The notes below the pieces were generated by a model. That model made no database searches and was not told the origin of the DNA. It saw nothing but the letters and a program-made list of their open reading frames with translations. This document shows positions 1 to 64,000 of a DNA stretch of 64,000 bases, piece by piece. The position numbers and the translations under genes were made by a program. The first letter of the stretch is position 1; the number at the start of each line of letters is the position of its first letter. Source of the stretch: an uncultured virus (IMG/VR IMGVR_UViG_3300028384_001589) (Duplodnaviria; Heunggongvirae; Uroviricota; Caudoviricetes); the IMG/VR virus record IMGVR_UViG_3300028384_001589; one strand, 5' to 3'.

Positions 1-255
1 TTACCGCCAATGGTGTGGTCTAACATCATCTGCTTTCCATACTTGATCCTCTCGATCATCTTTGACCTCCTTGTTATTTGCAGGGTCACCTGCCTCCAAA
101 TTATCCAAATCAGGATTCTTTTTACCGTGTGGATAACGCTTGCCATCCTTGTGGTTACCTGACTCGGTCTGCACACCTGATATGAACTCCTTGTGTCCTT
201 CAGGTAGTTTACCTCGGTCAAGACCTATGTAGTGACCGTTGTCTTTTTTGCTCAT
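1..255 (-). CDS. hypothetical protein (84 aa)
   Basis: ORF track; minus-strand TTGACT-17-TATAAT promoter at about 286-314. Confidence 0.55.
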   Translation of the reverse strand: MSKKDNGHYIGLDRGKLPEGHKEFISGVQTESGNHKDGKRYPHGKKNPDLDNLEAGDPANNKEVKDDREDQVWKADDVRPHHWR

Positions 256-510
256 AATGTTTGCTGGTTTGTTTAACTTGTATACTATTATACTAAAGTT
301 GTAGTAGAAGTCAACCTCAATTTGCCAAAATATTTGATTGCCAACTTTAGGTTGACACAGTTATGCAAAAATAGCAACACTGTCTTGCACAAAAATAGGT
401 TGATTTTACGTCTAAACGAAAGTATTATTATATACTAATATATAAATACGTATGTTGCAATGCAATGTTACTACGTTCCAGTGGTACTTGTAACACAACA
501 CACACATAGA

Positions 511-614
511 CACCAGGAAAGACTGGGGCGTAACTCACGCCTTACAAGAGCGACGATAGGAAAAGACCTATTGCACCGCCGGGGAAGTTCCGGGGTATTG
601 CTTTCCTTAAGCAT
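511..614 (+). ncRNA. candidate structured 5' leader RNA (five short hairpins)
   Basis: CCAG-GAAAGA-CTGG, GGCG-TAACTCA-CGCC, ATAGG-AAAAGA-CCTAT, CCGG-GGAAGTT-CCGG and TGCTT-TCCTT-AAGCA lie between TATAAATA (441) and the RBS at about 626. Confidence 0.45.
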
Positions 615-636
615 CCATACATCATAGGAGAAAACA

Positions 637-840
637 ATGACACACTTTTGGAGTGGGTTGATGTCTTGGATGAAACGCGGAATGACTGACCGTCACCGCA
701 AAGATCTATTGACTTGGGCCCAAAACGAGTACAAGAAAGATTGGAAGTATGCTTATCATTTCATGTTAACACATGATGGTAGAGCACCAACACATAGAGA
801 AATAAACGGACCAAGTTATGTCCGTAAGGAGGTGGCATAA
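637..840 (+). CDS. hypothetical small protein
   Basis: AGGAG RBS; stop codon abuts the next ATG. Confidence 0.75.
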   Translation: MTHFWSGLMSWMKRGMTDRHRKDLLTWAQNEYKKDWKYAYHFMLTHDGRAPTHREINGPSYVRKEVA

Positions 841-1002
841 ATGCTTACCTTCCTTAAAAAACTATTCACATACACTGACCATAACTGGGACGAAGACTAT
901 CTGTCTCGTGCTACTGACCACGTTGATCTGGAACGTAGGATCAGGGAACTTGATAGGCGCCAGGTCGTTACCGGACCGTTCGGGTATAAAAGAATCCATT
1001 AA
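841..1002 (+). CDS. DUF3563-like small protein (53 aa; missing from ORF track)
   Basis: Manual translation MLTFLKKLF...DEDYLSRATDHVDLERRIRELDRR; YL-x5-DLE-R-R-L motif; AGGAGG RBS. Confidence 0.7.
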   Translation: MLTFLKKLFTYTDHNWDEDYLSRATDHVDLERRIRELDRRQVVTGPFGYKRIH

Positions 1003-1031
1003 CACATACAGACACACAAAGGAGATATAAA

Positions 1032-1286
1032 ATGTTATTATGGGAAAGATTTAAAAACGCTTGTGTATCAGCAGGCTATGCCAGAGCCGCAAGTCAACTC
1101 GCTACTCAAGGACATTACGAAGAAGCAAAGGCTTTGATGCTTAATGGCGTTAAAGAAACTGTCGAACGTAAGAAGGCTATTCAAAGACTTGAAAGAGTAA
1201 AGAAAGCCAAGGCATCATACGAGCCAGGCGATCATTACATGAAGGGTCACAAGGTTGCATTTTGGAGAGGACACGCTGATGCCTAA
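1032..1286 (+). CDS. hypothetical protein
   Basis: AAGGAG RBS preceded by a CA-rich tract. Confidence 0.75.
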   Translation: MLLWERFKNACVSAGYARAASQLATQGHYEEAKALMLNGVKETVERKKAIQRLERVKKAKASYEPGDHYMKGHKVAFWRGHADA

Positions 1287-1389
1287 TATAAAAGATTTTA
1301 TTAGAAGTTCAATGGTATTGGTTGTAATGCTGTCAGTAATGGCAGGCTTTATGATCCTTAACGGAATGTTCTGGGGAGGAATGCTGTAA
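1279..1389 (+). CDS. small membrane peptide (36 aa)
   Basis: MPNIKDFIRSSMVLVVMLSVMAGFMILNGMFWGGML; GGAGAGG RBS; overlaps the upstream ORF end. Confidence 0.55.
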   Translation: MPNIKDFIRSSMVLVVMLSVMAGFMILNGMFWGGML

Positions 1390-1466
1390 TGAATACACTT
1401 AACTGGTGGCCGGTAACGGACGAAGAAGCAGACTATTTGTCTAATCCAAAACCTACTAAAAAATAA
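1389..1466 (+). CDS. small peptide (25 aa)
   Basis: MNTLNWWPVTDEEADYLSNPKPTKK; GGAGG RBS; TAATG translational coupling. Confidence 0.45.
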   Translation: MNTLNWWPVTDEEADYLSNPKPTKK

Positions 1467-1594
1467 TGATTTTCATTATTGACTTTTGTGGTCAATAGTG
1501 TTTAAATATTATAGTAGACTCAAGCGGGACTTGTATTTTTATACTCAACCGTGAACTGACTACATTTTGTTAACTTGAATTAAGGAGAAACATT

Positions 1595-1666
1595 ATGTGG
1601 ACAAAACCTACAGCAGAAGAAATGCGTTTTGGCTTTGAAGTGACAATGTACGTCATGAACAAGTAA
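1595..1666 (+). CDS. pqqA: coenzyme PQQ precursor peptide PqqA (23 aa; missing from ORF track)
   Basis: MWTKPTAEEMRFGFEVTMYVMNK matches the PqqA pattern W-x-x-P...R-x-GFEVTMY with ExxxY; TAAGGAG RBS; own terminator. Confidence 0.92.
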   Translation: MWTKPTAEEMRFGFEVTMYVMNK

Positions 1667-1675
1667 ACGAGTTTT

Positions 1676-1700
1676 AAGGGAGTCTTCGGGCTCCCTTTTT
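1676..1700 (+). terminator. intrinsic terminator after pqqA
   Basis: AAGGGAGTC-TTCG-GGCTCCCTT followed by T run. Confidence 0.85.
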
Positions 1701-1716
1701 ATTTTAAGGAACAGTT

Positions 1717-1938
1717 ATGGACAAAGCACCACAACCTTCACCGTGGGGGTTAGTATTGATAGTTGCCTTCTTAGCGTCTTTGATTATTTTTGGTCCAAAC
1801 AAAAAAGATGCCGAAGTTAGCCAATCAATACAACACGGAACAGTTAACTGTAACCAAGATCCAAAAACATTAAACAGAACACAGTTAGAGTTGTGTATAC
1901 AGATTGGATCATTTAGCAAAGGATCGCACTATGAATAA
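1717..1938 (+). CDS. small membrane-anchored protein
   Basis: N-terminal hydrophobic helix; AAGGA RBS. Confidence 0.6.
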   Translation: MDKAPQPSPWGLVLIVAFLASLIIFGPNKKDAEVSQSIQHGTVNCNQDPKTLNRTQLELCIQIGSFSKGSHYE

Positions 1939-2104
1939 ATTACAATGGGTAGGATTAGTAGCAATAATATTAGTTTTATGGGTTATGTTAGCAGACAGCA
2001 AGAGCAGTGATGCGAATGCTCAAACCAAAATGGTATGGGAACAACCAGCCGTTTGTACAATAAACACAAGTGACTGGCCATGTTTGGACGAAAAAGGCTG
2101 TTGA
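1931..2104 (+). CDS. small membrane-anchored protein
   Basis: MNKLQWVGLVAIILVLWVML...; start trimmed to ATG 1931. Confidence 0.55.
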   Translation: MNKLQWVGLVAIILVLWVMLADSKSSDANAQTKMVWEQPAVCTINTSDWPCLDEKGC

Positions 2105-2183
2105 CAATACTAAATACTTCTGTTATAGTAGTAGACGTTATACTATATAACACAAACACACATACACACAAAGGAGAAAAAGT

Positions 2184-2492
2184 ATGAATAAGACGTTCAA
2201 AGAAGGTATCGAAAAAGGTGCCGAGCAGTTAGCACAATCCGTGCGTGAAACATTACCAAAGGTTCAATTTAATAAAAATGGTTACGAAATCCGTACCCAA
2301 GTATTAGATTTAGCCAAGCAGTGGAATGAGTTTGAATACTCACAAAAGTTCTTAGGTTATGAAACTTCAACTAAGAGAGATCCTAACAGTGGAGAATTTG
2401 TAACTACTGTTGGAATGCCTGAAGTACCAGGTGTTGACCAAGTGCTTGAAACTGCTGAGAAGTTCTACAACTTCATCAACAAAACTAAATAA
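2184..2492 (+). CDS. hypothetical phage protein
   Basis: AAGGAG RBS with CA-rich leader; terminator downstream. Confidence 0.8.
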   Translation: MNKTFKEGIEKGAEQLAQSVRETLPKVQFNKNGYEIRTQVLDLAKQWNEFEYSQKFLGYETSTKRDPNSGEFVTTVGMPEVPGVDQVLETAEKFYNFINKTK

Positions 2493-2557
2493 CAATCTAA
2501 AGCAAGTACATATAGACGGCCATAGGCCACACAAATAATAAAGTAGTAAAAACAGAG

Positions 2558-2593
2558 AAAGGCTTGTATCAATTACGGTGCAGGCCTTTTTTT
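2558..2593 (+). terminator. intrinsic terminator
   Basis: AAAGGCTTGTATC-AATTAC-GGTGCAGGCCTTT followed by T run. Confidence 0.75.
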
Positions 2594-2611
2594 GTGAGTA
2601 TAATTAATTGT

Positions 2612-3181
2612 ATGTTTGAAGTTATTGAAAATTTTTTACCTCAATCCTACCAAGACGAATTAGAGAGTGTTCTAACACGATATGATTTTCCTTGGTACTA
2701 TCAACCTAACATCACAACAGGTAAACCCAAAATCAATGATGAACGTTTCAAATACAGTCACGGGTTTACTCATCAATTCTATCATCAAGAACACGGAGTA
2801 CAAAGTTCCTTTTATGGATTGGTACAAACACTGCTACACTTTGTTCCTGAAAAATATAACGTACAAGGTTACTATAGATTAAAAGCAAATCTAACTGTTC
2901 CTGTTAAAGATTGGACTAAGGATACATCACAAGAGCCACACGTTGATATGCCAATACCACATTTGGTTTGTTTGTATTATGTAAATGACAGTGATGGAGA
3001 TACATTTTTCTTTGATCAAATGTTTGACGAACGTGCAGAGCCTAATGACTTTACAGTTTACAAACGTATTGCTCCTAAGAAAGGCACAGCAGTTATCTTC
3101 GACGGACTAAGGTATCACGGTAGCAACTGTCCAATTGAATCACAGTCACGTTTTATTATTAATGCAGGATTAATCATATGA
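2612..3181 (+). CDS. 2OG-Fe(II) oxygenase-like protein
   Basis: HVD...LYYVNDSDGDT...FDG.RYH...R pattern; start trimmed to ATG 2612. Confidence 0.8.
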   Translation: MFEVIENFLPQSYQDELESVLTRYDFPWYYQPNITTGKPKINDERFKYSHGFTHQFYHQEHGVQSSFYGLVQTLLHFVPEKYNVQGYYRLKANLTVPVKDWTKDTSQEPHVDMPIPHLVCLYYVNDSDGDTFFFDQMFDERAEPNDFTVYKRIAPKKGTAVIFDGLRYHGSNCPIESQSRFIINAGLII

Positions 3182-3756
3182 TGTACATTAGAAACCCAAA
3201 TGAAGATCGTACTTGGGAAGCCTATTTAGATAATTGTCTAAGTGATGAAAGTATCAAAGACGTTGAAAAATATATTCAAGAACAGGGACTCGAAGAAGCA
3301 GGAACTATGGGTCACGGTGATGAACAATCTATAAGACAAACAAATATACGTTTTATAGAAATAAATGAAAGTACTCAGTCGTTCTATAACGAAATAAACA
3401 ATCTTGTTAATCATGTTAATGTAGGAAAATACAATTGGCAAATTAGTTCTATTGAACCTATTCAATACAGCGAGTATGAACAAGGTGGACACTATACTTG
3501 GCACAGTGATTGCATTTTAAAAGGTGCAAATAATAATACACGTAAAATTAGTTTTAGTATCTTGTTAAATGATCCTTCAGATTTTGAAGGAGGTGATCTG
3601 CAACTATACAAGTTTGGTGACCAACCAGATACCATGCAGATGAAAAAGAATAGTGCAGTTTTCTTTCCATCATTTTTATTACACAGAGTAACACCTGTAA
3701 CAAAAGGTACTCGTAAGGCTCTTGTAGGCTGGGTACACGGTCCAAACTTCATCTAA
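3178..3756 (+). CDS. 2OG-Fe(II) oxygenase (prolyl-4-hydroxylase/PKHD-like)
   Basis: WHSD, RKISFSILLN, FEGGDL, FPSFLLHRVTPVTKGTRKALVGW. Confidence 0.9.
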   Translation: MMYIRNPNEDRTWEAYLDNCLSDESIKDVEKYIQEQGLEEAGTMGHGDEQSIRQTNIRFIEINESTQSFYNEINNLVNHVNVGKYNWQISSIEPIQYSEYEQGGHYTWHSDCILKGANNNTRKISFSILLNDPSDFEGGDLQLYKFGDQPDTMQMKKNSAVFFPSFLLHRVTPVTKGTRKALVGWVHGPNFI

Positions 3757-3793
3757 GCATCCTATCATTATATACGTAGATAAATACTTCTAC

Positions 3794-4996
3794 ATGATAG
3801 ACAAGAAACCATTTGAACAACTAATAGATAAACTTAAAGACGAAGGCAAGTACAGAGTCTTTAATGATATTCTTCGCGAACGTGGAGAATATCCTAATGC
3901 CATTTGGTATGGCAAGTACAATATTAAAAACATTGTAAATTGGTGCTCGAATGATTATCTTGGTATGGGCCAGCACAAAGTCGTTTTAGATGCCATGCAT
4001 ACTGCTCTCGATCAAACCGGAGCAGGTTCGGGTGGGACAAGAAACATTGGTGGAACATCTCATTATCATGTAGCACTTGAACATGAGTTGGCTCAACTGC
4101 ATAGCAAAGAGTCTGCACTCTTGTTCACGTCTGCTTACGTAGCAAATGAATGGACTCTTGTTTCACTTAAACGTATCATTCCCGACATTGTGTTCCTATC
4201 TGATAGTAAGAATCATGCAAGCCTTATCCAAGGGATTCGACACAGTGGTGCTGAGAAACACATTTTTCCGCACAATGATCTTGAAACATTAGAACAACTA
4301 CTGCGAGACGTCGAAGGCACTCCTTGCATCGTCTTCGAGTCTGTGTATAGCATGGATGGATACGTCAGTAAAATTCCAGAAATTTGTGCGTTGGCAAAGA
4401 AGTACAACGCTATTACCTATCTCGACGAAGTTCATGCTGTAGGCTTGTACGGTAATACCGGCGCAGGTTATGCAGAGAAACTTGGCTGTCTTAGCGAGAT
4501 AGACATTTTAAATGGCACACTTGGTAAGGCCTTTGGTGTGCAGGGCGGATACATTACAGGGAATAGTACTGTCATAGACGCTATCCGTTCTGTTGCCTCA
4601 GGCTTTATCTTTACTACTTCATTGAGTCCTGTTGTTTGTGCAGGAGCATTGGCTTCTATCAAATATCTAAAAGATCATAACGAACTAAGAGAAAAGCATC
4701 AACAACGTGCTTTACAATTAAAGACAGAATTCTTAAACGAAGGAATAGATGTGTTAGAAAATAGCACACACATTGTTCCTGTGATGGTTCGTGATGCTAA
4801 GAAAACAAAGGCTATGAGTGATATGTTATTAGATGACTATAACATTTACTGTCAGCCTATCAATTATCCAACAGTGGAAGAAGGAACAGAAAGACTGCGT
4901 TTCGCTCCCACGCCTTATCACACAGATGCTATGATTCATAACTTAGTAGACAGTATGCGTAAGGTTATTAAACGCTTCCAAGAAGGTTGCGTCTGA
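3794..4996 (+). CDS. hemA: 5-aminolevulinate synthase (PLP, Shemin pathway)
   Basis: WCSNDYLGMGQH, GAGSGGTRNIGGT, FESVYSMDG, DEVHAVGLYG, GTLGKAFG, GFIFTTSL. Confidence 0.95.
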   Translation: MIDKKPFEQLIDKLKDEGKYRVFNDILRERGEYPNAIWYGKYNIKNIVNWCSNDYLGMGQHKVVLDAMHTALDQTGAGSGGTRNIGGTSHYHVALEHELAQLHSKESALLFTSAYVANEWTLVSLKRIIPDIVFLSDSKNHASLIQGIRHSGAEKHIFPHNDLETLEQLLRDVEGTPCIVFESVYSMDGYVSKIPEICALAKKYNAITYLDEVHAVGLYGNTGAGYAEKLGCLSEIDILNGTLGKAFGVQGGYITGNSTVIDAIRSVASGFIFTTSLSPVVCAGALASIKYLKDHNELREKHQQRALQLKTEFLNEGIDVLENSTHIVPVMVRDAKKTKAMSDMLLDDYNIYCQPINYPTVEEGTERLRFAPTPYHTDAMIHNLVDSMRKVIKRFQEGCV

Positions 4997-5007
4997 AAGG
5001 TAACACT

Positions 5008-5427
5008 ATGAATAAAATAAAAAAATATATCTGGATGGGACTTGGTTTCTTATCCTTGGGGATGGCATACGTTGGCGTTGTTGTACCAGGCATTCCTTTT
5101 TCAATCTTTCTTGTATTTGCGGCATACTGTTTTGCAAAGAGTTCTAAGAAGATGCATGATTGGTTATACAACCACAAATACTTTGGCCCATTCTTAACCA
5201 ACTGGGTACAAAAAAGAGTATTTCCTACCAAGGGAAAATACGCAATGGTGTTGGTAATGGCATCATCGCTTATGTTTCTTTGGTTCACTACAGAAAATAT
5301 CAAAGCCGTAGCATGGAGCGGAGGCTTTATGGCACTGGTTGCTATTTGGGCATGGCGTTTTCCTGGTTCTGTTACAGAACACGAAGCACGTATCAAAGCC
5401 GGTAAGAAAATCGGATGGCTCAAATAG
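5008..5427 (+). CDS. YbaN/DUF454 family inner-membrane protein
   Basis: LG.VGVVVPGIP...FLVFAAYCFAKSS...HDWLYNHKYFGPFL. Confidence 0.85.
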   Translation: MNKIKKYIWMGLGFLSLGMAYVGVVVPGIPFSIFLVFAAYCFAKSSKKMHDWLYNHKYFGPFLTNWVQKRVFPTKGKYAMVLVMASSLMFLWFTTENIKAVAWSGGFMALVAIWAWRFPGSVTEHEARIKAGKKIGWLK

Positions 5428-5606
5428 ATTACGAAAACACAAACGGGTTGGAGGTGCTTTGGCATCTCCTAACCACAGAACCTTTCTTTTGGTTCATACT
5501 ATCCATTGGCGGCATAGCCTTGTTGTTCAGCATATGGATTGACCGTTACTGGGACAACGATCCTGATATTAAACATCACGACGATTCACATCACATTAAT
5601 AGATAA
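5415..5606 (+). CDS. small membrane protein
   Basis: Single hydrophobic helix; overlaps the end of the upstream ORF. Confidence 0.55.
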   Translation: MAQIDYENTNGLEVLWHLLTTEPFFWFILSIGGIALLFSIWIDRYWDNDPDIKHHDDSHHINR

Positions 5607-5648
5607 TTCTACCATACAGAATTAAATACGTACAGAAGGAGAAAGTTC

Positions 5649-6113
5649 ATGCGTTTATCTAAAAACTTTACTATGGCTGAATTTACCAAAAGCCAGACTG
5701 CTGAAAGAAAGGGTATTGATAATACCCCACAAGGCGAACATCTTGAAGCGGCCAAAGCACTATTTGAAAATGTTGTGCAAAAGGTAAGAGAAAACTTTGG
5801 TGTTACTGTAATTAACTCAGGTTATAGATCACCGGACTTAAATGAAGCAGTAGGTGGATCATCACGTTCACAACACTGCAAGGGCGAAGCGGCAGATATT
5901 GAATGTCCAGGAACAGCGAATGCAGATGTTGCTAATTGGATTGTAGATAACTTAGACTTCGATCAAGTAATCCTTGAATTCTATACACCAGGCATTCCAG
6001 ACTCGGGTTGGGTACACGTTTCTTATAAAGCAGACGGTAGCAATCGCAAATCAATCCTAACTGCAAAAAGAGTTGACGGAAAGACTGTATACGAAAATGG
6101 AATTAACGTCTAA
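5649..6113 (+). CDS. peptidase M15A (D-Ala-D-Ala carboxypeptidase-type Zn peptidase; possible endolysin)
   Basis: LSKNFT..EF, INSGYRS, SQHCKGEAADI, WVHVS. Confidence 0.9.
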   Translation: MRLSKNFTMAEFTKSQTAERKGIDNTPQGEHLEAAKALFENVVQKVRENFGVTVINSGYRSPDLNEAVGGSSRSQHCKGEAADIECPGTANADVANWIVDNLDFDQVILEFYTPGIPDSGWVHVSYKADGSNRKSILTAKRVDGKTVYENGINV

Positions 6114-6657
6114 AGACGACATCTACGTTTGGGACAACTTCTTTGACCAAGCAGTCTTTGATGATCTAATATCTAAGAGTGAGTATGTTCCGTGGAAGTA
6201 TTGCGAAGTAGTCAGTGAAAGCAAAGGCAATCCTGTCGAACGCTTTATGACATGGAACATCTACGAAGAAGGTGCTGTTGACTTTGACCCTATGCAAATT
6301 AGCAACGTCATTGATCAAACTTGTCGCAAACGTATACTTGAAAAGATTCCACACGCTGACATAGTTGATATGAAACGTTTACGTTTTAATGGAACTATGA
6401 AGGGCGAAGGCTATGTTATGTGGCCACACGCTGATATCTTCAGCGACCAATCTACTATTTGGACCATTGTTATCTATCTAAAGGGTGATGGTGGAACAAC
6501 TATTTACGAACACAAAAACGGTCCAGAACTAACAACTGTAGACTTTAAGCCTAACAGAGCAGTTATGTTTCCATCAAGATGTTGGCATAGAGCAGAGTCT
6601 CCTAAAGACTCTTACTTTAGAACAAGTCTTGGTGTTGTTTATATGTTTGATGCTTAA
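6097..6657 (+). CDS. 2OG-Fe(II) oxygenase-like protein
   Basis: PHAD, GGTTI, NRAVMFPS..WH...R. Confidence 0.75.
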   Translation: MELTSKDDIYVWDNFFDQAVFDDLISKSEYVPWKYCEVVSESKGNPVERFMTWNIYEEGAVDFDPMQISNVIDQTCRKRILEKIPHADIVDMKRLRFNGTMKGEGYVMWPHADIFSDQSTIWTIVIYLKGDGGTTIYEHKNGPELTTVDFKPNRAVMFPSRCWHRAESPKDSYFRTSLGVVYMFDA

Positions 6658-7025
6658 CTTGGTTGACCTTGAGTAGCAGGACCAAAATCCTTACCACCTA
6701 AGAAATAACACACTTGATCACTGTCTGGAAAAGTTACTACATATGACCAAGTTCCCGTTTTAGCATTAACCCATATGTTGCCATAACCGGATAATAACTG
6801 TCCATTTGGTGCTGTAAAAGATACAAGCATTTTAGCAAATGGAAGTTCTTTGTATTCGGTTACGATTGCTTTCATCATTACTTCTGATGGACCGCAATCT
6901 ACCATAATTGGTAGGCGCATTACACCCTGCTGATTTTGTTGCTCTTGGGATAATGCTGGGTTTGTAAAGTTCACAAATACAAGCAAAAATCCAAGAAGCA
7001 AACCTTGGATTGCTTTATTCTTCAT
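6654..7025 (-). CDS. hypothetical exported protein
   Basis: Signal-peptide-like N terminus; TAAATA 7 nt upstream of ATG. Confidence 0.7.
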   Translation of the reverse strand: MKNKAIQGLLLGFLLVFVNFTNPALSQEQQNQQGVMRLPIMVDCGPSEVMMKAIVTEYKELPFAKMLVSFTAPNGQLLSGYGNIWVNAKTGTWSYVVTFPDSDQVCYFLGGKDFGPATQGQPS

Positions 7026-7040
7026 AGTAAAGTATTTATA

Positions 7041-7601
7041 TTAAAAAAAGGCGTCTACTGCTTCGTTGCCTGCGAGTTTGACACAGTCCATCCAACCTGC
7101 TTTGCCGTCTTTGCTGAAGAATATATGTGCCGGAGGATTTTCTATTTGAAGCCAACTGCCATGATGTATCTCCATTGCAAGTTGACGTGGATGCCATGTA
7201 CAAACACCTGCTAACATTTTGTAGTCTTTGGGTAGGTTGCCCATTGCTACTTTTTCAAGCATTACCCTATCACTGCTTATTGCAAGATCATGTGGTGTTT
7301 GATATGTTGCTTGACTGTTCCATTCATTAGAGTGTAACAATACTACTGTTTCCTCGGATACAGGTCCACCTTTGTAAAGTTTCTGCTCATTAGAAAGAAT
7401 ACCTACATCTGGTTCAATAGGATCTTTTTGTATCCTTAACACATCTGTAACTCTAAGTTTAGAAGGTTTATTAAGAACAAGTCCGTAAACTACATCGTCT
7501 TTTTCTTCATAGATGTAAACAACAGATTGTTTGAAAATTTCGTCGGTGTCCAGTGCAGGAGTTGCAACAAGGATCTTACCGCGGTACAATTGGTACGTCA
7601 T
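7041..7601 (-). CDS. YqgE/AlgH (DUF179) family protein
   Basis: GKILVATP, F..SVVYI, GLVLNKP, GGPV, GVCTW..QL..EI..GSW. Confidence 0.88.
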   Translation of the reverse strand: MTYQLYRGKILVATPALDTDEIFKQSVVYIYEEKDDVVYGLVLNKPSKLRVTDVLRIQKDPIEPDVGILSNEQKLYKGGPVSEETVVLLHSNEWNSQATYQTPHDLAISSDRVMLEKVAMGNLPKDYKMLAGVCTWHPRQLAMEIHHGSWLQIENPPAHIFFSKDGKAGWMDCVKLAGNEAVDAFF

Positions 7602-7602
7602 A

Positions 7603-7842
7603 CTAACTCCAATCTGGCAATGGACCGCCGTACTTTTTGCCCTTGATCTTCTTTCCCCCTACTTTGCTTCTTGACTTTCCGATCTTGTGTGACTTCTTTC
7701 CTTCTCTTCTTCTATAGCCTTGACTCTTACAACTCGCCAAAGCAGAGGCGCCAAGTGAATCATTAGAGCGTGAACTCTTACATAACTTGGCACTTGCCTT
7801 TGCTTCTAATTCAACTGTTTCGTCAATGTCTATAATTTTCAT
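7603..7842 (-). CDS. small basic hypothetical protein
   Basis: Lys/Arg-rich, ends KYGGPLPDWS; start trimmed to the ATG 8 nt after TAAATA. Confidence 0.65.
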   Translation of the reverse strand: MKIIDIDETVELEAKASAKLCKSSRSNDSLGASALASCKSQGYRRREGKKSHKIGKSRSKVGGKKIKGKKYGGPLPDWS

Positions 7843-7843
7843 G

Positions 7844-8059
7844 CTATCTATATTTATCCGCCGCACATTCGTAATCATCGTTTGCGGTTTCTACTAATTT
7901 GAAAGTTAATACCTTTCGAGGTCCCCTTGTTGTGTTAATTGAAATATCCCCTGACTTAGGGAAGTATTCTATCTTTGTTATTTCTGCTAAATCATCGTGC
8001 TTACCTACTGCAATTTGTTGACCAACTGCAAGATTTAATTGTAATGTATTGAGTTTCAT
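7844..8059 (-). CDS. hypothetical protein (71 aa)
   Basis: C-terminal part of track ORF 7844..8470 starting at MKLNTL; AGGAGG upstream. Confidence 0.65.
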   Translation of the reverse strand: MKLNTLQLNLAVGQQIAVGKHDDLAEITKIEYFPKSGDISINTTRGPRKVLTFKLVETANDDYECAADKYR

Positions 8060-8141
8060 ATCGGAGGTCCTCCTTTTCCTGTGCTGAACAGCACTAAAAT
8101 ATTTATTAAGGCCCCGCTGTGCGTTAACCGAAACTATAATA

Positions 8142-8753
8142 TTATGAAGGATTCGGAATAAACTCTGGGTTGTGAATGTAGCACACAGTCTTTTTAGGCA
8201 CATATGTAACCAACAACACTTTATCTTTGTCAGGGTGATTGTGTACATGGCCTTTAAATGCACTGTCGTGGGGTTTAACTTGGATAGGATACTCTCCTGC
8301 CCAACCATCAATACCTTGTGACTCTTCTTCTGCTGTACTAAACCTATAAGGCAAACCGTAGTAGTCAGCAACAACTCTAATAGCAACTTCTTCACCTCCC
8401 ATGCCCATATGTGTCTTATTGTACACAACTTCCTTGACATAGTCAATGCACATTTCTTCCGTAATGCCACCTACCTGCATCTTCTTAATCATAGTGTAGA
8501 TCTTTTTACCTGCTTCACTGAGGCCGTCACTGCCATGAGTGTCATTATAATACTTTGTCCACTCACTGAGGGTGCCTTTGATACCGTCACTACGCATCTG
8601 CAACCAGGTGTCTTTGCAATGGCCTACATACTTAGACCTAAAGGCCTGTGAGTTTTGACCTGCAATGTTTAGAATCTGTGTGGCATACTTAGGCCACTCG
8701 CGACGCCTTGGTTCGATTTTTGATTTGAAGTGTTTGCCTGTAAGTTTGATCAT
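8142..8753 (-). CDS. MjaI-family restriction-endonuclease-like protein
   Basis: PKYATQILNIA.QNSQA.R...VG N-terminal motif and EEESQGIDGW...PIQVKP PD-(D/E)xK-like core. Confidence 0.7.
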   Translation of the reverse strand: MIKLTGKHFKSKIEPRRREWPKYATQILNIAGQNSQAFRSKYVGHCKDTWLQMRSDGIKGTLSEWTKYYNDTHGSDGLSEAGKKIYTMIKKMQVGGITEEMCIDYVKEVVYNKTHMGMGGEEVAIRVVADYYGLPYRFSTAEEESQGIDGWAGEYPIQVKPHDSAFKGHVHNHPDKDKVLLVTYVPKKTVCYIHNPEFIPNPS

Positions 8754-8755
8754 TT

Positions 8756-8947
8756 CTAAAATCCTTTGTCAGATTTGATACAGATAGCCTGTTGGTTGAT
8801 AGGGAAGTGTTCTGTTTCACTCACAGTCATTCGTAATTCTTCTCGTGCTTCAAAACACTCAGTCATAGTTTCATATGCACCTATGGTGCCTACATGAATT
8901 GTTTCCAATTCGATTATTAGGTAAAGTAAGACCCAATACATAATCAT
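8756..8947 (-). CDS. small hypothetical protein
   Basis: GAGG RBS; minus-strand TTGACA promoter at about 8960-8991. Confidence 0.65.
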   Translation of the reverse strand: MIMYWVLLYLIIELETIHVGTIGAYETMTECFEAREELRMTVSETEHFPINQQAICIKSDKGF

Positions 8948-9053
8948 TTCCTCATTTTCTATAGTGTAGCACAGGTATCAAAATCTGTCAACCTATAAAA
9001 GCAAAGGCCCCGCTGTACGGTTTTTGGTCTTGCTGTCTACTATAAATAATTAT

Positions 9054-9680
9054 ATGAGATATCAACTTTACAAGGACGATATTGGTAATTTTCTTATTGT
9101 AGATTCTATGATGGATCAAATCATTTCCAAAGTTAAAAATGAAAAGATTGCTGTGAAGGTTATACAGAAGATCAATAAGAACGACATAAAAGAAAAGAAC
9201 ATTACCAAAAGCCATTGACATTAGATCCATAAGACGCTATTATGTGACTATGGATATTAACTCAAAAGACCCAGGCAAAGGTCATTTCTATGTGAGTATT
9301 TTCAAGAGCGTTCTAAGGCTCGGTGCCAGTTATGGTTTATACATGACAGGTGATATGCTTCTTATGGTTGTGGGAATCTTGCTTGGACTGGCAGAAATAT
9401 TAGGTATCATAGAGGAACTTGTTTAATGGCGTCACTACGGCTCACTATTATTATAGGCTCACTATTACTCCTCACTACAGGATGTTCTTCACTATCAAAG
9501 ACATCTCATAACAATGAATGGTTCATGGGCGAACCTGCAAAGACAGACAGCCTCTCTGAACCCTGTATCAAATGTGGAGAAGATTGGATCTTTATCAATA
9601 ATGAACCGTTCGCCGCTCAAAGGCAGGCTAACCGAGAACAAGGATACGACGGAACAAATTGGGAAGTCGTCCGCTATTAG
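9054..9680 (+). CDS. three small hypothetical ORFs (9054-9218; 9250-9426, membrane; 9426-9680, lipoprotein-like)
   Basis: ORF track; lipobox-like LTTGC in the last ORF. Confidence 0.55.
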
Positions 9681-9796
9681 AATATCTTTAGAAATCTTTC
9701 AATAATTTTTTACCTATTTTGGTAAAAAAGAGGTTGACCTTTTGGCCTTCTGACCTTATACTATTATATAACAGTTAAACAAAAGGAGGGCAAAAT

Positions 9797-10189
9797 ATGT
9801 TCGTAATATATAGAACAGATACAACGGAAATCGTAAGTGAGAAAAGATACTCATACGGTGGACAAATCCATAAAACAGAGGGTCATGCAAAGGCATCACT
9901 CACAAGAATCAAAAAGAAGTTCGCAGAAGGCTTCGCTAATCAAAAACCATATTCAACATTTAGATTTGAAGGTTTAGGCCTGCATGAAAATGGCAAGTCT
10001 GGTAGACAGGCTGAAGGTGAGTTGACTGGTGAACTTGTGGAAATGAAAATTGTCGATCTTGAAACATATAGAAAAGACATTGAAGCACAGGTTGAAGTCA
10101 CTAACATGATGACTGGTAAGAAGTTCAAAGAGAGTGTGAATACTCCGTCTTTCATGTCACCAAGTTCGGAATCATATTGGTCGATGTAA
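9797..10189 (+). CDS. early hypothetical protein
   Basis: Own promoter and GAGGGCA RBS. Confidence 0.8.
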   Translation: MFVIYRTDTTEIVSEKRYSYGGQIHKTEGHAKASLTRIKKKFAEGFANQKPYSTFRFEGLGLHENGKSGRQAEGELTGELVEMKIVDLETYRKDIEAQVEVTNMMTGKKFKESVNTPSFMSPSSESYWSM

Positions 10190-10269
10190 ATTGGTAAAAT
10201 TTAGGGGTTGACTTTTGTCGCCCCTGAATATACTATAATAATATAAACAGGCAACAAAGAGAGGCAAAC

Positions 10270-10779
10270 ATGGCAACAAGGGCAAGAATCGCAATCCAAA
10301 CAGAATCAGGTATCATTGGTGCATATCAGCATTGGGACGGATACCCAGGTGGCTTAGGCTACAATCTAATCGACAATTGGTATAAAGCAGACAAGATCAT
10401 CGACGCTATTAAATTAGGTAATAGTTCCAAGTGGGGTATTATCATTGGCGAAAAGATCGACTTTGATGACAGAAATAATCCAATGCAAGATGTTCAGAAT
10501 GTTTATTACACAAGAGACAGAGGCGAAAAGGATCAAGGTCCTAAGGTCTACAAAGATGAAGCAGATTATTTAGACAAAGGCTTCAACACAGGCGAAGATT
10601 ACATTTACCTCGCAAAGAACACAGGTCAAAAAGACTACCTGGGTAATGAACAGGTCACTTGGTTTTATGCTTCATATGATTCAAAAGAATTCAAACCACT
10701 TGAAGAAGATGCTATCAACGAGCATATTGCAATGTTGAAGCGTCATTTAGAAATGATGAAAGAAAGGAAGGCGGCCTAA
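10270..10779 (+). CDS. early hypothetical protein (MATR.RI...Y.HWDGYP type)
   Basis: Own promoter; GAGGCA RBS. Confidence 0.8.
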   Translation: MATRARIAIQTESGIIGAYQHWDGYPGGLGYNLIDNWYKADKIIDAIKLGNSSKWGIIIGEKIDFDDRNNPMQDVQNVYYTRDRGEKDQGPKVYKDEADYLDKGFNTGEDYIYLAKNTGQKDYLGNEQVTWFYASYDSKEFKPLEEDAINEHIAMLKRHLEMMKERKAA

Positions 10780-11330
10780 TGGGATTAGAAACTCACTCAA
10801 TTGTTGAAATCAAAGAAAGGTTTCATAAGATAGGAAAAGAGGCACCTACCATGTGGTGGGAACACGGTGTTCTTTCAATTGACAATCCGGCAGAAGGTGA
10901 CATTGAAGAAATCAAAGATGTCATGGAGTCGGAGGTGTTGATGCCCGGCTTTGGTGTTGACTTTAATTGTCTGAAAGCCACAACCACAGAACCCTGGGAT
11001 CAATGGGTAATGGATGTGGTAGAAAAGAAGTCTGTATGACAGACATTTTATATTTGATCCTGTTCTTTGCAGGAGTTTATGCGATCCCACTTTGGGCATT
11101 ATGGAAGTGGGACAGAGAGGAACCTAATGGAAAGTGATATTTGGTTAGCGATCAAAGTGATAGCCTGTGGCTTGGCTTTGGTCTATTGCGGTTATATTTT
11201 AGGCCGTGACAAGGGTGTGAAACTTGGTGCTTCAAACGCCATCGATAAACTATGTGAAGGCGGTTATTTGAAGTTCACAAAGATTCGTGGTGACATTGAG
11301 ATCCACAAATTGGACGAAAATAAAGGTTGA
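10779..11330 (+). CDS. two small hypothetical ORFs (10779-11039; about 11127-11330)
   Basis: ORF track; RBS present. Confidence 0.6.
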
Positions 11331-11391
11331 CTTTTAGATCGTCTGAGGCTATACTGTAAGAACAATGAGGCAAAACAAAGGAGCAAAGGCT

Positions 11392-12233
11392 ATGAATAAT
11401 TTGGTAACAAAGGCAAGCGAACTTATCTATCAAATGGATAACGATCAACTCAATCAAATCATTGAGGCGATCAAACTCAAACGAACACATCTTACCAAGC
11501 AGGCGGCACGATCAATGATGGTCGGTGACATCGTAGGCTTCACAGGTAAGTATGGCAAACAGGTTTCAGGCAAGGTCAAAAAGATCGCCCAGAAATATGT
11601 CACAGTTGATTGTGGCATCGATGGTCAATGGCGAGTGCCTGCCAATCAATTAACCAAACTTGGGATTGGCGAAGAAGTATAATGGGACCGTTCTCAGAAA
11701 AGAAACAAATCGAACGAGCAGATAGCATTCAGCGTCTGCTCGATTCGAACCCTCAGTTGGATGACCATATGAAATCTATTTGGTTAAAACACCAGAGGAA
11801 CCTTTGTTTGAATGAGGACGAATATAATAAAAGGGTGAAAGATATCTACACCAATTCTTTCAAACCAAATGGTTATTTCGATTATTTGAATGATTAGAAA
11901 AAAACAATATAAAGATCCAAACACAAAGAAGAATCGTATGAAGAATATCGAAGCAGAAAATTTTCTCGAAGAGAGATGGAAGGTCTTTAATGAAGTAAAG
12001 GCCAAAGGTGGATCTGACATTGCAGGTATCGTAAAGGCTTTGGAAATTGTTCCAAAGATTAATAAGGCTAAATCAAAGAGGAAGGCAAAATGAGAATCTT
12101 AATTGGTATTGGTATTGGCGTGATTGCAACCTATCTATATTTTAATCCAGGTTCGCAGGACGAAGTGATTGATACAATCGTGGGTGGCATCAATGATGGA
12201 GCATCCATTGTGAAAGATCTAACTGACAAATAA
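11392..12233 (+). CDS. four small coupled ORFs (11392-11682, 11682-11897, 11890-12093, 12090-12233)
   Basis: Overlapping stop/start codons downstream of promoter 11327. Confidence 0.65.
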
Positions 12234-12285
12234 ATTGGTTAAATCTTCAATTGACTTTTCTCCTAAAAGAATATAGTTTAAGAAT

Positions 12286-12447
12286 ATGAAATACGGAGAC
12301 GAAAAAACTAAACAGGTGACTGAGTTAGAAGAGGCAATGAAGAAGTTTCTTGCTAAAGGTGGCAAGATAGAGAAACTTCCTGCTTGTATGACCACAGAGG
12401 AATATCAAGCAATGAAGAAAAAGAAAAAAGCCAAATCTAAGAAGTAG
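12286..12447 (+). CDS. SutA RNAP-binding-domain-like small protein (53 aa; missing from ORF track)
   Basis: MKYGDEKTKQVTELEEAMKKFLAKGGKIEKLPAC...; AMxxFLxxGGK(I/V) motif; ATG close to the predicted TSS. Confidence 0.6.
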   Translation: MKYGDEKTKQVTELEEAMKKFLAKGGKIEKLPACMTTEEYQAMKKKKKAKSKK

Positions 12448-12455
12448 AGGTTAAA

Positions 12456-13239
12456 ATGAAATTCACCGACATACCATTCAAGCCTGCTTTTATCAATGAA
12501 GGCCCGCCATTTTATTCAAGTGGCATTCAAGCCTTGGTAAACTTTGATAACGGCATTGAAGTATCGATTGTGATGCATAATGGCTCTTATGGAGGCACCA
12601 AAGGTCTATACGAAATGTTGATTTCGGACAAGGCCGGAAACGGACTGGGTGGCATTCTACCCGGAGTTCAAGAAGATGGTATCATAGGATACCTAACTCC
12701 AGAAAAGGTAGAAGAATTTTTGACAGCACTCAAATATCATAAATTTAATAACCTGGGCGACAATGTCGTTCAACTGAAAAAGGAGACCTTCGATGCCTAA
12801 AGTATTCCATTTTGAATTAGACAGCAATGAAATCTATGAAGTGGTTGCAATGAACTTCAAAGATGCCTGTCTTACTCTCGAAGAAGAATGTCCGGAAGTT
12901 AAACCAACCAACATTCTTTCTATCACAGAACACGCCAACCCTGTTCCAGGCGTAGACACAATCCACTAATAATATAAGGAGACTGAAATGTTCAAAGTAA
13001 AACATGGCGTGGCACCTGACTCAATTTCAAGACGCTATAAGTCAGCCAAATATCCATTTACTGAAATGAAGAAGGCGCAATGGTTTGAAGTGCCTGCTGG
13101 TGAACCCGAAGCAAAGGCAGATAAGTGGGGGCAATGTCCTGCACAGAGATCTGCTCATAGTGCCGGGAGACGTTTAGGTTTCAAATTTCAGACCTATCGC
13201 ACTCAATCAGATAGTGTGGTGATTAAAAGAATCTCTTAA
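12456..13239 (+). CDS. three small hypothetical ORFs (12456-12800, 12793-12969, 12988-13239)
   Basis: RBS before each ORF; contiguous packing. Confidence 0.65.
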
Positions 13240-13245
13240 GACTTT

Positions 13246-13320
13246 TGGGGTGTAGCCAAGCGGTAAGGCAACCGGTTTTGATCCGGTCATGCGGTGGTTC
13301 GAATCCATCCACCCCAGCCA
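13246..13320 (+). tRNA. tRNA-Gln (UUG)
   Basis: Acceptor TGGGGTG/CACCCCA, anticodon arm ACCGG-TTTTGAT-CCGGT, GGTTCGAATCC, encoded CCA. Confidence 0.95.
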
Positions 13321-13430
13321 ACTTTTTTTATAACCTGTTGATTTTGTTGGAGTTTTTTCTGCAAAAAGAGGTTGACCTTTTGAGTGTTTGAGCCTATAAT
13401 GTATGTATAGTTAGAAATTAGGAGGGCACT

Positions 13431-14050
13431 ATGTTAAACACAGATCTTAAATTTACAACCGCAGGCACTATGGATTCATTTGAAAAGCAGATGGATTACC
13501 ATACCACTTATGGCAAGACTTGGGGCGCCAATACTGTTTGGTCAATCTATGACGAAGACGGTTATGGTGAAATCAAGTTTGGCGATAAACTTCCCGAAGA
13601 ACTTGTAGACGGCATTGGCTTTTTAGAATACAATGGCTCATGGTTCAACGACGAAGGCGACTTTGACTACTCAATGAAAGATGTTTTGAAGGCAAAGACC
13701 TGGGGCGACCTTTGGGCACAGATTGATGAAATGATCATGGGAAGTGGTGATCATCATCACATCTACATTGAAGCGATCACTCGTGATCCAAAGCGTTCAA
13801 ACATTCTTCAAATTCACACAGGATCTTAATCATGTTCAAAGATATTCAAGTAGGCGATACAGTTTATTTTTCAACACCACACACCGCAGAGATGAAAGGT
13901 CGTGCGGTAATGAAAGGCCCAGCAGGTTGGGTAGTGAACACAGGCGGACGCCACGGCACTCCCAAGGTGGTTGGTGAATCAAACTTTATCAAACTTCGTA
14001 AGGGTCGCAACCGTAAGCCAGATCATTTAGGAGCGTTCTTAAATGGATAG
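13431..14050 (+). CDS. two early hypothetical ORFs (13431-13829, 13832-14050)
   Basis: Promoter 13372 and GAGGGCA RBS. Confidence 0.75.
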
Positions 14051-14555
14051 ATTAGAAAAGGCCAAACTGTTCTCAAAGGTAGCACATGAGGCCATAGGAC
14101 AGAAAAGAAAATACACAGGAGAGCCATACTTCAATCACCCCCTACGGGTAATGAAGTTGGTGGCTTCTGTCCTACCCGACGATGAGGATGCTCAAATCGT
14201 GGCACTCCTACACGACACGGTTGAGGACACTGATGTGACCTTGGCATTCATTCGTGACGAGTTTGGCCAACGGGTAGAGAGAGGCGTCTTTGCTCTTACG
14301 GACACTCCGACAGTGGAAGGCGGTCCGAACAGAAAAGAACGAAAGAAGATGGACCGTGAGCGTCTTTCTAAGGCAGAAGGTTGGATTCAAACTGTGAAGG
14401 TTGCAGACATGATTGATAACACTTCAACCATCGTTGAAAACGATCCTAACTTCGCAAAGGTTTATCTTGAGGAGAAGCGTCTATTGATGAAGGTTCTCAA
14501 AGATGCTGACCCCAACCTAAAAGAAGATGCCGAAAAGTTCTTGACTTCTGCTTAG
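14043..14555 (+). CDS. HD-domain phosphohydrolase, small alarmone hydrolase (Mesh1/SpoT-HD-like)
   Basis: AH..Q.RK..GEPY..HP..V, ALLHDTVEDT, VKVAD.IDN. Confidence 0.85.
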   Translation: MDRLEKAKLFSKVAHEAIGQKRKYTGEPYFNHPLRVMKLVASVLPDDEDAQIVALLHDTVEDTDVTLAFIRDEFGQRVERGVFALTDTPTVEGGPNRKERKKMDRERLSKAEGWIQTVKVADMIDNTSTIVENDPNFAKVYLEEKRLLMKVLKDADPNLKEDAEKFLTSA

Positions 14556-14600
14556 GCTGAGTTTATACTGTATAGACAATGAGGGATAAGAGGAGCACTC

Positions 14601-15219
14601 ATGTTTAATCAATATTTTGTTTATTATGATGGTCAGTTCGTTGGAACTGTAATGGCCCTGAGCGAAAACTCTGCTCGAGACAAAGGCTGTCAGTTGGTAG
14701 GAGTATCTGCTTCTGCTTATACTGGCAAGGCTCGTAGACTTGTTTCAGTGGTGCGTCGATAATGGCTTTTTATACCTACACCGAAAAACCAATTGGTCAG
14801 TTCGTTGAGAAGGATACCGGAAACTATTTTGAGTATTCCATCAACGACTGCCCAGAGTTTGACGGCAACCGCGAATACTATCCGCACATCGTTTGGGTAG
14901 GTGGCGAAGGTGTCTGCGGTATGCGAGGCTATCGCTATGCCAATGTCAAAAAGACCGTGGCCTACATTATCACAGACGAGGACGAGAATGGTCCTGTGTT
15001 AGAGAGATGGTTCCTTAAAAAGAACACGGAGTATTCGGTATGAAGATTTTGAAAGAAATCACAGAGTGGCCAGATAACACTCCTAACCATACCTACTTCC
15101 TTGAAAAGGATCGTTGTATTGGCTATATCAAAGCCGGCGCTGGCGAGAAAATCATGTTCAAAAAGCCGATGCGTTTTGATAAAAGATATAGAAAGTTCAA
15201 AGAAATTTTGGATACTTAG
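14601..15219 (+). CDS. three small early ORFs (14601-14762, 14762-15043, 15040-15219)
   Basis: Promoter 14541; coupled starts and stops; manual translation. Confidence 0.6.
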
Positions 15220-15281
15220 GGGTTGACTTTACCCACCTCTGAGTATATTATAATAGTATAAACTAAACAAATGAGGGCAAT

Positions 15282-15849
15282 ATGGAATTTTTAGAAATAC
15301 TCGACGAACTAAAAGAAATTCGTCCTACTATCTCAGACGCCAAGGCGGCTACAATCATAGACAAAAGAATCGCTCTGCTTGAAAAAGAAGCCAAAGAGTT
15401 TGATGAATACTGCGACAAGATGTCGGCTAAATGGGAGGGTTATCACGGTGCATAAGACAGTTCATAAAGAATACAAAGACGGACCATTTGATGTGAAGGT
15501 TTGGTATTCACCAGAGTTCGTTCCTATTTCAGATTTATTTGACGATACCGTTAGCGATGTCGAAGAAATGGCTCGCAAGGTAGACATGGGTAATGCATCT
15601 TGGTTTATCGCAGGTGTTGATTATTCCTATGAAGGTCACGAATTTGCTTCTGAATCTTTGGGTGGCAATTACTACGAAGAATGGGAAGAAGATGCCCTTG
15701 ATGAAGGCTTGGGTGGATATCTTGAGGATATGAAACTCACAGCCAAAGATGAGGCACAAAAGAATTTGAATGATTTCCTTATGAAAGTTCAGGTGGACTT
15801 TCCAGGAAAGATTCGACAGGTTTCTGCGTCTTTCGAGACTGTAGAATAA
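15282..15849 (+). CDS. two early ORFs (15282-15455; about 15448-15849)
   Basis: GAGGGCA RBS at 15273; second ORF probably starts at GTG after GGAGG. Confidence 0.6.
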
Positions 15850-16034
15850 GCGATCGTGGGGGTGTCCCCTGGTAGGACTGGTTATAGACCATCGCTATAG
15901 AATAGGAGCCTACAAATTAGAAGCCGGTTAATGTTTTTGGCTCGTTTTACTAACCCTAAAGAAAAACGAGCAATTTTTTGTTTGACTTTACTCGGGGCAG
16001 AGTATAGTATAAAACTATAACAAAGAGAGGGCAT

Positions 16035-16586
16035 ATGAATATAACACGAGAACAAATCAAAAAGGCATTCGTCAGCGACATCAAAGACATTGGCGAAGAA
16101 GCATATAACAATCAAGATTGGTATCAACAGGACGAGCAGAGATTGAGATACATCCTGGCTACCTTTGACGTTGAAGAAAACTTCTATAGAAATTGCATAG
16201 AGTTCAGAGATCACGGTGAATACCTAATCAACAGTGAGCAGAGATTGAGCCTGTTGATGAAAATGACCTATGATGAATTGGTTGACTATGTGAACGAAAA
16301 CGAACTGGAGTGGCTTGGTGACGACTACGATCACATCAACGAATACCTATACACCATAATGAATCTGTGGCAGGACGATGTTGAGTTTGAAGGCGTTGAT
16401 ATGCAGAACCCAGATTGCATGACCATTACCAAAAGAGCAAGAGCATGGAATGTGGATCCGGAAACAGGGTTCAAATCAGAAAACCCATATGAAGCGGCCT
16501 ATCATGTTTTCATGGAATACTGGGACAGTCTTCCTGATGAGGAGAAGCCTAAGATCCACAAAAGACTCGAAGAAATTGGTGTTTAA
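16035..16586 (+). CDS. acidic early hypothetical protein
   Basis: Own promoter and GAGGGCA RBS. Confidence 0.8.
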   Translation: MNITREQIKKAFVSDIKDIGEEAYNNQDWYQQDEQRLRYILATFDVEENFYRNCIEFRDHGEYLINSEQRLSLLMKMTYDELVDYVNENELEWLGDDYDHINEYLYTIMNLWQDDVEFEGVDMQNPDCMTITKRARAWNVDPETGFKSENPYEAAYHVFMEYWDSLPDEEKPKIHKRLEEIGV

Positions 16587-16663
16587 GAGGTTGACTTTGT
16601 CAGTCAGAGACTGTATTATATAAGAACAATAAGGGCACAGACACACAAACAAAGGAGGGCAAT

Positions 16664-17308
16664 ATGCCAAATTGGTGCAATAACACAATCACAATCACAG
16701 GTCCTAAGGACAAGATCACTAAACTTTACTCGGACGCAAAGGCTGAGGGCGGACTGCTTCAAGCGATGCTTCCAATGCCAAAGATACTGGACGATACCAC
16801 TTCGCCTACACCCGAAGACATGGACAAGGTGCAACGAAGCACAATGATCGCACAGACCGGTTTCGATAACTGGTATGACTGGCGTGTGGCCAACTGGGGT
16901 TGCAAGTGGGACGTGGATACAGATGGTCTTGAACTATCCAAAGACGGAACTACTATTTCAGGTTGGTTTGACTCACCCTGGGGACCACCCATTGAGGCCT
17001 ACGCCACATATCTTGACAAGAACCAAGACTGCTCCGTTGAATCACACTATGAAGAAGGTGGCATGGATTTCGCAGGTCACTGGCATGATGGTGCAGATGA
17101 CTTTCTTGAAGGCATTTCAGATTATGCTCGTAAGGTTGTTCGAGGCCAAGATTCGGGTTCAACACTCTATGATTACCTCGATGGTGAATTGGATCTCACA
17201 GAAGCACGTCGTGAATACCTTGAAGAAGAACTTGATGCTGATGCACAAAAGGTCCACGATTTTGTGGTAGAAGGCAAGGCTGTAAACGGCAAGATGGAGA
17301 CTGCATAA
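16664..17308 (+). CDS. DUF1281/YubB (Api92-like) ferredoxin-fold protein
   Basis: MPNWCNN, NWYDWRVANWGCKWD, FDSPWGPP, YEEGGMDFAG. Confidence 0.8.
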   Translation: MPNWCNNTITITGPKDKITKLYSDAKAEGGLLQAMLPMPKILDDTTSPTPEDMDKVQRSTMIAQTGFDNWYDWRVANWGCKWDVDTDGLELSKDGTTISGWFDSPWGPPIEAYATYLDKNQDCSVESHYEEGGMDFAGHWHDGADDFLEGISDYARKVVRGQDSGSTLYDYLDGELDLTEARREYLEEELDADAQKVHDFVVEGKAVNGKMETA

Positions 17309-17478
17309 TGACTGTCAAGGTAGTTCTTTCACCCGACAACACCGAAGAAATGCCCGACGATCTCTACGACTATTTGGTAGAACAGTTCGTGGCCAAAGCA
17401 CAGGAGATGGGTCACGACATAGTGAACACCCGCAAGACCCTGGACAATTGGCGTATTGAATGCGAGATTGTGGAATAG
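17308..17478 (+). CDS. small hypothetical protein
   Basis: TAATG coupling; GGAG RBS; manual translation. Confidence 0.55.
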   Translation: MTVKVVLSPDNTEEMPDDLYDYLVEQFVAKAQEMGHDIVNTRKTLDNWRIECEIVE

Positions 17479-17483
17479 TTCAA

Positions 17484-17565
17484 TGATCCAATCAGTGGTG
17501 CTGAGCCAAGACTAAGGGGGCTCGGATGAGCAGGGTTGCTCTAACTTCCGCCACTGATCGGGTCA
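17484..17565 (+). ncRNA. candidate three-way-junction RNA
   Basis: Closing stem with 16 of 17 positions paired, plus two internal hairpins; G-U pairs favour the + strand. Confidence 0.5.
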
Positions 17566-17604
17566 CCAATCATAAATATACTCATATAATGAAGGAGAAT
17601 ATCA

Positions 17605-18246
17605 ATGGTTGACAGAGCAGGTCCTAAATCAGAGTCATACAAAAAGACACGTCGACTCACCCGAGAAGAACTACTACGACGAGGCCCAGTGCCTACCTAT
17701 TTTAATGGCGAGTGGTTGGGCGGAGACCCTGAAGGTGACGCTGTCTACTCAGAAATCTACTGTGAAGATCCCTATCAACTATACCACGATTGGCCGTTTC
17801 GTTGCGAAGGCGTGGTGTTTCACAATCGTGATGATATGCTGAATTTTGCCTGGGAACTGAGCAGAAATCAGGACAGAGACGTATGGACACAGACCCCCAC
17901 AGGCTTTCCTGAAAAGCAGAATTGGTGGTGTGAAGAACGACTGCAGAGAGATGGTGAATGGAACGAATGGGCCAAGAAGGATCTTGAACGCAGAGCCAAT
18001 TTAGCGAACGAAACCGATCAACCCACAATAGGCAACAAGGTTGACCCACCCTCAAGAGCAGAAGCACAGGGACGCAGAAAAGCCTACTGGGATCCCCGAC
18101 TAAAGCGAACAGTGATCACAGACGAGTTTGAGTCAGAGTCAATCTCTCCCAATAGAAAGCGTCAGATCCAGCATCTAAAGAGCAAGGGCATAGACCCCAT
18201 AGAGCCCGACACCACACAAGAACACAAGGCGCCAAACTCATCATAG
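17605..18246 (+). CDS. hypothetical protein
   Basis: TAAATA upstream; AAGGAG RBS. Confidence 0.75.
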   Translation: MVDRAGPKSESYKKTRRLTREELLRRGPVPTYFNGEWLGGDPEGDAVYSEIYCEDPYQLYHDWPFRCEGVVFHNRDDMLNFAWELSRNQDRDVWTQTPTGFPEKQNWWCEERLQRDGEWNEWAKKDLERRANLANETDQPTIGNKVDPPSRAEAQGRRKAYWDPRLKRTVITDEFESESISPNRKRQIQHLKSKGIDPIEPDTTQEHKAPNSS

Positions 18247-19094
18247 TAGCAGACGAAGTCGGTCCGCAAAATTTTTCACGCGACAGCGGAGCGGTAAATT
18301 TTCTAACTCGCGAAGCGAGTAGCGGCCGCGAGCGATTTCCCCTAAGGAGCAGAAACCAACTCGCAGAATTGGCTGGAATACCCGCTTATGAGGTGCACAT
18401 AGAAGAAACACACAATGACGATGGAACAGTGGATGTTCACATAGCCACACACGAGATCAGCAAGGATAATCACACAAAACCTAATTTGACCCTTATATCT
18501 AACGATAACATGGATAAGGACAATTAGAACCCTATAAGCACCGTAGAGCAGAGTGTAGAGGTTCTCGTTGCTATATGACGCTCGTATACAGTCTTAGAAC
18601 CCTAATATGCTCGTTGACTCGCATATAGTTCACTTCGCTCACTATACACAGTCTAACACACATAGTGGGAGGCCCCGCTGTAAGGGTCTACACCATAGGC
18701 CCCGCTGTAGGTTTTTAGGTAGATTGGTGTGGGAGAATGGCGAGAGAAGGGTGGTAGAGTATTTGAACTATGCCTCTCGTCACCTCAGTCAATCAAATTT
18801 TTTTGGAACACAAATCCACACAATTCTACACTCTTCCACACGATTCTGCCACATCTGACCACCATTGTAGGCACCTTAGAAGCACCATAAAACACCCTGT
18901 TTTCACCATTATTCCACGGTGTCGCTCGAGGAGCAAAAGGGATGCCTCGCTCCCACAACCGTGCTCTACCATACAGTATAGGGTCTGGAGTTCGAACTGA
19001 TCTTATACAGTAATCTTCTCTATACACTATGTGAGAACCACTGACCCTATACTGTATACGAGTGTTGGACCGCCCCTTATTACTACACTATGGG

Positions 19095-19228
19095 TCACTA
19101 CCTCACTGCTCACTATGTCACTATCGCTATACGGGTCACTGCCTTTGTGCCTTTGGGTCTCACTATGATTTGGTTCACTGCAGGGAGGTCGGTGGCGGTC
19201 ACTAAGGAGATCTTTGGAGCGATCACTG
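19095..19228 (+). repeat. nine direct TCACT(A/G) hexamers
   Basis: At 19095, 19103, 19110, 19118, 19136, 19160, 19175, 19199, 19223. Confidence 0.75.
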
Positions 19229-19230
19229 CC

Positions 19231-19323
19231 TGTGTATAAGTCTGTAGATAACCTGTGGACAACCTGTGGACAACCTGTGGATAACTCGGGAGAGAGGGTG
19301 GGTTGTGGATAACCTGTGGATAA
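19231..19323 (-). promoter_or_regulatory. array of seven co-oriented DnaA boxes
   Basis: Minus-strand TTATACACA (19231), TTATCTACA (19243), TTGTCCACA (19254, 19265), TTATCCACA (19276, 19304, 19315); mostly 11-bp spacing. Confidence 0.88.
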
Positions 19324-19389
19324 CTTCTGAGGTGGTTGCCTCGTGAGAGTTCTTTTGGCGTAAGTCTTTGAAATCATTGAGGTTTTTGG

Positions 19390-19515
19390 TGCCACAGGTG
19401 TTCTTTCTGTATCGGGCCCTGAACCTTCAGGCACCTGGGGTGTATTGAACTCCGGTATCTGGCCCTCTTGCTTAACGTTCCCGGCGGTTTGGACTTGCCC
19501 TGTGTCCCTTATTGT
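19390..19515 (-). ncRNA. candidate small RNA 1 (or origin-priming transcript)
   Basis: Consensus promoter (-35 at 19545-50, -10 at 19522-27) with no credible ORF downstream; several hairpins. Confidence 0.5.
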
Positions 19516-19655
19516 TCTTACAGTATATGATCATTCATTCAAAAGGTCAACCAAAAAAGATGATTATTTTTGAATTTTTTTTGGCATTTAGGGGTTGACT
19601 TTTGGTTGGGGTGGTGCTATAGTATAAACATAATATGAAAACGAGGGCACAGAAC

Positions 19656-20171
19656 ATGATGGAATTGATGGCACACATTAAGGCGGAGAATGCAAAGACC
19701 CAGGCTTGGGTTGCAGAGGACCCCAAGAATCGTTGGGCGGGTCTTTACCCAGAGGATGAGGCTCATTGGGTAGAGCGTGGGATCACCACGGTTGAGGACC
19801 TCGAGCGTGACGAGTTGGCCACTTATATATACGAGGGCCACAAGGACGCTTTTGGTGTCAAGGGTCGCCACTACGACTTTGAGGCTATGAGCCTTGAGGA
19901 TCTGCGTTCAGAGGCGGACTATATTAGCCGTTCGGTCAAGGAGCAGATGGAGTTGGAGGCCAACATGGAGGCCGAGGCTGTGGCTCGTTATGAGGCTTCC
20001 ATTAGGGAGTATATGCAGATGGGTGCTGAGGATCGTGACACAGCGATTCGTTGGTTGCTTCAAGCGGAGGGTCTTGAGAACGAGTATGACCCATCCTATG
20101 TATGCTATTCTCTGGGGCTACCCTACGAGATGGCCAAGGAATTTGAGGCGCACATGAAGAGCGCCGCGTAA
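19656..20171 (+). CDS. early hypothetical protein
   Basis: Start moved to the ATG after GAGGGCA (19643). Confidence 0.8.
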   Translation: MMELMAHIKAENAKTQAWVAEDPKNRWAGLYPEDEAHWVERGITTVEDLERDELATYIYEGHKDAFGVKGRHYDFEAMSLEDLRSEADYISRSVKEQMELEANMEAEAVARYEASIREYMQMGAEDRDTAIRWLLQAEGLENEYDPSYVCYSLGLPYEMAKEFEAHMKSAA

Positions 20172-20217
20172 CGGGTAGAGGAGTAGAAACCCTGTTAGAC
20201 CTGACACCTATCACATA

Positions 20218-20354
20218 AGATCAGGCGGGAAAGGGGAGGCGCCCTCGAGAAAGGCCTCCCACCATTCGTGGTGATACCTCACAGAAAATCAGGTCGTGTT
20301 GGGTGTTTGTCTCCGACCCAGGATTTCAGCCGCCCTAACCTTTTTTCTTATTAT
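20218..20354 (-). ncRNA. candidate small RNA 2 (multibranch)
   Basis: Promoter -35 at 20384-89, -10 at 20361-66; closing stem 20218-28/20330-41; G-U pairs favour the minus strand; no ORF. Confidence 0.6.
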
Positions 20355-20479
20355 GCTTATAGTATATGATCTTCTATCCAAAATGTCAACCAAAATCTTC
20401 ATCTTTTTTTGGTAAAAAAATGGTTGACCTTTGATGGTTTTGGTGCTATAGTATAAGAATAATAAGGAGGGCAACACAT

Positions 20480-20933
20480 ATGTCAAAAACAAAAAACTAC
20501 TTAATGGACCAGGAAGAAGAGTTCTACACTATAGCAGAACAGCAGATCAAAGGCTGTGAACACATAGACGAGTTCAAGACAGCAATGGAGCCATTCTCCA
20601 GCATGGTGAGTTGGAACTTTGATCCGCAGAGTGCGGCTTGGGAATTTGACGATTTGATCTCAGAGTTATGGTCAGAATACTGGAGCAAATACGCGGCCTA
20701 AATTAGGGGTTGACAAACCAATATTTTGGTTGTATAGTATAAACATAAACTAAAACAAAGAGGGCAAAATGTTAGAACTAATTGGATTTATCGCAATCGC
20801 TTACATCATCTACAAGTTGGCACCTGTGGTGCTGGAAGTAGGTTTCAAGTTTGCTATCATCTGCATAGGCTTGGTAGCGTTCTTATTCATGGTGAGCATC
20901 TTTATGAGCACCTGGACTGTGTGGGTATCTTAA
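20480..20933 (+). CDS. two small early ORFs (20480-20701; 20769-20933, membrane)
   Basis: Each has its own promoter and GAGGGCA RBS. Confidence 0.7.
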
Positions 20934-21589
20934 TGAGAAAGATACTTGCTATAGCGGCCATGGCCACAATGATAGGCCAATCCGCGACTGCAGGGGCCAA
21001 AGAGATGGGACCCCTGAAGGTCACAATGACAGGCCAGGCTGAGGCGATATTCCTAAGCACCATAGAGGATGCTGGGATCAACAAACAGAATCAGGTCGAT
21101 GAGATCATGTGTCTTGCACAGAACATCTACTTCGAAGCGAGAGCAGAAAGTATATCAGGCAAGGCAGGGGTGGCCAACGTCACCAAGAACAGGGTTGAGG
21201 ATAGTAGATGGCCCGACACATACTGCAAAGTCGTAGGAGACGGTCCAGTGCGTGAATCATGGAAAACTAAACAACACGCCGACCTTCCAGACAGTGAGAG
21301 GGTCTACTATCCCAGAAAGCACAGATGCCAGTTCAGTTGGTATTGTGATGGCGTCAAGGACATCATCTGGGCCAACAAGATCAAGACGGGTCAGACCATA
21401 GAGGCCAATGCAAGGGCCTGGCAGGACTCTGTGAATGTAGCACTATGGACCACGGGTTGGAGTGATATCGTAATCAAGGACAACACACGAGGAGCCGTGT
21501 TCTACTATGCTCACCACCTTGTTTACCCTACATGGGCCGATGAGAAGACCTATATTGGGGTTCTGGGCAACCATACTTTTATGAAATAA
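20933..21589 (+). CDS. cell wall hydrolase, SleB/Hydrolase_2 family
   Basis: CLAQNIYFEARAE, VANVTKNRV...WPDT.C.VV, CQFSWYCDG, GNHTF; signal peptide. Confidence 0.9.
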   Translation: MRKILAIAAMATMIGQSATAGAKEMGPLKVTMTGQAEAIFLSTIEDAGINKQNQVDEIMCLAQNIYFEARAESISGKAGVANVTKNRVEDSRWPDTYCKVVGDGPVRESWKTKQHADLPDSERVYYPRKHRCQFSWYCDGVKDIIWANKIKTGQTIEANARAWQDSVNVALWTTGWSDIVIKDNTRGAVFYYAHHLVYPTWADEKTYIGVLGNHTFMK

Positions 21590-21653
21590 AATGGTTGACA
21601 AATTGGATAGTAGGTGCTATTATATAAACATAAACTAAAAAAGCGAGGGCAAT

Positions 21654-22708
21654 ATGCGTAGACAGATTAAATTAGGAACCAAGGTCAACAGCAGATTTGG
21701 TGAGGCCAAGGTACAATCGATCGCTCTGTGTGAACAAGAGGGCGACAAGGAAGGTATCCCAATCAAGGCTGTTTGGCTGGATTTGAAAGACCGTTGTGTG
21801 TTCGATCTGGACAATGGGCATTGGTGTTATGGGTATCAGGTAACTGTAGAATGATATCATTCTTCACAGCCGTAGGCTTATTTTGGACCTGCTGGTTTTG
21901 GATGGAGATCCCCATGCTGGTCAACACCCACCCAGATGCAGAGAACCTGTGGGTGTATATCTGGACTTTTACTGCTGTGACCCACACCTGTTGGCTTGGT
22001 TGGTGGTGGGGAAGAGCCCCATAATATGGGCGAAAATAAATGGTTGACTTTTGAATATTTTGGTGCTATTATATACACATAATGAAACAAAAGAAAGAGG
22101 GCAATATGTTTAGAAAAATTTCAACAGGGTTTGGTGCACTGTGTTTGATGATGGGTATCATCGTTATGGCTGGTTCAGCAGGCGACTGTGATGGCAAATG
22201 TATGGAGGTGGCTAATACACTTCCTGAAATGTTGATGCTGGCTGGCGTGGGTGTGATCCTATGTATCAGCGGAGCGTTCTTTATCGTGGTAGGTCGTAGT
22301 GAATAAGATCCTCCCTATCATAATCGCTGGCATGATGCTGACAGGCTGTGGCACTATGACAGCAAAGGATTCTATCAAAATGATTAACCTGGCCAAGAAT
22401 GCAAGTATGATCACCCAGGCGGGAGTCTCAGAAGAGATCACCAACTGTGTGAAAGATGTGTTCGACCCAGGCAACAGAGGGAGTGGTTGCTAATGAAATA
22501 TCTACTTCTATCTGCACTGTTCTCCCTGAATGTGGAGTATGCTGACCTAAGCACCTGCGAACAAGCACTTGAACAGGTCAAGCAACACGACAAGCAGGCC
22601 ATCTGTATCCCGGCAGGCAAAGACAAGGGTGATCAGATGTTTGACAAGTTTTTGGGCATGGTCCAACAATTACAGAAATTGGACAACCAAAAGACACAAA
22701 CTGATTGA
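21654..22708 (+). CDS. five small early ORFs (21654-21854, 21851-22024, 22106-22306, 22299-22493, 22493-22708), several membrane or lipoprotein-like
   Basis: Promoters 21595 and 22044 with GAGGGCA RBS; coupled starts. Confidence 0.6.
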
Positions 22709-22773
22709 CATCTTGGCAGTTTGATGTTATTATATAAACACAATGATGAATAGGCTAAAGGAGGCTTAATATT

Positions 22774-23100
22774 ATGGCTACAAATAAAACTTATACCGTT
22801 GCTGGCACAAGTTCATTCAATGGCAAAACCAAAGTAAGGTTTGCTCAGGACTATGTGTCAAGGTTCAAAATCTTGAACAAGAATGGTCACTCAGACATTG
22901 AGTTGATCGAACTTGATGGTGCAATGAGCAAAGCAGATATCTGTAAGTTCCTAATGGGACATGAGAAGTTCCAATCGGAAGCACAACAGTCTGCGATTTC
23001 AGAGTTCGTTGTAAGAAACGTCAAGAAGGCGGACACTACTCCTGCTCAACCAACTGCTGAAGTAGAGCAGACAGTTGAAGCAGAATTAGAAACTGCGTAA
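22774..23100 (+). CDS. hypothetical phage protein
   Basis: Own promoter; AGGAGG RBS. Confidence 0.8.
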   Translation: MATNKTYTVAGTSSFNGKTKVRFAQDYVSRFKILNKNGHSDIELIELDGAMSKADICKFLMGHEKFQSEAQQSAISEFVVRNVKKADTTPAQPTAEVEQTVEAELETA

Positions 23101-23183
23101 TCAAATTACACCAAGGGCGGTTGACAAAGCCGCCCGGGTGTGTTAATATAAGACATCATTAGAAACAGTCACAGGAGTCACCA

Positions 23184-23264
23184 GTGACAATCATCAGAAG
23201 CAAGAAGAAGACGTTCCAATTGAGAAACGCCGCGGCATTTAGACGCAAGGGAGATCCGAACTAA
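23184..23264 (+). CDS. 26-aa basic peptide in the tRNA transcript leader
   Basis: AGGAG then GTG start; MTIIRSKKKTFQLRNAAAFRRKGDPN. Confidence 0.45.
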   Translation: MTIIRSKKKTFQLRNAAAFRRKGDPN

Positions 23265-23270
23265 GAATTC

Positions 23271-23357
23271 GCTCCGGTGGCGGAATAGGTAGACGCAACG
23301 GACTTAAAATCCGTTATCGGTTACGGTGTGTGGGTTCGAGTCCCTCCCGGAGCACCA
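23271..23357 (+). tRNA. tRNA-Leu (UAA)
   Basis: GCTCCGG/CCGGAGC acceptor, ACGGA-CTTAAAA-TCCGT, long variable arm, CCA. Confidence 0.95.
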
Positions 23358-23361
23358 TCAT

Positions 23362-23438
<77 letters not shown>

Positions 23439-23583
23439 AACACCTCGGGAGAGTGGCGCAGAGACCACTCGTGCATAGTGATAGACGGCGGGGATCCTAT
23501 GCAATTTTTTTTAAAATAATGGTTGACTTTTGGTTTCAAAGACTGTATAGTGTAACTATAAACTAAAAAATAGAGAGGGCAAA

Positions 23584-24109
23584 ATGGCAACAGATCTTAA
23601 ATCACACGCACAGGACGTATCGTTAACAAGGTTTTGGGGCGGAGAGAAACGCGGAGTATGCGTTCAAGTTACAGCAAAGAGAGCGGATTCACAACCTACG
23701 GGTTTATTACCCGACACTGGTTTTGAAACGGTCCAATTGACACGAGCACAGGCGGCGGCATTGGCGGCTGACTTGTTGGACTTTGCACAGAGCAGAGAAC
23801 AGGAAGAATACGGAAATTAGGGGTTGACATTTGAAGATGTTGACTGTATACTGTAAGAACAATTAAACAAACGAGGGCAATATGAAACTTAAAATCATCG
23901 GATCAAACCAAACTGAAATCACAACTGCACGTGGCAACAAGGTTCTCTACTCATATGAGACTCCAGTAGCGGCCAAGACAGAGCAGGGCATTTTCAGAAC
24001 TTCAACCAAATACAGTGTAACCACTACCAAGCACATCAACTCATACCTGGGCGGTCCAAACGAAGGCATTGTCGCGGACCAAAAGTTTTTTGACAATTTG
24101 GTAGTTTAG
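23584..24109 (+). CDS. two small early ORFs (23584-23820, 23882-24109)
   Basis: Each has its own promoter and GAGGGCA RBS. Confidence 0.75.
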
Positions 24110-24167
24110 GGGTTGACTTATGCATTCAATGAGTTTATTATTAATATAACAATTAGGAGGGCAACTT

Positions 24168-25175
24168 ATGCAAAAGATTAAAATCGTAGAGGGTACATAC
24201 AAAATCAGAGGCAAAGACGTGGATCTTGGCGGTATGGTATTTCCCCTTGTAGAAGAATTTAAAGTAGGCGCCAACGGTGGCTACGTAACAGTCGATGGAA
24301 CTGCTGTAGCAGGCTTCCCGGATCGTAACATCAAGATCAAGGTTGATAGCGCCGACTGCTACACTGCTGTTAACGCAAACACCAAGATCACACAGCGTGA
24401 AGAATCAGACGAAGAGACCATTGAGCGTCTTAGAGAGCGATTCAGTATACTTGAAGACATGACCCGTGCTTGTAAGAAGGGTGATGTACGAGCAATGATC
24501 GTAAGTGGCCCTCCAGGCGTAGGTAAATCGTTTGGTGTAGAGAAAGTGCTGGGTAAGCACGACTTGGTGGCCACACTGGGTGAACGACCTGCTAAGTATC
24601 AGGTTGTCAAGGGCGCGATGAGTGCAATTGGTCTCTACTGTAAACTGTACAACTACGCAGACAAAGACAATGTACTTGTGTTTGATGACTGTGACTCAGT
24701 ACTAATGGATGACCTGAGTTTGAACATCCTCAAAGCGGCTCTTGATTCAAAGAAGACAAGAACCATTCACTGGAACACAGACTCATTCAAGTTGCGTAAC
24801 GAGGGTGTGCCGGATTCATTCGAGTTCAAAGGTTCGGCGATCTTTATCACCAACATCAAATTCGACAACGTTAAAAGCAAGAAGTTGCGAGATCACCTCG
24901 AAGCACTTGAATCACGTTGTCACTATATTGACCTCACAATTGATACGGAGAGGGAGAAGATGCTACGTATCAAGCAGATCGTGCAAGACGGTATGCTTAG
25001 TGAGTATGACTTTACCGAAGAACAGCATGAGGCGGTTGTGGACTTCATTGATATTAATAAGTCCAAACTACGTGAACTGAGTTTACGTACTGTTCTAAAG
25101 GTAGCCGACTTGGCCAAAGCGTTCCCTGCTAATTGGGAAGCAATGGCTGAGAGTACAGTGTTACAAAGAGCATAG
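24168..25175 (+). CDS. AAA+ family ATPase
   Basis: Walker A GPPGVGKS, Walker B VLVFDDCD, sensor IFITN, arginine-finger-like ALESR. Confidence 0.9.
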   Translation: MQKIKIVEGTYKIRGKDVDLGGMVFPLVEEFKVGANGGYVTVDGTAVAGFPDRNIKIKVDSADCYTAVNANTKITQREESDEETIERLRERFSILEDMTRACKKGDVRAMIVSGPPGVGKSFGVEKVLGKHDLVATLGERPAKYQVVKGAMSAIGLYCKLYNYADKDNVLVFDDCDSVLMDDLSLNILKAALDSKKTRTIHWNTDSFKLRNEGVPDSFEFKGSAIFITNIKFDNVKSKKLRDHLEALESRCHYIDLTIDTEREKMLRIKQIVQDGMLSEYDFTEEQHEAVVDFIDINKSKLRELSLRTVLKVADLAKAFPANWEAMAESTVLQRA

Positions 25176-25233
25176 CCCTCACGCTCCAACACTGTATTCG
25201 AACCCCTGGGATGTGCCCTCGTCCTGGGGGTTC
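25151..25233 (+). ncRNA. twin hairpin with GCCCUC in both loops (candidate antisense RNA)
   Basis: Stems 25151-62/25188-99 (with inner GAGC/GCTC) and 25200-12/25221-33; loops ATAGCCCTCAC and GTGCCCTC. Confidence 0.6.
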
Positions 25234-25333
25234 CCCTTGACAGAACGCCCACAAAATAAGTGGAAATTAGGGGTTGACATTTTGGTATTCAGAGCCTATA
25301 ATGTATATACACACTAAGGAAAAGAGGGCAAAT

Positions 25334-25669
25334 ATGCAAGACACATACGTAGTAAACAAGTTCAAGGCAGGCGAAGTACACTTTCAACGTGGCGCCGCAG
25401 GTTGGTTGTTTGACTCAGGTGAGTTCCGTCCACTAATGGATGACGCCATGGAGCAACTGCTCGAAGCAGGCTGTGTTGACCAAGAGTGCGTTGAAGAAAC
25501 AGCACGTCAGAGAGATGTGTACGTGGAACAGTCACTGAAAGAGTACGTTGAAGCACAGCGTAACAGAACCCCAGAGCAGATCGCAGAAGAGCGTTTTGAA
25601 GCAAGGGCGGCTATGGGACCAGGCGTTGAAATGGTCAACATCATAACAGGAGAACGATACACAACCTAA
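25334..25669 (+). CDS. early hypothetical protein
   Basis: Start moved to the ATG after GAGGGCA (25324). Confidence 0.75.
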   Translation: MQDTYVVNKFKAGEVHFQRGAAGWLFDSGEFRPLMDDAMEQLLEAGCVDQECVEETARQRDVYVEQSLKEYVEAQRNRTPEQIAEERFEARAAMGPGVEMVNIITGERYTT

Positions 25670-25752
25670 GGGTTGTGTATTTTTTGGTTGACCTTTGCGT
25701 CAACTGACAGTATAGTAATACTATAAACAATTAACAAAGAGGGCAAAACACT

Positions 25753-26100
25753 ATGAACATTCAAGCAATACACACTGAAGCAACCGCAAAAGCACAGGAC
25801 GCTGTGGCAGACTTCTTAACAAGATGGAATGAGCAGACTGGCGGCAACGAGTATGGAGAGCCAATGTACTGTGGCTTTGCGTGGGTTGATGTCAGTGTTG
25901 AAAGAACCAACTCACGGGAAGCCAAACTACTGGAGAGCATAGGCTTCAAGAAGAGTTACAGACCCAAGACCATGACACTGTGGGATCCTGCTAACCACAG
26001 AGGACAGAGCATGGACTGTAAAGAGCATGGTGCTCAGGCATATGCAGAAGTGCTAAGGGCACATGGGTTCAAAGCATACATGGGTAGCAGAGCAGACTAA
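25753..26100 (+). CDS. early hypothetical protein
   Basis: Own promoter and GAGGGCA RBS. Confidence 0.8.
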   Translation: MNIQAIHTEATAKAQDAVADFLTRWNEQTGGNEYGEPMYCGFAWVDVSVERTNSREAKLLESIGFKKSYRPKTMTLWDPANHRGQSMDCKEHGAQAYAEVLRAHGFKAYMGSRAD

Positions 26101-26125
26101 CTCCTACAAATAATAAACAGGAAAG

Positions 26126-26154
26126 GGCCGGTGGAGACATCGGCCTTTTTTTTT
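26126..26154 (+). terminator. intrinsic terminator ending the early region
   Basis: GGCCGGTG-GAGA-CATCGGCC followed by T9. Confidence 0.9.
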
Positions 26155-26277
26155 GGCGGGGGGTCGAGGCAATATAAAAAAATAAAAATATTTTTCGGGG
26201 CGAGGGGCATAGTAAACAAATTTGACAACTGTCAAAATTTTTGGGCAGGGGCCGCCAAATCACCACCTCAAAGACCT

Positions 26278-26434
26278 AAGTACTTCTTTTTATTTTTTCG
26301 CGGTCTTCACTATATGGGCACAGGACCCTTTTCACAGTATTCACAGTTAGCACAGCAAAAGAGCCTGGTAGAATGGTCAAGTACTTCTCAAAATTTTTAC
26401 GCACACACTCATTTTGGGTTGCAGGACCCTTTTC
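26278..26434 (+). repeat. degenerate direct repeat, 101-bp period
   Basis: AAGTACTTCT-N33-CAGGACCCTTTTC at 26278-26333 and 26379-26434. Confidence 0.75.
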
Positions 26435-27107
26435 GAGTGTAAATACTATATGCACTGTGTAGTACACTCAAAACGTGGTAGACCTCAGCAGTACTGTGTA
26501 TACGATGCACAGGGTCGCATAGTAATCATCACAACCTCTAAACGCATAGCACTTGGATATAAGCATGAAAGGACATAATCACTACTGCATATACACACGT
26601 GACTTTGATCGCTGTCTTGGCTTGTTCAAGGAGTTTGCTACGCATGACATCAACTACGAAGCACACATCAATAGAACACGAAGATCATGCCACAGGCTCA
26701 TAGCATTACACTCGTATACAAGAAAGCACAACGCAACTTTGTAGTAGAAGACATCCACACGCACTGTGCTTGTGTAGAACTACTGTGTAACTATCAGATA
26801 CACTGTAGCCAGTCAAGTTCGGATACACTCGTGTTTGAATCAGCACAGGACGCATTTAGAGCATACTTTTATTTGAGTGGTCATGACCTCTACACACCCT
26901 GTCTGCGTGAAACTACAGACCCATAGAACACAGTAGTATACAGTTAGTACAGTTAGAAGCCAAGGGGCAAAAATCTCTTTACCGATCCGTGCTTACCGCA
27001 GTGCTTCGCACGTTCTAAAAAACCGCTTTACCGATTCTCGGCTACAATCTGGCGCTGAACCGCTTCGCGGCATAAGTACACTATAGCGGTCAACAACGGG
27101 AGGGCGT

Positions 27108-27350
27108 ATGTGGACAATGTTTATATCAATCTGTGTGTTTGGTCAGTGTTCGTGGCTTGAAGTAGAAGCACCCACATACTCAGACATAGCACAGTGCGAA
27201 CATCATGCACAGGTCACAAGGCTTAATTTATTGGGTCAACTTGCAGACGATCGTGTTACAGTATTCACTGAATGCATACCTCTACATCAGCGAGAACAGT
27301 TTCGTCAAGATCGTTTAAAATCACACCATTTAAGCCAACCTACACAATAG
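27108..27350 (+). CDS. small hypothetical protein
   Basis: GGAGGG RBS. Confidence 0.55.
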   Translation: MWTMFISICVFGQCSWLEVEAPTYSDIAQCEHHAQVTRLNLLGQLADDRVTVFTECIPLHQREQFRQDRLKSHHLSQPTQ

Positions 27351-27513
27351 GTGTTTTAAATACAGTTGTAGGCACTGCGTTGGCTGAATCAAGTAAGATA
27401 GGAACTATCAAAATCAAACAGTTCAACAGTCGGCTCAAACGGTAGGCACTACGTGAAGTTAACCGAGTATATTTCCATGAATCTGAATAAATAGATTCAA
27501 GGAGCAACAGAAC

Positions 27514-27663
27514 ATGGCCAGAATAAAACAGACCACTGTAAGCACACACGTACCAACACCTAAGAAAACTTCTCAATCATCTAAGAAGCGTAGTTGCAAA
27601 ATGAGTTCTATGAACAAGCACAAAAAACGCAACCACAAGTTCTATAGAGGACAGGGCAAGTAA
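27514..27663 (+). CDS. small basic protein ending YRGQGK (missing from ORF track)
   Basis: TAAATA and AAGGAG upstream; 49 aa, Lys/Arg-rich. Confidence 0.7.
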   Translation: MARIKQTTVSTHVPTPKKTSQSSKKRSCKMSSMNKHKKRNHKFYRGQGK

Positions 27664-27851
27664 TGGCTGGTATTAAGAAACGTGGACCTGCTTCACAGCA
27701 CACGCCTCGTACCTACAAAGGTCAAAGGGTAAGACCTACACGTTATATCAAGGGCGCCGGCAAGGGAATCATGTGTGGCATTATAGTCGAAACAGATGAA
27801 CTTGTTAGAGGCAATGACGGCGAACCGTTACCTTGGCGTAGCATACAGTGA
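27663..27851 (+). CDS. small basic hypothetical protein
   Basis: TAATG coupling. Confidence 0.65.
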   Translation: MAGIKKRGPASQHTPRTYKGQRVRPTRYIKGAGKGIMCGIIVETDELVRGNDGEPLPWRSIQ

Positions 27852-27960
27852 ACCCCTATGAGTTTTCTTCGGACCCGGAGAGAACACCAATACGACATAC
27901 TCATCAGAACAAATTAAAATATGTGATTACCATACTGCTGTTGTGGTTTGTGTTTAGCGT

Positions 27961-28251
27961 TTAGCCGCCTGCGAATACATTAGGTGAACCTGCGGCCACA
28001 GAAGTACAGCCTGATATAGCATCACCAACCCTACCTGTTCCTACATTGTTGGTAAACACAGAAGTTGATCCCACAGCAATTGGTGCTGAGTGAGGTGGAC
28101 ATGGTGCACCTGGCAGTAGGTGAACGGTATTGACATCTCCCTGTCTACTCACAGGAATTGAGTTGGCAAACACATTGGGTGATCCCACAGCACGGGTCAT
28201 GCCCGAACAGTGTGCTACGTCTGCGTCACCTATTCTGGTTACTGCTGGCAT
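27961..28251 (-). CDS. PAAR-repeat tail spike tip protein (gp5.4-like)
   Basis: MPAVTRIGD..AH, GSPNVFAN, GRVGDAI..C..VAAGSPNVFAG. Confidence 0.9.
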   Translation of the reverse strand: MPAVTRIGDADVAHCSGMTRAVGSPNVFANSIPVSRQGDVNTVHLLPGAPCPPHSAPIAVGSTSVFTNNVGTGRVGDAISGCTSVAAGSPNVFAGG

Positions 28252-28444
28252 ATTGTTTCTCCCTGCGTACAAGTTCTTGTAGTCTTGAATTCCATAGACT
28301 CATTTCATGATGTTGAGCATCGGTGTGTGGCGGTTCTGGAGTGTGTGGAGCAAATTCAATCACGTGATCGAACTCCTCGGGTATACTGTCATAGTCAGTA
28401 TAGGTTTCAAGTTCTCCGTTTACCATTATTACAAAACGATGCAT
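28226..28444 (-). CDS. hypothetical protein upstream of PAAR
   Basis: Start trimmed to MHRFV, 5 nt after TAAATA. Confidence 0.7.
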   Translation of the reverse strand: MHRFVIMVNGELETYTDYDSIPEEFDHVIEFAPHTPEPPHTDAQHHEMSLWNSRLQELVRREKQYASSNQNR

Positions 28445-28473
28445 ACAACTATTTATAACTGCTAAATACACAT

Positions 28474-29786
28474 ATGAGAGCAGTAGATTTAATAAGAGGA
28501 ATACTTGATCTAATTGATCGTGACACACCCAAGGTAAGTGTTACTACAATTACATCAGAACCCACGGGCAGTGAACAAGATCGCAGAATGAATCAGATTG
28601 CTGATCTTGTTACAGATCCATTCACAGCACCTGAACTTGCAAACGCACCAGACGTAAAAGTTGCTGACATAGACGCAGTTACCATAGACGCTGGTGGTGG
28701 TATGCATGAACCTAAACAACCAGAAGACATCAGAGGCGAACACGGTAGCCTATTTAGAGATTATCTTGCTCGTGCAGAACGTGGAGAATAGTAATGGCGG
28801 CTAACGGTATATCAACACTTGCAAATAAAAAACTAAGACAGGAAGCAAAGTTAACTCTTGCAGGTCAAGACAGAGCGGCTCGCAATGTAGTTGAACCAGG
28901 ACGCTATGCTGATACAACAGCAGACATTACACAACTGCCTACCAAGTACGAAGCAGACAATTCAGTAACAGACAATCCTAATCCTGGCGGACTATTACCA
29001 GGCAGACCTTGGGCGTAATAGATGGCGGCCAATGACAAACACATAGATTGGCATTCAGCAGTTGCTCTTGGTAAAACAGGAGGCAACTCAGTCCGCAACA
29101 TCTTTGGATACAATGCGGCAATAGGTGACACTTTTATCCCGGCCTGGGAACTGGCAACGCCTTACACTTATCCAACAGCCGCTACGACAATGACCCTACG
29201 CTGGAACACAGCAGACGCAGGCTATACAATTCTTATTAAAGGTCTTGATGCTAACTATGATGAGATACAGGAAACCGTCACGCTCACAGCAAGTCCTGTA
29301 ACGCAAACAACACAGAATGAATACCTAAGAATAAATGATTTGGTTACCATCGCTACACCAGGCGGAGCATATGGCGACCCTGCTAACAACATCACACTAA
29401 CTAATGCAGGCAACACTGAGACCTATGCTCGTATGGATGCAGGTACAGGCAAGAACCAAGCCTCAATATACACAGTACCAAGAGGCTATCAGTTTGCCCT
29501 GCTTCGTATCTCAGCGTTCTGTGCTTCAGCCGCACTTAACAACAGAACATTGGCATTCCGCAATGTGGCAAGACTCAAAACAGGAGTGATACTTCGTGTT
29601 GCTCAAACAGAGTTCCTTGAGCAAATGATCATTGACAGACAGTTACCGTTTGTGTATGATGAATGCACAGACATTGAGTTCCAAGTCAAAGGTTCAGCAG
29701 GCACTCAATTTATTGGTGTGTTTGGTGAAGGCATCCTTCACGAGAAAGATAAACAAGCACATTTGAACGATCTTGAACAAGGTTAA
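28474..29786 (+). CDS. three late hypothetical ORFs (28474-28791, 28794-29018, 29022-29786), possibly virion-associated
   Basis: TAAATA promoter; tight packing. Confidence 0.7.
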
Positions 29787-29824
29787 TATACTCAAAACAC
29801 ATACCTGCTATGCTAAATACTAAT

Positions 29825-29874
29825 ACGTTCGAGCAACACGCTTGGAAGTAGACACTATGTCGAAGGAACGCACC
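29825..29874 (+). promoter_or_regulatory. glutamine riboswitch (glnA/Downstream-peptide class)
   Basis: CGTTC-[GAGC/GCTT]-GGAAGTA-[GAC/GTC]-GAAGGAACGCA: P1 CGTTC/GAACG with E-loop signature. Confidence 0.8.
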
Positions 29875-29901
29875 TAACTTAACTATAAGGAGGGTGGAAA
29901 C

Positions 29902-30096
29902 ATGGAAAGACACTCATTTATGCTCAAGCAATATTCTGAGCAACAACTACGTAAAAAGAAAGAAATGGAATTATGGAAGGCTCGTCAAGAGGTTGACATA
30001 AATGCCAATGGTACTTCTGGATATGTGGTAAAGCATGGTCCTAACAAAGATAAAATCTTAGGACATCAGTCTACTAAATCTACCAACAACTGGTAA
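29902..30096 (+). CDS. small protein downstream of the glutamine riboswitch
   Basis: AAGGAGG RBS directly after the aptamer. Confidence 0.75.
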   Translation: MERHSFMLKQYSEQQLRKKKEMELWKARQEVDINANGTSGYVVKHGPNKDKILGHQSTKSTNNW

Positions 30097-30678
30097 TCAG
30101 TGGGTAAACTCCAACCAAGTGGTGATAGCATATTTGTCACCACTTAGTGGAGGATTGCCTCTGTGGGTATGTGTATAACCCGCAGGACAAAACATAATGC
30201 TACCTTGTGTTGCTGGAATTCTTTTTGATTGATACAAGAACTCTGTTTCGCCACCTTCACTAACTGTATTCAAATATGCCATAGCAAGTATAGCACGTTG
30301 ACCTGTGTCTCTACTTGCGTGTTCACAGTGCCATATATGATAACCTTCACTTGGTTGTGTGTGTTGTATCTTGATTGAATGTGATATTTGAATTGGGTTT
30401 ACATTTTCGAATATACCAAATTCTGATATGTAATCATTTACACAATCCTGCATTGCATGATAGTATGGTTGTAGTAGTTTGTTCATGCTAAGAGCAAACG
30501 TACCCGTTTCTCCTTCGTCATATAGCATCGAACCGTCCTTGTTCATTTTAGGAGCACTTTCGTTTGCTGTTTGTCTTGTAAGGATACGTGTACCTTCTTG
30601 CTGATGATAGTAATCAATTACTTCTTGGCAGTATTCTGGTGATAGTACGTTGTTCCAAACTCTAATAAAGTCTTGCAT
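30097..30678 (-). CDS. 2OG-Fe(II) oxygenase
   Basis: GYHIWHCE, YLNTV.EGGETEFLYQ, PAGYTHTHRGNPP. Confidence 0.88.
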   Translation of the reverse strand: MQDFIRVWNNVLSPEYCQEVIDYYHQQEGTRILTRQTANESAPKMNKDGSMLYDEGETGTFALSMNKLLQPYYHAMQDCVNDYISEFGIFENVNPIQISHSIKIQHTQPSEGYHIWHCEHASRDTGQRAILAMAYLNTVSEGGETEFLYQSKRIPATQGSIMFCPAGYTHTHRGNPPLSGDKYAITTWLEFTH

Positions 30679-30864
30679 AAACATATTTAAACTACGCAGT
30701 TAATAGGCGTCTTAAAAGCGGTTAAAACACCGTTAGCCGTGTAAAATACCCTTTCGCTATACAATATACCATATTTCTATTAAAGAGGCAAATAAGAGCC
30801 ATTTAGGGGTGATTTTCATGCATTTAAGGCGTCTGTCGCAGAGGTGGTTTTTGCACCAAGAGTT

Positions 30865-31419
30865 TTAGTAAATGTAGTTTTTCCAAGATTCGTGTTTTAG
30901 CGTATGCTCAAGAATCTCTTGGTTTTTGATTAGATCATAGTAGGTTGGCTTGTATGGAACTGTCAATGGTTTTGGATATAGTTTGTTTCCTTTGGCAACA
31001 TTACAAGGACCACAAGCAGTTACAACATTAATCCAATTTGTTTTACCCCCACGACTGATAGGAAGAACATGATCTAATGTGCAATCACATCTTCTAAGTC
31101 GTTCGTTGCAGTATTGGCAAGTAAATTGATCTCTAAGTAGTACGTTGTGTTTTGTAAATCTTACATTGGAATTTTTGCGAACATACTTCTTTACCATTAC
31201 CACAGCAGGAACCCGTGTTTCCCATGTAGGTGAATTAACAATCCAATCGTCATACCACTCAAGGACTGTAACTTTATCTAAAATAAAATACTTAATGGAT
31301 TCTTGCCACGACACTGTTGACAGCGGTAAAATACTGTAAGGTTTTGCATCGGCATTGAGGACAAGCGTATCAGCCACTTCATACTCCCTTGTACTAACTG
31401 TATTTATTGTAATTGCCAA
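30865..31419 (-). CDS. HNH endonuclease (McrA-like)
   Basis: LVLNAD..P, RDQFTCQYC, TLDHVLPISRGG...WINVVTACGPCN..K. Confidence 0.9.
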   Translation of the reverse strand: MAITINTVSTREYEVADTLVLNADAKPYSILPLSTVSWQESIKYFILDKVTVLEWYDDWIVNSPTWETRVPAVVMVKKYVRKNSNVRFTKHNVLLRDQFTCQYCNERLRRCDCTLDHVLPISRGGKTNWINVVTACGPCNVAKGNKLYPKPLTVPYKPTYYDLIKNQEILEHTLKHESWKNYIY

Positions 31420-31958
31420 ACAGAGTTAACACTAACTCTCATAGGCCAATCTGTAGGACTTATTCCTGCGTGAGGTATTTGACTTGGAAATATAACTGCA
31501 CGATTGCATTTGTATTCTACTACCTGTGATGGATTATCCAAGTCTACCTGTGATTCCCAAAAACGTAGATCGCCGTTGCTATCAAACGGATACCAAACAA
31601 TGCTCCAAGTTCTTTCAACATCATCTAACTTCATATCACAGTCTCTGTGAGGATACTGTGTTGAAGCAGGTGTAGTTCCATTTAGTCTTAGTACCTGTAG
31701 TGCTTTAGGACCATTAGGTAACAGTTTAAGTGCAAAGCAACTTGCAATCACATTGCTTAACCCTTTTAATGGATCTTCTGCTTCTGGATAGTTTTTGTGC
31801 CATAGTACACAGTTGAAATAGTTTTCAAACTTATCTTCGTATGCACTTTGAACTCTACCATACTCCCATTGCTTTAGATTGCTAATACTATTTTGAATAG
31901 TAGTTAACAACCAATCTGGAAATACATCATCAATAATTTGAATATTATTCATTGCCAA
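31404..31958 (-). CDS. 2OG-Fe(II) oxygenase-like protein
   Basis: PHRD, NRAVIFPSQIPH...R. Confidence 0.75.
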   Translation of the reverse strand: MAMNNIQIIDDVFPDWLLTTIQNSISNLKQWEYGRVQSAYEDKFENYFNCVLWHKNYPEAEDPLKGLSNVIASCFALKLLPNGPKALQVLRLNGTTPASTQYPHRDCDMKLDDVERTWSIVWYPFDSNGDLRFWESQVDLDNPSQVVEYKCNRAVIFPSQIPHAGISPTDWPMRVSVNSVWQLQ

Positions 31959-33375
31959 GGTTACCTAAGAATTCTCTTAACTTGGTTGAGTCTGTTTCTG
32001 CTCTAACCTTTTTAACTGGTGTACCTTGTTCTGGGTCTGGTTCTTCGGTTGGTGCATCTTCAGTTGTCGTTGTTCTTTTCAACGAGTTCATAATAGTGCT
32101 ACCACCTACTGGTGCTGATGCATAACTGTTATCGTCATCGTCGTCAAGGTCTCTAATACGCAAACTGTCAATATCAAATTCTAAATCAATCTTAGCACCT
32201 ACACCACTTGACGAACGTGTTTTCATTAACTGTATTTGATAACGTCCACGCTCACGCATTGCTCTACTTGTAAAGATACCAATCACGTTATCAGCAGTTT
32301 GGATCTTACTCAATCCACCACTGATGTGCGAATGATCAAATTCAATTTCTTCTACAGCACCTCTGTTCAACTGCGATGCTGTAACAAACACTGTGTTCGA
32401 TTCCATTGCAAGGTTACGTAATTCTTCAGACACAAATTTATCTTTAATAAACAAATCACTTGGCGATACTTTTCTACTCATTGGCATCATCAAGTCTAAG
32501 TAGTCAATCAACAGTACATCTACTTTACGTCCTGTTTTAATTTCATATTCTTTTACATAACTTCTAATGTCGTTTGCATTCTTACCACTTGGCATATATT
32601 TGATTTGAAATGCACCTGACTTTTTGCCCATTAGTTTAACTTTCATTTCAACACCATCAAGATCTTTGAAAATCTCTTTTGTTGGAATATCAGTCATCAT
32701 ACTATCAATACGCATTGCAACAAGTGCTTCACTCAATTCAAAAGAAAGATAAATTACATTCATTCCTTCCATTGCCCAGTTAACACCTAAGTTTGCAAGG
32801 AACAACGATTTACCTGCACCTGATCCACCTGCAAAGATATTAAGTTCGCCTCTGTTGAAACCACCAAACAGTTTCTTGTCAAGTGTTTTCCAACCTGTGC
32901 TTACTTGTCCGTTGTTATCTTTAAGACCCATAAGTCTACCTTTAGGATCAGCAAAGTAATCTGTACCAATGTCTTTTTGTAGTCCAACTTGTACAGCATT
33001 TTTAATTTTATCTTCTACTGGACCATAGTTGCCTTCTTCAAGCAAGTTAGCACTTTCAAGAATTGCTCTTTCAAGTCCTTTGTGTCTTGTAAATGTTTCA
33101 AACTCTTGAAGCAACCAATCATAGTGTTCTTCACGCAGTCCTTCTGGAGTTTTTAAATCTGTTTTACAAGTTGCATTAACCATTTCTTCTGTAGGCAATG
33201 CATTATGTTCACTAACATAACCATTAATAAATTCTGCGGCGTCTTGTAGTTTTCTATCAAATAGTGTATGGTCAAAGATAGTTTGACAACGCACAAACGA
33301 TTGTGCATCGCTTAACATCATTTCAAGATATACTTTCTGTACATCATAACCATAATCTCTATTTTGTTGAGCCAT
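31945..33375 (-). CDS. replicative DnaB-family helicase (gp41-like)
   Basis: GGSGAGKS, LIDYLDLM, VTASQLNR, IQTADNV. Confidence 0.93.
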   Translation of the reverse strand: MAQQNRDYGYDVQKVYLEMMLSDAQSFVRCQTIFDHTLFDRKLQDAAEFINGYVSEHNALPTEEMVNATCKTDLKTPEGLREEHYDWLLQEFETFTRHKGLERAILESANLLEEGNYGPVEDKIKNAVQVGLQKDIGTDYFADPKGRLMGLKDNNGQVSTGWKTLDKKLFGGFNRGELNIFAGGSGAGKSLFLANLGVNWAMEGMNVIYLSFELSEALVAMRIDSMMTDIPTKEIFKDLDGVEMKVKLMGKKSGAFQIKYMPSGKNANDIRSYVKEYEIKTGRKVDVLLIDYLDLMMPMSRKVSPSDLFIKDKFVSEELRNLAMESNTVFVTASQLNRGAVEEIEFDHSHISGGLSKIQTADNVIGIFTSRAMRERGRYQIQLMKTRSSSGVGAKIDLEFDIDSLRIRDLDDDDDNSYASAPVGGSTIMNSLKRTTTTEDAPTEEPDPEQGTPVKKVRAETDSTKLREFLGNLGNE

Positions 33376-33385
33376 TAATTAATCC

Positions 33386-34360
33386 TTATTTCCAGTTACT
33401 ATTATACCATACTTTAGGGTCAAAGTCAATATGTTTCTTTTCCGAAGCAAGTACTGCGCCAATACATGATCCCGGATCACCTGGATTTGGTGGAATCCAC
33501 ATTGCGTCCCAATTTGGTTTTACTTTGTCCATTGCGTCTTTGTTTAATGCACAGCCTCCTGTAACAACAAGATTCTTACTTGGCATATTAAACGCCATGC
33601 TTGTTGTCAAACGTAATACAAGATCTTCAAACACATATTGTACAGCGGCCGCTAAATCAAAATAATCATCTTCCTTAATTGCTGGTGCCCACCAATTTAA
33701 TCCACGGTGGCAATTTTCTTTGAACTTGATTTTGCAAAGAGGATCGTGTTCAACTTCAAAAAAGTCTCGCATAATCAAATCTCTAAATCTGGATGGATCA
33801 CCTTTCTTTGCTAACTGGCTAACCATAAACTCTTCTTTGTTTGCAACATATCCCAAACGCTGTGTCATTGAACTGTACCATAGTCCGAGACTGTGTGGAT
33901 ATGATTGTGAGTTGACTTTTGTAAGTTTGTCTCCCGAACCATTCCACATTGTAAGTGTTTCATATTCGCCAATGCTGTCAATACAAATAATACTTGCATC
34001 TTCAAAGCCACTTGTGTAATAACCGTACGCCGCATGGCTGTCGTGATGTTGTACATATTCAATTGGACATCTGACATTCCATCTTTGTAGATATTTTTTA
34101 ATATTATTTTCACCAAATAGAAAACCTTGTCCTGCTTGTAGTTGTCTAAAACTTTTTAGATATGGACGTTCATACCAAATTACTTTGTCGGGCTCTCCAT
34201 AACTTTCACGTGCTACACTTAGCATAGTCCAACTAAAATGCGGATCATTAGGAACGTCGCTGAAGTCCTTAGCCAATGCCGCCCATTTAAGTTCGCCATC
34301 TACAAACACTGCTAAACTTGCATCGTGGCTGTTACCAACCATTCCCCAAACTATTTTCAT
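33386..34360 (-). CDS. carbamoyltransferase (NodU/CmcH) N-terminal Kae1-like domain only
   Basis: SHDAS, HHDSHAA, D.IGE, HSLGLWYS, GGCALN, PNPGDPGSCIGA; 324 aa, no C-terminal YrdC-like domain. Confidence 0.85.
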   Translation of the reverse strand: MKIVWGMVGNSHDASLAVFVDGELKWAALAKDFSDVPNDPHFSWTMLSVARESYGEPDKVIWYERPYLKSFRQLQAGQGFLFGENNIKKYLQRWNVRCPIEYVQHHDSHAAYGYYTSGFEDASIICIDSIGEYETLTMWNGSGDKLTKVNSQSYPHSLGLWYSSMTQRLGYVANKEEFMVSQLAKKGDPSRFRDLIMRDFFEVEHDPLCKIKFKENCHRGLNWWAPAIKEDDYFDLAAAVQYVFEDLVLRLTTSMAFNMPSKNLVVTGGCALNKDAMDKVKPNWDAMWIPPNPGDPGSCIGAVLASEKKHIDFDPKVWYNSNWK

Positions 34361-34602
34361 TCTATACCTTTATATTTTTTGTAAGCCGAGTGTAATACAA
34401 AAAACCATACACCATTAATTATAGGTTCGACTACTGCATCCACTGCCGCTAATTCAAATGACGCACCTGTTATTAAGTTATTGCAAATCATTGCAATAAC
34501 AATATGTCCAACTGTATAGATTACAGCAAGTGTTAAACTGCTACCACCTATTAGTTTTCTCAACAAATTAAAAATGCCGTCACGTAACTCTGTCATAAAC
34601 AT
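34357..34602 (-). CDS. DUF2061-like small membrane protein
   Basis: IYTVGHIVIAM...ITGA....A.DAVVEPIINGVWFFVLH. Confidence 0.65.
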   Translation of the reverse strand: MFMTELRDGIFNLLRKLIGGSSLTLAVIYTVGHIVIAMICNNLITGASFELAAVDAVVEPIINGVWFFVLHSAYKKYKGIE

Positions 34603-34725
34603 TTACTTGTAAATAAAAGGATCTCTTTTTTTAAGTTCCTCGATACGTTTTTTCAAACGTTTCTTTTCTCTCCATTCTCGATATGGCGTTGTAATTGTTT
34701 GCCATAAAGTCTTTAACCAAACCAT
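34603..34725 (-). CDS. 40-aa basic peptide ending KRDPFIYK (missing from ORF track)
   Basis: Manual translation; fills the gap in the operon. Confidence 0.6.
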   Translation of the reverse strand: MVWLKTLWQTITTPYREWREKKRLKKRIEELKKRDPFIYK

Positions 34726-35714
34726 TTTTTACTCCGTAGTTTAATTTTAAGTTCGTTGCTCTCACTCGCTGTAATAATTGAGTGCAGTGTGTAAATTTTA
34801 CCATATCTGTTTACAGCATCATTTACATCATTTACATCTTCGTGCCATTCAGGCATACTTACAGACCATCCAAGTTCAATTGCTTGATCAATTAGTTTAC
34901 TTCCTGCTTCATCGCGATCAGGAACAACTACCTTTGTACTATTTAAACTGTTGAGTAGCATTGCTTGTTGATCTTTGATTTCACTTCCAAGTAATGCTAC
35001 ACCTTCAACAGCAATAGCATCAAAGGGACCTTCAACCACAATGGTATATAATCTTTCATAATTTTGAGCATCGAGATTGAATACATACCCAGGTTGTTGG
35101 TCACTAAGATACTTTGGGTTACCGTCTTTGATCTTACGTGCGGTAAATCCAACTACTTCGCCTTTGTGATAAAATGGAATAATAATTCTATCACGATAGC
35201 CAAGTTCAGGTGTCCAATGGAATGGATAATCATCTAAAAATAAATTTCTTGTTTTCAGATACTCACAAACTTTAAACAGGTTGTTGTCCATACCTGTTGG
35301 TTCAAGTGCTTGCCAGTCATCCCATTGATCTAATCTTCTTGCACCTTCTGGTAAACTCTTTGTTTCAAACTTTGGCAGTTCAATACTAATATTAGAGTTA
35401 CCAACTTCTGCAATTTGTAAACACTGTAGAGCAAGTTTAGTAATAACATCATCTGGTGTGCCTAACCATTCAAACAGTTTACGCATTTTATAACTTAACT
35501 GTCTACCTGGTTGCCAACTTGCTTTGAATCCACAGTTAAAACAATGATAACTTAATCCGCCATCACCGTTTGAAATAAGTCCGCCACGTTGTCTTTTATC
35601 TGCTGAGTCACCGTTGTGTATACAACAAGGCGCATTGAAACTTGTCCAACCACTGGGTGTGGTTTTACGCTTAGAAGGTAAGTGTAGTGTTAGTGTTTCT
35701 TGTACGATGCTCAT
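34713..35714 (-). CDS. DNA primase (Zn finger and TOPRIM; gp61-like)
   Basis: NAPCC..H...YHCFNC, PKYL, VEGPFDA, PDRDEAG, DVNDA. Confidence 0.92.
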   Translation of the reverse strand: MSIVQETLTLHLPSKRKTTPSGWTSFNAPCCIHNGDSADKRQRGGLISNGDGGLSYHCFNCGFKASWQPGRQLSYKMRKLFEWLGTPDDVITKLALQCLQIAEVGNSNISIELPKFETKSLPEGARRLDQWDDWQALEPTGMDNNLFKVCEYLKTRNLFLDDYPFHWTPELGYRDRIIIPFYHKGEVVGFTARKIKDGNPKYLSDQQPGYVFNLDAQNYERLYTIVVEGPFDAIAVEGVALLGSEIKDQQAMLLNSLNSTKVVVPDRDEAGSKLIDQAIELGWSVSMPEWHEDVNDVNDAVNRYGKIYTLHSIITASESNELKIKLRSKKWFG

Positions 35715-35749
35715 ACTATTATTATAGTATAAACTGTCTATAAAGTCAA

Positions 35750-36526
35750 CTAATTTCGGACAAGAACTTTATCAATTGTTCCAGATGTTTTGGTATACTT
35801 GGCCCTGATAAAATTGAACACACCATTAAAGTTTAAGTACTCTGGTGTTGTTGGACTGTTATAGGTAGCAGAAGTAATGTCCACCCAATTTGTAGGATTT
35901 TGATTTTCAAGTGAGCCTTGAATTGTTACATCACCAACAAATCCTGTAGAATAAACCGCAACAGTGTGCAGTGCAGTGTTTCCGTTGAGTGCAGGATCAG
36001 CCGTAATCTTTTCACTTACAAATGTATCTGTTTCTGTTTCTGTAAATGTTGATACACTGTAACTTTCTTTAGGTCCTGGAAATGCATTGCTATGAACTTC
36101 AATAGTACCTGACATTTCAAAGTGTGCATTTGAATATGTAATTACTTTGCTGTCGTCACTGTCTTTGACAAGGTAAACTGCGTAACTTAGATATTGATCT
36201 TTGATGTCTAACAGTTCTGTTTCAGTAATATTAACTGTAAATTGACCTTTGTAACTCGGAGTAGTAGTTTCAATGATTGTTCCTGTTTTAGATAATATCT
36301 GTGTTTTAGATTCGTCGTACGCTACAAACTTAGGTGTATACACATTTAAAATGCTTACAGGTTTTTGATCGTTGTTTTTAATTTCAAATGTTAAGGTATT
36401 GTCTATACCTCTATATACTTTTAGATTTTTTGCGTACACTGTTCTAAACTCCGTTGTTATACCCGTAGCCAAATCTGCTACGAGATTGGTTTTGTCATTG
36501 ACTAAATATCTGGGTGTAAGTTGCAT
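35750..36526 (-). CDS. hypothetical late protein (beta-rich, possibly structural)
   Basis: TAAATA and AAGGA upstream. Confidence 0.7.
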   Translation of the reverse strand: MQLTPRYLVNDKTNLVADLATGITTEFRTVYAKNLKVYRGIDNTLTFEIKNNDQKPVSILNVYTPKFVAYDESKTQILSKTGTIIETTTPSYKGQFTVNITETELLDIKDQYLSYAVYLVKDSDDSKVITYSNAHFEMSGTIEVHSNAFPGPKESYSVSTFTETETDTFVSEKITADPALNGNTALHTVAVYSTGFVGDVTIQGSLENQNPTNWVDITSATYNSPTTPEYLNFNGVFNFIRAKYTKTSGTIDKVLVRN

Positions 36527-36561
36527 AATTTATTCCTTACACATATTTATTTAAAAGAATC

Positions 36562-36930
36562 ATGCTAAGAAAAGACATAGAAGAAAAATTTCCATTTTTA
36601 AGCGTAGTTACCTACGGTGGGCAAGAGTACATCGGCATTGTCAATAACCAGGACAATTTCATAACAACCATGTACAGTTTAGACGAATTGCTGAACGATC
36701 AGCATAGAGATAGGTTTTTAGAATTAGGAGAAATATGGTGGTGGGAATCAAATCGAATGATGCCGATCAACATCTTTTTACGACACGAGATGGAACCTTT
36801 CAAATACTGTATGGTTAATATGAACAGTAAAGATGTAAAGATTATACACGGTCCAACAGTTAACTTAAAGAACTTAACTATCAAACGTGTTAAAAGAAGA
36901 TCGGTACAGTTGGTTAAGAAACCAAAATAA
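36562..36930 (+). CDS. hypothetical protein
   Basis: ORF track; WWWESNR motif. Confidence 0.7.
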   Translation: MLRKDIEEKFPFLSVVTYGGQEYIGIVNNQDNFITTMYSLDELLNDQHRDRFLELGEIWWWESNRMMPINIFLRHEMEPFKYCMVNMNSKDVKIIHGPTVNLKNLTIKRVKRRSVQLVKKPK

Positions 36931-36931
36931 A

Positions 36932-37501
36932 CTACGGGTGCTGAGCACTAACCATTTCACAAATTAGATTCATTTGAACTACTATTGCATGAGCATATGC
37001 AACTGCGTGTGCTTTCTTAAAGTAGTACTCACCGCTCTTCGGTTTCGTCCACACTTCTTTCATCACCGTATCCCACGGCTTCCCAAGCAAGTGCCTCTTC
37101 GCTGGTCGGATAATTGCCAACACTGACGCTAACTGAGTTATGCTCTGTGGTTTCATTGTTTGAAGAATAGTACTGTGTTCTCCTACGTGAAACAATTGAT
37201 TGCTGAATTCTGGTTCGGTAAGTAGATCCCATAATGGCTCCTTGTGCATGAGTTCTAAAAGATGCTGTTCATCTTTTATATCTTTATATAGCGAAACATT
37301 AAGAAAGTCAAGTTTAAAGTATCCTCTATCTTCGGCTGTTTCATAATCTAATGTTGATAAGTTGTCAACAGGATTATGAGGAACTTCTGTAACATATATG
37401 CCTGTGTTATGCTTTTTACCTGTAGAGAGTTTTGCTACTCGATGTTTAATTTTATCAAGTACAATATCTCTGTCAGCAAAATCAATATCAATATCAGGCA
37501 T
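36932..37501 (-). CDS. minimal DNA polymerase III alpha (DnaE) catalytic-core protein
   Basis: MPDIDIDF, KH.TG, GYFKLDFL, LAIIRP, YYFKKAHAVAYA. Confidence 0.85.
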   Translation of the reverse strand: MPDIDIDFADRDIVLDKIKHRVAKLSTGKKHNTGIYVTEVPHNPVDNLSTLDYETAEDRGYFKLDFLNVSLYKDIKDEQHLLELMHKEPLWDLLTEPEFSNQLFHVGEHSTILQTMKPQSITQLASVLAIIRPAKRHLLGKPWDTVMKEVWTKPKSGEYYFKKAHAVAYAHAIVVQMNLICEMVSAQHP

Positions 37502-37796
37502 CTTTATCGCTTACTAAGTTTGTTGGTTTTTCAATAGGCAATCCGCATCTATCAAACCATCTGTTGTCATCTGTAACATAAACATGACTTCTAAATTTAC
37601 TTCCGTCAATATCTTTGCAAGTAATTGCACGTTTATGAATAGCACCTTTATACTGTGTATAATCTCTTTGCATTAATCTCATAGACCCACCACTTGCAGG
37701 CGATCCGTAAATTCTATCAATGCTTTCACCATCAGGCCCCATATGATTAGAAATCAATTTGTAATTTAAATCTTTATAGTTTGTTTCTTCACTCAT
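37494..37796 (-). CDS. hypothetical protein
   Basis: ORF track. Confidence 0.65.
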   Translation of the reverse strand: MSEETNYKDLNYKLISNHMGPDGESIDRIYGSPASGGSMRLMQRDYTQYKGAIHKRAITCKDIDGSKFRSHVYVTDDNRWFDRCGLPIEKPTNLVSDKDA

Positions 37797-37832
37797 TTTT
37801 ATTATTATAGTTTATTGTTATTATTTTGTCAA

Positions 37833-38513
37833 TCACAAGTTTGCCTTTTGAGCAATCTCTTTTACCAGTTCCACATCTGCAGGTGAACGTTTAAAACGCA
37901 ATGCCCAGTGTTGTGGATCCACTACAGCATAAACAATTTCTAATTGTTCATCACTGAATTTGGATAGCATTTCTTTTCCGCTTTTGCAATTCAACACAAG
38001 CCAAGGACTTACTTTACCGTCCTTGAGATGTTGTGTTACACGATTCAAACTTGCATATCTAAAATAGTCTTCCCAAGGTGCTTGTTGTTCATCTCCCCAA
38101 TCCATCATGGTTTTGATAGAACGTTCTACTGCTGTTTCAACACCTTCTTTTTTAATAAGTTCGAGTGCGTACTTTTCGTATAGTTCATCTCTGCACCAGT
38201 GGTCAAGTTTAACTCCTGATGTGACCACGTAGTCAACATACTTTTCTGGATAGAGCGGTCGTACATTTGAAACAAAGGAACCAAACTTAACAAAAGCATT
38301 ATAGTACTGACTCTTGCAAAATTCTTCATAGGTTTTATCGCCTTTCACATTTTGACATAGTTGATAAAAACGTGTGAACGCATAAAAGCCTAACTTAACG
38401 TGCTTCTCATCTTTTTGTAATGCTCTACGTTTTTGTTCACACATATGTACTGCAAGAGTTTTTTCTCTTGAGTATCCTGTTTTACAATATTGGCATACAA
38501 AAGGCTTATCCAT
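37833..38513 (-). CDS. hypothetical protein with N-terminal Zn-finger-like motif
   Basis: FVCQYC...LAVHMC; start trimmed to MDKPF. Confidence 0.7.
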   Translation of the reverse strand: MDKPFVCQYCKTGYSREKTLAVHMCEQKRRALQKDEKHVKLGFYAFTRFYQLCQNVKGDKTYEEFCKSQYYNAFVKFGSFVSNVRPLYPEKYVDYVVTSGVKLDHWCRDELYEKYALELIKKEGVETAVERSIKTMMDWGDEQQAPWEDYFRYASLNRVTQHLKDGKVSPWLVLNCKSGKEMLSKFSDEQLEIVYAVVDPQHWALRFKRSPADVELVKEIAQKANL

Positions 38514-38514
38514 C

Positions 38515-39315
38515 TTAGTAGCCTCTAACGTAATGTTTGTTAGGATCGTATCCTGCATTTCTAATAGCATCTCCAATATCGTTATAGTGTTTTGTTTGTT
38601 CTAATACTTTTTGCATTTTCTCTGCAAATTTTCTATCTATTTGCAAATTAACTTTAGGACTGATTCTTTCTTTAAGCCAATTGTAATACATCATTGGAGT
38701 AGGGTGATAATCAATAGTAGGTTCCTCACCTAAGTCGCCTAAACGTGCACCTACAAAACTTAATCTTGAGTCACAGTTCTTTACAGTCCACCCATACATA
38801 TCATCTGGTACCCAATAATTGTTCATGAATATTTTTTCATAGCCTTTGTACTTCTGCACTTCTGGTCTTAGGTCTGTACCAAATGTCATTATAATTCTAC
38901 ATTTTGTATTTCTTGCTAATGCAACAGCACCGTGAATATAGTTTAGTGTGTGCATTTCAAAACTTTGTTCATTCCAAATTTTATTAATAACAAATGCTTT
39001 CAAAGGATCAGCACCTGTGTCTGTGAATATGTTACCACCTGGATACCAACTTTCAGGCAATTGATTATCCCATATGTGCTGATCAAATCTATGAATATCT
39101 GTCCATTGAATTATAATTGTATCCCTACTTGACAAATTCATAGTAGCAACTGCTTCAGAAAACCTTTCAAAGATCTGTCTATTGCCGGCACCTCTGTTGG
39201 CCCAGTTATAAAATTCTTCATAACTCTGTCCTAAGATATCTGCCCATGTCGGCCAATGATACCTTGTTAAACTACAACCAAATGTAATTAATCTTTCACC
39301 TTTAATTGCCGCCAT
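38515..39315 (-). CDS. SGNH/GDSL-like hypothetical protein
   Basis: TFGCSLT, N.A..GAGN, DYHP. Confidence 0.6.
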   Translation of the reverse strand: MAAIKGERLITFGCSLTRYHWPTWADILGQSYEEFYNWANRGAGNRQIFERFSEAVATMNLSSRDTIIIQWTDIHRFDQHIWDNQLPESWYPGGNIFTDTGADPLKAFVINKIWNEQSFEMHTLNYIHGAVALARNTKCRIIMTFGTDLRPEVQKYKGYEKIFMNNYWVPDDMYGWTVKNCDSRLSFVGARLGDLGEEPTIDYHPTPMMYYNWLKERISPKVNLQIDRKFAEKMQKVLEQTKHYNDIGDAIRNAGYDPNKHYVRGY

Positions 39316-39748
39316 GATATTCCTCTATAAATTTTTCAACATCTTTCTTTTTGTTTAGTTGCACTAACATTGCAATTTCATCTGCTTTCATATTAGGAAA
39401 AACTTTTTCAAGTTCTTTACCTAACTTATTTGTGTTGGCGCCTTTCTTTTTATATCCAATCCATTCGTGGTATTGGATTTTCTTTTCTGCACTTGAAGTC
39501 ATGCACAATAGTTGCCATAACAGTTTCTGATGTTTAGCAATAGTAAAATAGTTTTTATTGTAGTATTCGTTTGTTTTGAATACAGCAAGTTCTTGACTTT
39601 CGCGTTTACCTTTTACTGAACTACAATATCTATTCAACAAATAAAAACTAACCTGTTTGCGTTCGTCATCAGACAATTCGTCCCAAACGTTCTTTGCACC
39701 CATATCAATTGCGGCCAGTATATCTTTTAAAGGTAATTTATTCTTCAT
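39302..39748 (-). CDS. putative clamp-loader small subunit (gp62-like)
   Basis: Size, FYLLNRY.S and H.KLLWQLL patterns, replication context. Confidence 0.5.
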   Translation of the reverse strand: MKNKLPLKDILAAIDMGAKNVWDELSDDERKQVSFYLLNRYCSSVKGKRESQELAVFKTNEYYNKNYFTIAKHQKLLWQLLCMTSSAEKKIQYHEWIGYKKKGANTNKLGKELEKVFPNMKADEIAMLVQLNKKKDVEKFIEEYHGGN

Positions 39749-40316
39749 TTAATTTTGTCTCTATGCTGTATGTCATTCCTATACTAACACGTAATGGAAC
39801 AGTTGTCACGTCCATAGTGTGCCAATAATGTGCAGGAAATAAAATTGCATTTCCTTTTTTGTATTTTGTTCTTTTCATTTCAGTTTTGCCTTCGTCTGAA
39901 AAGAATACAGTATCTCCATCCGCATCGTTTACATAATATACAAATGTCCAAAGTCCAGGCTGTCCGTTTCTCACATCATTGTGTGGACCATAATATACAC
40001 CTTGCACAGTGCCATTCAATCTTGTTCTTGTTACTTGGTTAATCTGTGCATCTGGAATTGTGTTTGGAATAATTTCTCGTGTCAATGCAGTATGTAATAA
40101 TTTTGTAAGTTCTTTATGATCGTCGAGTATGTTGCTTTGTGTACAGAACATTACATTGGTAAACAGTGCTGGCGTTCTGTAGTTTAATCCTTCTTCGTGT
40201 TCTTCTGGTACATTAACAAACTGCCAATTAACATCTTTGGTTTGATCTTCAATATACTGTACCATCCAATCAGGAAATGGGTTTTCAATTTCAAATATTC
40301 TATTAGGATCTCTCAT
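39738..40316 (-). CDS. 2OG-Fe(II) oxygenase-like protein
   Basis: PHND, VYYVNDADGDTVFF, FPAHYWH...R. Confidence 0.8.
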   Translation of the reverse strand: MRDPNRIFEIENPFPDWMVQYIEDQTKDVNWQFVNVPEEHEEGLNYRTPALFTNVMFCTQSNILDDHKELTKLLHTALTREIIPNTIPDAQINQVTRTRLNGTVQGVYYGPHNDVRNGQPGLWTFVYYVNDADGDTVFFSDEGKTEMKRTKYKKGNAILFPAHYWHTMDVTTVPLRVSIGMTYSIETKLNEE

Positions 40317-40543
40317 TACCAGTTACTTTCTTTTATAAGATTATACATTAATTTTAACTTCTTTAGTTGTATTTGTAAAGACTTATTTCCTTCATTTGCA
40401 TAATCTACTATTTCGCTTATTTCTACTTCGTCCAAATGCCAATCTGGATAAATTGGTTTTTCTATAAGAATACGGTCCCCGGTTTTAGTATCACGTTCGT
40501 AAACTGTTTTACCTCCGTCTGGGGACTCGTATATCTTAACCAT
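40316..40543 (-). CDS. hypothetical protein (YESPDGGKTVY type)
   Basis: ORF track. Confidence 0.7.
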   Translation of the reverse strand: MVKIYESPDGGKTVYERDTKTGDRILIEKPIYPDWHLDEVEISEIVDYANEGNKSLQIQLKKLKLMYNLIKESNW

Positions 40544-40546
40544 GTG

Positions 40547-41167
40547 CTATACCTTTGCACCTACCTTATTTCTAAGATAAGCAAGTAGCACACCATATGC
40601 TGGTAGGAACACAATTAGTCCTACTACAATCTTAGTCAGCGTGTTGTTGAATGCTACACTGTGTACCCACGGCGCAGGATAAAACGCTGTATAGAAGAAA
40701 GTGTACGTATCAATAATGTTTGCCGCAATAGTTGAAATTGCTGGCGCCGCCCACCATGCTTCTGTATAACGCTCTCTAATGTGCTGGAATACATATACGT
40801 CAAGCATTGTACCAACTGCATATGCAGTACCTGATGCAATACCTACTCTGTATGCGTGTTCATCGCCAAGTGCTAATAGTACAAGCACCGATGCAACAAT
40901 CGCAGGAATAATAGCCATTGCTACAACAGCACGACCTGCTTCTTTACCAACAAGACGTACAGTCAAGTCAGTAGCAACAACCACGATCGGAAATGTAAAT
41001 GCCGCCGCCGCAAGTGGAAACGAACCAAACAATGGTAAGTCTGCGCCAGGGAAAACATCAAATCTAATTGTTACCAAGTAATTACTTACAGCAATTACAA
41101 GTGTGTGTAGAATTACTAATTTGCTTACAAGAGCCTTGTCTACACCTTCTAACATTTTAGTGAACAT
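40547..41167 (-). CDS. yhhQ: queuosine precursor transporter, VUT/YhhQ family
   Basis: H.LVIAVSNYLV, AFTFP....ATDLTVRL.G, R..IAS..AY..G..LDVYVF, WWAAP..ST...N.IDT..F. Confidence 0.88.
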   Translation of the reverse strand: MFTKMLEGVDKALVSKLVILHTLVIAVSNYLVTIRFDVFPGADLPLFGSFPLAAAAFTFPIVVVATDLTVRLVGKEAGRAVVAMAIIPAIVASVLVLLALGDEHAYRVGIASGTAYAVGTMLDVYVFQHIRERYTEAWWAAPAISTIAANIIDTYTFFYTAFYPAPWVHSVAFNNTLTKIVVGLIVFLPAYGVLLAYLRNKVGAKV

Positions 41168-41187
41168 AGAGTTCCTCCTTATTTTTG

Positions 41188-41544
41188 TTACTTCACTTTT
41201 GTACCGACAGTACGTCTCACAATATCATCATGATTAAATTCTGCCCAATACAATTCAAAGGCAACACCATCTTCGATGCCTTCGAATTGATGAACTTTAC
41301 CAGGCTTAACCTGAGTAAATTCACCTGGACCAAGAATAGTTTCATCAACTAATCCATCTTGGTCATCCTGCCAAACACGGACAAGCATTTTGCCCGATTC
41401 GACAAAGAATCCATTCCATTTATATTTGTGTTCATGTTCTGAACACTTGAAACCTTTTTTAAATTCAATACGGTGAAATTCTAATACACCGTTAGCATGG
41501 ATCAATTCAGTTTGACCCCATATCTTTCCTGCTTTCATTGTCAT
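41188..41544 (-). CDS. cupin-fold protein
   Basis: CSEHEH..KWNGFFVESG, VKPGKVHQF. Confidence 0.75.
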   Translation of the reverse strand: MTMKAGKIWGQTELIHANGVLEFHRIEFKKGFKCSEHEHKYKWNGFFVESGKMLVRVWQDDQDGLVDETILGPGEFTQVKPGKVHQFEGIEDGVAFELYWAEFNHDDIVRRTVGTKVK

Positions 41545-42254
41545 TTGCCTTTCCTCTTCATACGCTTAATAAACTTTGCATAACTGCCAACACCCATCAT
41601 TAAACTGTTTAACTTGTTAAGTTCTTGTGTGGTTACAAGATGACAGTTTAGTTTTATTCGTTTGTCAGTTAAAGGTATGAGATGCAACCAAGGATCACCG
41701 GGTTCAATAGTAAGTTCTGTATTAAAAGGAACCATTAGGTTAACAATAGTTGCGTGTTGATATTTGAATTCGCTAATCGCCGGAACAGTCCAGTACTTCA
41801 AAGGATTGTCTTGATGCCATTGTGGACTTGTCCATATCCAGTCTATTCCGCTCTTGTCTTGTATTTGCCAAGGACTCATTACCTTGCCATGCCACATATT
41901 TGGTTTGTGGTGTGCGTAGTCTTGTGGATCATGAGGAATAATAGGACTGTTCTCTGGATAGGTTTGCACCATTGCATGATCTGTTGTGTCAAAGGTTTTT
42001 ACTTTTAATTGCATCCAAGCAGGAAATATTACTCCTGTTGTTAGCAGTTGGTTTACGTGTGGACAACGTTTTAGTGTTGCGTTGTCTAAACCTTGATAAG
42101 AATGACTGTCAAACTTTCTTGTCGCAGGCATCTTCTTCCACCAATCAGGCATCCAATCTTTTGCTAACATTGGTTCGTATGCGTCGTGGATTACTCGTTG
42201 ATCAGTAAAACAATCTAATGTAACAGTTGAAGGTTTTTTCCAAATACTAAACAT
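41541..42254 (-). CDS. hypothetical protein
   Basis: ORF track. Confidence 0.7.
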   Translation of the reverse strand: MFSIWKKPSTVTLDCFTDQRVIHDAYEPMLAKDWMPDWWKKMPATRKFDSHSYQGLDNATLKRCPHVNQLLTTGVIFPAWMQLKVKTFDTTDHAMVQTYPENSPIIPHDPQDYAHHKPNMWHGKVMSPWQIQDKSGIDWIWTSPQWHQDNPLKYWTVPAISEFKYQHATIVNLMVPFNTELTIEPGDPWLHLIPLTDKRIKLNCHLVTTQELNKLNSLMMGVGSYAKFIKRMKRKGK

Positions 42255-42879
42255 CTTTTTCTATATGAGTGTTATCTAACTGAGGTGGTCTTTGCAATGC
42301 ACAATGCCAATTCATGCCCATTACAATTCGTCTTTCAGTGCTATTATTTTTTTGACTTCTATGACTTAACCAACCAGGAAAGAAAACAACATCTCCTTGT
42401 TTTACTTCTACCTCTGTGTAGTAATTATGTAATTTACTTTTGTTCTGTGCAAACCTTGGATAACCTGCAAACAGTGTTCTTTCTCTATTTTCAAATTCTA
42501 AGTTACCACCATTTTCTGGTTGTTGAATATACACACTACAAACAAGATGTGCGTCACCGTGATCATGTGAATCAGTCCATGCACCGTGGTAATGACTGTT
42601 TACCCAACTTTTAGTTACACCAAAACTATTAAAATTCAAATCCCATTCTTTTAAAACTTGTTCTGCTCTTACTCTTAACCATTTATGCAACACTGCCATT
42701 TCAGGCCATAGATGAGGTGCATCAAGATGTCCGGTGCTTGTAATACCTCCATCTTGTTCTACTTCACCTTCGTCAATAATTGTATCAAGTAACTTTGCAC
42801 TTCTGGTTGCAATAGCACTTAGATCTAACGGACAGTTTGTTTTGTAAACCAAGTTAGGAGAAATGTAAATTGGATCCAT
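42247..42879 (-). CDS. putative 2OG-Fe(II) oxygenase (TIGR02466-like)
   Basis: SWVN...HDH, SVYI, GDVVFFPGWLSH, RIV. Confidence 0.8.
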   Translation of the reverse strand: MDPIYISPNLVYKTNCPLDLSAIATRSAKLLDTIIDEGEVEQDGGITSTGHLDAPHLWPEMAVLHKWLRVRAEQVLKEWDLNFNSFGVTKSWVNSHYHGAWTDSHDHGDAHLVCSVYIQQPENGGNLEFENRERTLFAGYPRFAQNKSKLHNYYTEVEVKQGDVVFFPGWLSHRSQKNNSTERRIVMGMNWHCALQRPPQLDNTHIEKDV

Positions 42880-43412
42880 TACTTTACTAACTCCATTATA
42901 ATCTTTTTCTTTTTCTCATTAAAAACATTTTTGGTAATTTTAACATTAGGCATCTGTGTTTCAATCTTACTTGTCCACCATTCTTGATCTGCAAGAATAA
43001 GATGTGCGTTTCTTCCATCTGCTAAAAATTTCCTTGCAGGTACTGTATCAATAATTAGAAATGCACTTTTATTAAACAGTCCTTGTATATGTTGTAAAAC
43101 ATTATCAATGTACTTGGGCTCTATATGTTCAAGAACGTCAGTACATATAAGTGCATCATATGTTCCTGTTGGCAACTCTTTGAATGCATCAATGCCTGGA
43201 TCATAACCTGTAAACTCACAAGCAGGATATTTTTCTTGTAGGTTAAACATAAGTTGACCTTTGCCACAACCATAGTCTACAAGAGATTTAGGTTGTGTTT
43301 TTTCAAACCAGTTTAGTAACCCTTTATATTTTCCTGCTGTACCAAAACTTTTTTTAAAGTGATGCAGTTTGTATAATTGATTTACATAATGATCTGAAAT
43401 TAACTTTGTCAT
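42879..43412 (-). CDS. class I SAM-dependent methyltransferase
   Basis: LVDYGCGKG, YDP, CTDVLEHIEP. Confidence 0.85.
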   Translation of the reverse strand: MTKLISDHYVNQLYKLHHFKKSFGTAGKYKGLLNWFEKTQPKSLVDYGCGKGQLMFNLQEKYPACEFTGYDPGIDAFKELPTGTYDALICTDVLEHIEPKYIDNVLQHIQGLFNKSAFLIIDTVPARKFLADGRNAHLILADQEWWTSKIETQMPNVKITKNVFNEKKKKIIMELVK

Positions 43413-43918
43413 TAAAACAACTCTCCATAGTCAATAGTTTCTATTTGTCTACTAATGTCTTTTATAAAAAATGCACACATAGGATTTTCACCTTCGGTGA
43501 TAGGTACACTTAATAACTGTCCATTTTTAGTTTTAGGTACGTGCCATTTTACATCATTGTAAAAGTTAATTACTTTTAAATCTGCAAAGTCTGGCTTGTA
43601 ACTTTTTAATGGGTTAAAAATAAATGCTTCAAATCCTCTGTCGTTGATTGACGTTAGTGGAAGTACTTCTAAGTCGTTGCCACTTTCACTATCGCCTACT
43701 GCAATATGCCAATCAAGTGGCATACTGATTTCTTTACCGCCGATTTCTAAAACAATCGCAGGTGAACTAAATGATTCTAAAAAGATCAAAGGAATAAAAA
43801 AGAAATCAGGATTTTGTGGATCACTATTATCCAACACACTGAATCTAATATCTTCCTCAATTTGTTCAGGCAAATTGTTTAATGAAAAGGCTTTATTTTC
43901 TAATGTTAATATATTCAT
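43412..43918 (-). CDS. hypothetical protein next to uvsW
   Basis: ORF track. Confidence 0.7.
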   Translation of the reverse strand: MNILTLENKAFSLNNLPEQIEEDIRFSVLDNSDPQNPDFFFIPLIFLESFSSPAIVLEIGGKEISMPLDWHIAVGDSESGNDLEVLPLTSINDRGFEAFIFNPLKSYKPDFADLKVINFYNDVKWHVPKTKNGQLLSVPITEGENPMCAFFIKDISRQIETIDYGELF

Positions 43919-43927
43919 TATCGTCCT

Positions 43928-45385
43928 TTATGATTGCCAATCTACTTTTTCTAAAGTAAATGGATATTGTGCTTCTTTATAGAATTTTTTACGCTGTGTC
44001 AAATGACGCTTTGCGTACTTACAAGTACTTGTAATATCCCATATCTGTACGAAGTCTTTGTCTTTTGCCTTTCTAACGCCTCTGCCTATTGATTGAATTA
44101 CTCTTACAAATGATTTGCCTGGTTCTAATAATACTAAGTTGAAAATACGTGGAATATTAATACCAACAGCGGCTACACCGTATGTTGCAATAATAACTCT
44201 GTTTGTACCTTCTTTAATTTCGTCATATGCTTCTTTTCTATCATCTAACTTTACATCGCCTTTGATAAACACTGCTTCTGGTATTAGTTCAAGCAGTTGC
44301 TCTCCTGCTGATATCCTGTCAACAAGAATAAGTGTATTTCCGCTTTGTGAAATACTGTTTGCTAATTTTCCTATGTATCCTACACGGTCCTCGTTGGTTA
44401 CAAGATACTTTAGTTCGCTTTGATAATCTCTGTGTTCTACAGTATCCATTAGTTGTACAATGTTTACGTGACACTGTGATAACACACCTTTGTCTTGTAA
44501 TTCCTTTGCACTGATTTGACCAATTACAGGACCAAGGCTTGCAAGTATACTTTGGAATTCAAATTGTTCTTTAGGCACAGTTCCTGTAAGTCCCCAACGT
44601 ATCGGAGCATTTTTTAAATTTTGTGTAAGCAATCTTTTAAGTACATCTGCTTTTGCTTGGTGTACTTCGTCAACAATAATAGTTTCAATGCCATCTAAAA
44701 ATTCTGCAAGTGTAAGTGTATCTTCATAGTTCTTGCTTTTCTTATCAAGTATGTTTAAACTTTGCCAAGTACAAATTGTATGTGTTCTACCTAATTCTTT
44801 TCTATCGCCAAAGTAAACACCTACGTCTAATCCGCAGTTGACATAATCTTCTTCTGTTTGTGTTACAAGACTTTTGTTTGGAACAATTACAAGTGTGCGT
44901 CCTAACTTTTCTGTAACATGAGAAAGAACTGCTGTAATAATAGTTTTACCTGCACCAGTTGCAACTTCTTGTAGTGCTTGTGGATTTTCTAAAAAGTTAT
45001 TGACAACTTCAACTTGGTAATCACGTAGAATAATCGGTTCGCCTTCTGCTGGATGACCTTTTGGCCAACTGCGACTTGCAAAGTAGTTTTTATCAATCTT
45101 ACTAAATTTAAGATTGTGTTTTACTCTGTGATCGTCAATCTCATCTACTTCAACACCTTGTTCATGCAGTACTTGAAGTATAGTGTCAAGATGATTAATA
45201 TACCCACTGCCGCCAAGGCCAAAGAATCCTACAGTGCCGTCCCAACGCCCAAGTTTATACTGTGGCAAGTAACGTGCATAAGGAACTTGAAACTTTAGTT
45301 TGTTCGCAATCTTTCTGCGAACGTCAACAGGCAGTCCTTCTACTTTGAGATTTACTTCATCATGTAATACTATTCTACATCTCAT
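43928..45385 (-). CDS. uvsW: UvsW-like SF2 DNA helicase
   Basis: LRDYQ, ATGAGKT, DEVH, GLTGT, QSIGRGVR. Confidence 0.92.
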   Translation of the reverse strand: MRCRIVLHDEVNLKVEGLPVDVRRKIANKLKFQVPYARYLPQYKLGRWDGTVGFFGLGGSGYINHLDTILQVLHEQGVEVDEIDDHRVKHNLKFSKIDKNYFASRSWPKGHPAEGEPIILRDYQVEVVNNFLENPQALQEVATGAGKTIITAVLSHVTEKLGRTLVIVPNKSLVTQTEEDYVNCGLDVGVYFGDRKELGRTHTICTWQSLNILDKKSKNYEDTLTLAEFLDGIETIIVDEVHQAKADVLKRLLTQNLKNAPIRWGLTGTVPKEQFEFQSILASLGPVIGQISAKELQDKGVLSQCHVNIVQLMDTVEHRDYQSELKYLVTNEDRVGYIGKLANSISQSGNTLILVDRISAGEQLLELIPEAVFIKGDVKLDDRKEAYDEIKEGTNRVIIATYGVAAVGINIPRIFNLVLLEPGKSFVRVIQSIGRGVRKAKDKDFVQIWDITSTCKYAKRHLTQRKKFYKEAQYPFTLEKVDWQS

Positions 45386-46635
45386 AGTGTTGTGACTCCT
45401 GCATGATAATCGTCTTTTGTTTTTGTATATTGTGAAATAATACTATCCTCTTTGGTATAGTACAACTTAAGATCAAACTGTTCACAGTATGAAGAAAAAA
45501 TATTTCCGTAACCTCTGCTTTGTCCAAAAGTGAGCATACACACTGGTTGCCAGTTACTCTTAATAATAGGCTTTGTTATTTTCTTTCGATTTACGATTAC
45601 AATCTGAGTGTTATCGTCTATACTATTATTTAATCCCTTGTCTCTGATGAATTGGTTAAATTCACCATTGGTCTTATTATCCAATCTAAACATAACGGAA
45701 ATATTTTTAGTATTAATAAATCCTTTAACAGCATTATAAATTATCGTTAAATGATCTGTTGCACCAACATCAGGATCCAATGCAATTATAATTGGCAAAC
45801 GATCAATTTCGTATAATGAATTAAGCACTTGCTCGATATTCCAAACATCTGATCTAATAACCACACTTGAATTTTTTCGATTTAATATTTTTTGAGATAA
45901 AGGACTGTAGTCGCTAACATCAATGTTTTCAAAATAATGCAATCCGTATAAACGTCTTTTATCCCAAATGCTTACAATGTCATCTTTAACATTATATTTG
46001 TTTTCTAAATAAGTTTGCAGTTCTGCTGGTATGTTTACAAATTCGTTAGATCGGACACCGGGAATAATTGTATCTTTATTCATATCAAAATCAATTATTT
46101 GATTGTAATAGTCTTGCACCTGTGATTCAATATCAAATTTTTCTTTGAATTTATTTGCAATGTTCATTACTTTGAAAACATTAATTTCATTCCAAACAAA
46201 ATAATGAACGTGTCTATCATAGAAATAATCTGTGTCTGTGGTCTTTTTGAGATCGTTGATATGATCAATTACACTATTACTAAAAGGAAATCTTATACCA
46301 ATGTATGTGTTATTATCTTTTGTTAGAATCTTAACCCAATGACTTTTATCAACTTCTCTATATGCTTCTCTAAGTTTATCAAGATGATCAAAGACATCAA
46401 TGTTCACAGCCTGAAACTGATCAACATACCATTCAGTAAGTAGTTTCTTAACCAAATGATGTTGCTTTTCTGTCAATGCCTTACCTCTGAATACTTGAGT
46501 ACCAATGCTGTACAGTACTTTTGAGTTTTCAGGATATAGTTTAAAGTGTTTTTCTTTGTATGTTGAGCCTGGTACATTAACCAAACCAACAAGCATTTCG
46601 AGACAGTCTTCTATTGTGTATTCATTACGAGTCAT
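45382..46635 (-). CDS. hypothetical protein
   Basis: 417-aa ORF with its own TTGACT promoter. Confidence 0.75.
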   Translation of the reverse strand: MTRNEYTIEDCLEMLVGLVNVPGSTYKEKHFKLYPENSKVLYSIGTQVFRGKALTEKQHHLVKKLLTEWYVDQFQAVNIDVFDHLDKLREAYREVDKSHWVKILTKDNNTYIGIRFPFSNSVIDHINDLKKTTDTDYFYDRHVHYFVWNEINVFKVMNIANKFKEKFDIESQVQDYYNQIIDFDMNKDTIIPGVRSNEFVNIPAELQTYLENKYNVKDDIVSIWDKRRLYGLHYFENIDVSDYSPLSQKILNRKNSSVVIRSDVWNIEQVLNSLYEIDRLPIIIALDPDVGATDHLTIIYNAVKGFINTKNISVMFRLDNKTNGEFNQFIRDKGLNNSIDDNTQIVIVNRKKITKPIIKSNWQPVCMLTFGQSRGYGNIFSSYCEQFDLKLYYTKEDSIISQYTKTKDDYHAGVTTL

Positions 46636-46669
46636 AACTTTTTCCTCTAAGTCTGTATATTATACAACA

Positions 46670-47515
46670 CTATAGGAAAGAAGTCAAGCGTTTTAGTTGA
46701 ATTCCTTGAGAAATTTCTGGCACACTCCATTCAGTGTATGCCAAATCGTTTAACCATTGTTGCCTGTCAGGCTTGTTTGGATTGTTGTAATCTCCAAAGA
46801 TTGGATTACCAACGTCATAACTTAGACTGTGTTCACTTACATATACTGGAACACCGTTGATTACTGCTTCAGTTGCAGGATTACTTGACCAATTTACTAA
46901 AGCATATGTGTTGTCTAAGTTTAGGTCAAAGTCGTCATATGTGCCTTCAATGTAGATTGGTTTTTGTAGCACAACATTATCAAACTCGTGTTCAATGCCA
47001 TTGAGTTTACATCTTGGATGAGGACGCACAACAATTCTTCTATTTGTTTGTGTTCTAATATGTTCTACTACATCTAACACCCAATTAACAATAGACGGTT
47101 GTGTTGCCCACTGTTCGCTTTTGTCATGCTGTGTGCAAATTAAAATATGTCCGTCTTGTTCTTTCCAAGGTTTTAGTCCGAGTCCGAGTTGTTGAGCCCG
47201 ACTGCTATCATTACCACTATTGCCAAAGACAGCATCTCTATTGATTCCATTTATTCCTACCTTCCATAAAATATTTCTTTTGATTGCGCCAACTTCTAAA
47301 ACTATAACAGGTTTGTTCTTTGCTCTAAAAATGTCCCATACTTTTTTGTTACCTGTCATACGACCGTGCCATAACACACTCCAAATAACAGCAACGTCTG
47401 CATCATAAGAATTATACACTACTTCATGACCTTGTTGGCCACACCCTTGTGCAAATGCTTCAAACACAGGTTTAGAATTTAATGCTCCGTTGTCGGTGAA
47501 CAAACTAAACTTCAT
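46670..47515 (-). CDS. glycosyltransferase-like protein (capsule-biosynthesis-like GT-B)
   Basis: VRPHP, SSNPATEAVINGVPV, LAYTEW. Confidence 0.6.
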   Translation of the reverse strand: MKFSLFTDNGALNSKPVFEAFAQGCGQQGHEVVYNSYDADVAVIWSVLWHGRMTGNKKVWDIFRAKNKPVIVLEVGAIKRNILWKVGINGINRDAVFGNSGNDSSRAQQLGLGLKPWKEQDGHILICTQHDKSEQWATQPSIVNWVLDVVEHIRTQTNRRIVVRPHPRCKLNGIEHEFDNVVLQKPIYIEGTYDDFDLNLDNTYALVNWSSNPATEAVINGVPVYVSEHSLSYDVGNPIFGDYNNPNKPDRQQWLNDLAYTEWSVPEISQGIQLKRLTSFL

Positions 47516-48339
47516 TTAACTGTTTTCCAATAACCTTCATGACGTACTGTAAACAGATCTTTTTTACGACTCATTCCTTCTTTTTTACGAGCACCTTTTA
47601 GATGATCAAAGTATGCACCAAGTTCTGTATTAATCAAAGGATGTCCTTCTCCTTTAACAAGGTGTCCACTTAAATCATGAATCTCTGGATATGTTGTTCT
47701 TATCTTTTTAAGAACTTCGTCGAACACATAACTGTCATGCCATTCTTCCATTTTGAAAATGCCTTGTTCGGCTTCTTCGTATACACGTTCAAACTCTTTG
47801 AGGAATTCTTTTGCGGCAGTCTTTTGTATTTGCAATCCATAGAACCCGCACTCTGGCCATTTGTGTCCTCTGCCTAAGTAGGATAGCCAAGTGTGTTGAG
47901 GAAAGAAACTTACAAACTTGTCATAACTAATCGGACTATGACAAACAGTATCAGCATCCATCCATACAACTAAATCATATTCAGGATCTTCACAAGCATG
48001 GAACACTGCATATACTTTGTTAGCAAATCTAATAGCGTCCCATTTAAATTCCTTGTGCCAATCTCTTGGACGTCTTGCTTTAATATCTGGAGGACACACT
48101 CCGTTTGCCTTAGGTACATCTTTCCACTTTTGTTTGAATGCTTGTAATTTATCCAAGTTAGTTTCAGCACTAAACACAGCAATTCTATCATGCGGATCAT
48201 TTACTACAGGATCACAGTTTTCTGCATACACCCTTAGATCAATTTTTGGATCAACATTTTTACTAAAAGTATCCATAAAGCGTTGACCATATACTTCCAT
48301 GCCTTCTTTATGAAAAGTTGTTACTACAAGTATCTTCAT
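47512..48339 (-). CDS. GT-A glycosyltransferase-like protein
   Basis: RFANKV, WMDAD (DxD), WHDS. Confidence 0.7.
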   Translation of the reverse strand: MKILVVTTFHKEGMEVYGQRFMDTFSKNVDPKIDLRVYAENCDPVVNDPHDRIAVFSAETNLDKLQAFKQKWKDVPKANGVCPPDIKARRPRDWHKEFKWDAIRFANKVYAVFHACEDPEYDLVVWMDADTVCHSPISYDKFVSFFPQHTWLSYLGRGHKWPECGFYGLQIQKTAAKEFLKEFERVYEEAEQGIFKMEEWHDSYVFDEVLKKIRTTYPEIHDLSGHLVKGEGHPLINTELGAYFDHLKGARKKEGMSRKKDLFTVRHEGYWKTVK

Positions 48340-49259
48340 ACAAATCTCCTCATATGTTTCCAGCAACTTCCGTCTTTGAGTTCGTCAAGCCTCCAATGAC
48401 ACATTGCAAGTTTTTCTAACCAAGGACCTCTGTCAAAATCTTTTGGTGCGTGTAGATCTTTGAAAGATGTATGTGCAACTTCTTTTGCTTGACTTCTACC
48501 AGCATCTGTTAGAAACACTGGAACACCTTCAATAGCGGCAATAATACTTGGACTACTGTTGTGTCCTACTAATGCCCTTGCATTTCTTAGGTCGTCAAAC
48601 AAACTCTTTGAACGACTTGTAATTACATCAAGGTGTTTAATTTTTTGAGGATATGTGTCACGTTGTTTATCTCCAGGATGAAATCTTACGAGTATAGGAC
48701 TGTCAATTTCTGCTCTAATCATTTTTACAGTTTTTTCTAACCACTGTAACACATTTTGTCCTTGCATACTCCAACCGCCATCACGTTGACAAGCAATAAG
48801 AATATGACCGTCTGTTCTTTTCTTCCAAGGCTTAACTTCAATTCCTAAGTCCGATTTCATGCGATTCCAACGACCCGGGTCAACAAACTCAGGAGAATTA
48901 CAATATTCACCTGTGTTTGCAAATATACCATCATAACTATAACGCAAATAAGTTTTACTGTTGTTTTTATCATAGGCTAAAAATAAATTACTATCAACAA
49001 TAATACATCTTTTGCCTCGCTTAATTTGATTTTCGTAAATTAATCTACGTAATTTTAGATGTGGTGTTTGTTTGCTATTGGCGTGTACAAATCCCTGAAT
49101 GACAGCAACGTCAGTATCCATTGGGTGAAATGTATTTACGATTACACCCTTGTCACCAGACTTGTTTACACCTTCAATATAATTTTTCAGCAGTGCAGGT
49201 TTTTCAGGATTTGAATTTCCTGGAGGAATTACCTTCATGTAAGATGCTACTGTTAACAT
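48336..49259 (-). CDS. glycosyltransferase-like protein (paralog of 46670-47515)
   Basis: VRFHP, HNSSP...AAIEGVPVF, LAMCHW. Confidence 0.6.
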   Translation of the reverse strand: MLTVASYMKVIPPGNSNPEKPALLKNYIEGVNKSGDKGVIVNTFHPMDTDVAVIQGFVHANSKQTPHLKLRRLIYENQIKRGKRCIIVDSNLFLAYDKNNSKTYLRYSYDGIFANTGEYCNSPEFVDPGRWNRMKSDLGIEVKPWKKRTDGHILIACQRDGGWSMQGQNVLQWLEKTVKMIRAEIDSPILVRFHPGDKQRDTYPQKIKHLDVITSRSKSLFDDLRNARALVGHNSSPSIIAAIEGVPVFLTDAGRSQAKEVAHTSFKDLHAPKDFDRGPWLEKLAMCHWRLDELKDGSCWKHMRRFV

Positions 49260-50065
49260 AATTCCAACTCCTCGATAATTCCTAATGCTGTTCCGTTGAT
49301 AAGTTCTCCTGTAGTATAGTTACAATATGCTAACCAATTTTGCCAAGCATAAACTTTTTCTTCGTCTGGATAATATGGATTTTCAATGTCGCTGATTTTT
49401 TTAGTACACAATTCGTCAGCGGCGCCTGGCGCTAATGCAATAGCCGGAACACCTGTGCTAATTGCTTCTGTTGCGGCAATACTGTTATATGTTACAAGAC
49501 AATGAATGTTATCTCTTATTAATTGTGCAGGTACGCTGTTGTCACCAAGCCTTTCTCTACGTAGTCCTTTGTCTCTAATAATAATTTCTCTATCAGTATG
49601 TTTTTGGATTTCGTTAACAGTATCGTAGACCCATCTATCTCTGTCGATACCGTAAAAGTTACAAGGCTTTGCACTTGGCGTTACAACAAGAATAGGACCG
49701 TCAAGTTTTTTCCAACCATCAAACCTTGGTGTGCCTTTGTTTGCTGGTATACGTTCAAATCTATCACCAGGCAAGTCGTAACGTGGAGACATATTCTGCA
49801 CATTATTTTTTACTACTCTATGAAAGTCTTTTCTTTTTTCTAAGTTGCCCATGTATCCTGTGTCAATATAATAAAAATCTCTTTTTTGTTTTTCACATAG
49901 ATGAATAACCTTACGTTCAGTCATTCCTCTGACACTTACAGGAATTTTATCTGTATTTTTTTGTAAACTCTTAAAGCCTGCCGGCGTTGCTTTGTCAAAT
50001 GATTGTATCCAACAAGCAACAATTTGATCTTCAGTATCTGTGATATAAGTTTCTGGTAGTTTCAT
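49253..50065 (-). CDS. glycosyltransferase-like protein (third paralog)
   Basis: YIDTGY, TYNSIAATEAI..GVPA, LAYCNY. Confidence 0.6.
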   Translation of the reverse strand: MKLPETYITDTEDQIVACWIQSFDKATPAGFKSLQKNTDKIPVSVRGMTERKVIHLCEKQKRDFYYIDTGYMGNLEKRKDFHRVVKNNVQNMSPRYDLPGDRFERIPANKGTPRFDGWKKLDGPILVVTPSAKPCNFYGIDRDRWVYDTVNEIQKHTDREIIIRDKGLRRERLGDNSVPAQLIRDNIHCLVTYNSIAATEAISTGVPAIALAPGAADELCTKKISDIENPYYPDEEKVYAWQNWLAYCNYTTGELINGTALGIIEELELC

Positions 50066-50529
50066 AGTCTGTTTCTTAAATTGCGTCTTTTAGCAACGTA
50101 GTGTTGGAATTGGTCTTCATTGTAGTTATTATAGTAGCCTTTCTTTTCCAAGTCAATACTGGCATCATCCAGTTTTGTAATTTTTTGAATAAACACCATT
50201 GTCCATTCATTGTGAAATCCTAATAACCAAATATCTTTTTTCATATGGTTTAGTGCGAAGTTCATTGCTTCTACACTACCTTCAAGATAGTCTAAGCCAA
50301 AAGGATTATGTTTTGAATATACAATAACAACATCTTTTTCTCCTGTAAAGTTTAAAGTTTCTTTTGTAACTACATCTAAAAATTCTCTATAGTCTGCTTC
50401 TACAAATGAAACTTTGTCATTTACAAATGCCGCTTTTGCATAAGGACAAGGCGATAGGTTAGCAAACTGTTCGCTTACTCTTGATAGTTGGCCAAATGCC
50501 CAGTCTTTAACTTTTTCTTCAATCGTCAT
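50062..50529 (-). CDS. hypothetical protein
   Basis: ORF track; PCPYAK motif. Confidence 0.65.
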   Translation of the reverse strand: MTIEEKVKDWAFGQLSRVSEQFANLSPCPYAKAAFVNDKVSFVEADYREFLDVVTKETLNFTGEKDVVIVYSKHNPFGLDYLEGSVEAMNFALNHMKKDIWLLGFHNEWTMVFIQKITKLDDASIDLEKKGYYNNYNEDQFQHYVAKRRNLRNRL

Positions 50530-51211
50530 TTGAGTACATCATATCTGTTAGATATTTTTTCCACACATCTCCATACTCACAGTGTCTATAATTTTCAAAC
50601 CACGGTCCTCCTTCTGTGTAGTGTAATGCACGTGGAGTACCATCTTCAGGTTCTTTATACCAACCAACAAGCCAGTTCCATTCGTGACTTAGTTTTCCTA
50701 TTTCTTCATCTTTGAGCCAACTAAATCTGTGTAGGTACTTGCCCGTTGTTTCTGGATTGTTTACTAACTCTGTTGTCAATGCTTGATTACTTGGATGGCC
50801 GCAGTTGAACAATACAACACTTGACCAGTTCTTGCGTGGATATACTGTTTGTACTTGTCCGTCCATTTTAATTCCTGGCTTAGGTGTGTAATCATGTTGT
50901 ACACACATAACAGCATACTTGTCATCTGCTTGATCAAAAAGATTTTTTACATTTTCTAAAAACACAATGTCGCTGTCACAGAACAATGCCCAGCCTTGAA
51001 AGTTCATTAGTTCGGGAACAAGAAATCTACTAAATGTAAATTCTGTTGAGCCAAGTTTATCAACATCTCTCCAATACCAACCGTGGTCTCTTAGTTCTGA
51101 AAGTTTTAGTGGTTCAACAACTGCTGTTGGAGAATTAACTTCGATACTGTGTTTGCAAACCTGCCACGCAATATCTTCTCTGGTGTCGTATCCGACATAA
51201 ATTTTTTGCAT
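50519..51211 (-). CDS. glycosyltransferase (GT-A, GT8-like)
   Basis: IYVGYD.RE, STEFTFSRF, FCDSD, YPRKNWSS, HYTEGGPWF. Confidence 0.85.
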   Translation of the reverse strand: MQKIYVGYDTREDIAWQVCKHSIEVNSPTAVVEPLKLSELRDHGWYWRDVDKLGSTEFTFSRFLVPELMNFQGWALFCDSDIVFLENVKNLFDQADDKYAVMCVQHDYTPKPGIKMDGQVQTVYPRKNWSSVVLFNCGHPSNQALTTELVNNPETTGKYLHRFSWLKDEEIGKLSHEWNWLVGWYKEPEDGTPRALHYTEGGPWFENYRHCEYGDVWKKYLTDMMYSNDD

Positions 51212-51981
51212 TATCTTCTTTCTATATCTTCTTCAACACATTGATCACCGTACTGCACTTCAAGTATGTGACAAGGATCTGTTGAATTGTTTATTCCTTT
51301 GTGCCATATCATTGGGTCTATTGTGTAGGACCGATCGTGTGCTTTCATGTGTCTATATTCAATACGACCTTCCCATTCTGTTTCAATAGTACATTCACCT
51401 TTGAGAATGTACCAGTTTTCTGCTCTATGCTTATGGCGTTGCATAGACAGACTACTACCTGGTTCAATTACAAGTTCTTTAACTTTGTATCCAGGCTTAT
51501 CGTCAAGCACCCTATACCAACCCCAATCGCGTTGTGTTTTAGGATGTTTGTAATTTTCAAGAATCCAACTTGAACTGTTAATCTTATCTGTACCACCTAC
51601 TCCAAATACAAACGACACTCTTTCGGTATGATCGTAGGTATCCATTTCAGGAACATTACCGTCTACTCTATCTCCGCCGTTTGCAACTATGATTCGATCC
51701 TGACCTCCTGTAGTTGATAATAATTTGAATATTGCTCCTCCAGCGTCATCAAATCTATCATCATTCATTACATCTATCACACGATCAACCATTGTTAAGT
51801 TTTCAATAATTTTTACACGTTCTGCCCAGGGCATAAACGGTGCACCTTTTTTTCGAGTAAGCCATTCGTCGGAGTTAACTCCAACTACAAGTTTATCACC
51901 TAATTTTTTAGCCGCTTCGAAGTAAGCAAGATGTCCGCTGTGTAGTGGATCAAACCCACCTGTTACTAACACATATATCAT
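51211..51981 (-). CDS. cytidylyltransferase fused to a mannose-6-phosphate-isomerase-type cupin
   Basis: TGGFDPLHSGH, NSDEWL.RKKG, SSS; then R.WG.Y.VL, LSMQRH.HR.E.W, EVQYG. Confidence 0.88.
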   Translation of the reverse strand: MIYVLVTGGFDPLHSGHLAYFEAAKKLGDKLVVGVNSDEWLTRKKGAPFMPWAERVKIIENLTMVDRVIDVMNDDRFDDAGGAIFKLLSTTGGQDRIIVANGGDRVDGNVPEMDTYDHTERVSFVFGVGGTDKINSSSWILENYKHPKTQRDWGWYRVLDDKPGYKVKELVIEPGSSLSMQRHKHRAENWYILKGECTIETEWEGRIEYRHMKAHDRSYTIDPMIWHKGINNSTDPCHILEVQYGDQCVEEDIERR

Positions 51982-52046
51982 AACTGTATTTAAATTACAG
52001 CCAGATACAATTTACATTTTTTGAATGCAAAATAAGTAATTTTACC

Positions 52047-52640
52047 ATGGATACATTAAATTTATTTGTCAATAGCATTTGCCGTGCCAGTTTTTCAAAG
52101 CACGAAGAAATGAAAAAACTTTTTGGACGTATTGTTGAAGACTATCAAGCACAGTCTAACAATACCAACATCATGCACGTAAACACTTGGCAAAGCAAGG
52201 ACAACTTTCATACCAATAATGCATTTAAACATATTAGTGAAAGTGATGAAGTAAAAGAATTCTGTAAAGAAATTAACAAGAAGTTTGATATCAAACAAGG
52301 CCAAACTATTGCTATTACCAGAGCAAGTATTCAAATTGTTTATCCTGGTGGTTGTCTTGTAAAACGCAAAAACCCCGCAAGTTTTTATACAGGAATGTAT
52401 TTTGTAAGCAGTGATCCAAAAAGCGGAGGACTTATTATTGACAATCCTGTAAGCGAATATTACTTTAATAATATTCCTATTGAAAACAAAAATGCTTACA
52501 ACAGTTGGCAAACATACTTGCCAATGCCACAGGGAGAAATTTATTTTGTACCTGGCTATTTTGATCTAAGCACATCACCTAATCAAGGCGAATCTCCTTT
52601 GGAAATTTTAACTTTTGATTTTGAGATTATTAAAAAATGA
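52047..52640 (+). CDS. TIGR02466-like oxygenase-fold protein, metal ligands apparently lost
   Basis: WQS, Y.PG, GMYF, G.IYF.PG layout without the HxH/H residues. Confidence 0.55.
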   Translation: MDTLNLFVNSICRASFSKHEEMKKLFGRIVEDYQAQSNNTNIMHVNTWQSKDNFHTNNAFKHISESDEVKEFCKEINKKFDIKQGQTIAITRASIQIVYPGGCLVKRKNPASFYTGMYFVSSDPKSGGLIIDNPVSEYYFNNIPIENKNAYNSWQTYLPMPQGEIYFVPGYFDLSTSPNQGESPLEILTFDFEIIKK

Positions 52641-53053
52641 ATGTAGATAAACTTTTTGAACAAGCAAACCAAAACAAGTTTAGTTATGTTCTAATGTTAC
52701 CTCTTGGCGACAGTGTGTTAGAAGCACACCTTACAGATTGGTTACAACAGCGTGTAAACCTTGTTAAAACGTCTTTTAAGCAACAAAAAGACGTAGTGGG
52801 TATGTTTGAACGTGCTGACTATGTTTTGTGCAGTGTAGACGCTTTAAAATGCGTTTTAGACACCGATAAACCGGTGTTCTTAAACATACATACAGATGAA
52901 TTAGATATTATGAACAGAAGCAATATATTTGTTTTTGATCCATTGCGTAATGAAGATAAAACCAAAATTGATTACGAACCTTACTTAGATTTAGCAACCA
53001 AATGTCTTAAACAAGACTTAGATGATAAATGGATTCCTTATTATGAAGTGTAG
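52637..53053 (+). CDS. hypothetical protein
   Basis: ORF track. Confidence 0.6.
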   Translation: MNVDKLFEQANQNKFSYVLMLPLGDSVLEAHLTDWLQQRVNLVKTSFKQQKDVVGMFERADYVLCSVDALKCVLDTDKPVFLNIHTDELDIMNRSNIFVFDPLRNEDKTKIDYEPYLDLATKCLKQDLDDKWIPYYEV

Positions 53054-53981
53054 TGCTTTTTGGAAACACACTAATATTCGTAGTGGGAACAGAGTGTACC
53101 CGTGCTGTAGGTTTAAACATTCTATAGCAGAATTCCATGGTGACCTTAGTACGGTGTTACACTCTGATGCATACAAAGAACTAAGAGAGCAAAGTGCCGC
53201 AGGAGAACGCATTGCTGGTTGTGAAAAATGTTATTACGAAGAAAGTATTCAACACAAAAGTCTGCGCCAAGAGTTTAATGAAAAGTACGATACAGATTCT
53301 GTAGACTTAGAATTTTTAGAAATTGGATTTGATAACTTGTGTAACTTAACCTGTGATGGTTGTAATTCGGAGTTTAGTACAAGTTGGATTGTAAAAGAAA
53401 AACAAATATACGGAGAAGCAAAGAATAAACTAATGGAGATTGATTCTGTGACCAATGTTCCAGAAACAATTAAGAAAGTATTATTCTTAGGTGGCGAACC
53501 ATTGATTACTGATCGTCATTTAATGTTGTTATATCAAATTAAACACAAAAGTAAAGTAACAGTAATCTACAATACCAATGGAACATTTATTCCTAATGAC
53601 GATATAGTTAAAGAACTAAATCAATACAAAGATGTTACATTTATTCTAAGCATTGACGGCATTGGAGAACTTGCAGAAAAAGTTAGAGGTGGTACTAAGT
53701 GGGCCGACGTAGTTAAGTTTATTGACTGGGTCTACGATAAAGGTTTTAATTTAGAATTTAATACTGTGCTACACAAAAACAATTACATGGGTTTGGAAAA
53801 ACTAAATGACTTTTGCAAACGTTTTGAAGATGTGCGTTGGTATATAAACGTATTAACATATCCATTACATCTTGATATAGCACTGCTTGCCAAGGAAGAA
53901 AAGAAACAATTAATTGATGTAGCAAAGCAGTGTAATGTGCCTAACAAAGAATTTATTGTTAATCACCTACAAACTTCTTAA
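53043..53981 (+). CDS. radical SAM protein with N-terminal twitch/SPASM-like Cys cluster
   Basis: PCC...C.KC...E, CNLTCDGC, GGEP, YNTNGT, SIDG. Confidence 0.88.
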   Translation: MKCSAFWKHTNIRSGNRVYPCCRFKHSIAEFHGDLSTVLHSDAYKELREQSAAGERIAGCEKCYYEESIQHKSLRQEFNEKYDTDSVDLEFLEIGFDNLCNLTCDGCNSEFSTSWIVKEKQIYGEAKNKLMEIDSVTNVPETIKKVLFLGGEPLITDRHLMLLYQIKHKSKVTVIYNTNGTFIPNDDIVKELNQYKDVTFILSIDGIGELAEKVRGGTKWADVVKFIDWVYDKGFNLEFNTVLHKNNYMGLEKLNDFCKRFEDVRWYINVLTYPLHLDIALLAKEEKKQLIDVAKQCNVPNKEFIVNHLQTS

Positions 53982-55122
53982 TTCTATAAAGTAATTCTAC
54001 AGGTTGCTTTTGTTGATAAATTTCAAGATAGTGTTTTCTATTGTATTCTAAAATAGGTTGTATGCTATTATACATATCTCGAATTTCGTGTATGTTTAAA
54101 CTATTCAACCTTTTTATTTCTTTAAATGCAGAATTTATACGCTGACCTGCAAATGTTAATTCGTCATATCGTTCATCTATGACATCATTAAAAGTAATGA
54201 ATCCCATATCTCTTAATAACTTCAATGTGTCTTGTAATCCGATTACAATAAAAGGGTGCTTGTATAAAAATGCTTTTAATACTTTTTCTGTAAAGCCTTT
54301 TCTAACATCATATCCTTCTTCATAGCAGTCGCCTTCGGTAATAATACTAATATAACTTTCCTTGTAGTAGTTTTCACCTGAAGGAAGATTTCTTGCCATA
54401 CTGTTATAAGATGCATTTGATAAATCTAAATCAATAGGAAGATTATCACTTAGTCTTTGTTTGCTTTCATCTGATAACTCTGCTTTCTGTAAAGTCTTGT
54501 CAAGATACTTTCTATGCTCTGGCTGGTCAAGTGTGCCATCAAGAACATATTTGTAATTGCCCAAAGGACAACTTAAAAAAGTATGCTTTGCAATATCGTT
54601 TTCAAGCAAAAAGTCTGTTGTTTGTAATCTATGCAATCGTTCCTGTCTATTCAAGCACAAGAACTTTTTCATACGTAAGTTACTGTTGCCATTCCAATCA
54701 ACACCAATATGATCGTCTACTGTAATACCATCATATCTATCTAAATGTAATTGCACATTAAAGTAAATTTTATTTTCTGTGTCTAATGCTGGATTGTTTG
54801 TTAGTATAACCCAATCTTTTATGTAAGGATTTTTTGCAACAGTTTCTTTTACCATCTTAAGAAATGTAGAGTCTGTAAGCCCCTCGTATGAGTCATCGAT
54901 AACAAGAAAGGTCGGAATCTTGTAAGTTTCAAAGAAATTAGTAAACGTTTTAAATGTATGATCATTATCTCCAACATATTCAAAAAACACTACAACATGA
55001 TCAATGTCTTGAAGTAGTTTATTATTATAACCTTCGAATTCAATTATACCCTTGAAGTTTTCAATAAAAGTTCCAAGGCTTCTTGAACTATTGTCCATTG
55101 TGATTAGTGGTATTTTTTTCAT
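53959..55122 (-). CDS. hypothetical protein (glycosyltransferase-like)
   Basis: FLCLNR..R.HR, IITE, TEK..K...HPF..G. Confidence 0.6.
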   Translation of the reverse strand: MKKIPLITMDNSSRSLGTFIENFKGIIEFEGYNNKLLQDIDHVVVFFEYVGDNDHTFKTFTNFFETYKIPTFLVIDDSYEGLTDSTFLKMVKETVAKNPYIKDWVILTNNPALDTENKIYFNVQLHLDRYDGITVDDHIGVDWNGNSNLRMKKFLCLNRQERLHRLQTTDFLLENDIAKHTFLSCPLGNYKYVLDGTLDQPEHRKYLDKTLQKAELSDESKQRLSDNLPIDLDLSNASYNSMARNLPSGENYYKESYISIITEGDCYEEGYDVRKGFTEKVLKAFLYKHPFIVIGLQDTLKLLRDMGFITFNDVIDERYDELTFAGQRINSAFKEIKRLNSLNIHEIRDMYNSIQPILEYNRKHYLEIYQQKQPVELLYRIKKFVGD

Positions 55123-55982
55123 AATAATTTTACGTTTTTTACTACTGCTTCTTCTTGTGGTTTAAGTTCTGGATTAGCAGGACACATAGCACAAATAGGA
55201 TTAGGTTTAAAAATATTATCTACAAATTCTTGTAGTTCGTTAGCCTCGCAGTCTGGATCTAAAGGCTTGTAATCTACATAAGGCGACCAGTCAATGTCAT
55301 TTAATTGTTTTGCTTTTGTTAGATATGTTTTTAACATACTGATTGGAGGACATTTATACAGTTGACCTTTGTACACTATAGGATAGATATTTACACCACA
55401 TTTTTTATAACTACCTGCAGGATTTCTATCATCCCAAGGTTTTAATTTACCGTCTACTACACGTCGGTAATCATACCAACCACCTTGTGTAGGATCTGTA
55501 ACTTCAACGGTCACTCCGTCAAATTGATGTGCAATATCATTTACAAGACGCCATTGTCCTTTGGAATAAAATGCGTCCCATAAATTTTTTTCTATAAGTT
55601 TTCTTACTTTAGGATTTTTATTATGCAAACTACAACTTATTTTTGCATTACCAATTTGTCTTAGTATCTTGAATAGATCAGGTCTCTTAGGTAATAGAAA
55701 ACCGTTTGTGTATACTTCAATAGTTGCATGATCAAATATTCTCCTTGCCTCTTTGAGGATATCGTAGATGCGTGGATGGAGAAGCGGTTCCCCACCTATG
55801 ATAGTAAAGTGGTCCGGATCCAACCGGCGGAACCACCGCTCCATATTGTTAATTATACCTTCGTAAGATTCAGTGTAAGGCAAATTGTGATCTATAAACC
55901 TGTCACAACCTGGACAAGCAAGATCACAACTTGTAGTGATCATATATTCAAGATTTGGTATATGGTGTCCGCGATTAGTCAA
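55119..55982 (-). CDS. radical SAM protein
   Basis: CDLACPGC, GGEPLLHP, TNG, C-terminal CAMC. Confidence 0.88.
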   Translation of the reverse strand: MTNRGHHIPNLEYMITTSCDLACPGCDRFIDHNLPYTESYEGIINNMERWFRRLDPDHFTIIGGEPLLHPRIYDILKEARRIFDHATIEVYTNGFLLPKRPDLFKILRQIGNAKISCSLHNKNPKVRKLIEKNLWDAFYSKGQWRLVNDIAHQFDGVTVEVTDPTQGGWYDYRRVVDGKLKPWDDRNPAGSYKKCGVNIYPIVYKGQLYKCPPISMLKTYLTKAKQLNDIDWSPYVDYKPLDPDCEANELQEFVDNIFKPNPICAMCPANPELKPQEEAVVKNVKLL

Positions 55983-57036
55983 AGTAACTTTCCAATGTGC
56001 CTTTACGTTTAGTATCTAAAGTAACACAATGGAAGCCGCCTGACAATGTACGTGCTTGACGCATAGGTAACCCAATTGATTCAATACCGTGTTTGTCTAA
56101 TTCTTTACGTAGTTCTTCTTGATTCTCATCACAGATAACCAAGTTTTCATTTACACTCATAAAGTTCAAACCGATATACTTACTGCAAGGAGAAACTCCG
56201 TTTGGTAAGTTAGTACCGATGTCAATTACCTTATCACCAGGGAAGAAAATTTTATCCCATTTCTCAAAGATACTTGGATAAAAGTCAGGACGAATTCTAT
56301 CACCGTTGAATAGCACAAGTCCTGGCTTTAGAGGAATAACTGTACTATCAAAGTGTGAATAACTGTAAAAGCCTTCAGCAAGATGAAGTTTGTATCCTCT
56401 TGGCTCTACAATAGTTTTGAGCCATTCGTACCCAAGTTTAGTTCCACTGTTACTTACTTGATATAATAAATCTTTTCCAAGACGCACAATATTAGGTGCA
56501 TCAAATACAATTTCTTTGTTAACAAGAGTAGGAATACTCAAGTCGTCGAGTTGATAACTTTCGTCAAGTAGTCTTGGACGAGGTGCCGCAATCCATTCCG
56601 AACCACCCTGCATTGCTTCATATAAAAAATCTCTGTATGCAGTTGTTTCGTACTGTCTTGCTCTCATTGCACCAGGACAATCGATAATAAGATTGTCTAA
56701 TGGTAATAGTAAGTCACGTGGACAATATGTATACCAGCCTGTGGTTTTCCAATCAGGCGAACCAAATTCTTTTGAATGATCAATTGACTCTGGACGTCTT
56801 ACTTTAACGCCTAAGTCTGTTAAAACTTTTGCAAAATTATCTAAATCTTCATTCGCTTCGTCGATTACCCACTCTGGCGATGGTCCTTCAAGATCCTTAA
56901 TGTGTTCCCACTTGCAATCTGCAAATCCAAAACTGTGTGTTGATTTATCTACTGTAGGAATACGTGCATGATCGGCAATGCCAACAAACACTTCTTCTAA
57001 CGGATCCCAATCATTGTGACTACTTACCACTGTCAT
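55975..57036 (-). CDS. amidinotransferase (StrB1/AGAT family)
   Basis: SHNDWDPLEEV.VG, CPRD, FDAPN, HFDST, LSGGFHCVTLD. Confidence 0.92.
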   Translation of the reverse strand: MTVVSSHNDWDPLEEVFVGIADHARIPTVDKSTHSFGFADCKWEHIKDLEGPSPEWVIDEANEDLDNFAKVLTDLGVKVRRPESIDHSKEFGSPDWKTTGWYTYCPRDLLLPLDNLIIDCPGAMRARQYETTAYRDFLYEAMQGGSEWIAAPRPRLLDESYQLDDLSIPTLVNKEIVFDAPNIVRLGKDLLYQVSNSGTKLGYEWLKTIVEPRGYKLHLAEGFYSYSHFDSTVIPLKPGLVLFNGDRIRPDFYPSIFEKWDKIFFPGDKVIDIGTNLPNGVSPCSKYIGLNFMSVNENLVICDENQEELRKELDKHGIESIGLPMRQARTLSGGFHCVTLDTKRKGTLESYFD

Positions 57037-57892
57037 TTATTTTTTCTCCAATTAAATCACTAATGCATACTCTATTCACTTCGCCACCACGATTGTATTC
57101 TTTATATTCATCACCACCTAAACCAAACATAATACAATCTGTAGGACGTAGGTTTTTTTCTTCACATACTTGTGTGTACACATCGGTGTATGTTTTCCAA
57201 TTCCAATCAACTGGAAATGTTTTTATTAAACTACTTGCTATACTTAAATCTATCCTGTTGTGCATATCAACAGAATTGAATACGTCAATACCGTCGTCTT
57301 TGTTTGCACGTTCAAGACGAACACCTACTCTTAAAAACTCTGCGCCATAGAATGCTTTACTAATACTAAATGTAATTGTTTCCACAGCCGGGTAGTTGCT
57401 AAGATTCAAATTAATATTTTTTGTACAAGGATAGTAAGCAAAGTCAAGCAGTACAGGGATATTAAATTGTTCTGCATTTAACAACAACATATCTGTTGCA
57501 GGGTGTTGAATACCTCTATCACTAAAAGGTACACTTAGTACAAGTGCATCACCTTCTTGTAAAGGTATATCGTTAATCCATTCAAACTGGCTTCCGTTTT
57601 TTAGGCAAGCCTGATGATACATAAACTCGCCTTTGAAAAATCTAAAACGTTTTTCTTTGTGTCTATAATGGAAATGATCAAACGCTTGTACAGTTCCGTT
57701 ACATAATGTAATGTCCGGAAACTCTTCAATACCTTTGATAAAGTTATACTGACTTGAAAGAATCCAATCTACAAATTCATACTTAAATTCTTGTGGTAAT
57801 TTCGGATTATATAGATCTTTTACAGGATCTAAACTTTCGATAAACTCTTTTACCTTGTTATCAGGTATAGGTTTAGCACCCCTTAAATTCAT
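57020..57892 (-). CDS. PLP-dependent fold-type I enzyme (short)
   Basis: GT.QAFD, S.PFS, DFAY, FSISKAF...LRVG. Confidence 0.7.
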   Translation of the reverse strand: MNLRGAKPIPDNKVKEFIESLDPVKDLYNPKLPQEFKYEFVDWILSSQYNFIKGIEEFPDITLCNGTVQAFDHFHYRHKEKRFRFFKGEFMYHQACLKNGSQFEWINDIPLQEGDALVLSVPFSDRGIQHPATDMLLLNAEQFNIPVLLDFAYYPCTKNINLNLSNYPAVETITFSISKAFYGAEFLRVGVRLERANKDDGIDVFNSVDMHNRIDLSIASSLIKTFPVDWNWKTYTDVYTQVCEEKNLRPTDCIMFGLGGDEYKEYNRGGEVNRVCISDLIGEKINDSGK

Positions 57893-58391
57893 TTCTAACT
57901 CCAGTTATTTGCATTGTGTACTTAGGTTCCATTCCGTTGTTAGCACTCAAATGCGGTTCATCTTTTTCTATAATTATAGCATCACCACGCTTCCAATGCA
58001 AGATCGGAGTTTCATTTATTTCAAAGTAATGACCCGATTTCCAATCTTCAAGAAAAATATTAACACGAATACAGTCTGTTGGGTCAACATTAAATTTTTT
58101 AGATACCATATAAAAAGTGTCTACATGGCTTGGCAATGTTTGTCCTGACAGTTGATACATAAACGCAATAGTATATCTATCAAACAATGTGTCTGCAAAG
58201 TCTGTGTGTTCTTTTAGTGTTGAAAAGGCTTGTTTGTATTTTGTATTTTCTTTATTAAAACCTGCAAGAAAATATTTTCTATTTTGTTCTTCGAAAGCCT
58301 TTGATCTTCCTTCATATGTAACATTATCTTTGTCTTCCCACATCAAAGATTTATATTGAAATTTTGGTAGTTTTAATTTTATTTGTTCCAT
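57873..58391 (-). CDS. cupin/2OG-oxygenase-like protein
   Basis: LPSHVD, RVNIFLEDWKSGH, PH...N.G, YTMQITG. Confidence 0.65.
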   Translation of the reverse strand: MEQIKLKLPKFQYKSLMWEDKDNVTYEGRSKAFEEQNRKYFLAGFNKENTKYKQAFSTLKEHTDFADTLFDRYTIAFMYQLSGQTLPSHVDTFYMVSKKFNVDPTDCIRVNIFLEDWKSGHYFEINETPILHWKRGDAIIIEKDEPHLSANNGMEPKYTMQITGVRNEFKGC

Positions 58392-59125
58392 GGTTGATCG
58401 TATGGCGTTCCTGTTTTTTCATCATACCAATATAAACTTCTATGTGGAGGATGCTTATCGTCATGCTTGGCATTACTAACATAATAGAAAAACCTTATAC
58501 CCTTTCTGCTTACACCTTCTGGACAAATCATTGGGTCTGGATACCCATGAAATGCAAAGTTATTGTAGTTCCAAATCACACAGTTGCCTGCACCTACAGG
58601 AACTTTAGTGTGGACCTTGTCACGTTTTGTATCATAAAACTGCAACTGTCCTCCCCAATCTTCTTCCCATTCTTCGTTAAGATAAATTACAACACTTAAC
58701 ATTCTGTGTAGTCTTAGTTCTTCATTCCAGTTAAAATCTGTGTGTACTTTTAGACTATCGCCTGCAAATGATTTCATATATCCTGCACCAATAAGATGTG
58801 GATCAGGAATTAAATCAACAGTGTCTGTTACTTCTTGTAACCATTTAATAAATGTAGAACTGTGCAGTGCGTGTACCACTGCATCTTGCACAGGTGTACG
58901 ATCTACATTATTGAACTCGTACATACATGATCCTGCTCTTGTAAAATGCTTACATTCTTCTAATGGTAAATCGTCAAGTTCTTTAGCCATTAGTGTAACT
59001 AAATCTTTTGGAATAAAGTTATCTAATGTTAATAAACTATAATCAGGATGACTACGATACTGCTTTTGCAGTTCATATGTTTCGGGGAACGTTTTTAAAA
59101 TATGGTTGACAAGTTGTTGTTTCAT
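58379..59125 (-). CDS. 2OG-Fe(II) oxygenase (proline-hydroxylase-like)
   Basis: PDPHL.GAG, VHTDFN, YLNEEW..DWGG.L, FHGYP, RK...FYY. Confidence 0.9.
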   Translation of the reverse strand: MKQQLVNHILKTFPETYELQKQYRSHPDYSLLTLDNFIPKDLVTLMAKELDDLPLEECKHFTRAGSCMYEFNNVDRTPVQDAVVHALHSSTFIKWLQEVTDTVDLIPDPHLIGAGYMKSFAGDSLKVHTDFNWNEELRLHRMLSVVIYLNEEWEEDWGGQLQFYDTKRDKVHTKVPVGAGNCVIWNYNNFAFHGYPDPMICPEGVSRKGIRFFYYVSNAKHDDKHPPHRSLYWYDEKTGTPYDQPWNK

Positions 59126-59186
59126 TATGAAATATTTACATTGCCAGGGTTAAGATTTACAAAAATGTGGCAGTATAAATATTGGT

Positions 59187-59813
59187 ATGAACGAATACGA
59201 CAAAATCAAAAATTTATTACAATACACTACAACCAGCAATCAAACATACAACGGCGAACAGTATGAAGGCGGATATCATTCTTTAAATATTCACGGTGTA
59301 GAAACCAAAGGTCAACGTAAGCCAGGAAAACGTTTAGAAGATGTTCCTTTTGATTTTACAAACAAAACTGTATTAGATATTGGTAGTAATCAAGGAGGTA
59401 TGCTGTTTGAGATTCAAAATAAAATCAAAGAAGGTGTAGGTATTGATTTTGATCATAGGCTTGTTAACGTATCAAACCGAATTAAAAGTTCACACAATTA
59501 CAGTAATTTAAATTTTTATGTATTTGATTTAGACAAAGAAAATTTTAATCTTATTAATAATTTTGCACAAAACAAATTTGATATTATATTTTTATTAGCA
59601 GTATGTATGTGGATCAAACCATGGAAAGAATTAATCACATGGTGCAGTCAAAATGCAAAAAGTTGTTTATTTGAAACCAATGGTAAAAAGCACGAACAAA
59701 AAGAACAAGCAGAATTTCTGAAAACAGTTTATAAAAACGTAACACTTATTAGAGCAAAAAGTACAGACGATGCAAGTCAGTCTAAAAGGAGTTTGTACTA
59801 CTGTGAAAATTAA
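59187..59813 (+). CDS. class I SAM-dependent methyltransferase
   Basis: KTVLDIGSNQGGM, GID, FDIIFLLAV. Confidence 0.8.
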   Translation: MNEYDKIKNLLQYTTTSNQTYNGEQYEGGYHSLNIHGVETKGQRKPGKRLEDVPFDFTNKTVLDIGSNQGGMLFEIQNKIKEGVGIDFDHRLVNVSNRIKSSHNYSNLNFYVFDLDKENFNLINNFAQNKFDIIFLLAVCMWIKPWKELITWCSQNAKSCLFETNGKKHEQKEQAEFLKTVYKNVTLIRAKSTDDASQSKRSLYYCEN

Positions 59814-60147
59814 AGGTATATGTTTTAAGGGGAGTGGAGAATCATCTCAATGGATGCCAAAGTATATTCCTTGGCTTTATCCAGGTACACTTAACATAAA
59901 ACTACAAGTTCCTAAACCTAAAATACAATGGGAACAAATCATAGACAATCATTATTCGAAAGAACGTCCTGATAGATGTCATGATATTAAAATTGCTAAA
60001 TGCAAAATTAACAACGAAGATGCCTTTGTTGTACTTCCGCCATGTGCAAAAGAACACAAAAAACTAAATGTAGAAATTGGTGCTACGTTTAAAATTAGAG
60101 ATAAGTTTGATTTAAAAGACGGTGACGAAGTAGAAATTGAATTTTAA
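59803..60147 (+). CDS. archaeal-type CTP-dependent riboflavin kinase-like protein (DUF120)
   Basis: KG...KGSGE, YPGTLN, EI.A...IR..F.LKDGDEVEI; GTG start after AAGGAG. Confidence 0.7.
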   Translation: MKIKGICFKGSGESSQWMPKYIPWLYPGTLNIKLQVPKPKIQWEQIIDNHYSKERPDRCHDIKIAKCKINNEDAFVVLPPCAKEHKKLNVEIGATFKIRDKFDLKDGDEVEIEF

Positions 60148-60836
60148 ATATTCTTAGTTAAACTTTCACTGTTAATATTTGTTCCAATTGAATAAAAAGG
60201 ATGTAATCTTGCAACAGGAACTGACGTTGTCTTTAGTTGTAACAAGTGCGAACCAATTTGTTGATCAGCGGCGACAATCATACCGTGTTCATTTACAAAG
60301 TTTATTAAAATATTTGCCGCTTCAGGCTTAATAATATAACTCCATGCACCTCTAAAATAATTACCTACATACTGTAGTACTTTTTTACCTTTTGCTTGTT
60401 TGTTATAGTAATCAATTACTTCTACTTCTTGCTTTAAACTCTTTGTAATAACTTCGTTATAGTGTTTACTAAAAGGATCGTAATTATCTAATTTACATAC
60501 ATGATCAAATTTACCCCATATGTCGTCAGGTAATTCTCTAATAAAATATCCGTCGTGTTCAAGAATAACATAAGGAATACCATCTTCAGCACATTGCTTC
60601 CATAATGAAAGATGACTAAGGAAACACCCTATTACTCCTTTACGTCCTTTTTTTACTTTGCCTATACGAGTAACTCCCAAGTCTATACAGTGTTTAGCAT
60701 AGTCGTTGCCGTTAATAGCATCAAAGTATTCAACAGGAATACCAAAGAGTTCTGCTTGTGCTACAGACTCTTTTGCAATTTTTGTTGAATGATCGTTATC
60801 TTTTAATCTGATTATTTTTGTTTTAAATCGTGGCAT
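60144..60836 (-). CDS. glycosyltransferase family 25
   Basis: FDAING, GCFLSH..LW, ILEHD, AWSYII.P.AA. Confidence 0.85.
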   Translation of the reverse strand: MPRFKTKIIRLKDNDHSTKIAKESVAQAELFGIPVEYFDAINGNDYAKHCIDLGVTRIGKVKKGRKGVIGCFLSHLSLWKQCAEDGIPYVILEHDGYFIRELPDDIWGKFDHVCKLDNYDPFSKHYNEVITKSLKQEVEVIDYYNKQAKGKKVLQYVGNYFRGAWSYIIKPEAANILINFVNEHGMIVAADQQIGSHLLQLKTTSVPVARLHPFYSIGTNINSESLTKNI

Positions 60837-61275
60837 CTTCCATTCCTGCTACACGTAATTTAGTAATGTTAGTAAGTTGCCATTGCTTTTGATCTAAGCC
60901 TTTGGTAATGCCTAACCATTTATTACGCATCAGGGCAAATTCGTTAATGATCTTTTCCATGTCGACTACGTCTGCTTCACCGTCAACATATTTTTCTACA
61001 TCACGACTGCTTAATGCTCTTTGATAGTTTTCAAGATATTTTTTAAAAAAAGAACTACGCAATCTACGTAGTTCAATATTTAGGTACTCGAGTATTGCTT
61101 CAAGTTCTTGAAGTTGGTTAAAGCGATGCTCAACAAGACCAGGCATATTAGCCGCGGCCTTTTCAATGTTGCCGTATATACGACACTCTGACTTCGCTTC
61201 AACCAACTCGTCTTCATAGTATTGTAAGGCGTCTGGGATCTTGCTAATATCTTTTGATATTTTGCTATACCACAT
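60823..61275 (-). CDS. uvsY: UvsY recombination mediator
   Basis: Helical 150 aa, ALSSRDVEKYVDGE, KQWQL.NI.KLR.AG; next to uvsX. Confidence 0.8.
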   Translation of the reverse strand: MWYSKISKDISKIPDALQYYEDELVEAKSECRIYGNIEKAAANMPGLVEHRFNQLQELEAILEYLNIELRRLRSSFFKKYLENYQRALSSRDVEKYVDGEADVVDMEKIINEFALMRNKWLGITKGLDQKQWQLTNITKLRVAGMEDATI

Positions 61276-61277
61276 GG

Positions 61278-61505
61278 TTAATCCCAGTCGTCGTCTTCCG
61301 CGGTCATTTCTTCATCAATATCAAGATAATAATTGATTGCCGCATCAAGATAATCACAAACTCCTAAAGAATCCTTCATTGCTTCATCACTTGAACCATA
61401 ATCTGCAAGAAGATCAACAAATCTTTCTGCTACAGTTTCAAGATGTTTTTTGTCAATGTGTTCTTTAAAAAGATTCCATGTATCTACTATTTGTGAACTT
61501 TCCAT
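61278..61505 (-). CDS. small acidic hypothetical protein
   Basis: ORF track. Confidence 0.7.
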   Translation of the reverse strand: MESSQIVDTWNLFKEHIDKKHLETVAERFVDLLADYGSSDEAMKDSLGVCDYLDAAINYYLDIDEEMTAEDDDWD

Positions 61506-61511
61506 AAAGTC

Positions 61512-62591
61512 TTACTCCTCGGTGATTGGCTCTGCAACAGTTTCTTCTACTGTCTCTGTAGTTACCTCTTCTACAAGATTGCTGAAATCATTCATGACTT
61601 TGTCAAGTAGTTCGCCACCTGCTTCCCAGGCCTTACGATACTCTTTGATTTCTTCACCTGTACTTGAAACATACTTGAGTCTATTTCCATCCTTTTTCAA
61701 AATGTCTTTTTTCTCAAATAAGTCAACAAGACCACTATATGGATTCATACCAGTTTCATAAGGAATCTTAACTTGCACACCTTCAAACGGTTTTGCATAT
61801 CTTGTTTTCATTACCTTACAACCTGCACGAATACCACGTACTTCAGATATTTTATTACCTGCTTCATCTTCTTTTAGTTTTAGTTTTTTCATTGCTACAA
61901 CAATTGAAGATGCATAGATAAATCCTTGACCACCTGAAATTTTATCATCTGGATCAAACATATCTTGCGATGCATATGTGTGGTTAGTACATACAAGTCC
62001 TACATTGTGTGAACCAATCATGTTAACTGTGTTACGAACAAGTGCAGTCAATGCCTTAGGCTTACGACCCATATCACCCTTCATATCACCTTTGTTAAAC
62101 TGATCAACATCTGTAGGTGTTAGTAACATACCCAATGAGTCAATAACAAACAGTACCTTAGGACGTTCTTCTTCCGGCATATCTTTATAGTCTGCCATAA
62201 ACGTTGATACTGTTTTAGCAACATCATCAATCATGCTCATGTTAAGTTTTAATAGTTTATCTTCGCTTGTGTCTACGTCAAGTGCTTGTAACCATGCTTC
62301 GTCAAGTGCATTCTCCGAGTCAATAAGAACTACAAAGATGCCTTGATCCTGTGCCGCCTTTACAATATTACCTGAACAAATGTAAGACTTACCTGCACCG
62401 GATTCACCTGCAAATACAGTTACTTTACCTAATGGAACACCTTTATTAAAGTCACCACTAATAAGATAATTGAGTGCATAGTTACCTGTACTAATCCAAT
62501 CAGTCGGATCGTTAAATCCTGCACTCATACCTGTGATCGACTTAGTTAAGTTTTTACGAAACTTAGAAACGTCAAATGCTTTATTAGCCAT
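61512..62591 (-). CDS. uvsX: UvsX/RecA-like recombinase
   Basis: WISTG...LN.LISG, AGESGAGKS, IDSENA, VIDSLG, SGGQG.IYASS. Confidence 0.95.
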   Translation of the reverse strand: MANKAFDVSKFRKNLTKSITGMSAGFNDPTDWISTGNYALNYLISGDFNKGVPLGKVTVFAGESGAGKSYICSGNIVKAAQDQGIFVVLIDSENALDEAWLQALDVDTSEDKLLKLNMSMIDDVAKTVSTFMADYKDMPEEERPKVLFVIDSLGMLLTPTDVDQFNKGDMKGDMGRKPKALTALVRNTVNMIGSHNVGLVCTNHTYASQDMFDPDDKISGGQGFIYASSIVVAMKKLKLKEDEAGNKISEVRGIRAGCKVMKTRYAKPFEGVQVKIPYETGMNPYSGLVDLFEKKDILKKDGNRLKYVSSTGEEIKEYRKAWEAGGELLDKVMNDFSNLVEEVTTETVEETVAEPITEE

Positions 62592-62611
62592 TACTTCTCC
62601 TTTAGCAATTC

Positions 62612-62635
62612 GGGAGTAGACATAAGCCTACTCCC
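62612..62635 (-). promoter_or_regulatory. intergenic hairpin between gp32 and uvsX
   Basis: GGGAGTAG/CTACTCCC inverted repeat with no U tract. Confidence 0.5.
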
Positions 62636-62648
62636 TTAATGTGTTTGC

Positions 62649-63641
62649 TTATGACTGACGTGAACGGATCATTGCAAGAATGTCTTCCGCCTTGTTATCA
62701 GTTTTAGGTGCTTCTGCTTCTACTGCTGGTGCAGTTGGAGTTGCTTCTACCACTGGTTCAGCCGCTGGTGCTGGTGCAGTTGCTGGAGCACTCTGACTCG
62801 TTGCAGTTGCATTACTTGATGCCGCTACATTCGGATCACCTGTTCTTGCCGCCATTCCCGCTGGACGGAAATATTGACCAAAACGTTCTGGATCGTATGC
62901 TTCACCGTCAACAGATGCTTGGAACATCTCTTGCATTACCTTAAGTTCTACATCTGTAGGTTTCTTAGGTAAAAAGTCTCCCAAGTTAAACAAGCCATGC
63001 TTGTCAATTGCCGCCTTCTCATCTTCAGTGATTGGACGCTCTCTACGAGCCCAGTTTGAAGTTGAGTAGTCTGCATAACCACCTTTAGAAGTTTTTACAA
63101 TTCTAAAGTCTACACCTGCTGTGTAGTCTGTTGGCAGTTCTTCCATGTCCGGATCAAGTAGAGCAGATTTAATTAATTGGAAAATTTGTGGACCAATAAT
63201 AAAACGTCTAATTGGATTTTCTGGAAGTGACTCCTCGTTAAGTCCGTTTTCAGTTACGAACCCTTGGAAAATGTATGAACGCTTCTTCCAATACTTACGA
63301 CCCATATCTTCAAGAGTTGGATCTTTAAACCAACCACGTACTTCGTTAAGAATTGCACATGATTCGCCGTACATTTCCATACATGGAATCTGTACTTGTA
63401 CTGGACGACTGTCCGTTTCACCTTTCACACCTGCGAAAGGAAGTTTGATCATCAAACGTTCTTTCCAAAAGAAGTCTGCATTTTGATCACCATCAGGTAA
63501 GAAACGTACAGTTGACTGTTCGCCTTCCTTCAAGTTCCAAAATGGGTAAATTGCGTTGTCGCCGCCGCTTGATTGATTAGAACCACCTGTGCGTGATTCT
63601 GCTTCTTTAAGTTTAGCACGAATTTCTGCTAATGTTGCCAT
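62649..63641 (-). CDS. gp32-like single-stranded DNA-binding protein
   Basis: VRFLPD, YWKKRSYIFQG, G.QIF, G.DF...K..KGGYADYS.S.W, Ala/Pro linker. Confidence 0.9.
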   Translation of the reverse strand: MATLAEIRAKLKEAESRTGGSNQSSGGDNAIYPFWNLKEGEQSTVRFLPDGDQNADFFWKERLMIKLPFAGVKGETDSRPVQVQIPCMEMYGESCAILNEVRGWFKDPTLEDMGRKYWKKRSYIFQGFVTENGLNEESLPENPIRRFIIGPQIFQLIKSALLDPDMEELPTDYTAGVDFRIVKTSKGGYADYSTSNWARRERPITEDEKAAIDKHGLFNLGDFLPKKPTDVELKVMQEMFQASVDGEAYDPERFGQYFRPAGMAARTGDPNVAASSNATATSQSAPATAPAPAAEPVVEATPTAPAVEAEAPKTDNKAEDILAMIRSRQS

Positions 63642-63763
63642 AATAATGCCTCCTATATAAAATGCCTTTGGCTGTGTTGTGCCTTGATTGTGTTTAGCAC
63701 ATAATATACACTATACACAAACTTACTTATAAAGTCAAGTGAAACTTTGTCAAAAAACTGAAA

Positions 63764-64000
63764 TTATTGTTCCAATCCTGCCAAAGTTTTAATTCTTGAC
63801 ATTTCTTCGTCTTGGCCTGTTACCAATTCCTGCATGATTTCTGTTGCATCTCTAATTGCTTCATCACCATACTTCTTTTCAACTGCTGTCATTACAGCCG
63901 TTTCACCTTTAGGGAATTGGTTAGTAGTATAATCAAAGTGTCCTTTGATAAACTCATCTAAAGGTAATTCTTCTTCTTCTTTGTCTTTTAACTCGTCTGG
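63764..64000 (-). CDS. 3' end of an acidic protein ending RIKTLAGLEQ (partial)
   Basis: Open frame from the window edge to TAA at 63764. Confidence 0.7.
   Translation of the reverse strand, partial: PDELKDKEEEELPLDEFIKGHFDYTTNQFPKGETAVMTAVEKKYGDEAIRDATEIMQELVTGQDEEMSRIKTLAGLEQ

Follow-up and report, generated by a model that had tools for sequence, protein, structure and literature searches.

To our knowledge, the shut-off of early-gene translation in lytic phages is understood mainly through the T4 proteins RegB and RegA. The endoribonuclease RegB and the repressor RegA are described as controlling early genes post-transcriptionally through their translation initiation regions (PMC3014915). 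In bacteria, RNA can act at such sites. The cuckoo/CcsR sRNAs of Alphaproteobacteria are described as two to four adjacent hairpins with one anti-SD-like motif per loop and highly variable stems, and RNase E cuts CcsR1-4 from a 3′ UTR (PMC4615179, PMC8034643). Binding by Hfq also counts among the traits of this family. In icaR of Staphylococcus aureus, a C-rich motif in the 3′ UTR base-pairs with the message's own SD and blocks initiation (PMC3868564). With respect to gene layout, the PeSL (promoter-stem-loop) cassettes of T4-type phages repeat a sigma70 promoter-SD unit in front of each small early gene of a variable region (PMC2839356, PMC4122927), while the PA5oct/RaK2-like phages are reported to use the host polymerase, TTGAC/TATAATA promoters and abundant ncRNAs in the early region (PMC7318152).

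Here, we discuss a 64,000-nucleotide stretch of DNA (the window) from an uncultured marine giant phage; the window is part of a 129,144-bp contig that is 36% complete. Like cuckoo/CcsR as described, its candidate RNA element and those of relatives have two to five predicted adjacent hairpins with variable stems and a conserved loop motif (129 of 131 copies in loops). In contrast to the cuckoo/CcsR loop motif CCUCCUCCC, the phage loops carry GCCCUC or UUCGCUCC; moreover, the element is phage-encoded, corresponds to a private tag that the early genes of this same phage carry, and follows an AAA ATPase gene rather than DUF1127. Whereas icaR, in its published description, involves one motif and one message, the phage has two to five loops, about 15 tagged genes and switches of tag and loop between lineages. 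The T4 readers are proteins that recognize GGAG or AU-rich sites; the reader proposed here is an RNA. The likeness to PeSL rests on the repeat of sigma70 promoter and SD before 19 promoter-first genes within 9.7-25.8 kb. PeSL, as described (PMC2839356), includes neither a complementary RNA nor a private SD extension, and in the phage, unlike those cassettes, the promoter spacers have diverged. The closest cultured relatives are Pseudomonas phage PA5oct and RaK2-like jumbo phages (ATPase 43%, SSB 47-59%), with which the phage appears to share the host polymerase, the TTGAC/TATAATA promoters and early-region ncRNAs (PMC7318152). In a 31-kb stretch of PA5oct, no hairpin array was found behind the ATPase gene, and GAGGGC occurred in 0 of the 18 leaders viewed. 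The hemA-like gene (3794-4996) has cellular matches mostly in Alphaproteobacteria (46-60%); host assignment through this gene was rejected, as in our judgement its top matches look like phage contigs misbinned in unrelated genomes.

A leader tag restricted to promoter-first early genes

GAGGGCA is present in exactly 15 copies on the + strand of the window, and the + strand of the remaining contig carries none. By comparison, 100 dinucleotide shuffles of positions 9400-26200 gave 1.67 copies on average and never more than 5. The minus strand of the contig has the motif at 25220 and 109290 only, and the former is the complement within the candidate RNA discussed below. All 15 copies listed in the original prediction were thus recovered, 1-7 nt from an ATG, and each marks, as had also been proposed, the first gene after a sigma70-type promoter (TTGAC-N17-TAnnnT; 15/15). 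The distance from the -10 box varies between 14 and 35 nt; it is therefore the start codon, rather than the promoter, to which the position of the tag is tied. When start sites were compared, GAGGGC preceded 14 of 18 promoter-first early genes (15 of 19 when the gene behind the tag at 15273, removed by an ORF-overlap filter, is included) and 0 of 21 internal early genes, "early" being assigned from promoter type and gene content. Equal frequency before non-early genes, which would have spoken against a special role, was not seen: the count outside the block was 1/137, and before all start codons other than promoter-first early ones 1/158. Recent cassette duplication, another explanation considered at the outset, is disfavoured as the whole cause by the promoter spacers, whose mean identity is just 42%. 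Four promoter-first early genes carry variant tags (Table 1). The tag sites are predicted to be accessible, with an opening cost of 0.2-4.7 kcal/mol.

The motif had been called invariant, which holds within the window; across relatives, the near-fixed part is GAGGG(C) only. The GCA part had been regarded as unnecessary for anti-SD pairing. Since the third G could pair with the 16S end by a G-U wobble in a shifted register, only C(A) is clearly superfluous to the ribosome. GAGGGC(A) is best read as a ribosome-binding site that has been extended into a phage-private tag.

Table 1. Positions of tags, promoter, gene and candidate RNA structures, counted from the first letter of the window
Position	Strand	Feature	Basis
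9786..9792	+	GAGGGCA tag, SD core plus extension (gene 9797-10189)	motif count, start-site test
10259..10266	+	variant tag GAGAGGCA, promoter-first early gene	
11380		variant tag GGAGCA, promoter-first early gene	
13422..13428	+	GAGGGCA tag (gene 13431-13829)	motif count, start-site test
14590		variant tag GAGGAGCA, promoter-first early gene	
15273..15279	+	GAGGGCA tag (gene 15282-15455)	motif count
16027..16033	+	GAGGGCA tag (gene 16035-16586)	motif count, start-site test
16632..16661	+	leader with second, upstream AGGGCA (16632-16637) and GAGGGCA (16655-16661) (gene 16664-17308)	
19643..19649	+	GAGGGCA tag (gene start 19656)	motif count, start-site test
20178..20262	+	separate conserved non-coding RNA candidate, single GCCCUC loop (20241-20246)	
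20467..20473	+	GAGGGCA tag (gene 20480-20701)	motif count, start-site test
20760..20766	+	GAGGGCA tag (gene 20769-20933)	motif count, start-site test
21645..21651	+	GAGGGCA tag (gene 21654-21854)	motif count, start-site test
22097..22103	+	GAGGGCA tag (gene start 22106)	motif count, start-site test
22760		variant tag GGAGGC, promoter-first early gene	
23575..23581	+	GAGGGCA tag (gene 23584-23820)	motif count, start-site test
23873..23879	+	GAGGGCA tag (gene 23882-24109)	motif count, start-site test
24113..24163	+	ATPase-gene sigma70-type promoter (-35 24113, -10 24136) and GAGGGCA (24157-24163)	
24168..25175	+	early AAA+ ATPase gene, 335 aa, phrog_1250 (function unknown), RNA element at 3′ end	
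25151..25199	+	predicted hairpin 1: last ~7 codons form 5′ arm; loop has stop codon and GCCCUC (25175-25180)	
25200..25233	+	predicted hairpin 2: 14-bp stem; UGCCCUC (25214-25220) in and closing loop	
25324..25330	+	GAGGGCA tag (gene start 25334)	motif count, start-site test
25739..25745	+	GAGGGCA tag (gene 25753-26100)	motif count, start-site test

Predicted loop complements of the tag behind the ATPase gene

Positions 25151-25233 are predicted to fold into two hairpins whose loops contain the tag complement GCCCUC (window fold z -5.6). Hairpin 2 sits where a terminator might be expected, but in the window it lacks a long U run. The tagged promoter of the ATPase gene is the predicted source of the antisense RNA. 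An internal or late promoter was rejected, since the final 250 nt of the ATPase coding region yielded no conserved promoter among 67 coding ends (TAAATA 0/67, sigma70-like 1/67). GCUCC was likewise rejected as a second seed in this element because it constitutes the 3′ arm of hairpin 1, where it pairs with the coding end. Rfam gave zero matches over the element (17000-28500 searched, E<=1). Contigs from RNA libraries cover 25035-25522 and 24962-25283; these are assembled contigs from relatives, with word sharing of at most 0.17 with this phage, and carry no strand, ends or level. Among PA5oct and T4-like phages, homologues of the ATPase share 32-43% identity with it. The predicted fold of the ATPase matches generic AAA+ proteins (RFC, ORC, NorQ and RuvB; TM up to 0.47), and these matches gave no hint of RNA binding.

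It is uncertain whether the second RNA candidate in Table 1 (20178-20262) is part of the tag-loop system. Its homologues adjoin tRNA genes in three of four contigs, and tagged promoter leaders were found in 0/4, these contigs being 5-30% complete. Deep RNA-library contigs at 20215-20261 derive from a related ncRNA and not from the ATPase element.

Among 100 non-redundant loci, GCCCTC lies behind the ATPase gene in 66, and the leaders of these 66 loci carry GAGGG in 407 and GAGGGC in 346 of 552 cases. Nearly all copies of the loop motif (129/131, counting copies >12 nt from the stop) fall in predicted hairpin loops, with a predicted unpaired probability of 0.87 versus 0.46 for the background. 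Each element has two to five predicted hairpins, and in one locus it is displaced through an insertion. The stems vary freely among the 66 loci while the loop motif is kept. In hairpin 1, pairing at a synonymous Thr position is retained in 50 of 57 loci, as T-A in 24 and A-T in 17, compared with a shuffled mean of 24.7 and maximum of 37; hence the stem has undergone compensatory changes. (These pairs were counted by script, the MAFFT alignment being too gapped for counting.) Moreover, G-U exceeds A-C among stem pairs (80 versus 29) and a U-tract follows the last loop in 55 of 75 elements, so a + strand RNA is favoured; whole-element MFE is uninformative as to strand (41/75).

The two bases 5′ of CCCUC are TG first and AG second, in loops and in leader complements alike. 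The bases 3′ of CCCUC differ from the commonest leader bases, which would limit pairing to 6-7 nt. Upstream of the SD zone, a further AGGGCA occurs in 47 of 524 leaders clade-wide (0.6 in shuffles), and AGGGC is kept without GAGG or GGAG in 51 of 540, at sites that a ribosome would not select. The calculated duplex energy of leaders is -14.0 kcal/mol with their own loops, -7.7 with loops of the other class and -7.3 with the canonical anti-SD.

Joint change of tag and loop between lineages

At nine loci, the leaders have GGAGC in 65/76 and GAGGG in 0/76, and the loops read UUCGCUCC in 9/9 with GCCCTC absent. In a further, freshwater clade, GGAGCG is present in 199 of 347 leaders and GAGGGC in none (0/347). 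Here, TCGCTCC follows the ATPase gene at a distance of 500-1100 nt in 38 of 40 evaluable loci, mostly at ~800-935 nt and at the operon end. Two other loci (L171 and L240) have AGCGAGG in 6 of 10 leaders and an element with CCTCGCT. For the GGAGCG class the calculated energy gap is small (own loops -12.2, other class -10.2 kcal/mol). Together, the loci display a predicted unpaired seed that is complementary to the target SD region and co-varies with it. This covariation reduces to about two or three independent lineage events, counted on a quick-method unrooted tree with four short rows omitted, and the shuffles ignore kinship. In L297 and L312, with GGAGCA leaders, a matching loop was not found near the ATPase gene. 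In a 23-locus lineage, the GAGGG tag and the element are both absent; in the loci inspected, the ATPase leader repeats AGGCA up to three times. AGGCA repeats occur in 14 of 31 leaders of the element-less lineage (0.5 in shuffles), and no array of UGCC loops was found in G001 (41% complete) or in four loci.

A probable RNA reader of the tag, and alternatives

The original prediction had suggested that the motif has a second reader, either an sRNA, an RNA-binding protein or an RNase analogous to T4 RegB. A second reader is supported, and of these three the RNA is the one with evidence, namely the loop complements and their co-switching with the leader motif. That tag and loop change jointly suggests an RNA that likely switches the whole early set off. 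We consider it probable that RNA from the 3′ hairpins of the ATPase transcript pairs with GAGGGC(A) and keeps the early genes, as one class, from being translated. No published account of a phage antisense RNA masking early ribosome-binding sites as a class was found in the literature searched. In this model, host sigma70 RNA polymerase would make every early message, and ribosomes would read GAGG via the normal anti-SD. Either the full ATPase message or a stable piece cleaved from its 3′ end would build up, and the loops would pair with 6-7 nt across SD and spacer, leaving 1-7 nt before the AUG. We infer that this pairing, possibly by a processed sRNA, would repress by excluding the 30S subunit and perhaps by hastening decay. 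Since the ATPase leader is tagged too, the circuit would be a self-limiting timer, which is the job of RegB/RegA in T4. More speculatively, ATPase translation may gate the loop of hairpin 1, given that this hairpin overlaps the stop codon.

Covariation does not tell whether the effect is negative or positive. The loops might pair with the tag and yet act positively, as a multivalent RNA that gathers or stabilizes early messages or protects them, for instance against a nuclease destroying host mRNA, and multiple loops and double tags would suit such a scaffold. We regard this as unlikely, as pairing would mask the SD to within 1-7 nt of the AUG, predicted loop pairing exceeds anti-SD pairing in 10 of the 15 window leaders and about equals it in 5, and in icaR pairing at the SD is described as blocking initiation (PMC3868564).

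It appears quite unlikely that a phage or host protein, such as a RegB-like RNase or a RegA/CsrA-like binder, reads GGCA or GAGGGC while the hairpins are separate or bind otherwise. T4 offers a precedent (PMC3014915), the AGGCA-repeating lineage, where a loop array was not found, would fit, and the contig is incomplete. However, a decoy for a single-strand binder would have to display the tag rather than its complement, and loop and tag switch in concert. The RegB/RegA option found no support in profile searches (PF10715 and PF01818), which matched 0 of 5 records, one complete genome among them, and likewise no control genome.

The element does reside on a tagged message, which raises the very doubtful scenario that it acts in cis only on its own ATPase leader, like icaR, with the tag spread by PeSL-like recombination of promoter cassettes. 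Cassette shuffling is known (PMC2839356), and different promoters are joined in RNA-library contigs of relatives. Against this, the spacers have diverged around a fixed tag, two to five loops are many for a single cis target, and the freshwater-clade loop lies 800+ nt away, two or three genes downstream.

Tag and loop are also one duplex word in opposite orientations, as expected for a double-stranded DNA operator whose repressor reads either orientation, with the array as a DNA decoy. This is highly improbable, given tag spacing that is fixed to the ATG and not the promoter, complements placed in predicted loops, and stems with G-U bias and compensatory changes. No better prospects attend an ordinary strong SD, homogenized by drift and gene conversion, with hairpins as plain terminators. 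GAGG does pair with the canonical anti-SD, and four bacterial genomes whose 16S end is canonical-type or undetermined have 14-52 occurrences of GAGGGCA-ATG, but chance accounts neither for exact complements in 129 of 131 loops nor for their switching together with the tag. A host with a variant anti-SD complementary to GAGGGC, considered from the start and in keeping with a tag that aligns with the canonical SD save at two positions, is rejected as having almost no chance of being correct: non-early phage genes lack the tag, and a 16S end with GCCCTC gave 0 matches in 185,579 GTDB species genomes, many of whose assemblies lack 16S ends, and 0 in JGI metagenome contigs, with a pattern that recovered canonical ends in 4/5 control genomes.

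If early messages are indeed masked by RNA from the ATPase transcript, phages would have an RNA solution to early shut-off, in which a few bases beside the SD label a whole temporal class and one phage transcript reads them; RNA-read tagging would then span marine and freshwater jumbo phages. A further, rather doubtful step is an RNA-only address code, in which one multi-loop RNA both ends the early phase and silences the early genes of co-infecting relatives with the same tag. If so, the GAGGGC, GGAGCG and GCGAGG switches would mark RNA-defined immunity groups. The natural tag-loop pairs constitute a ready compensatory test for which phage culture is not required. They also provide a sequence marker for early genes of uncultured phages and, possibly, a compact, orthogonal translation switch.

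The early leader tag and its genomic setting

Fifteen GAGGGCA copies had been predicted in leaders of early genes, each 1-7 nt ahead of an ATG and linked to a promoter. The + strand of the window carries exactly these 15, at the predicted places and spacing and every one behind TTGAC-N17-TAnnnT; the rest of the 129,144-bp contig adds none on that strand. Dinucleotide shuffles of the early block give a mean of 1.67 copies (maximum 5 in 100 shuffles). GAGGGC stands ahead of 14 of the 18 promoter-first early genes (the first behind a sigma70-type promoter) that were called automatically, or 15 of 19 when the gene at 15273, lost to an ORF-overlap filter, is counted; the other four carry the variants GAGAGGCA, GGAGCA, GAGGAGCA and GGAGGC. 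The word is not equally common elsewhere, occurring at 0/21 internal early genes and 1/137 genes outside the block. These genes are presumed early from promoter type and gene content.

The contig represents 36% of an uncultured jumbo phage genome (CheckV), and relatives' genomes reach 358-364 kb. Kinship with PA5oct, Phosso, Atu_ph07 and RaK2-like phages is seen via SSB and the AAA ATPase, whose structure model is a generic AAA+ fold. A hemA-like gene may point to Alphaproteobacteria as the host group. The G+C content of the early block is about 40-48%, vs 32-40% in the remainder. A long intergenic gap of the block holds seven 9-mers in a single orientation that resemble DnaA boxes, possibly a replication origin or a DnaA decoy; similar clusters of 4-7 occur in five relatives (L026, L031, L034, L041 and L042).

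Features of the window discussed in the text
Feature	Coordinates	Strand	Remarks
hemA-like PLP enzyme gene	3794-4996		
AlgH/DUF179 protein gene	7041-7601		
MjaI-family endonuclease gene	8142-8753		
tRNA-Gln	13246-13320		inside early block
DnaA-box-like cluster	19231-19323		
Non-coding RNA candidate	20178-20262	+	~85 nt, conserved; one GCCCUC loop; no Rfam match
tRNA-Leu	23271-23357		inside early block
tRNA-Arg	23362-23438		inside early block
ATPase gene	24168-25175		anchor for relatives' loci
Hairpin 1	25151-25199	+	begins in last seven ATPase codons; predicted loop holds stop codon plus GCCCUC
Hairpin 2	25200-25233	+	predicted to display UGCCCUC

A predicted hairpin array behind the ATPase gene

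With the ATPase as anchor, four sets of IMG/VR loci were fetched, each the best 80 of 86-591 matches; sets 1-3 and the window gave 178 locus records, reduced to 100 non-redundant ones. Among the loci listed, GCCCTC, the reverse complement of GAGGGC, recurs immediately 3′ of the ATPase stop, and 66 of the 100 have it in the element (175 copies). In the window, folding of 25148-25245 is predicted to yield a pair of hairpins (-43.7 kcal/mol, z -5.6). Across the 66 listed loci, 131 copies are over 12 nt away from the stop, and predicted hairpin loops hold 129 of them; stop-proximal copies lie mostly in the hairpin 1 loop; the stems vary between phages while the loop word stays. Moreover, a synonymous Thr position in hairpin 1 pairs with its partner base in 50 of 57 listed loci (including 24 T-A, 17 A-T and 4 G-T), vs a mean of 24.7 and a maximum of 37 in 2000 shuffles that ignore kinship.

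Because G-U outnumber A-C pairs in the stems (80 vs 29) and a U-tract follows the last loop in 55/75 elements, a + strand RNA is favoured; whole-element MFE gave no decision on strand (41/75). No conserved internal promoter was found in the ATPase coding ends examined, and we therefore predict that the RNA forms the 3′ terminus of the ATPase message. RNA-library contigs of relatives span the ATPase end and the element but are uninformative on strand, ends and level. An Rfam search returned no match over the element. In L052, an insertion of ~650 nt (2190-2900) separates the ATPase stop from the displaced array.

The separate candidate RNA in the table has homologues in four other contigs (L322, L323, L324 and L328), beside tRNA genes in three of these; one RNA library contains related contigs at high depth. 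Its membership in the tag/loop system is unproven.

Joint switching of tag and loop between lineages

The 66 loci with GCCCTC have 552 promoter leaders; GAGGG is present in 407 of these, GAGGGC in 346 and GGAGCG in only 2. In nine loci the loops read UUCGCUCC instead (15/15 non-stop copies in predicted loops), and the leaders have GGAGC in 65/76, GGAGCG in 41 and GAGGG in none. In L171, 6/10 leaders read AGCGAGG and the element holds CCTCGCT. The fourth set (80 listed, 55 non-redundant) includes four near relatives of L171 with mixed GGAGCG and AGCGAGG leaders and both complements, and 43 more loci with at least two GGAGC leaders each (GGAGCG 199/347, GAGGGC 0). Genes, not hairpins, lie directly 3′ of the ATPase in these 43, which initially resembled counter-evidence. 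However, the complementary motif is found farther downstream in 38 of the 40 evaluable loci (three were too short to judge), mostly at about 800-935 nt, at the operon end ahead of a terminator-like hairpin.

Some loci depart from this pattern. L297 and L312 (GGAGCA leaders), the other two of the 40, have no complementary motif downstream of the ATPase, L262 and L318 combine mixed SDs with absent complementary loops, L249 shows GGGGCA in part of its leaders and lacks a callable element, and a 23-locus lineage has neither GAGGG leaders nor element. A quickly built, unrooted tree of the ATPase (96 rows; four short rows and the fourth set left out) requires four changes of tag/loop state, which brings the covariation down to about 2-3 events. 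Within these limits, sequence and fold models show that the element carries the complement of the tag in its predicted loops and covaries with it. We regard the tag/loop observation as real.

Two further features were seen in these loci. In L250-L319, a small ORF of ~80 aa, Cys/His-rich and possibly resembling the GcrA C-terminal domain, lies immediately 3′ of the ATPase, followed by a membrane protein. In L048, L050, L053 and L054, among others, GGAGGG leaders often have TCC next, and a mini-hairpin over GGA is possible.

Possible readers of the tag and a proposed early shut-off

The original prediction inferred a second reader besides the ribosome, and the complementary loops that switch with the leader tag support this. 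AGGGCA lies upstream of the SD zone in 47/524 distinct leaders (0.6 in shuffles), and 51/540 retain AGGGC though without GAGG or GGAG. Within the RNA, the bases at the two positions just 5′ of CCCUC (TG 99, AG 54) rank as do the complements of the bases following GAGGG in leaders (TG 275, AG 55); the opposite flank shows no match. Mean predicted leader duplexes are -14.0 kcal/mol with own loops, -7.7 with other-class loops and -7.3 with the canonical anti-SD (GGAGCG class: -12.2, -10.2 and -7.9). In the window, where tag and loop are both predicted accessible, the 7-mer duplex is -12.0 vs -6.1 to -12.3 for anti-SD pairing.

Real pairing with a positive or protective effect would be an unlikely outcome. 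A protein or RNase reading the tag is a little less likely still. The element-less lineage repeats AGGCA in 14/31 leaders (0.5 in shuffles), which is not accounted for, and no matching loop array was found in its partial sequences; up to three copies were seen in the ATPase leaders viewed (L064-L080, L113-L142). Of the readers first proposed, a RegB-like RNase found no backing, as RegB and RegA profiles match 0/5 records in a search without positive control; an RNA has the loops and covariation in its favour. Cis-only control with cassette homogenisation ranks just below. Promoter spacers in the window average 42% identity (maximum 81%), which argues that recent duplication, raised as a possible cause, does not alone explain the fixed tag. 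A DNA operator is improbable, and the distance from -10 box to GAGGGCA varies (14-35 nt); drift is equally so. A host with a variant anti-SD is very unlikely; no 16S end with GCCCTC was found in GTDB or JGI contigs (the pattern recovered canonical ends in 4/5 control genomes).

We consider it probable that the ATPase message, or its 3′ fragment, masks tagged ribosome-binding sites in trans. The RNA would accumulate in the early phase and pair with these sites; the ATPase leader is itself tagged, and its own translation would be masked too, which would make the shut-off of early translation self-limiting. The steps we infer are in-cell pairing, repression, processing, Hfq use and timing. GAGGGCA-ATG occurs just 14-52 times in four bacterial genomes of 2.6-4.5 Mb (unfiltered for true starts), which suggests that the full tag would affect few host genes. 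On the minus strand, sigma70-type promoters at 20390 and 19551 oppose the early block and face non-coding stretches, each with one minus-strand GAGGGC (20246 and 19467); L018 shares part of the 20390 transcript. These transcripts are possible sponges for the antisense RNA.

The element architecture resembles cuckoo/CcsR sRNAs (PMC4615179, PMC8034643), but their hallmark loop CCUCCUCCC is absent, so the element is not a member. Likewise, the 3′ UTR-SD pairing logic resembles icaR (PMC3868564), the proposed role that of T4 RegB/RegA (PMC3014915) and the early gene array PeSL regions (PMC2839356). The stretch of PA5oct fetched holds no such element (for the phage, see PMC7318152). A titles-level literature search, with subscription journals mostly outside it, found nothing on a phage RNA that pairs with the SDs of the same phage's early genes. 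We judge the proposed phage RNA to belong to a known kind, the SD-masking multi-loop antisense RNA; it stands out by a tag, private to the phage and co-evolving, that marks an entire temporal class.

What the first reader, a model, noticed from the sequence alone, without database searches (positions are those of the whole stretch)
25151..25233. Twin hairpin displaying anti-GAGGGC loops: candidate antisense switch for an early-gene regulon
Seen: at the end of the AAA ATPase gene are two adjacent hairpins. The first pairs GAGTACAGTGTT with AACACTGTATTC, has an inner GAGC/GCTC stem and the loop ATAGCCCTCAC. The second pairs GAACCCCTGGGAT with GTCCTGGGGGTTC and has the loop GTGCCCTC. Both loops carry GCCCUC, and the second is the exact complement of GAGGGCA(C). 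That motif is the RBS of 15 early leaders, including the ATPase's own (24157). Established: C-rich loop-displayed seeds that pair with SD sequences are how RNAIII- and RsaE-type RNAs repress translation. Inference: a 3'-derived sRNA shuts off or times the GAGGGCA class of early genes together, with negative feedback. I do not recognise this as a described phage system.
Basis: partly seen in the sequence, partly recalled or inferred. Interest (0 to 1): 0.85.

Follow-up and report, generated by a model that had tools for sequence, protein, structure and literature searches.

The report
Phage anti-RBS hairpin array RNA
Large uncultured phages carry a row of RNA hairpins behind an early ATPase gene, and the hairpin loops are the mirror image of the ribosome-binding signal of their own early genes and change in step with it between lineages, which points to an RNA-only switch for turning early genes down.

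Summary
The twin hairpin folds as described (z -7.6). Its loops complement GAGGGC(A), which lies just before the start of 15 sigma70-driven genes, including the upstream gene, a T4 NrdC.10-like AAA+ ATPase. In relatives the element is an array of mostly 2-5 hairpins with freely changing, compensated stems and fixed loops; 62 of the 63 closest loci have the motif right behind the stop. Loop and leader change together. A second clade has UUCGCUCC loops with GGAGCGA leaders, and more distant phages have trailers matching their ATPase's own leader (p<1e-4; not seen for other genes). Extra copies lie behind tRNA clusters and behind a gene whose leader does not match, which argues for action in trans. 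Best reading: a 3'-UTR antisense element that began as icaR-like self-silencing of the ATPase mRNA and expanded to repress a whole early-gene class, an RNA counterpart of T4 RegB. Not shown: a discrete sRNA, strand or ends, the pairing itself, and its sign. The main A/B switch is one phylogenetic event, and some genomes mismatch. No Rfam family or paper found.

The parts
24113..24141 (+). sigma70-type promoter of the ATPase gene (-35 at 24113, 17-nt spacer, -10 ending 24141; 10 of 12 matches)
24157..24163 (+). GAGGGCA in the ATPase's own leader, overlapping its SD; predicted cis target
24168..25175 (+). T4 NrdC.10-like AAA+ ATPase, 335 aa (phrog_1250); all-beta N-terminal domain of no named family; function unknown
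25151..25199 (+). hairpin 1; 5' arm in the coding end, 11-nt loop holding the UAG stop and GCCCUC (25175-25180)
25200..25233 (+). hairpin 2, 14 bp with G-U pairs, loop UGCCCU (25214-25219); no U tract here, U tract follows the last hairpin in many relatives
25274..25302 (+). next early promoter (12 of 12 matches), bounding the element
20234..20260 (+). second, solitary GCCCUC-loop hairpin behind ORF 19656-20171; same hairpin type in L001-L003, L010, L021, L041
9786..9792 (+). GAGGGCA leader, predicted trans target (ORF 9797)
13422..13428 (+). GAGGGCA leader, predicted trans target (ORF 13431)
15273..15279 (+). GAGGGCA leader, predicted trans target (ORF 15282)
16027..16033 (+). GAGGGCA leader, predicted trans target (ORF 16035)
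16655..16661 (+). GAGGGCA leader, predicted trans target (ORF 16664)
19643..19649 (+). GAGGGCA leader (ORF from ATG 19656); could also pair in cis with the 20234-20260 hairpin
20467..20473 (+). GAGGGCA leader, predicted trans target (ORF 20480)
20760..20766 (+). GAGGGCA leader, predicted trans target (ORF 20769)
21645..21651 (+). GAGGGCA leader, predicted trans target (ORF 21654)
22097..22103 (+). GAGGGCA leader, predicted trans target (ORF from ATG 22106)
23575..23581 (+). GAGGGCA leader, predicted trans target (ORF 23584)
23873..23879 (+). GAGGGCA leader, predicted trans target (ORF 23882)
25324..25330 (+). GAGGGCA leader, predicted trans target (ORF from ATG 25334)
25739..25745 (+). GAGGGCA leader, predicted trans target (ORF 25753)
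27100..27105 (+). GAGGGC(G) variant leader (ORF 27108), no TTGAC promoter found; possible 16th target

Best explanation
The 3' end of the early NrdC.10-like ATPase transcript folds into a row of stable hairpins. Each shows the same short pyrimidine-rich seed in its loop. The seed base-pairs (6-8 bp, G-C rich) with a private ribosome-binding motif (GAGGGCA here) carried by the ATPase's own leader and by most genes behind the phage's sigma70 early promoters. The duplex covers the SD and out-competes the 16S tail, so translation initiation is blocked, possibly with decay. It acts in cis or between copies as negative feedback on the ATPase, which is probably the older role. It also acts in trans on the early class as the structured 3' fragment builds up, giving a delayed, RNA-only damping of early gene expression. 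Shown: structure, strand bias, class-specific complementarity, co-variation, extra copies without a matching cis leader. Inferred: pairing in vivo, repression rather than another outcome, persistence or release of the 3' fragment, and timing.
For: Loop display: 136 of 144 distinct array sites sit in loops on stems of 8 or more pairs, against 33 of 144 with shuffled flanks and 34 of 81 for the motif elsewhere. Compensation: pairs 3-5 beside the core are intact in 44 of 44 distinct hairpins, with five pair types each. Strand: G-U outnumbers A-C 149:98 (clade A) and 95:63 (clade B). Class specificity in the window. Co-variation: clade B has UUCGCUCC loops with GGAGCGA leaders. The cross matrix is diagonal: A loops pair 6.3-6.4 nt with A leaders and 4.4-4.7 with B/B' leaders; B loops pair 5.9-7.5 with B/B' leaders and 3.9 with A leaders. 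The letter after the leader core follows the loop: A in 290 of 371 (clade A) and 267 of 329 (clade B). Further matched pairs occur in L160, L158, L258, L254, L055, L386, L263, L372, L359/360, L368/371/377. Own-leader match in 37 distant loci: -13.35 against -11.22 +/- 0.43 kcal/mol, p<1e-4. It is specific to the ATPase gene: run of 8 nt or more in 10 of 30 ATPase genes and 10 of 176 other genes. Trans: copies directly behind tRNA clusters in 14 of 43 clade A loci. Copies behind another gene in 10 loci, none with GGAGC in the 140 nt upstream and 9 of 10 with their own promoter. Hold-out metagenome set, counted by eye: 39 GCCCUC arrays all with an AGGGC leader and 9 CGCUCC arrays all with GGAGCG leaders, among 64 new rows. 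RNA-library contigs cover the element in runs of two studies.
Against: The A/B switch is a single event on the tree. Fine co-variation inside clades is weak: A p=0.11 (own leader) and 0.09 (other leaders); B p=0.13 and 0.004. Some genomes mismatch. L218 and L255 have mostly GAGGAGCA leaders with GCCCUC loops. L215/L060 and L226 have few matching leaders. L051's own ATPase leader does not match although 5 of its 6 leaders do. In L217 the AGGGCA box lies upstream of the SD, not on it. Only 371 of 647 clade A leaders and 330 of 604 clade B leaders carry the core. No promoter for a separate RNA and no canonical terminator in the window. Hairpin 1 overlaps the stop codon, so translating ribosomes would melt it. 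G-U counts from plain MFE folds did not separate the strands (220 against 212). Loop number against early-leader density: rho 0.30, p=0.07. No experiment.
Confidence: 0.62

Rival explanations
1. Cis-only autoregulation. The loops silence only the mRNA they sit on (icaR/hok-like 5'-3' pairing). The other early leaders share the motif by descent, or act as competitors that titrate the loops, so that ATPase translation reads out the level of early mRNA.
For: The own-leader match is the most constant signal: 6 nt or more in 60 of 67 (A), 41 of 43 (B) and 16 of 16 (B') loci, and longer on average than for other leaders. It extends to distant loci without a large regulon. L218 fits the own leader better than its dominant leader class.
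Against: Copies behind tRNA clusters have no mRNA leader in direct cis (14 of 43). Ten copies follow a gene whose leader does not match. The 15 leaders share only a median 8 nt of exact sequence, so they are not recent duplicates. L051's own leader mismatches while its other leaders match.
Confidence: 0.2
2. The pairing is real but its outcome is not repression. The array could tether early mRNAs to ribosomes or to the ATPase, protect them, or mark them for a nuclease, acting as an adaptor for a private translation code.
For: Arrays carry other conserved loop types with no leader match (CCAUUAGAAG-like, CUAAGAG-like, AAGCACAAAA) that could bind a protein or the ribosome. Tight linkage to one AAA+ ATPase across distant clades. 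Upstream-of-SD boxes in L217.
Against: The paired segment covers the SD in nearly all leaders. The leaders already pair with the standard 16S tail (-6 to -12 kcal/mol), and replication genes use ordinary AGGAG-type SDs. Clade B keeps the array but its ATPase lacks the N-terminal domain (276 aa). The characterised C-rich loop-SD pairings I looked up repress (PMC2790875, PMC3868564, PMC4132741 abstracts).
Confidence: 0.1
3. Protein- or DNA-level site. GAGGGC/GCCCTC is one double-stranded binding or recombination site read in both orientations, or a - strand RNA showing GAGGGC loops is a CsrB-like sponge for a protein that binds the leaders.
For: In duplex DNA the two motifs are the same site, and the - strand also folds with the motif open in 115 of 144 sites. 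The array-less sister clade has repeated AGGCA boxes in the ATPase leader, as a protein site might.
Against: G-U bias and folding favour the + strand. No - strand promoter downstream of the element. Orientation is strictly opposite in leaders and array. Letter-by-letter matches of 8-12 nt in distant loci (L386, L420, L455, L368) would need a protein to change specificity in each lineage.
Confidence: 0.05
4. Host shut-off decoy. The loops are general anti-SD baits for host mRNAs, and the phage-leader match is incidental.
For: Clade D loops (CUCCUC repeats) and clade B loops would also pair with ordinary GGAG SDs.
Against: GCCCUC loops pair poorly with ordinary SDs in the window. Loops track the phage's own leaders between lineages.
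Confidence: 0.03

Closest known systems
Staphylococcus aureus icaR 3'-UTR / SD pairing (PMC3868564: abstract and section 14 read)
   Same: A pyrimidine-rich motif in the 3' UTR complementary to the same mRNA's SD. In icaR it blocks initiation and makes an RNase III substrate.
   Different: icaR has one motif and one known target, and the paper reports that ectopic 3'-UTR did not act in trans. Here the seed is repeated, loop-displayed, shared with some 15 other leaders, and co-varies between lineages.
RsaE, RNAIII and LhrC C-rich sRNAs (PMC2790875 and PMC4132741: abstracts only; RNAIII details recalled)
   Same: Unpaired C-rich seeds, several per RNA in LhrC, that pair with target mRNAs and block ribosome loading.
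   Different: Those are bacterial sRNAs whose UCCC seed reads ordinary SDs. Here the seed reads a phage-private SD variant that differs by clade, the RNA is a 3'-UTR or tRNA-trailer array, and there is no Rfam match.
C4 antisense RNA of phages P1/P7 (described in passages of PMC5320573; listed as RF01695 in PMC2864571)
   Same: Phage RNA whose loops pair with target mRNA and occlude a ribosome-binding site.
   Different: C4 has two different loops (a', b'), a three-stem fold, RNase P processing and a role in immunity and lysogeny. Here identical loops are repeated and the targets are a class of early-promoter genes. No RF01695 hit.
T4 RegB endoribonuclease (PMC3014915: passages)
   Same: Same logic: an early product inactivates early mRNAs through a motif in their SD, including its own.
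   Different: RegB is a protein nuclease cutting GGAG. Here the proposed effector is RNA, and only 5 of the 15 leaders have GGAG at the motif (read).
T4 NrdC.10 (PMC1524935: passages)
   Same: The upstream gene is a homologue (35% over 258 aa, E 3e-53; top named structural hit).
   Different: T4 and six other cultured carriers show only 5-7 nt leader/trailer runs and no array. PA5oct has an 8-nt match, but inside a stem.

Membership tests
RsaE/RNAIII/LhrC-type C-rich sRNA | unpaired C-rich seed complementary to target SD | tested here: met
   (complementarity and loop display; binding not tested)
RsaE/RNAIII/LhrC-type C-rich sRNA | seed is UCCC, or sequence/structure homology to these families | tested here: not met
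   seed is GCCCUC; no Rfam hit over the element at gathering or E<=5 or in 6 related loci
RsaE/RNAIII/LhrC-type C-rich sRNA | discrete, stable transcript | tested here: inconclusive
   no own promoter; RNA contigs cover it but give no ends or strand
RsaE/RNAIII/LhrC-type C-rich sRNA | blocks 30S initiation complex | not testable with these tools
   needs toeprinting or reporters
icaR-type 5'-3' UTR pairing | 3' UTR complementary to the same mRNA's SD | tested here: met
   7-nt run in the window
icaR-type 5'-3' UTR pairing | single cis target | tested here: not met
   15 further matching leaders and copies without a cis match
icaR-type 5'-3' UTR pairing | RNase III substrate, translation block | not testable with these tools
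   experiment needed
C4 antisense RNA (RF01695) | covariance-model match; three stems with distinct a'/b' loops | tested here: not met
   loops here are repeats of one seed
CsrB/RsmZ-type protein sponge | RNA shows the same motif as the target mRNAs (would need the - strand) | tested here: not met
   + strand favoured; no - strand promoter downstream; strand not measured directly
T4 RegB system | GGAG in target SDs | tested here: not met
   5 of 15 leaders have GGAG at the motif
T4 RegB system | regB gene | tested here: inconclusive
   none among 67 window proteins scanned against PHROGs; the rest of the genome is not held
Intrinsic terminator | G-C hairpin followed by a U tract | tested here: inconclusive
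   not called in the window; U tract within 75 nt of the last motif in 43 of 63 clade A and 43 of 43 clade B loci
NrdC.10-like AAA+ ATPase | sequence and fold homology to T4 NrdC.10, with Walker A and B motifs | tested here: met
   (GxPGxGK and DDCD invariant or nearly so)

The most novel reading that the evidence does not exclude
A broad group of large lytic-type phages has evolved a private, lineage-specific RBS address code on its early genes, together with multivalent anti-RBS hairpin arrays supplied from several 3' trailers (ATPase mRNA, tRNA operon, other early units). The arrays switch the whole early class off without a protein repressor or nuclease: an RNA-only counterpart of RegB that grew out of one gene's 5'-3' self-silencing and is re-programmed by paired changes in seed and RBS.
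Probability: 0.5. Interest if true: 0.93.

Novelty: new variant of a known kind. Interest (0 to 1): 0.86.

Why it matters
How phages without a RegB-like nuclease turn down early genes is largely open, and few trans-acting phage RNAs have known targets (my knowledge). Here the targets, the seed and natural compensatory variants can all be read from sequence, so the mechanism is testable at once with reporters and toeprints. It gives a series from single-gene 5'-3' self-pairing to a regulon-wide array. It flags the uncharacterised, widespread NrdC.10 ATPase as dosage-controlled. It also offers naturally orthogonal seed/RBS pairs as parts for translation control.

Tried and rejected
1) Chance: rejected by shuffles and conservation.
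2) Plain terminator: does not explain the fixed loops, the several hairpins or the co-variation; the last hairpin may double as a terminator.
3) Altered host anti-SD: replication genes use ordinary AGGAG/GGAGG SDs.
4) Recent duplication of promoter cassettes: exact shared tract median 8 nt, maximum 16, over 105 pairs.
5) G-U counting on MFE folds gave no strand signal; replaced by a symmetric test, whose sites are not phylogenetically independent.
6) Whole-mRNA MFE does not show the 5'-3' contact; loop-strand pairing is outside that model, so this is uninformative.
7) MAFFT alignment of the arrays was too gapped for covariation counts; loop-anchored counting was used instead.
8) N-terminal domain as an Sm/Hfq-like chaperone: single-sequence model poor (pLDDT 57, not fold-searched); Atlas gave only unnamed relatives; whole-model searches covered only the AAA+ part; clade B lacks the domain. 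No support.
9) Cultured homologues of the array: none by blastn. T4-like carriers show no leader/trailer pairing (KPV15 row dropped because its start was set wrongly).
10) An AGGCA-complementary array near the ATPase in the array-less sister clade: none among strong hairpins in the loci scanned; it could lie outside the fetched flanks.
Stretches without cover (19000-19283, most of 26384-27500) are only a weak hint against DNA carry-over. Depth cannot rank parts.
12) Automatic binning misplaced L303, L351, L433, L438 (into A) and L446 (into D). The first four were excluded or re-binned; L446 was re-binned.
13) Atlas search for the 22774-23100 protein gave nothing.

Full report
Observation. The 83 nt fold at -43.2 kcal/mol in one dominant structure, z -7.56, with 0 of 200 shuffles as stable. 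With flanks, the + strand scores z -4.6 and the - strand z -1.8. Hairpin 1 (25151-25199) begins in the coding end of ORF 24168-25175, and its 11-nt loop contains the stop codon and GCCCUC. Hairpin 2 (25200-25233) has a 6-nt open loop, UGCCCU. GAGGGCA occurs 15 times on + and once on - (hairpin 2), against 3.4 expected. Each + copy sits just before an ATG behind a sigma70-type promoter. I scored 94 hand-picked gene starts of the window against the two loops. The 16 best were the 16 GAGGGC leaders (15 of the 24 sigma70-led starts, plus 27108), and 0 of 42 minus-strand genes have the motif. Loop-leader duplexes (-13 to -21 kcal/mol, loop strain not modelled) beat the 16S-tail duplexes (-6 to -12). 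Replication genes use ordinary AGGAG-type SDs, so the motif marks a class of genes, not an unusual host ribosome.

Context. The gene is a T4 NrdC.10 homologue: 35% over 258 aa, E 3e-53; phrog_1250; nearest named predicted structure NrdC.10 of Aeromonas phage 25. The model is a generic AAA+ fold, pLDDT 90, with no close solved relative. PMC1524935 (passages) calls NrdC.10 an AAA ATPase of unknown role. The window holds UvsX, SSB, DnaB-like helicase, primase and a DNA polymerase fragment. The closest cultured carrier is the PA5oct group at 43%, and related contigs reach about 380 kb, so this is a large uncultured phage. The ATPase has its own promoter (24113-24141). No internal promoter for a separate RNA and no canonical terminator were found.

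Conservation. Of the first 80 loci, 62 of 63 (L001-L063) have GCCCU(C/U) within 300 nt of the stop and 60 have two or more. L052 has the array displaced by about 450-870 nt, and 0 of 17 more distant loci (L064-L080) have it. The twin hairpin is a short form. Motif number per locus was 1, 2, 3, 4, 5 in 2, 22, 26, 10, 3 of 63 clade A loci. Of 144 distinct sites, 136 are loop-displayed on stems of 8 or more pairs, against 33 of 144 with shuffled flanks, 34 of 81 for the motif elsewhere, and 115 of 144 on the - strand. In 44 distinct hairpins with the same core, pairs 3-5 are intact in 44 of 44 with five pair types each. A symmetric wobble count favours the + strand: 149:98 in 185 of 215 sites and 95:63 in 114 of 128 (sites not independent). 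An MFE-based count did not (220:212). A U tract follows in 43 of 63 clade A and 43 of 43 clade B loci, so the last hairpin often doubles as a terminator.

Co-variation. A second clade has the array in the same place with UUCGCUCC loops, and its early leaders read GGAGCGA. A related group (B') carries the same loop about 800 nt further on, behind downstream genes. Across 133 loci with loops and a called ATPase leader, the pairing matrix is diagonal: A loops pair 6.3-6.4 nt with A leaders and 4.4-4.7 with B/B' leaders, and B loops pair 5.9-7.5 with B/B' leaders and 3.9 with A leaders (five loci were mis-binned). The extra A of GAGGGCA, which the 16S tail does not explain, faces the U of the loop; it is present in 290 of 371 clade A leaders with the core. 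On a FastTree tree of 110 proteins, clade A is one branch (support 84), so A against B counts as one event. More events come from other branches: L160 (AGCGAGG leaders, CCUCGCU loop), L258 and kin (GGAGAGA or GGAGCAA leaders, long CUCC-repeat loops that follow them), L254, L055, L386, L263, L372, L359/L360. For an unselected test I took 37 of 87 loci outside clades A and B, after 90% de-duplication. The 100 nt after the stop paired better with their own ATPase leader than with permuted ones (-13.35 against -11.22 +/- 0.43, p<1e-4; runs of 12, 11 and 10 nt in L420, L455, L368). The same-genome control shows this is special to the ATPase. Run length was 6.77 against 5.66 for other leaders of the same locus (n=30, p=0.01), and 5.43 against 5.31 for 176 other genes (p=0.65). 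In a later metagenome set, 64 of 80 rows were new and usable. By eye, 39 had GCCCUC arrays, all with an AGGGC leader; 9 had CGCUCC arrays and 6 had the displaced form, all with GGAGCG leaders; 10 showed neither.

Results against. Within-clade co-variation is weak (A p=0.11 and 0.09; B p=0.13 and 0.004). L218 and L255 keep GCCCUC loops although most of their leaders read GAGGAGCA. L215/L060 and L226 have few matching leaders. L051's ATPase leader does not match. L217 carries the box upstream of the SD. Only 371 of 647 and 330 of 604 distinct leaders carry the clade core. T4 and six other cultured carriers show no such pairing; PA5oct has 8 nt, inside a stem.

Cis or trans. The own-leader match is the most constant (60 of 67, 41 of 43 and 16 of 16 loci with 6 nt or more), which suggests icaR-like self-silencing as the root. 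Three observations point beyond it. First, in 14 of 43 clade A loci with tRNAs in view, a GCCCUC site lies 22-34 nt behind the last tRNA of a cluster, mostly in the loop of a long hairpin. None was found in 26 B or 14 B' loci, and the window lacks this copy. tRNA processing could free it as a non-coding RNA (inference). Second, in 10 of 89 distinct trailers of the 22774-23100 gene family a UCGCUCC hairpin follows the stop. None of the ten has GGAGC in the 140 nt upstream, and nine have their own promoter. Third, the window has a solitary conserved copy at 20234-20260. The 15 leaders are not recent duplicates (median exact tract 8 nt), so the motif is kept by selection or arose repeatedly.

Expression. 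Contigs from RNA libraries of marine, seawater and salt-marsh metagenomes (4 of 20 listed runs laid, at 85% likeness) cover the early region. Pieces span the element in X1 (25035-25522) and X4 (24962-25283). They come from relatives and give no strand, ends or level.

Mechanism. Most likely the loops nucleate 6-8 bp duplexes over the SD and exclude the 30S subunit, as shown for RsaE, LhrC and icaR (abstracts of PMC2790875, PMC4132741, PMC3868564). The element is made from an early promoter and is strongly structured, so it should build up and damp its own gene and then the class. This is the same logic as T4 RegB, which inactivates early mRNAs, its own included, at GGAG in their SDs (PMC3014915, passages). 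Pairing, sign, persistence and timing are inferred. Rivals are cis-only feedback with titration by other early mRNAs (0.2), a non-repressive adaptor role (0.1), a protein or DNA site (0.05) and a host decoy (0.03).

Novelty. No Rfam family covers the element, and blastn finds no cultured phage with the array. Ten library searches (listings only unless named) gave no description of it. Neither did passages of two motif surveys (PMC2864571, PMC5737381; their supplements not opened), nor a text search of PMC10690425 and 6 of its supplementary files. Three files of that paper were not searchable, so the structure may be among its unnamed candidates, and subscription journals are not covered. Each biochemical step has a precedent, so I file it as a new variant of a known kind. 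The architecture, a multivalent anti-RBS array co-evolving with a phage-private RBS class, is undescribed as far as these searches reach.

Noticed in passing
window 29824-29874 (+): Glutamine riboswitch (RF01739, 38.1 bits, gathering 35) directly upstream of a 64-aa ORF (29902-30096, phrog_32989) in a phage genome.
   Followed up: no
window 3794-4996 (+): Phage-borne 5-aminolevulinate synthase (TIGR01821, above cutoff). From recall, this enzyme is typical of Alphaproteobacteria, a hint at the host.
   Followed up: partly
window 14043-14555 (+): Stand-alone HD-domain protein resembling the RelA/SpoT hydrolase domain, in the early region; possible alarmone hydrolase.
   Followed up: no
L064-L080, ATPase leaders: Sister clade without an array and without a GAGGGC class nearby, but with two or three repeated AGGCA/AGGGCA boxes in the ATPase leader; unexplained.
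   Followed up: partly
L044, L050, L057, L239, L295, L315, L341 arrays: Other recurring hairpin loops inside the arrays (CCAUUAGAAG-like, CUAAGAG-like; AAGCACAAAA in L016, L056) with no leader match; present in both clades, possible protein or ribosome contact.
   Followed up: no
L060 and L215 early leaders: Early leaders start with a GAGCG..GCUC mini-hairpin and have C-rich tracts before a GGAGA SD, a different leader design.
   Followed up: no
L154/L275 and other clade B loci: The ATPase lacks the N-terminal beta domain (about 276 aa) yet keeps the array.
   Followed up: partly
window 22774-23100 (+): 108-aa protein of no named family conserved in clades A, B and B'; followed by the tRNA cluster in clade A and by a seed hairpin in B'.
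   Followed up: partly
window 20136-20419: Run X5 shows high-depth contigs of a relative over the solitary hairpin at 20234-20260; contig depth is a poor measure of expression.
   Followed up: no
L081:9770-9800 and 10952-10990 (PA5oct gp126): 8-nt leader/trailer complement, held inside a hairpin whose 5' arm mimics the leader; possible cultured test case.
   Followed up: partly
window 19462-19467: A further + strand GCCCUC in a long intergenic stretch, not clearly loop-displayed.
   Followed up: partly
window 8142-8753 (-), 7041-7601 (-): MjaI-type restriction endonuclease and AlgH-like DUF179 genes.
   Followed up: no
window 13246-13317, 23271-23354, 23362-23435: Three tRNA genes.
   Followed up: no
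window 26084-26153: Strong hairpin plus long U tract ending the early block, followed by a G-rich, T-run-rich non-coding stretch; a weak sroB score (E 0.28, below gathering) is probably due to the terminator.
   Followed up: no
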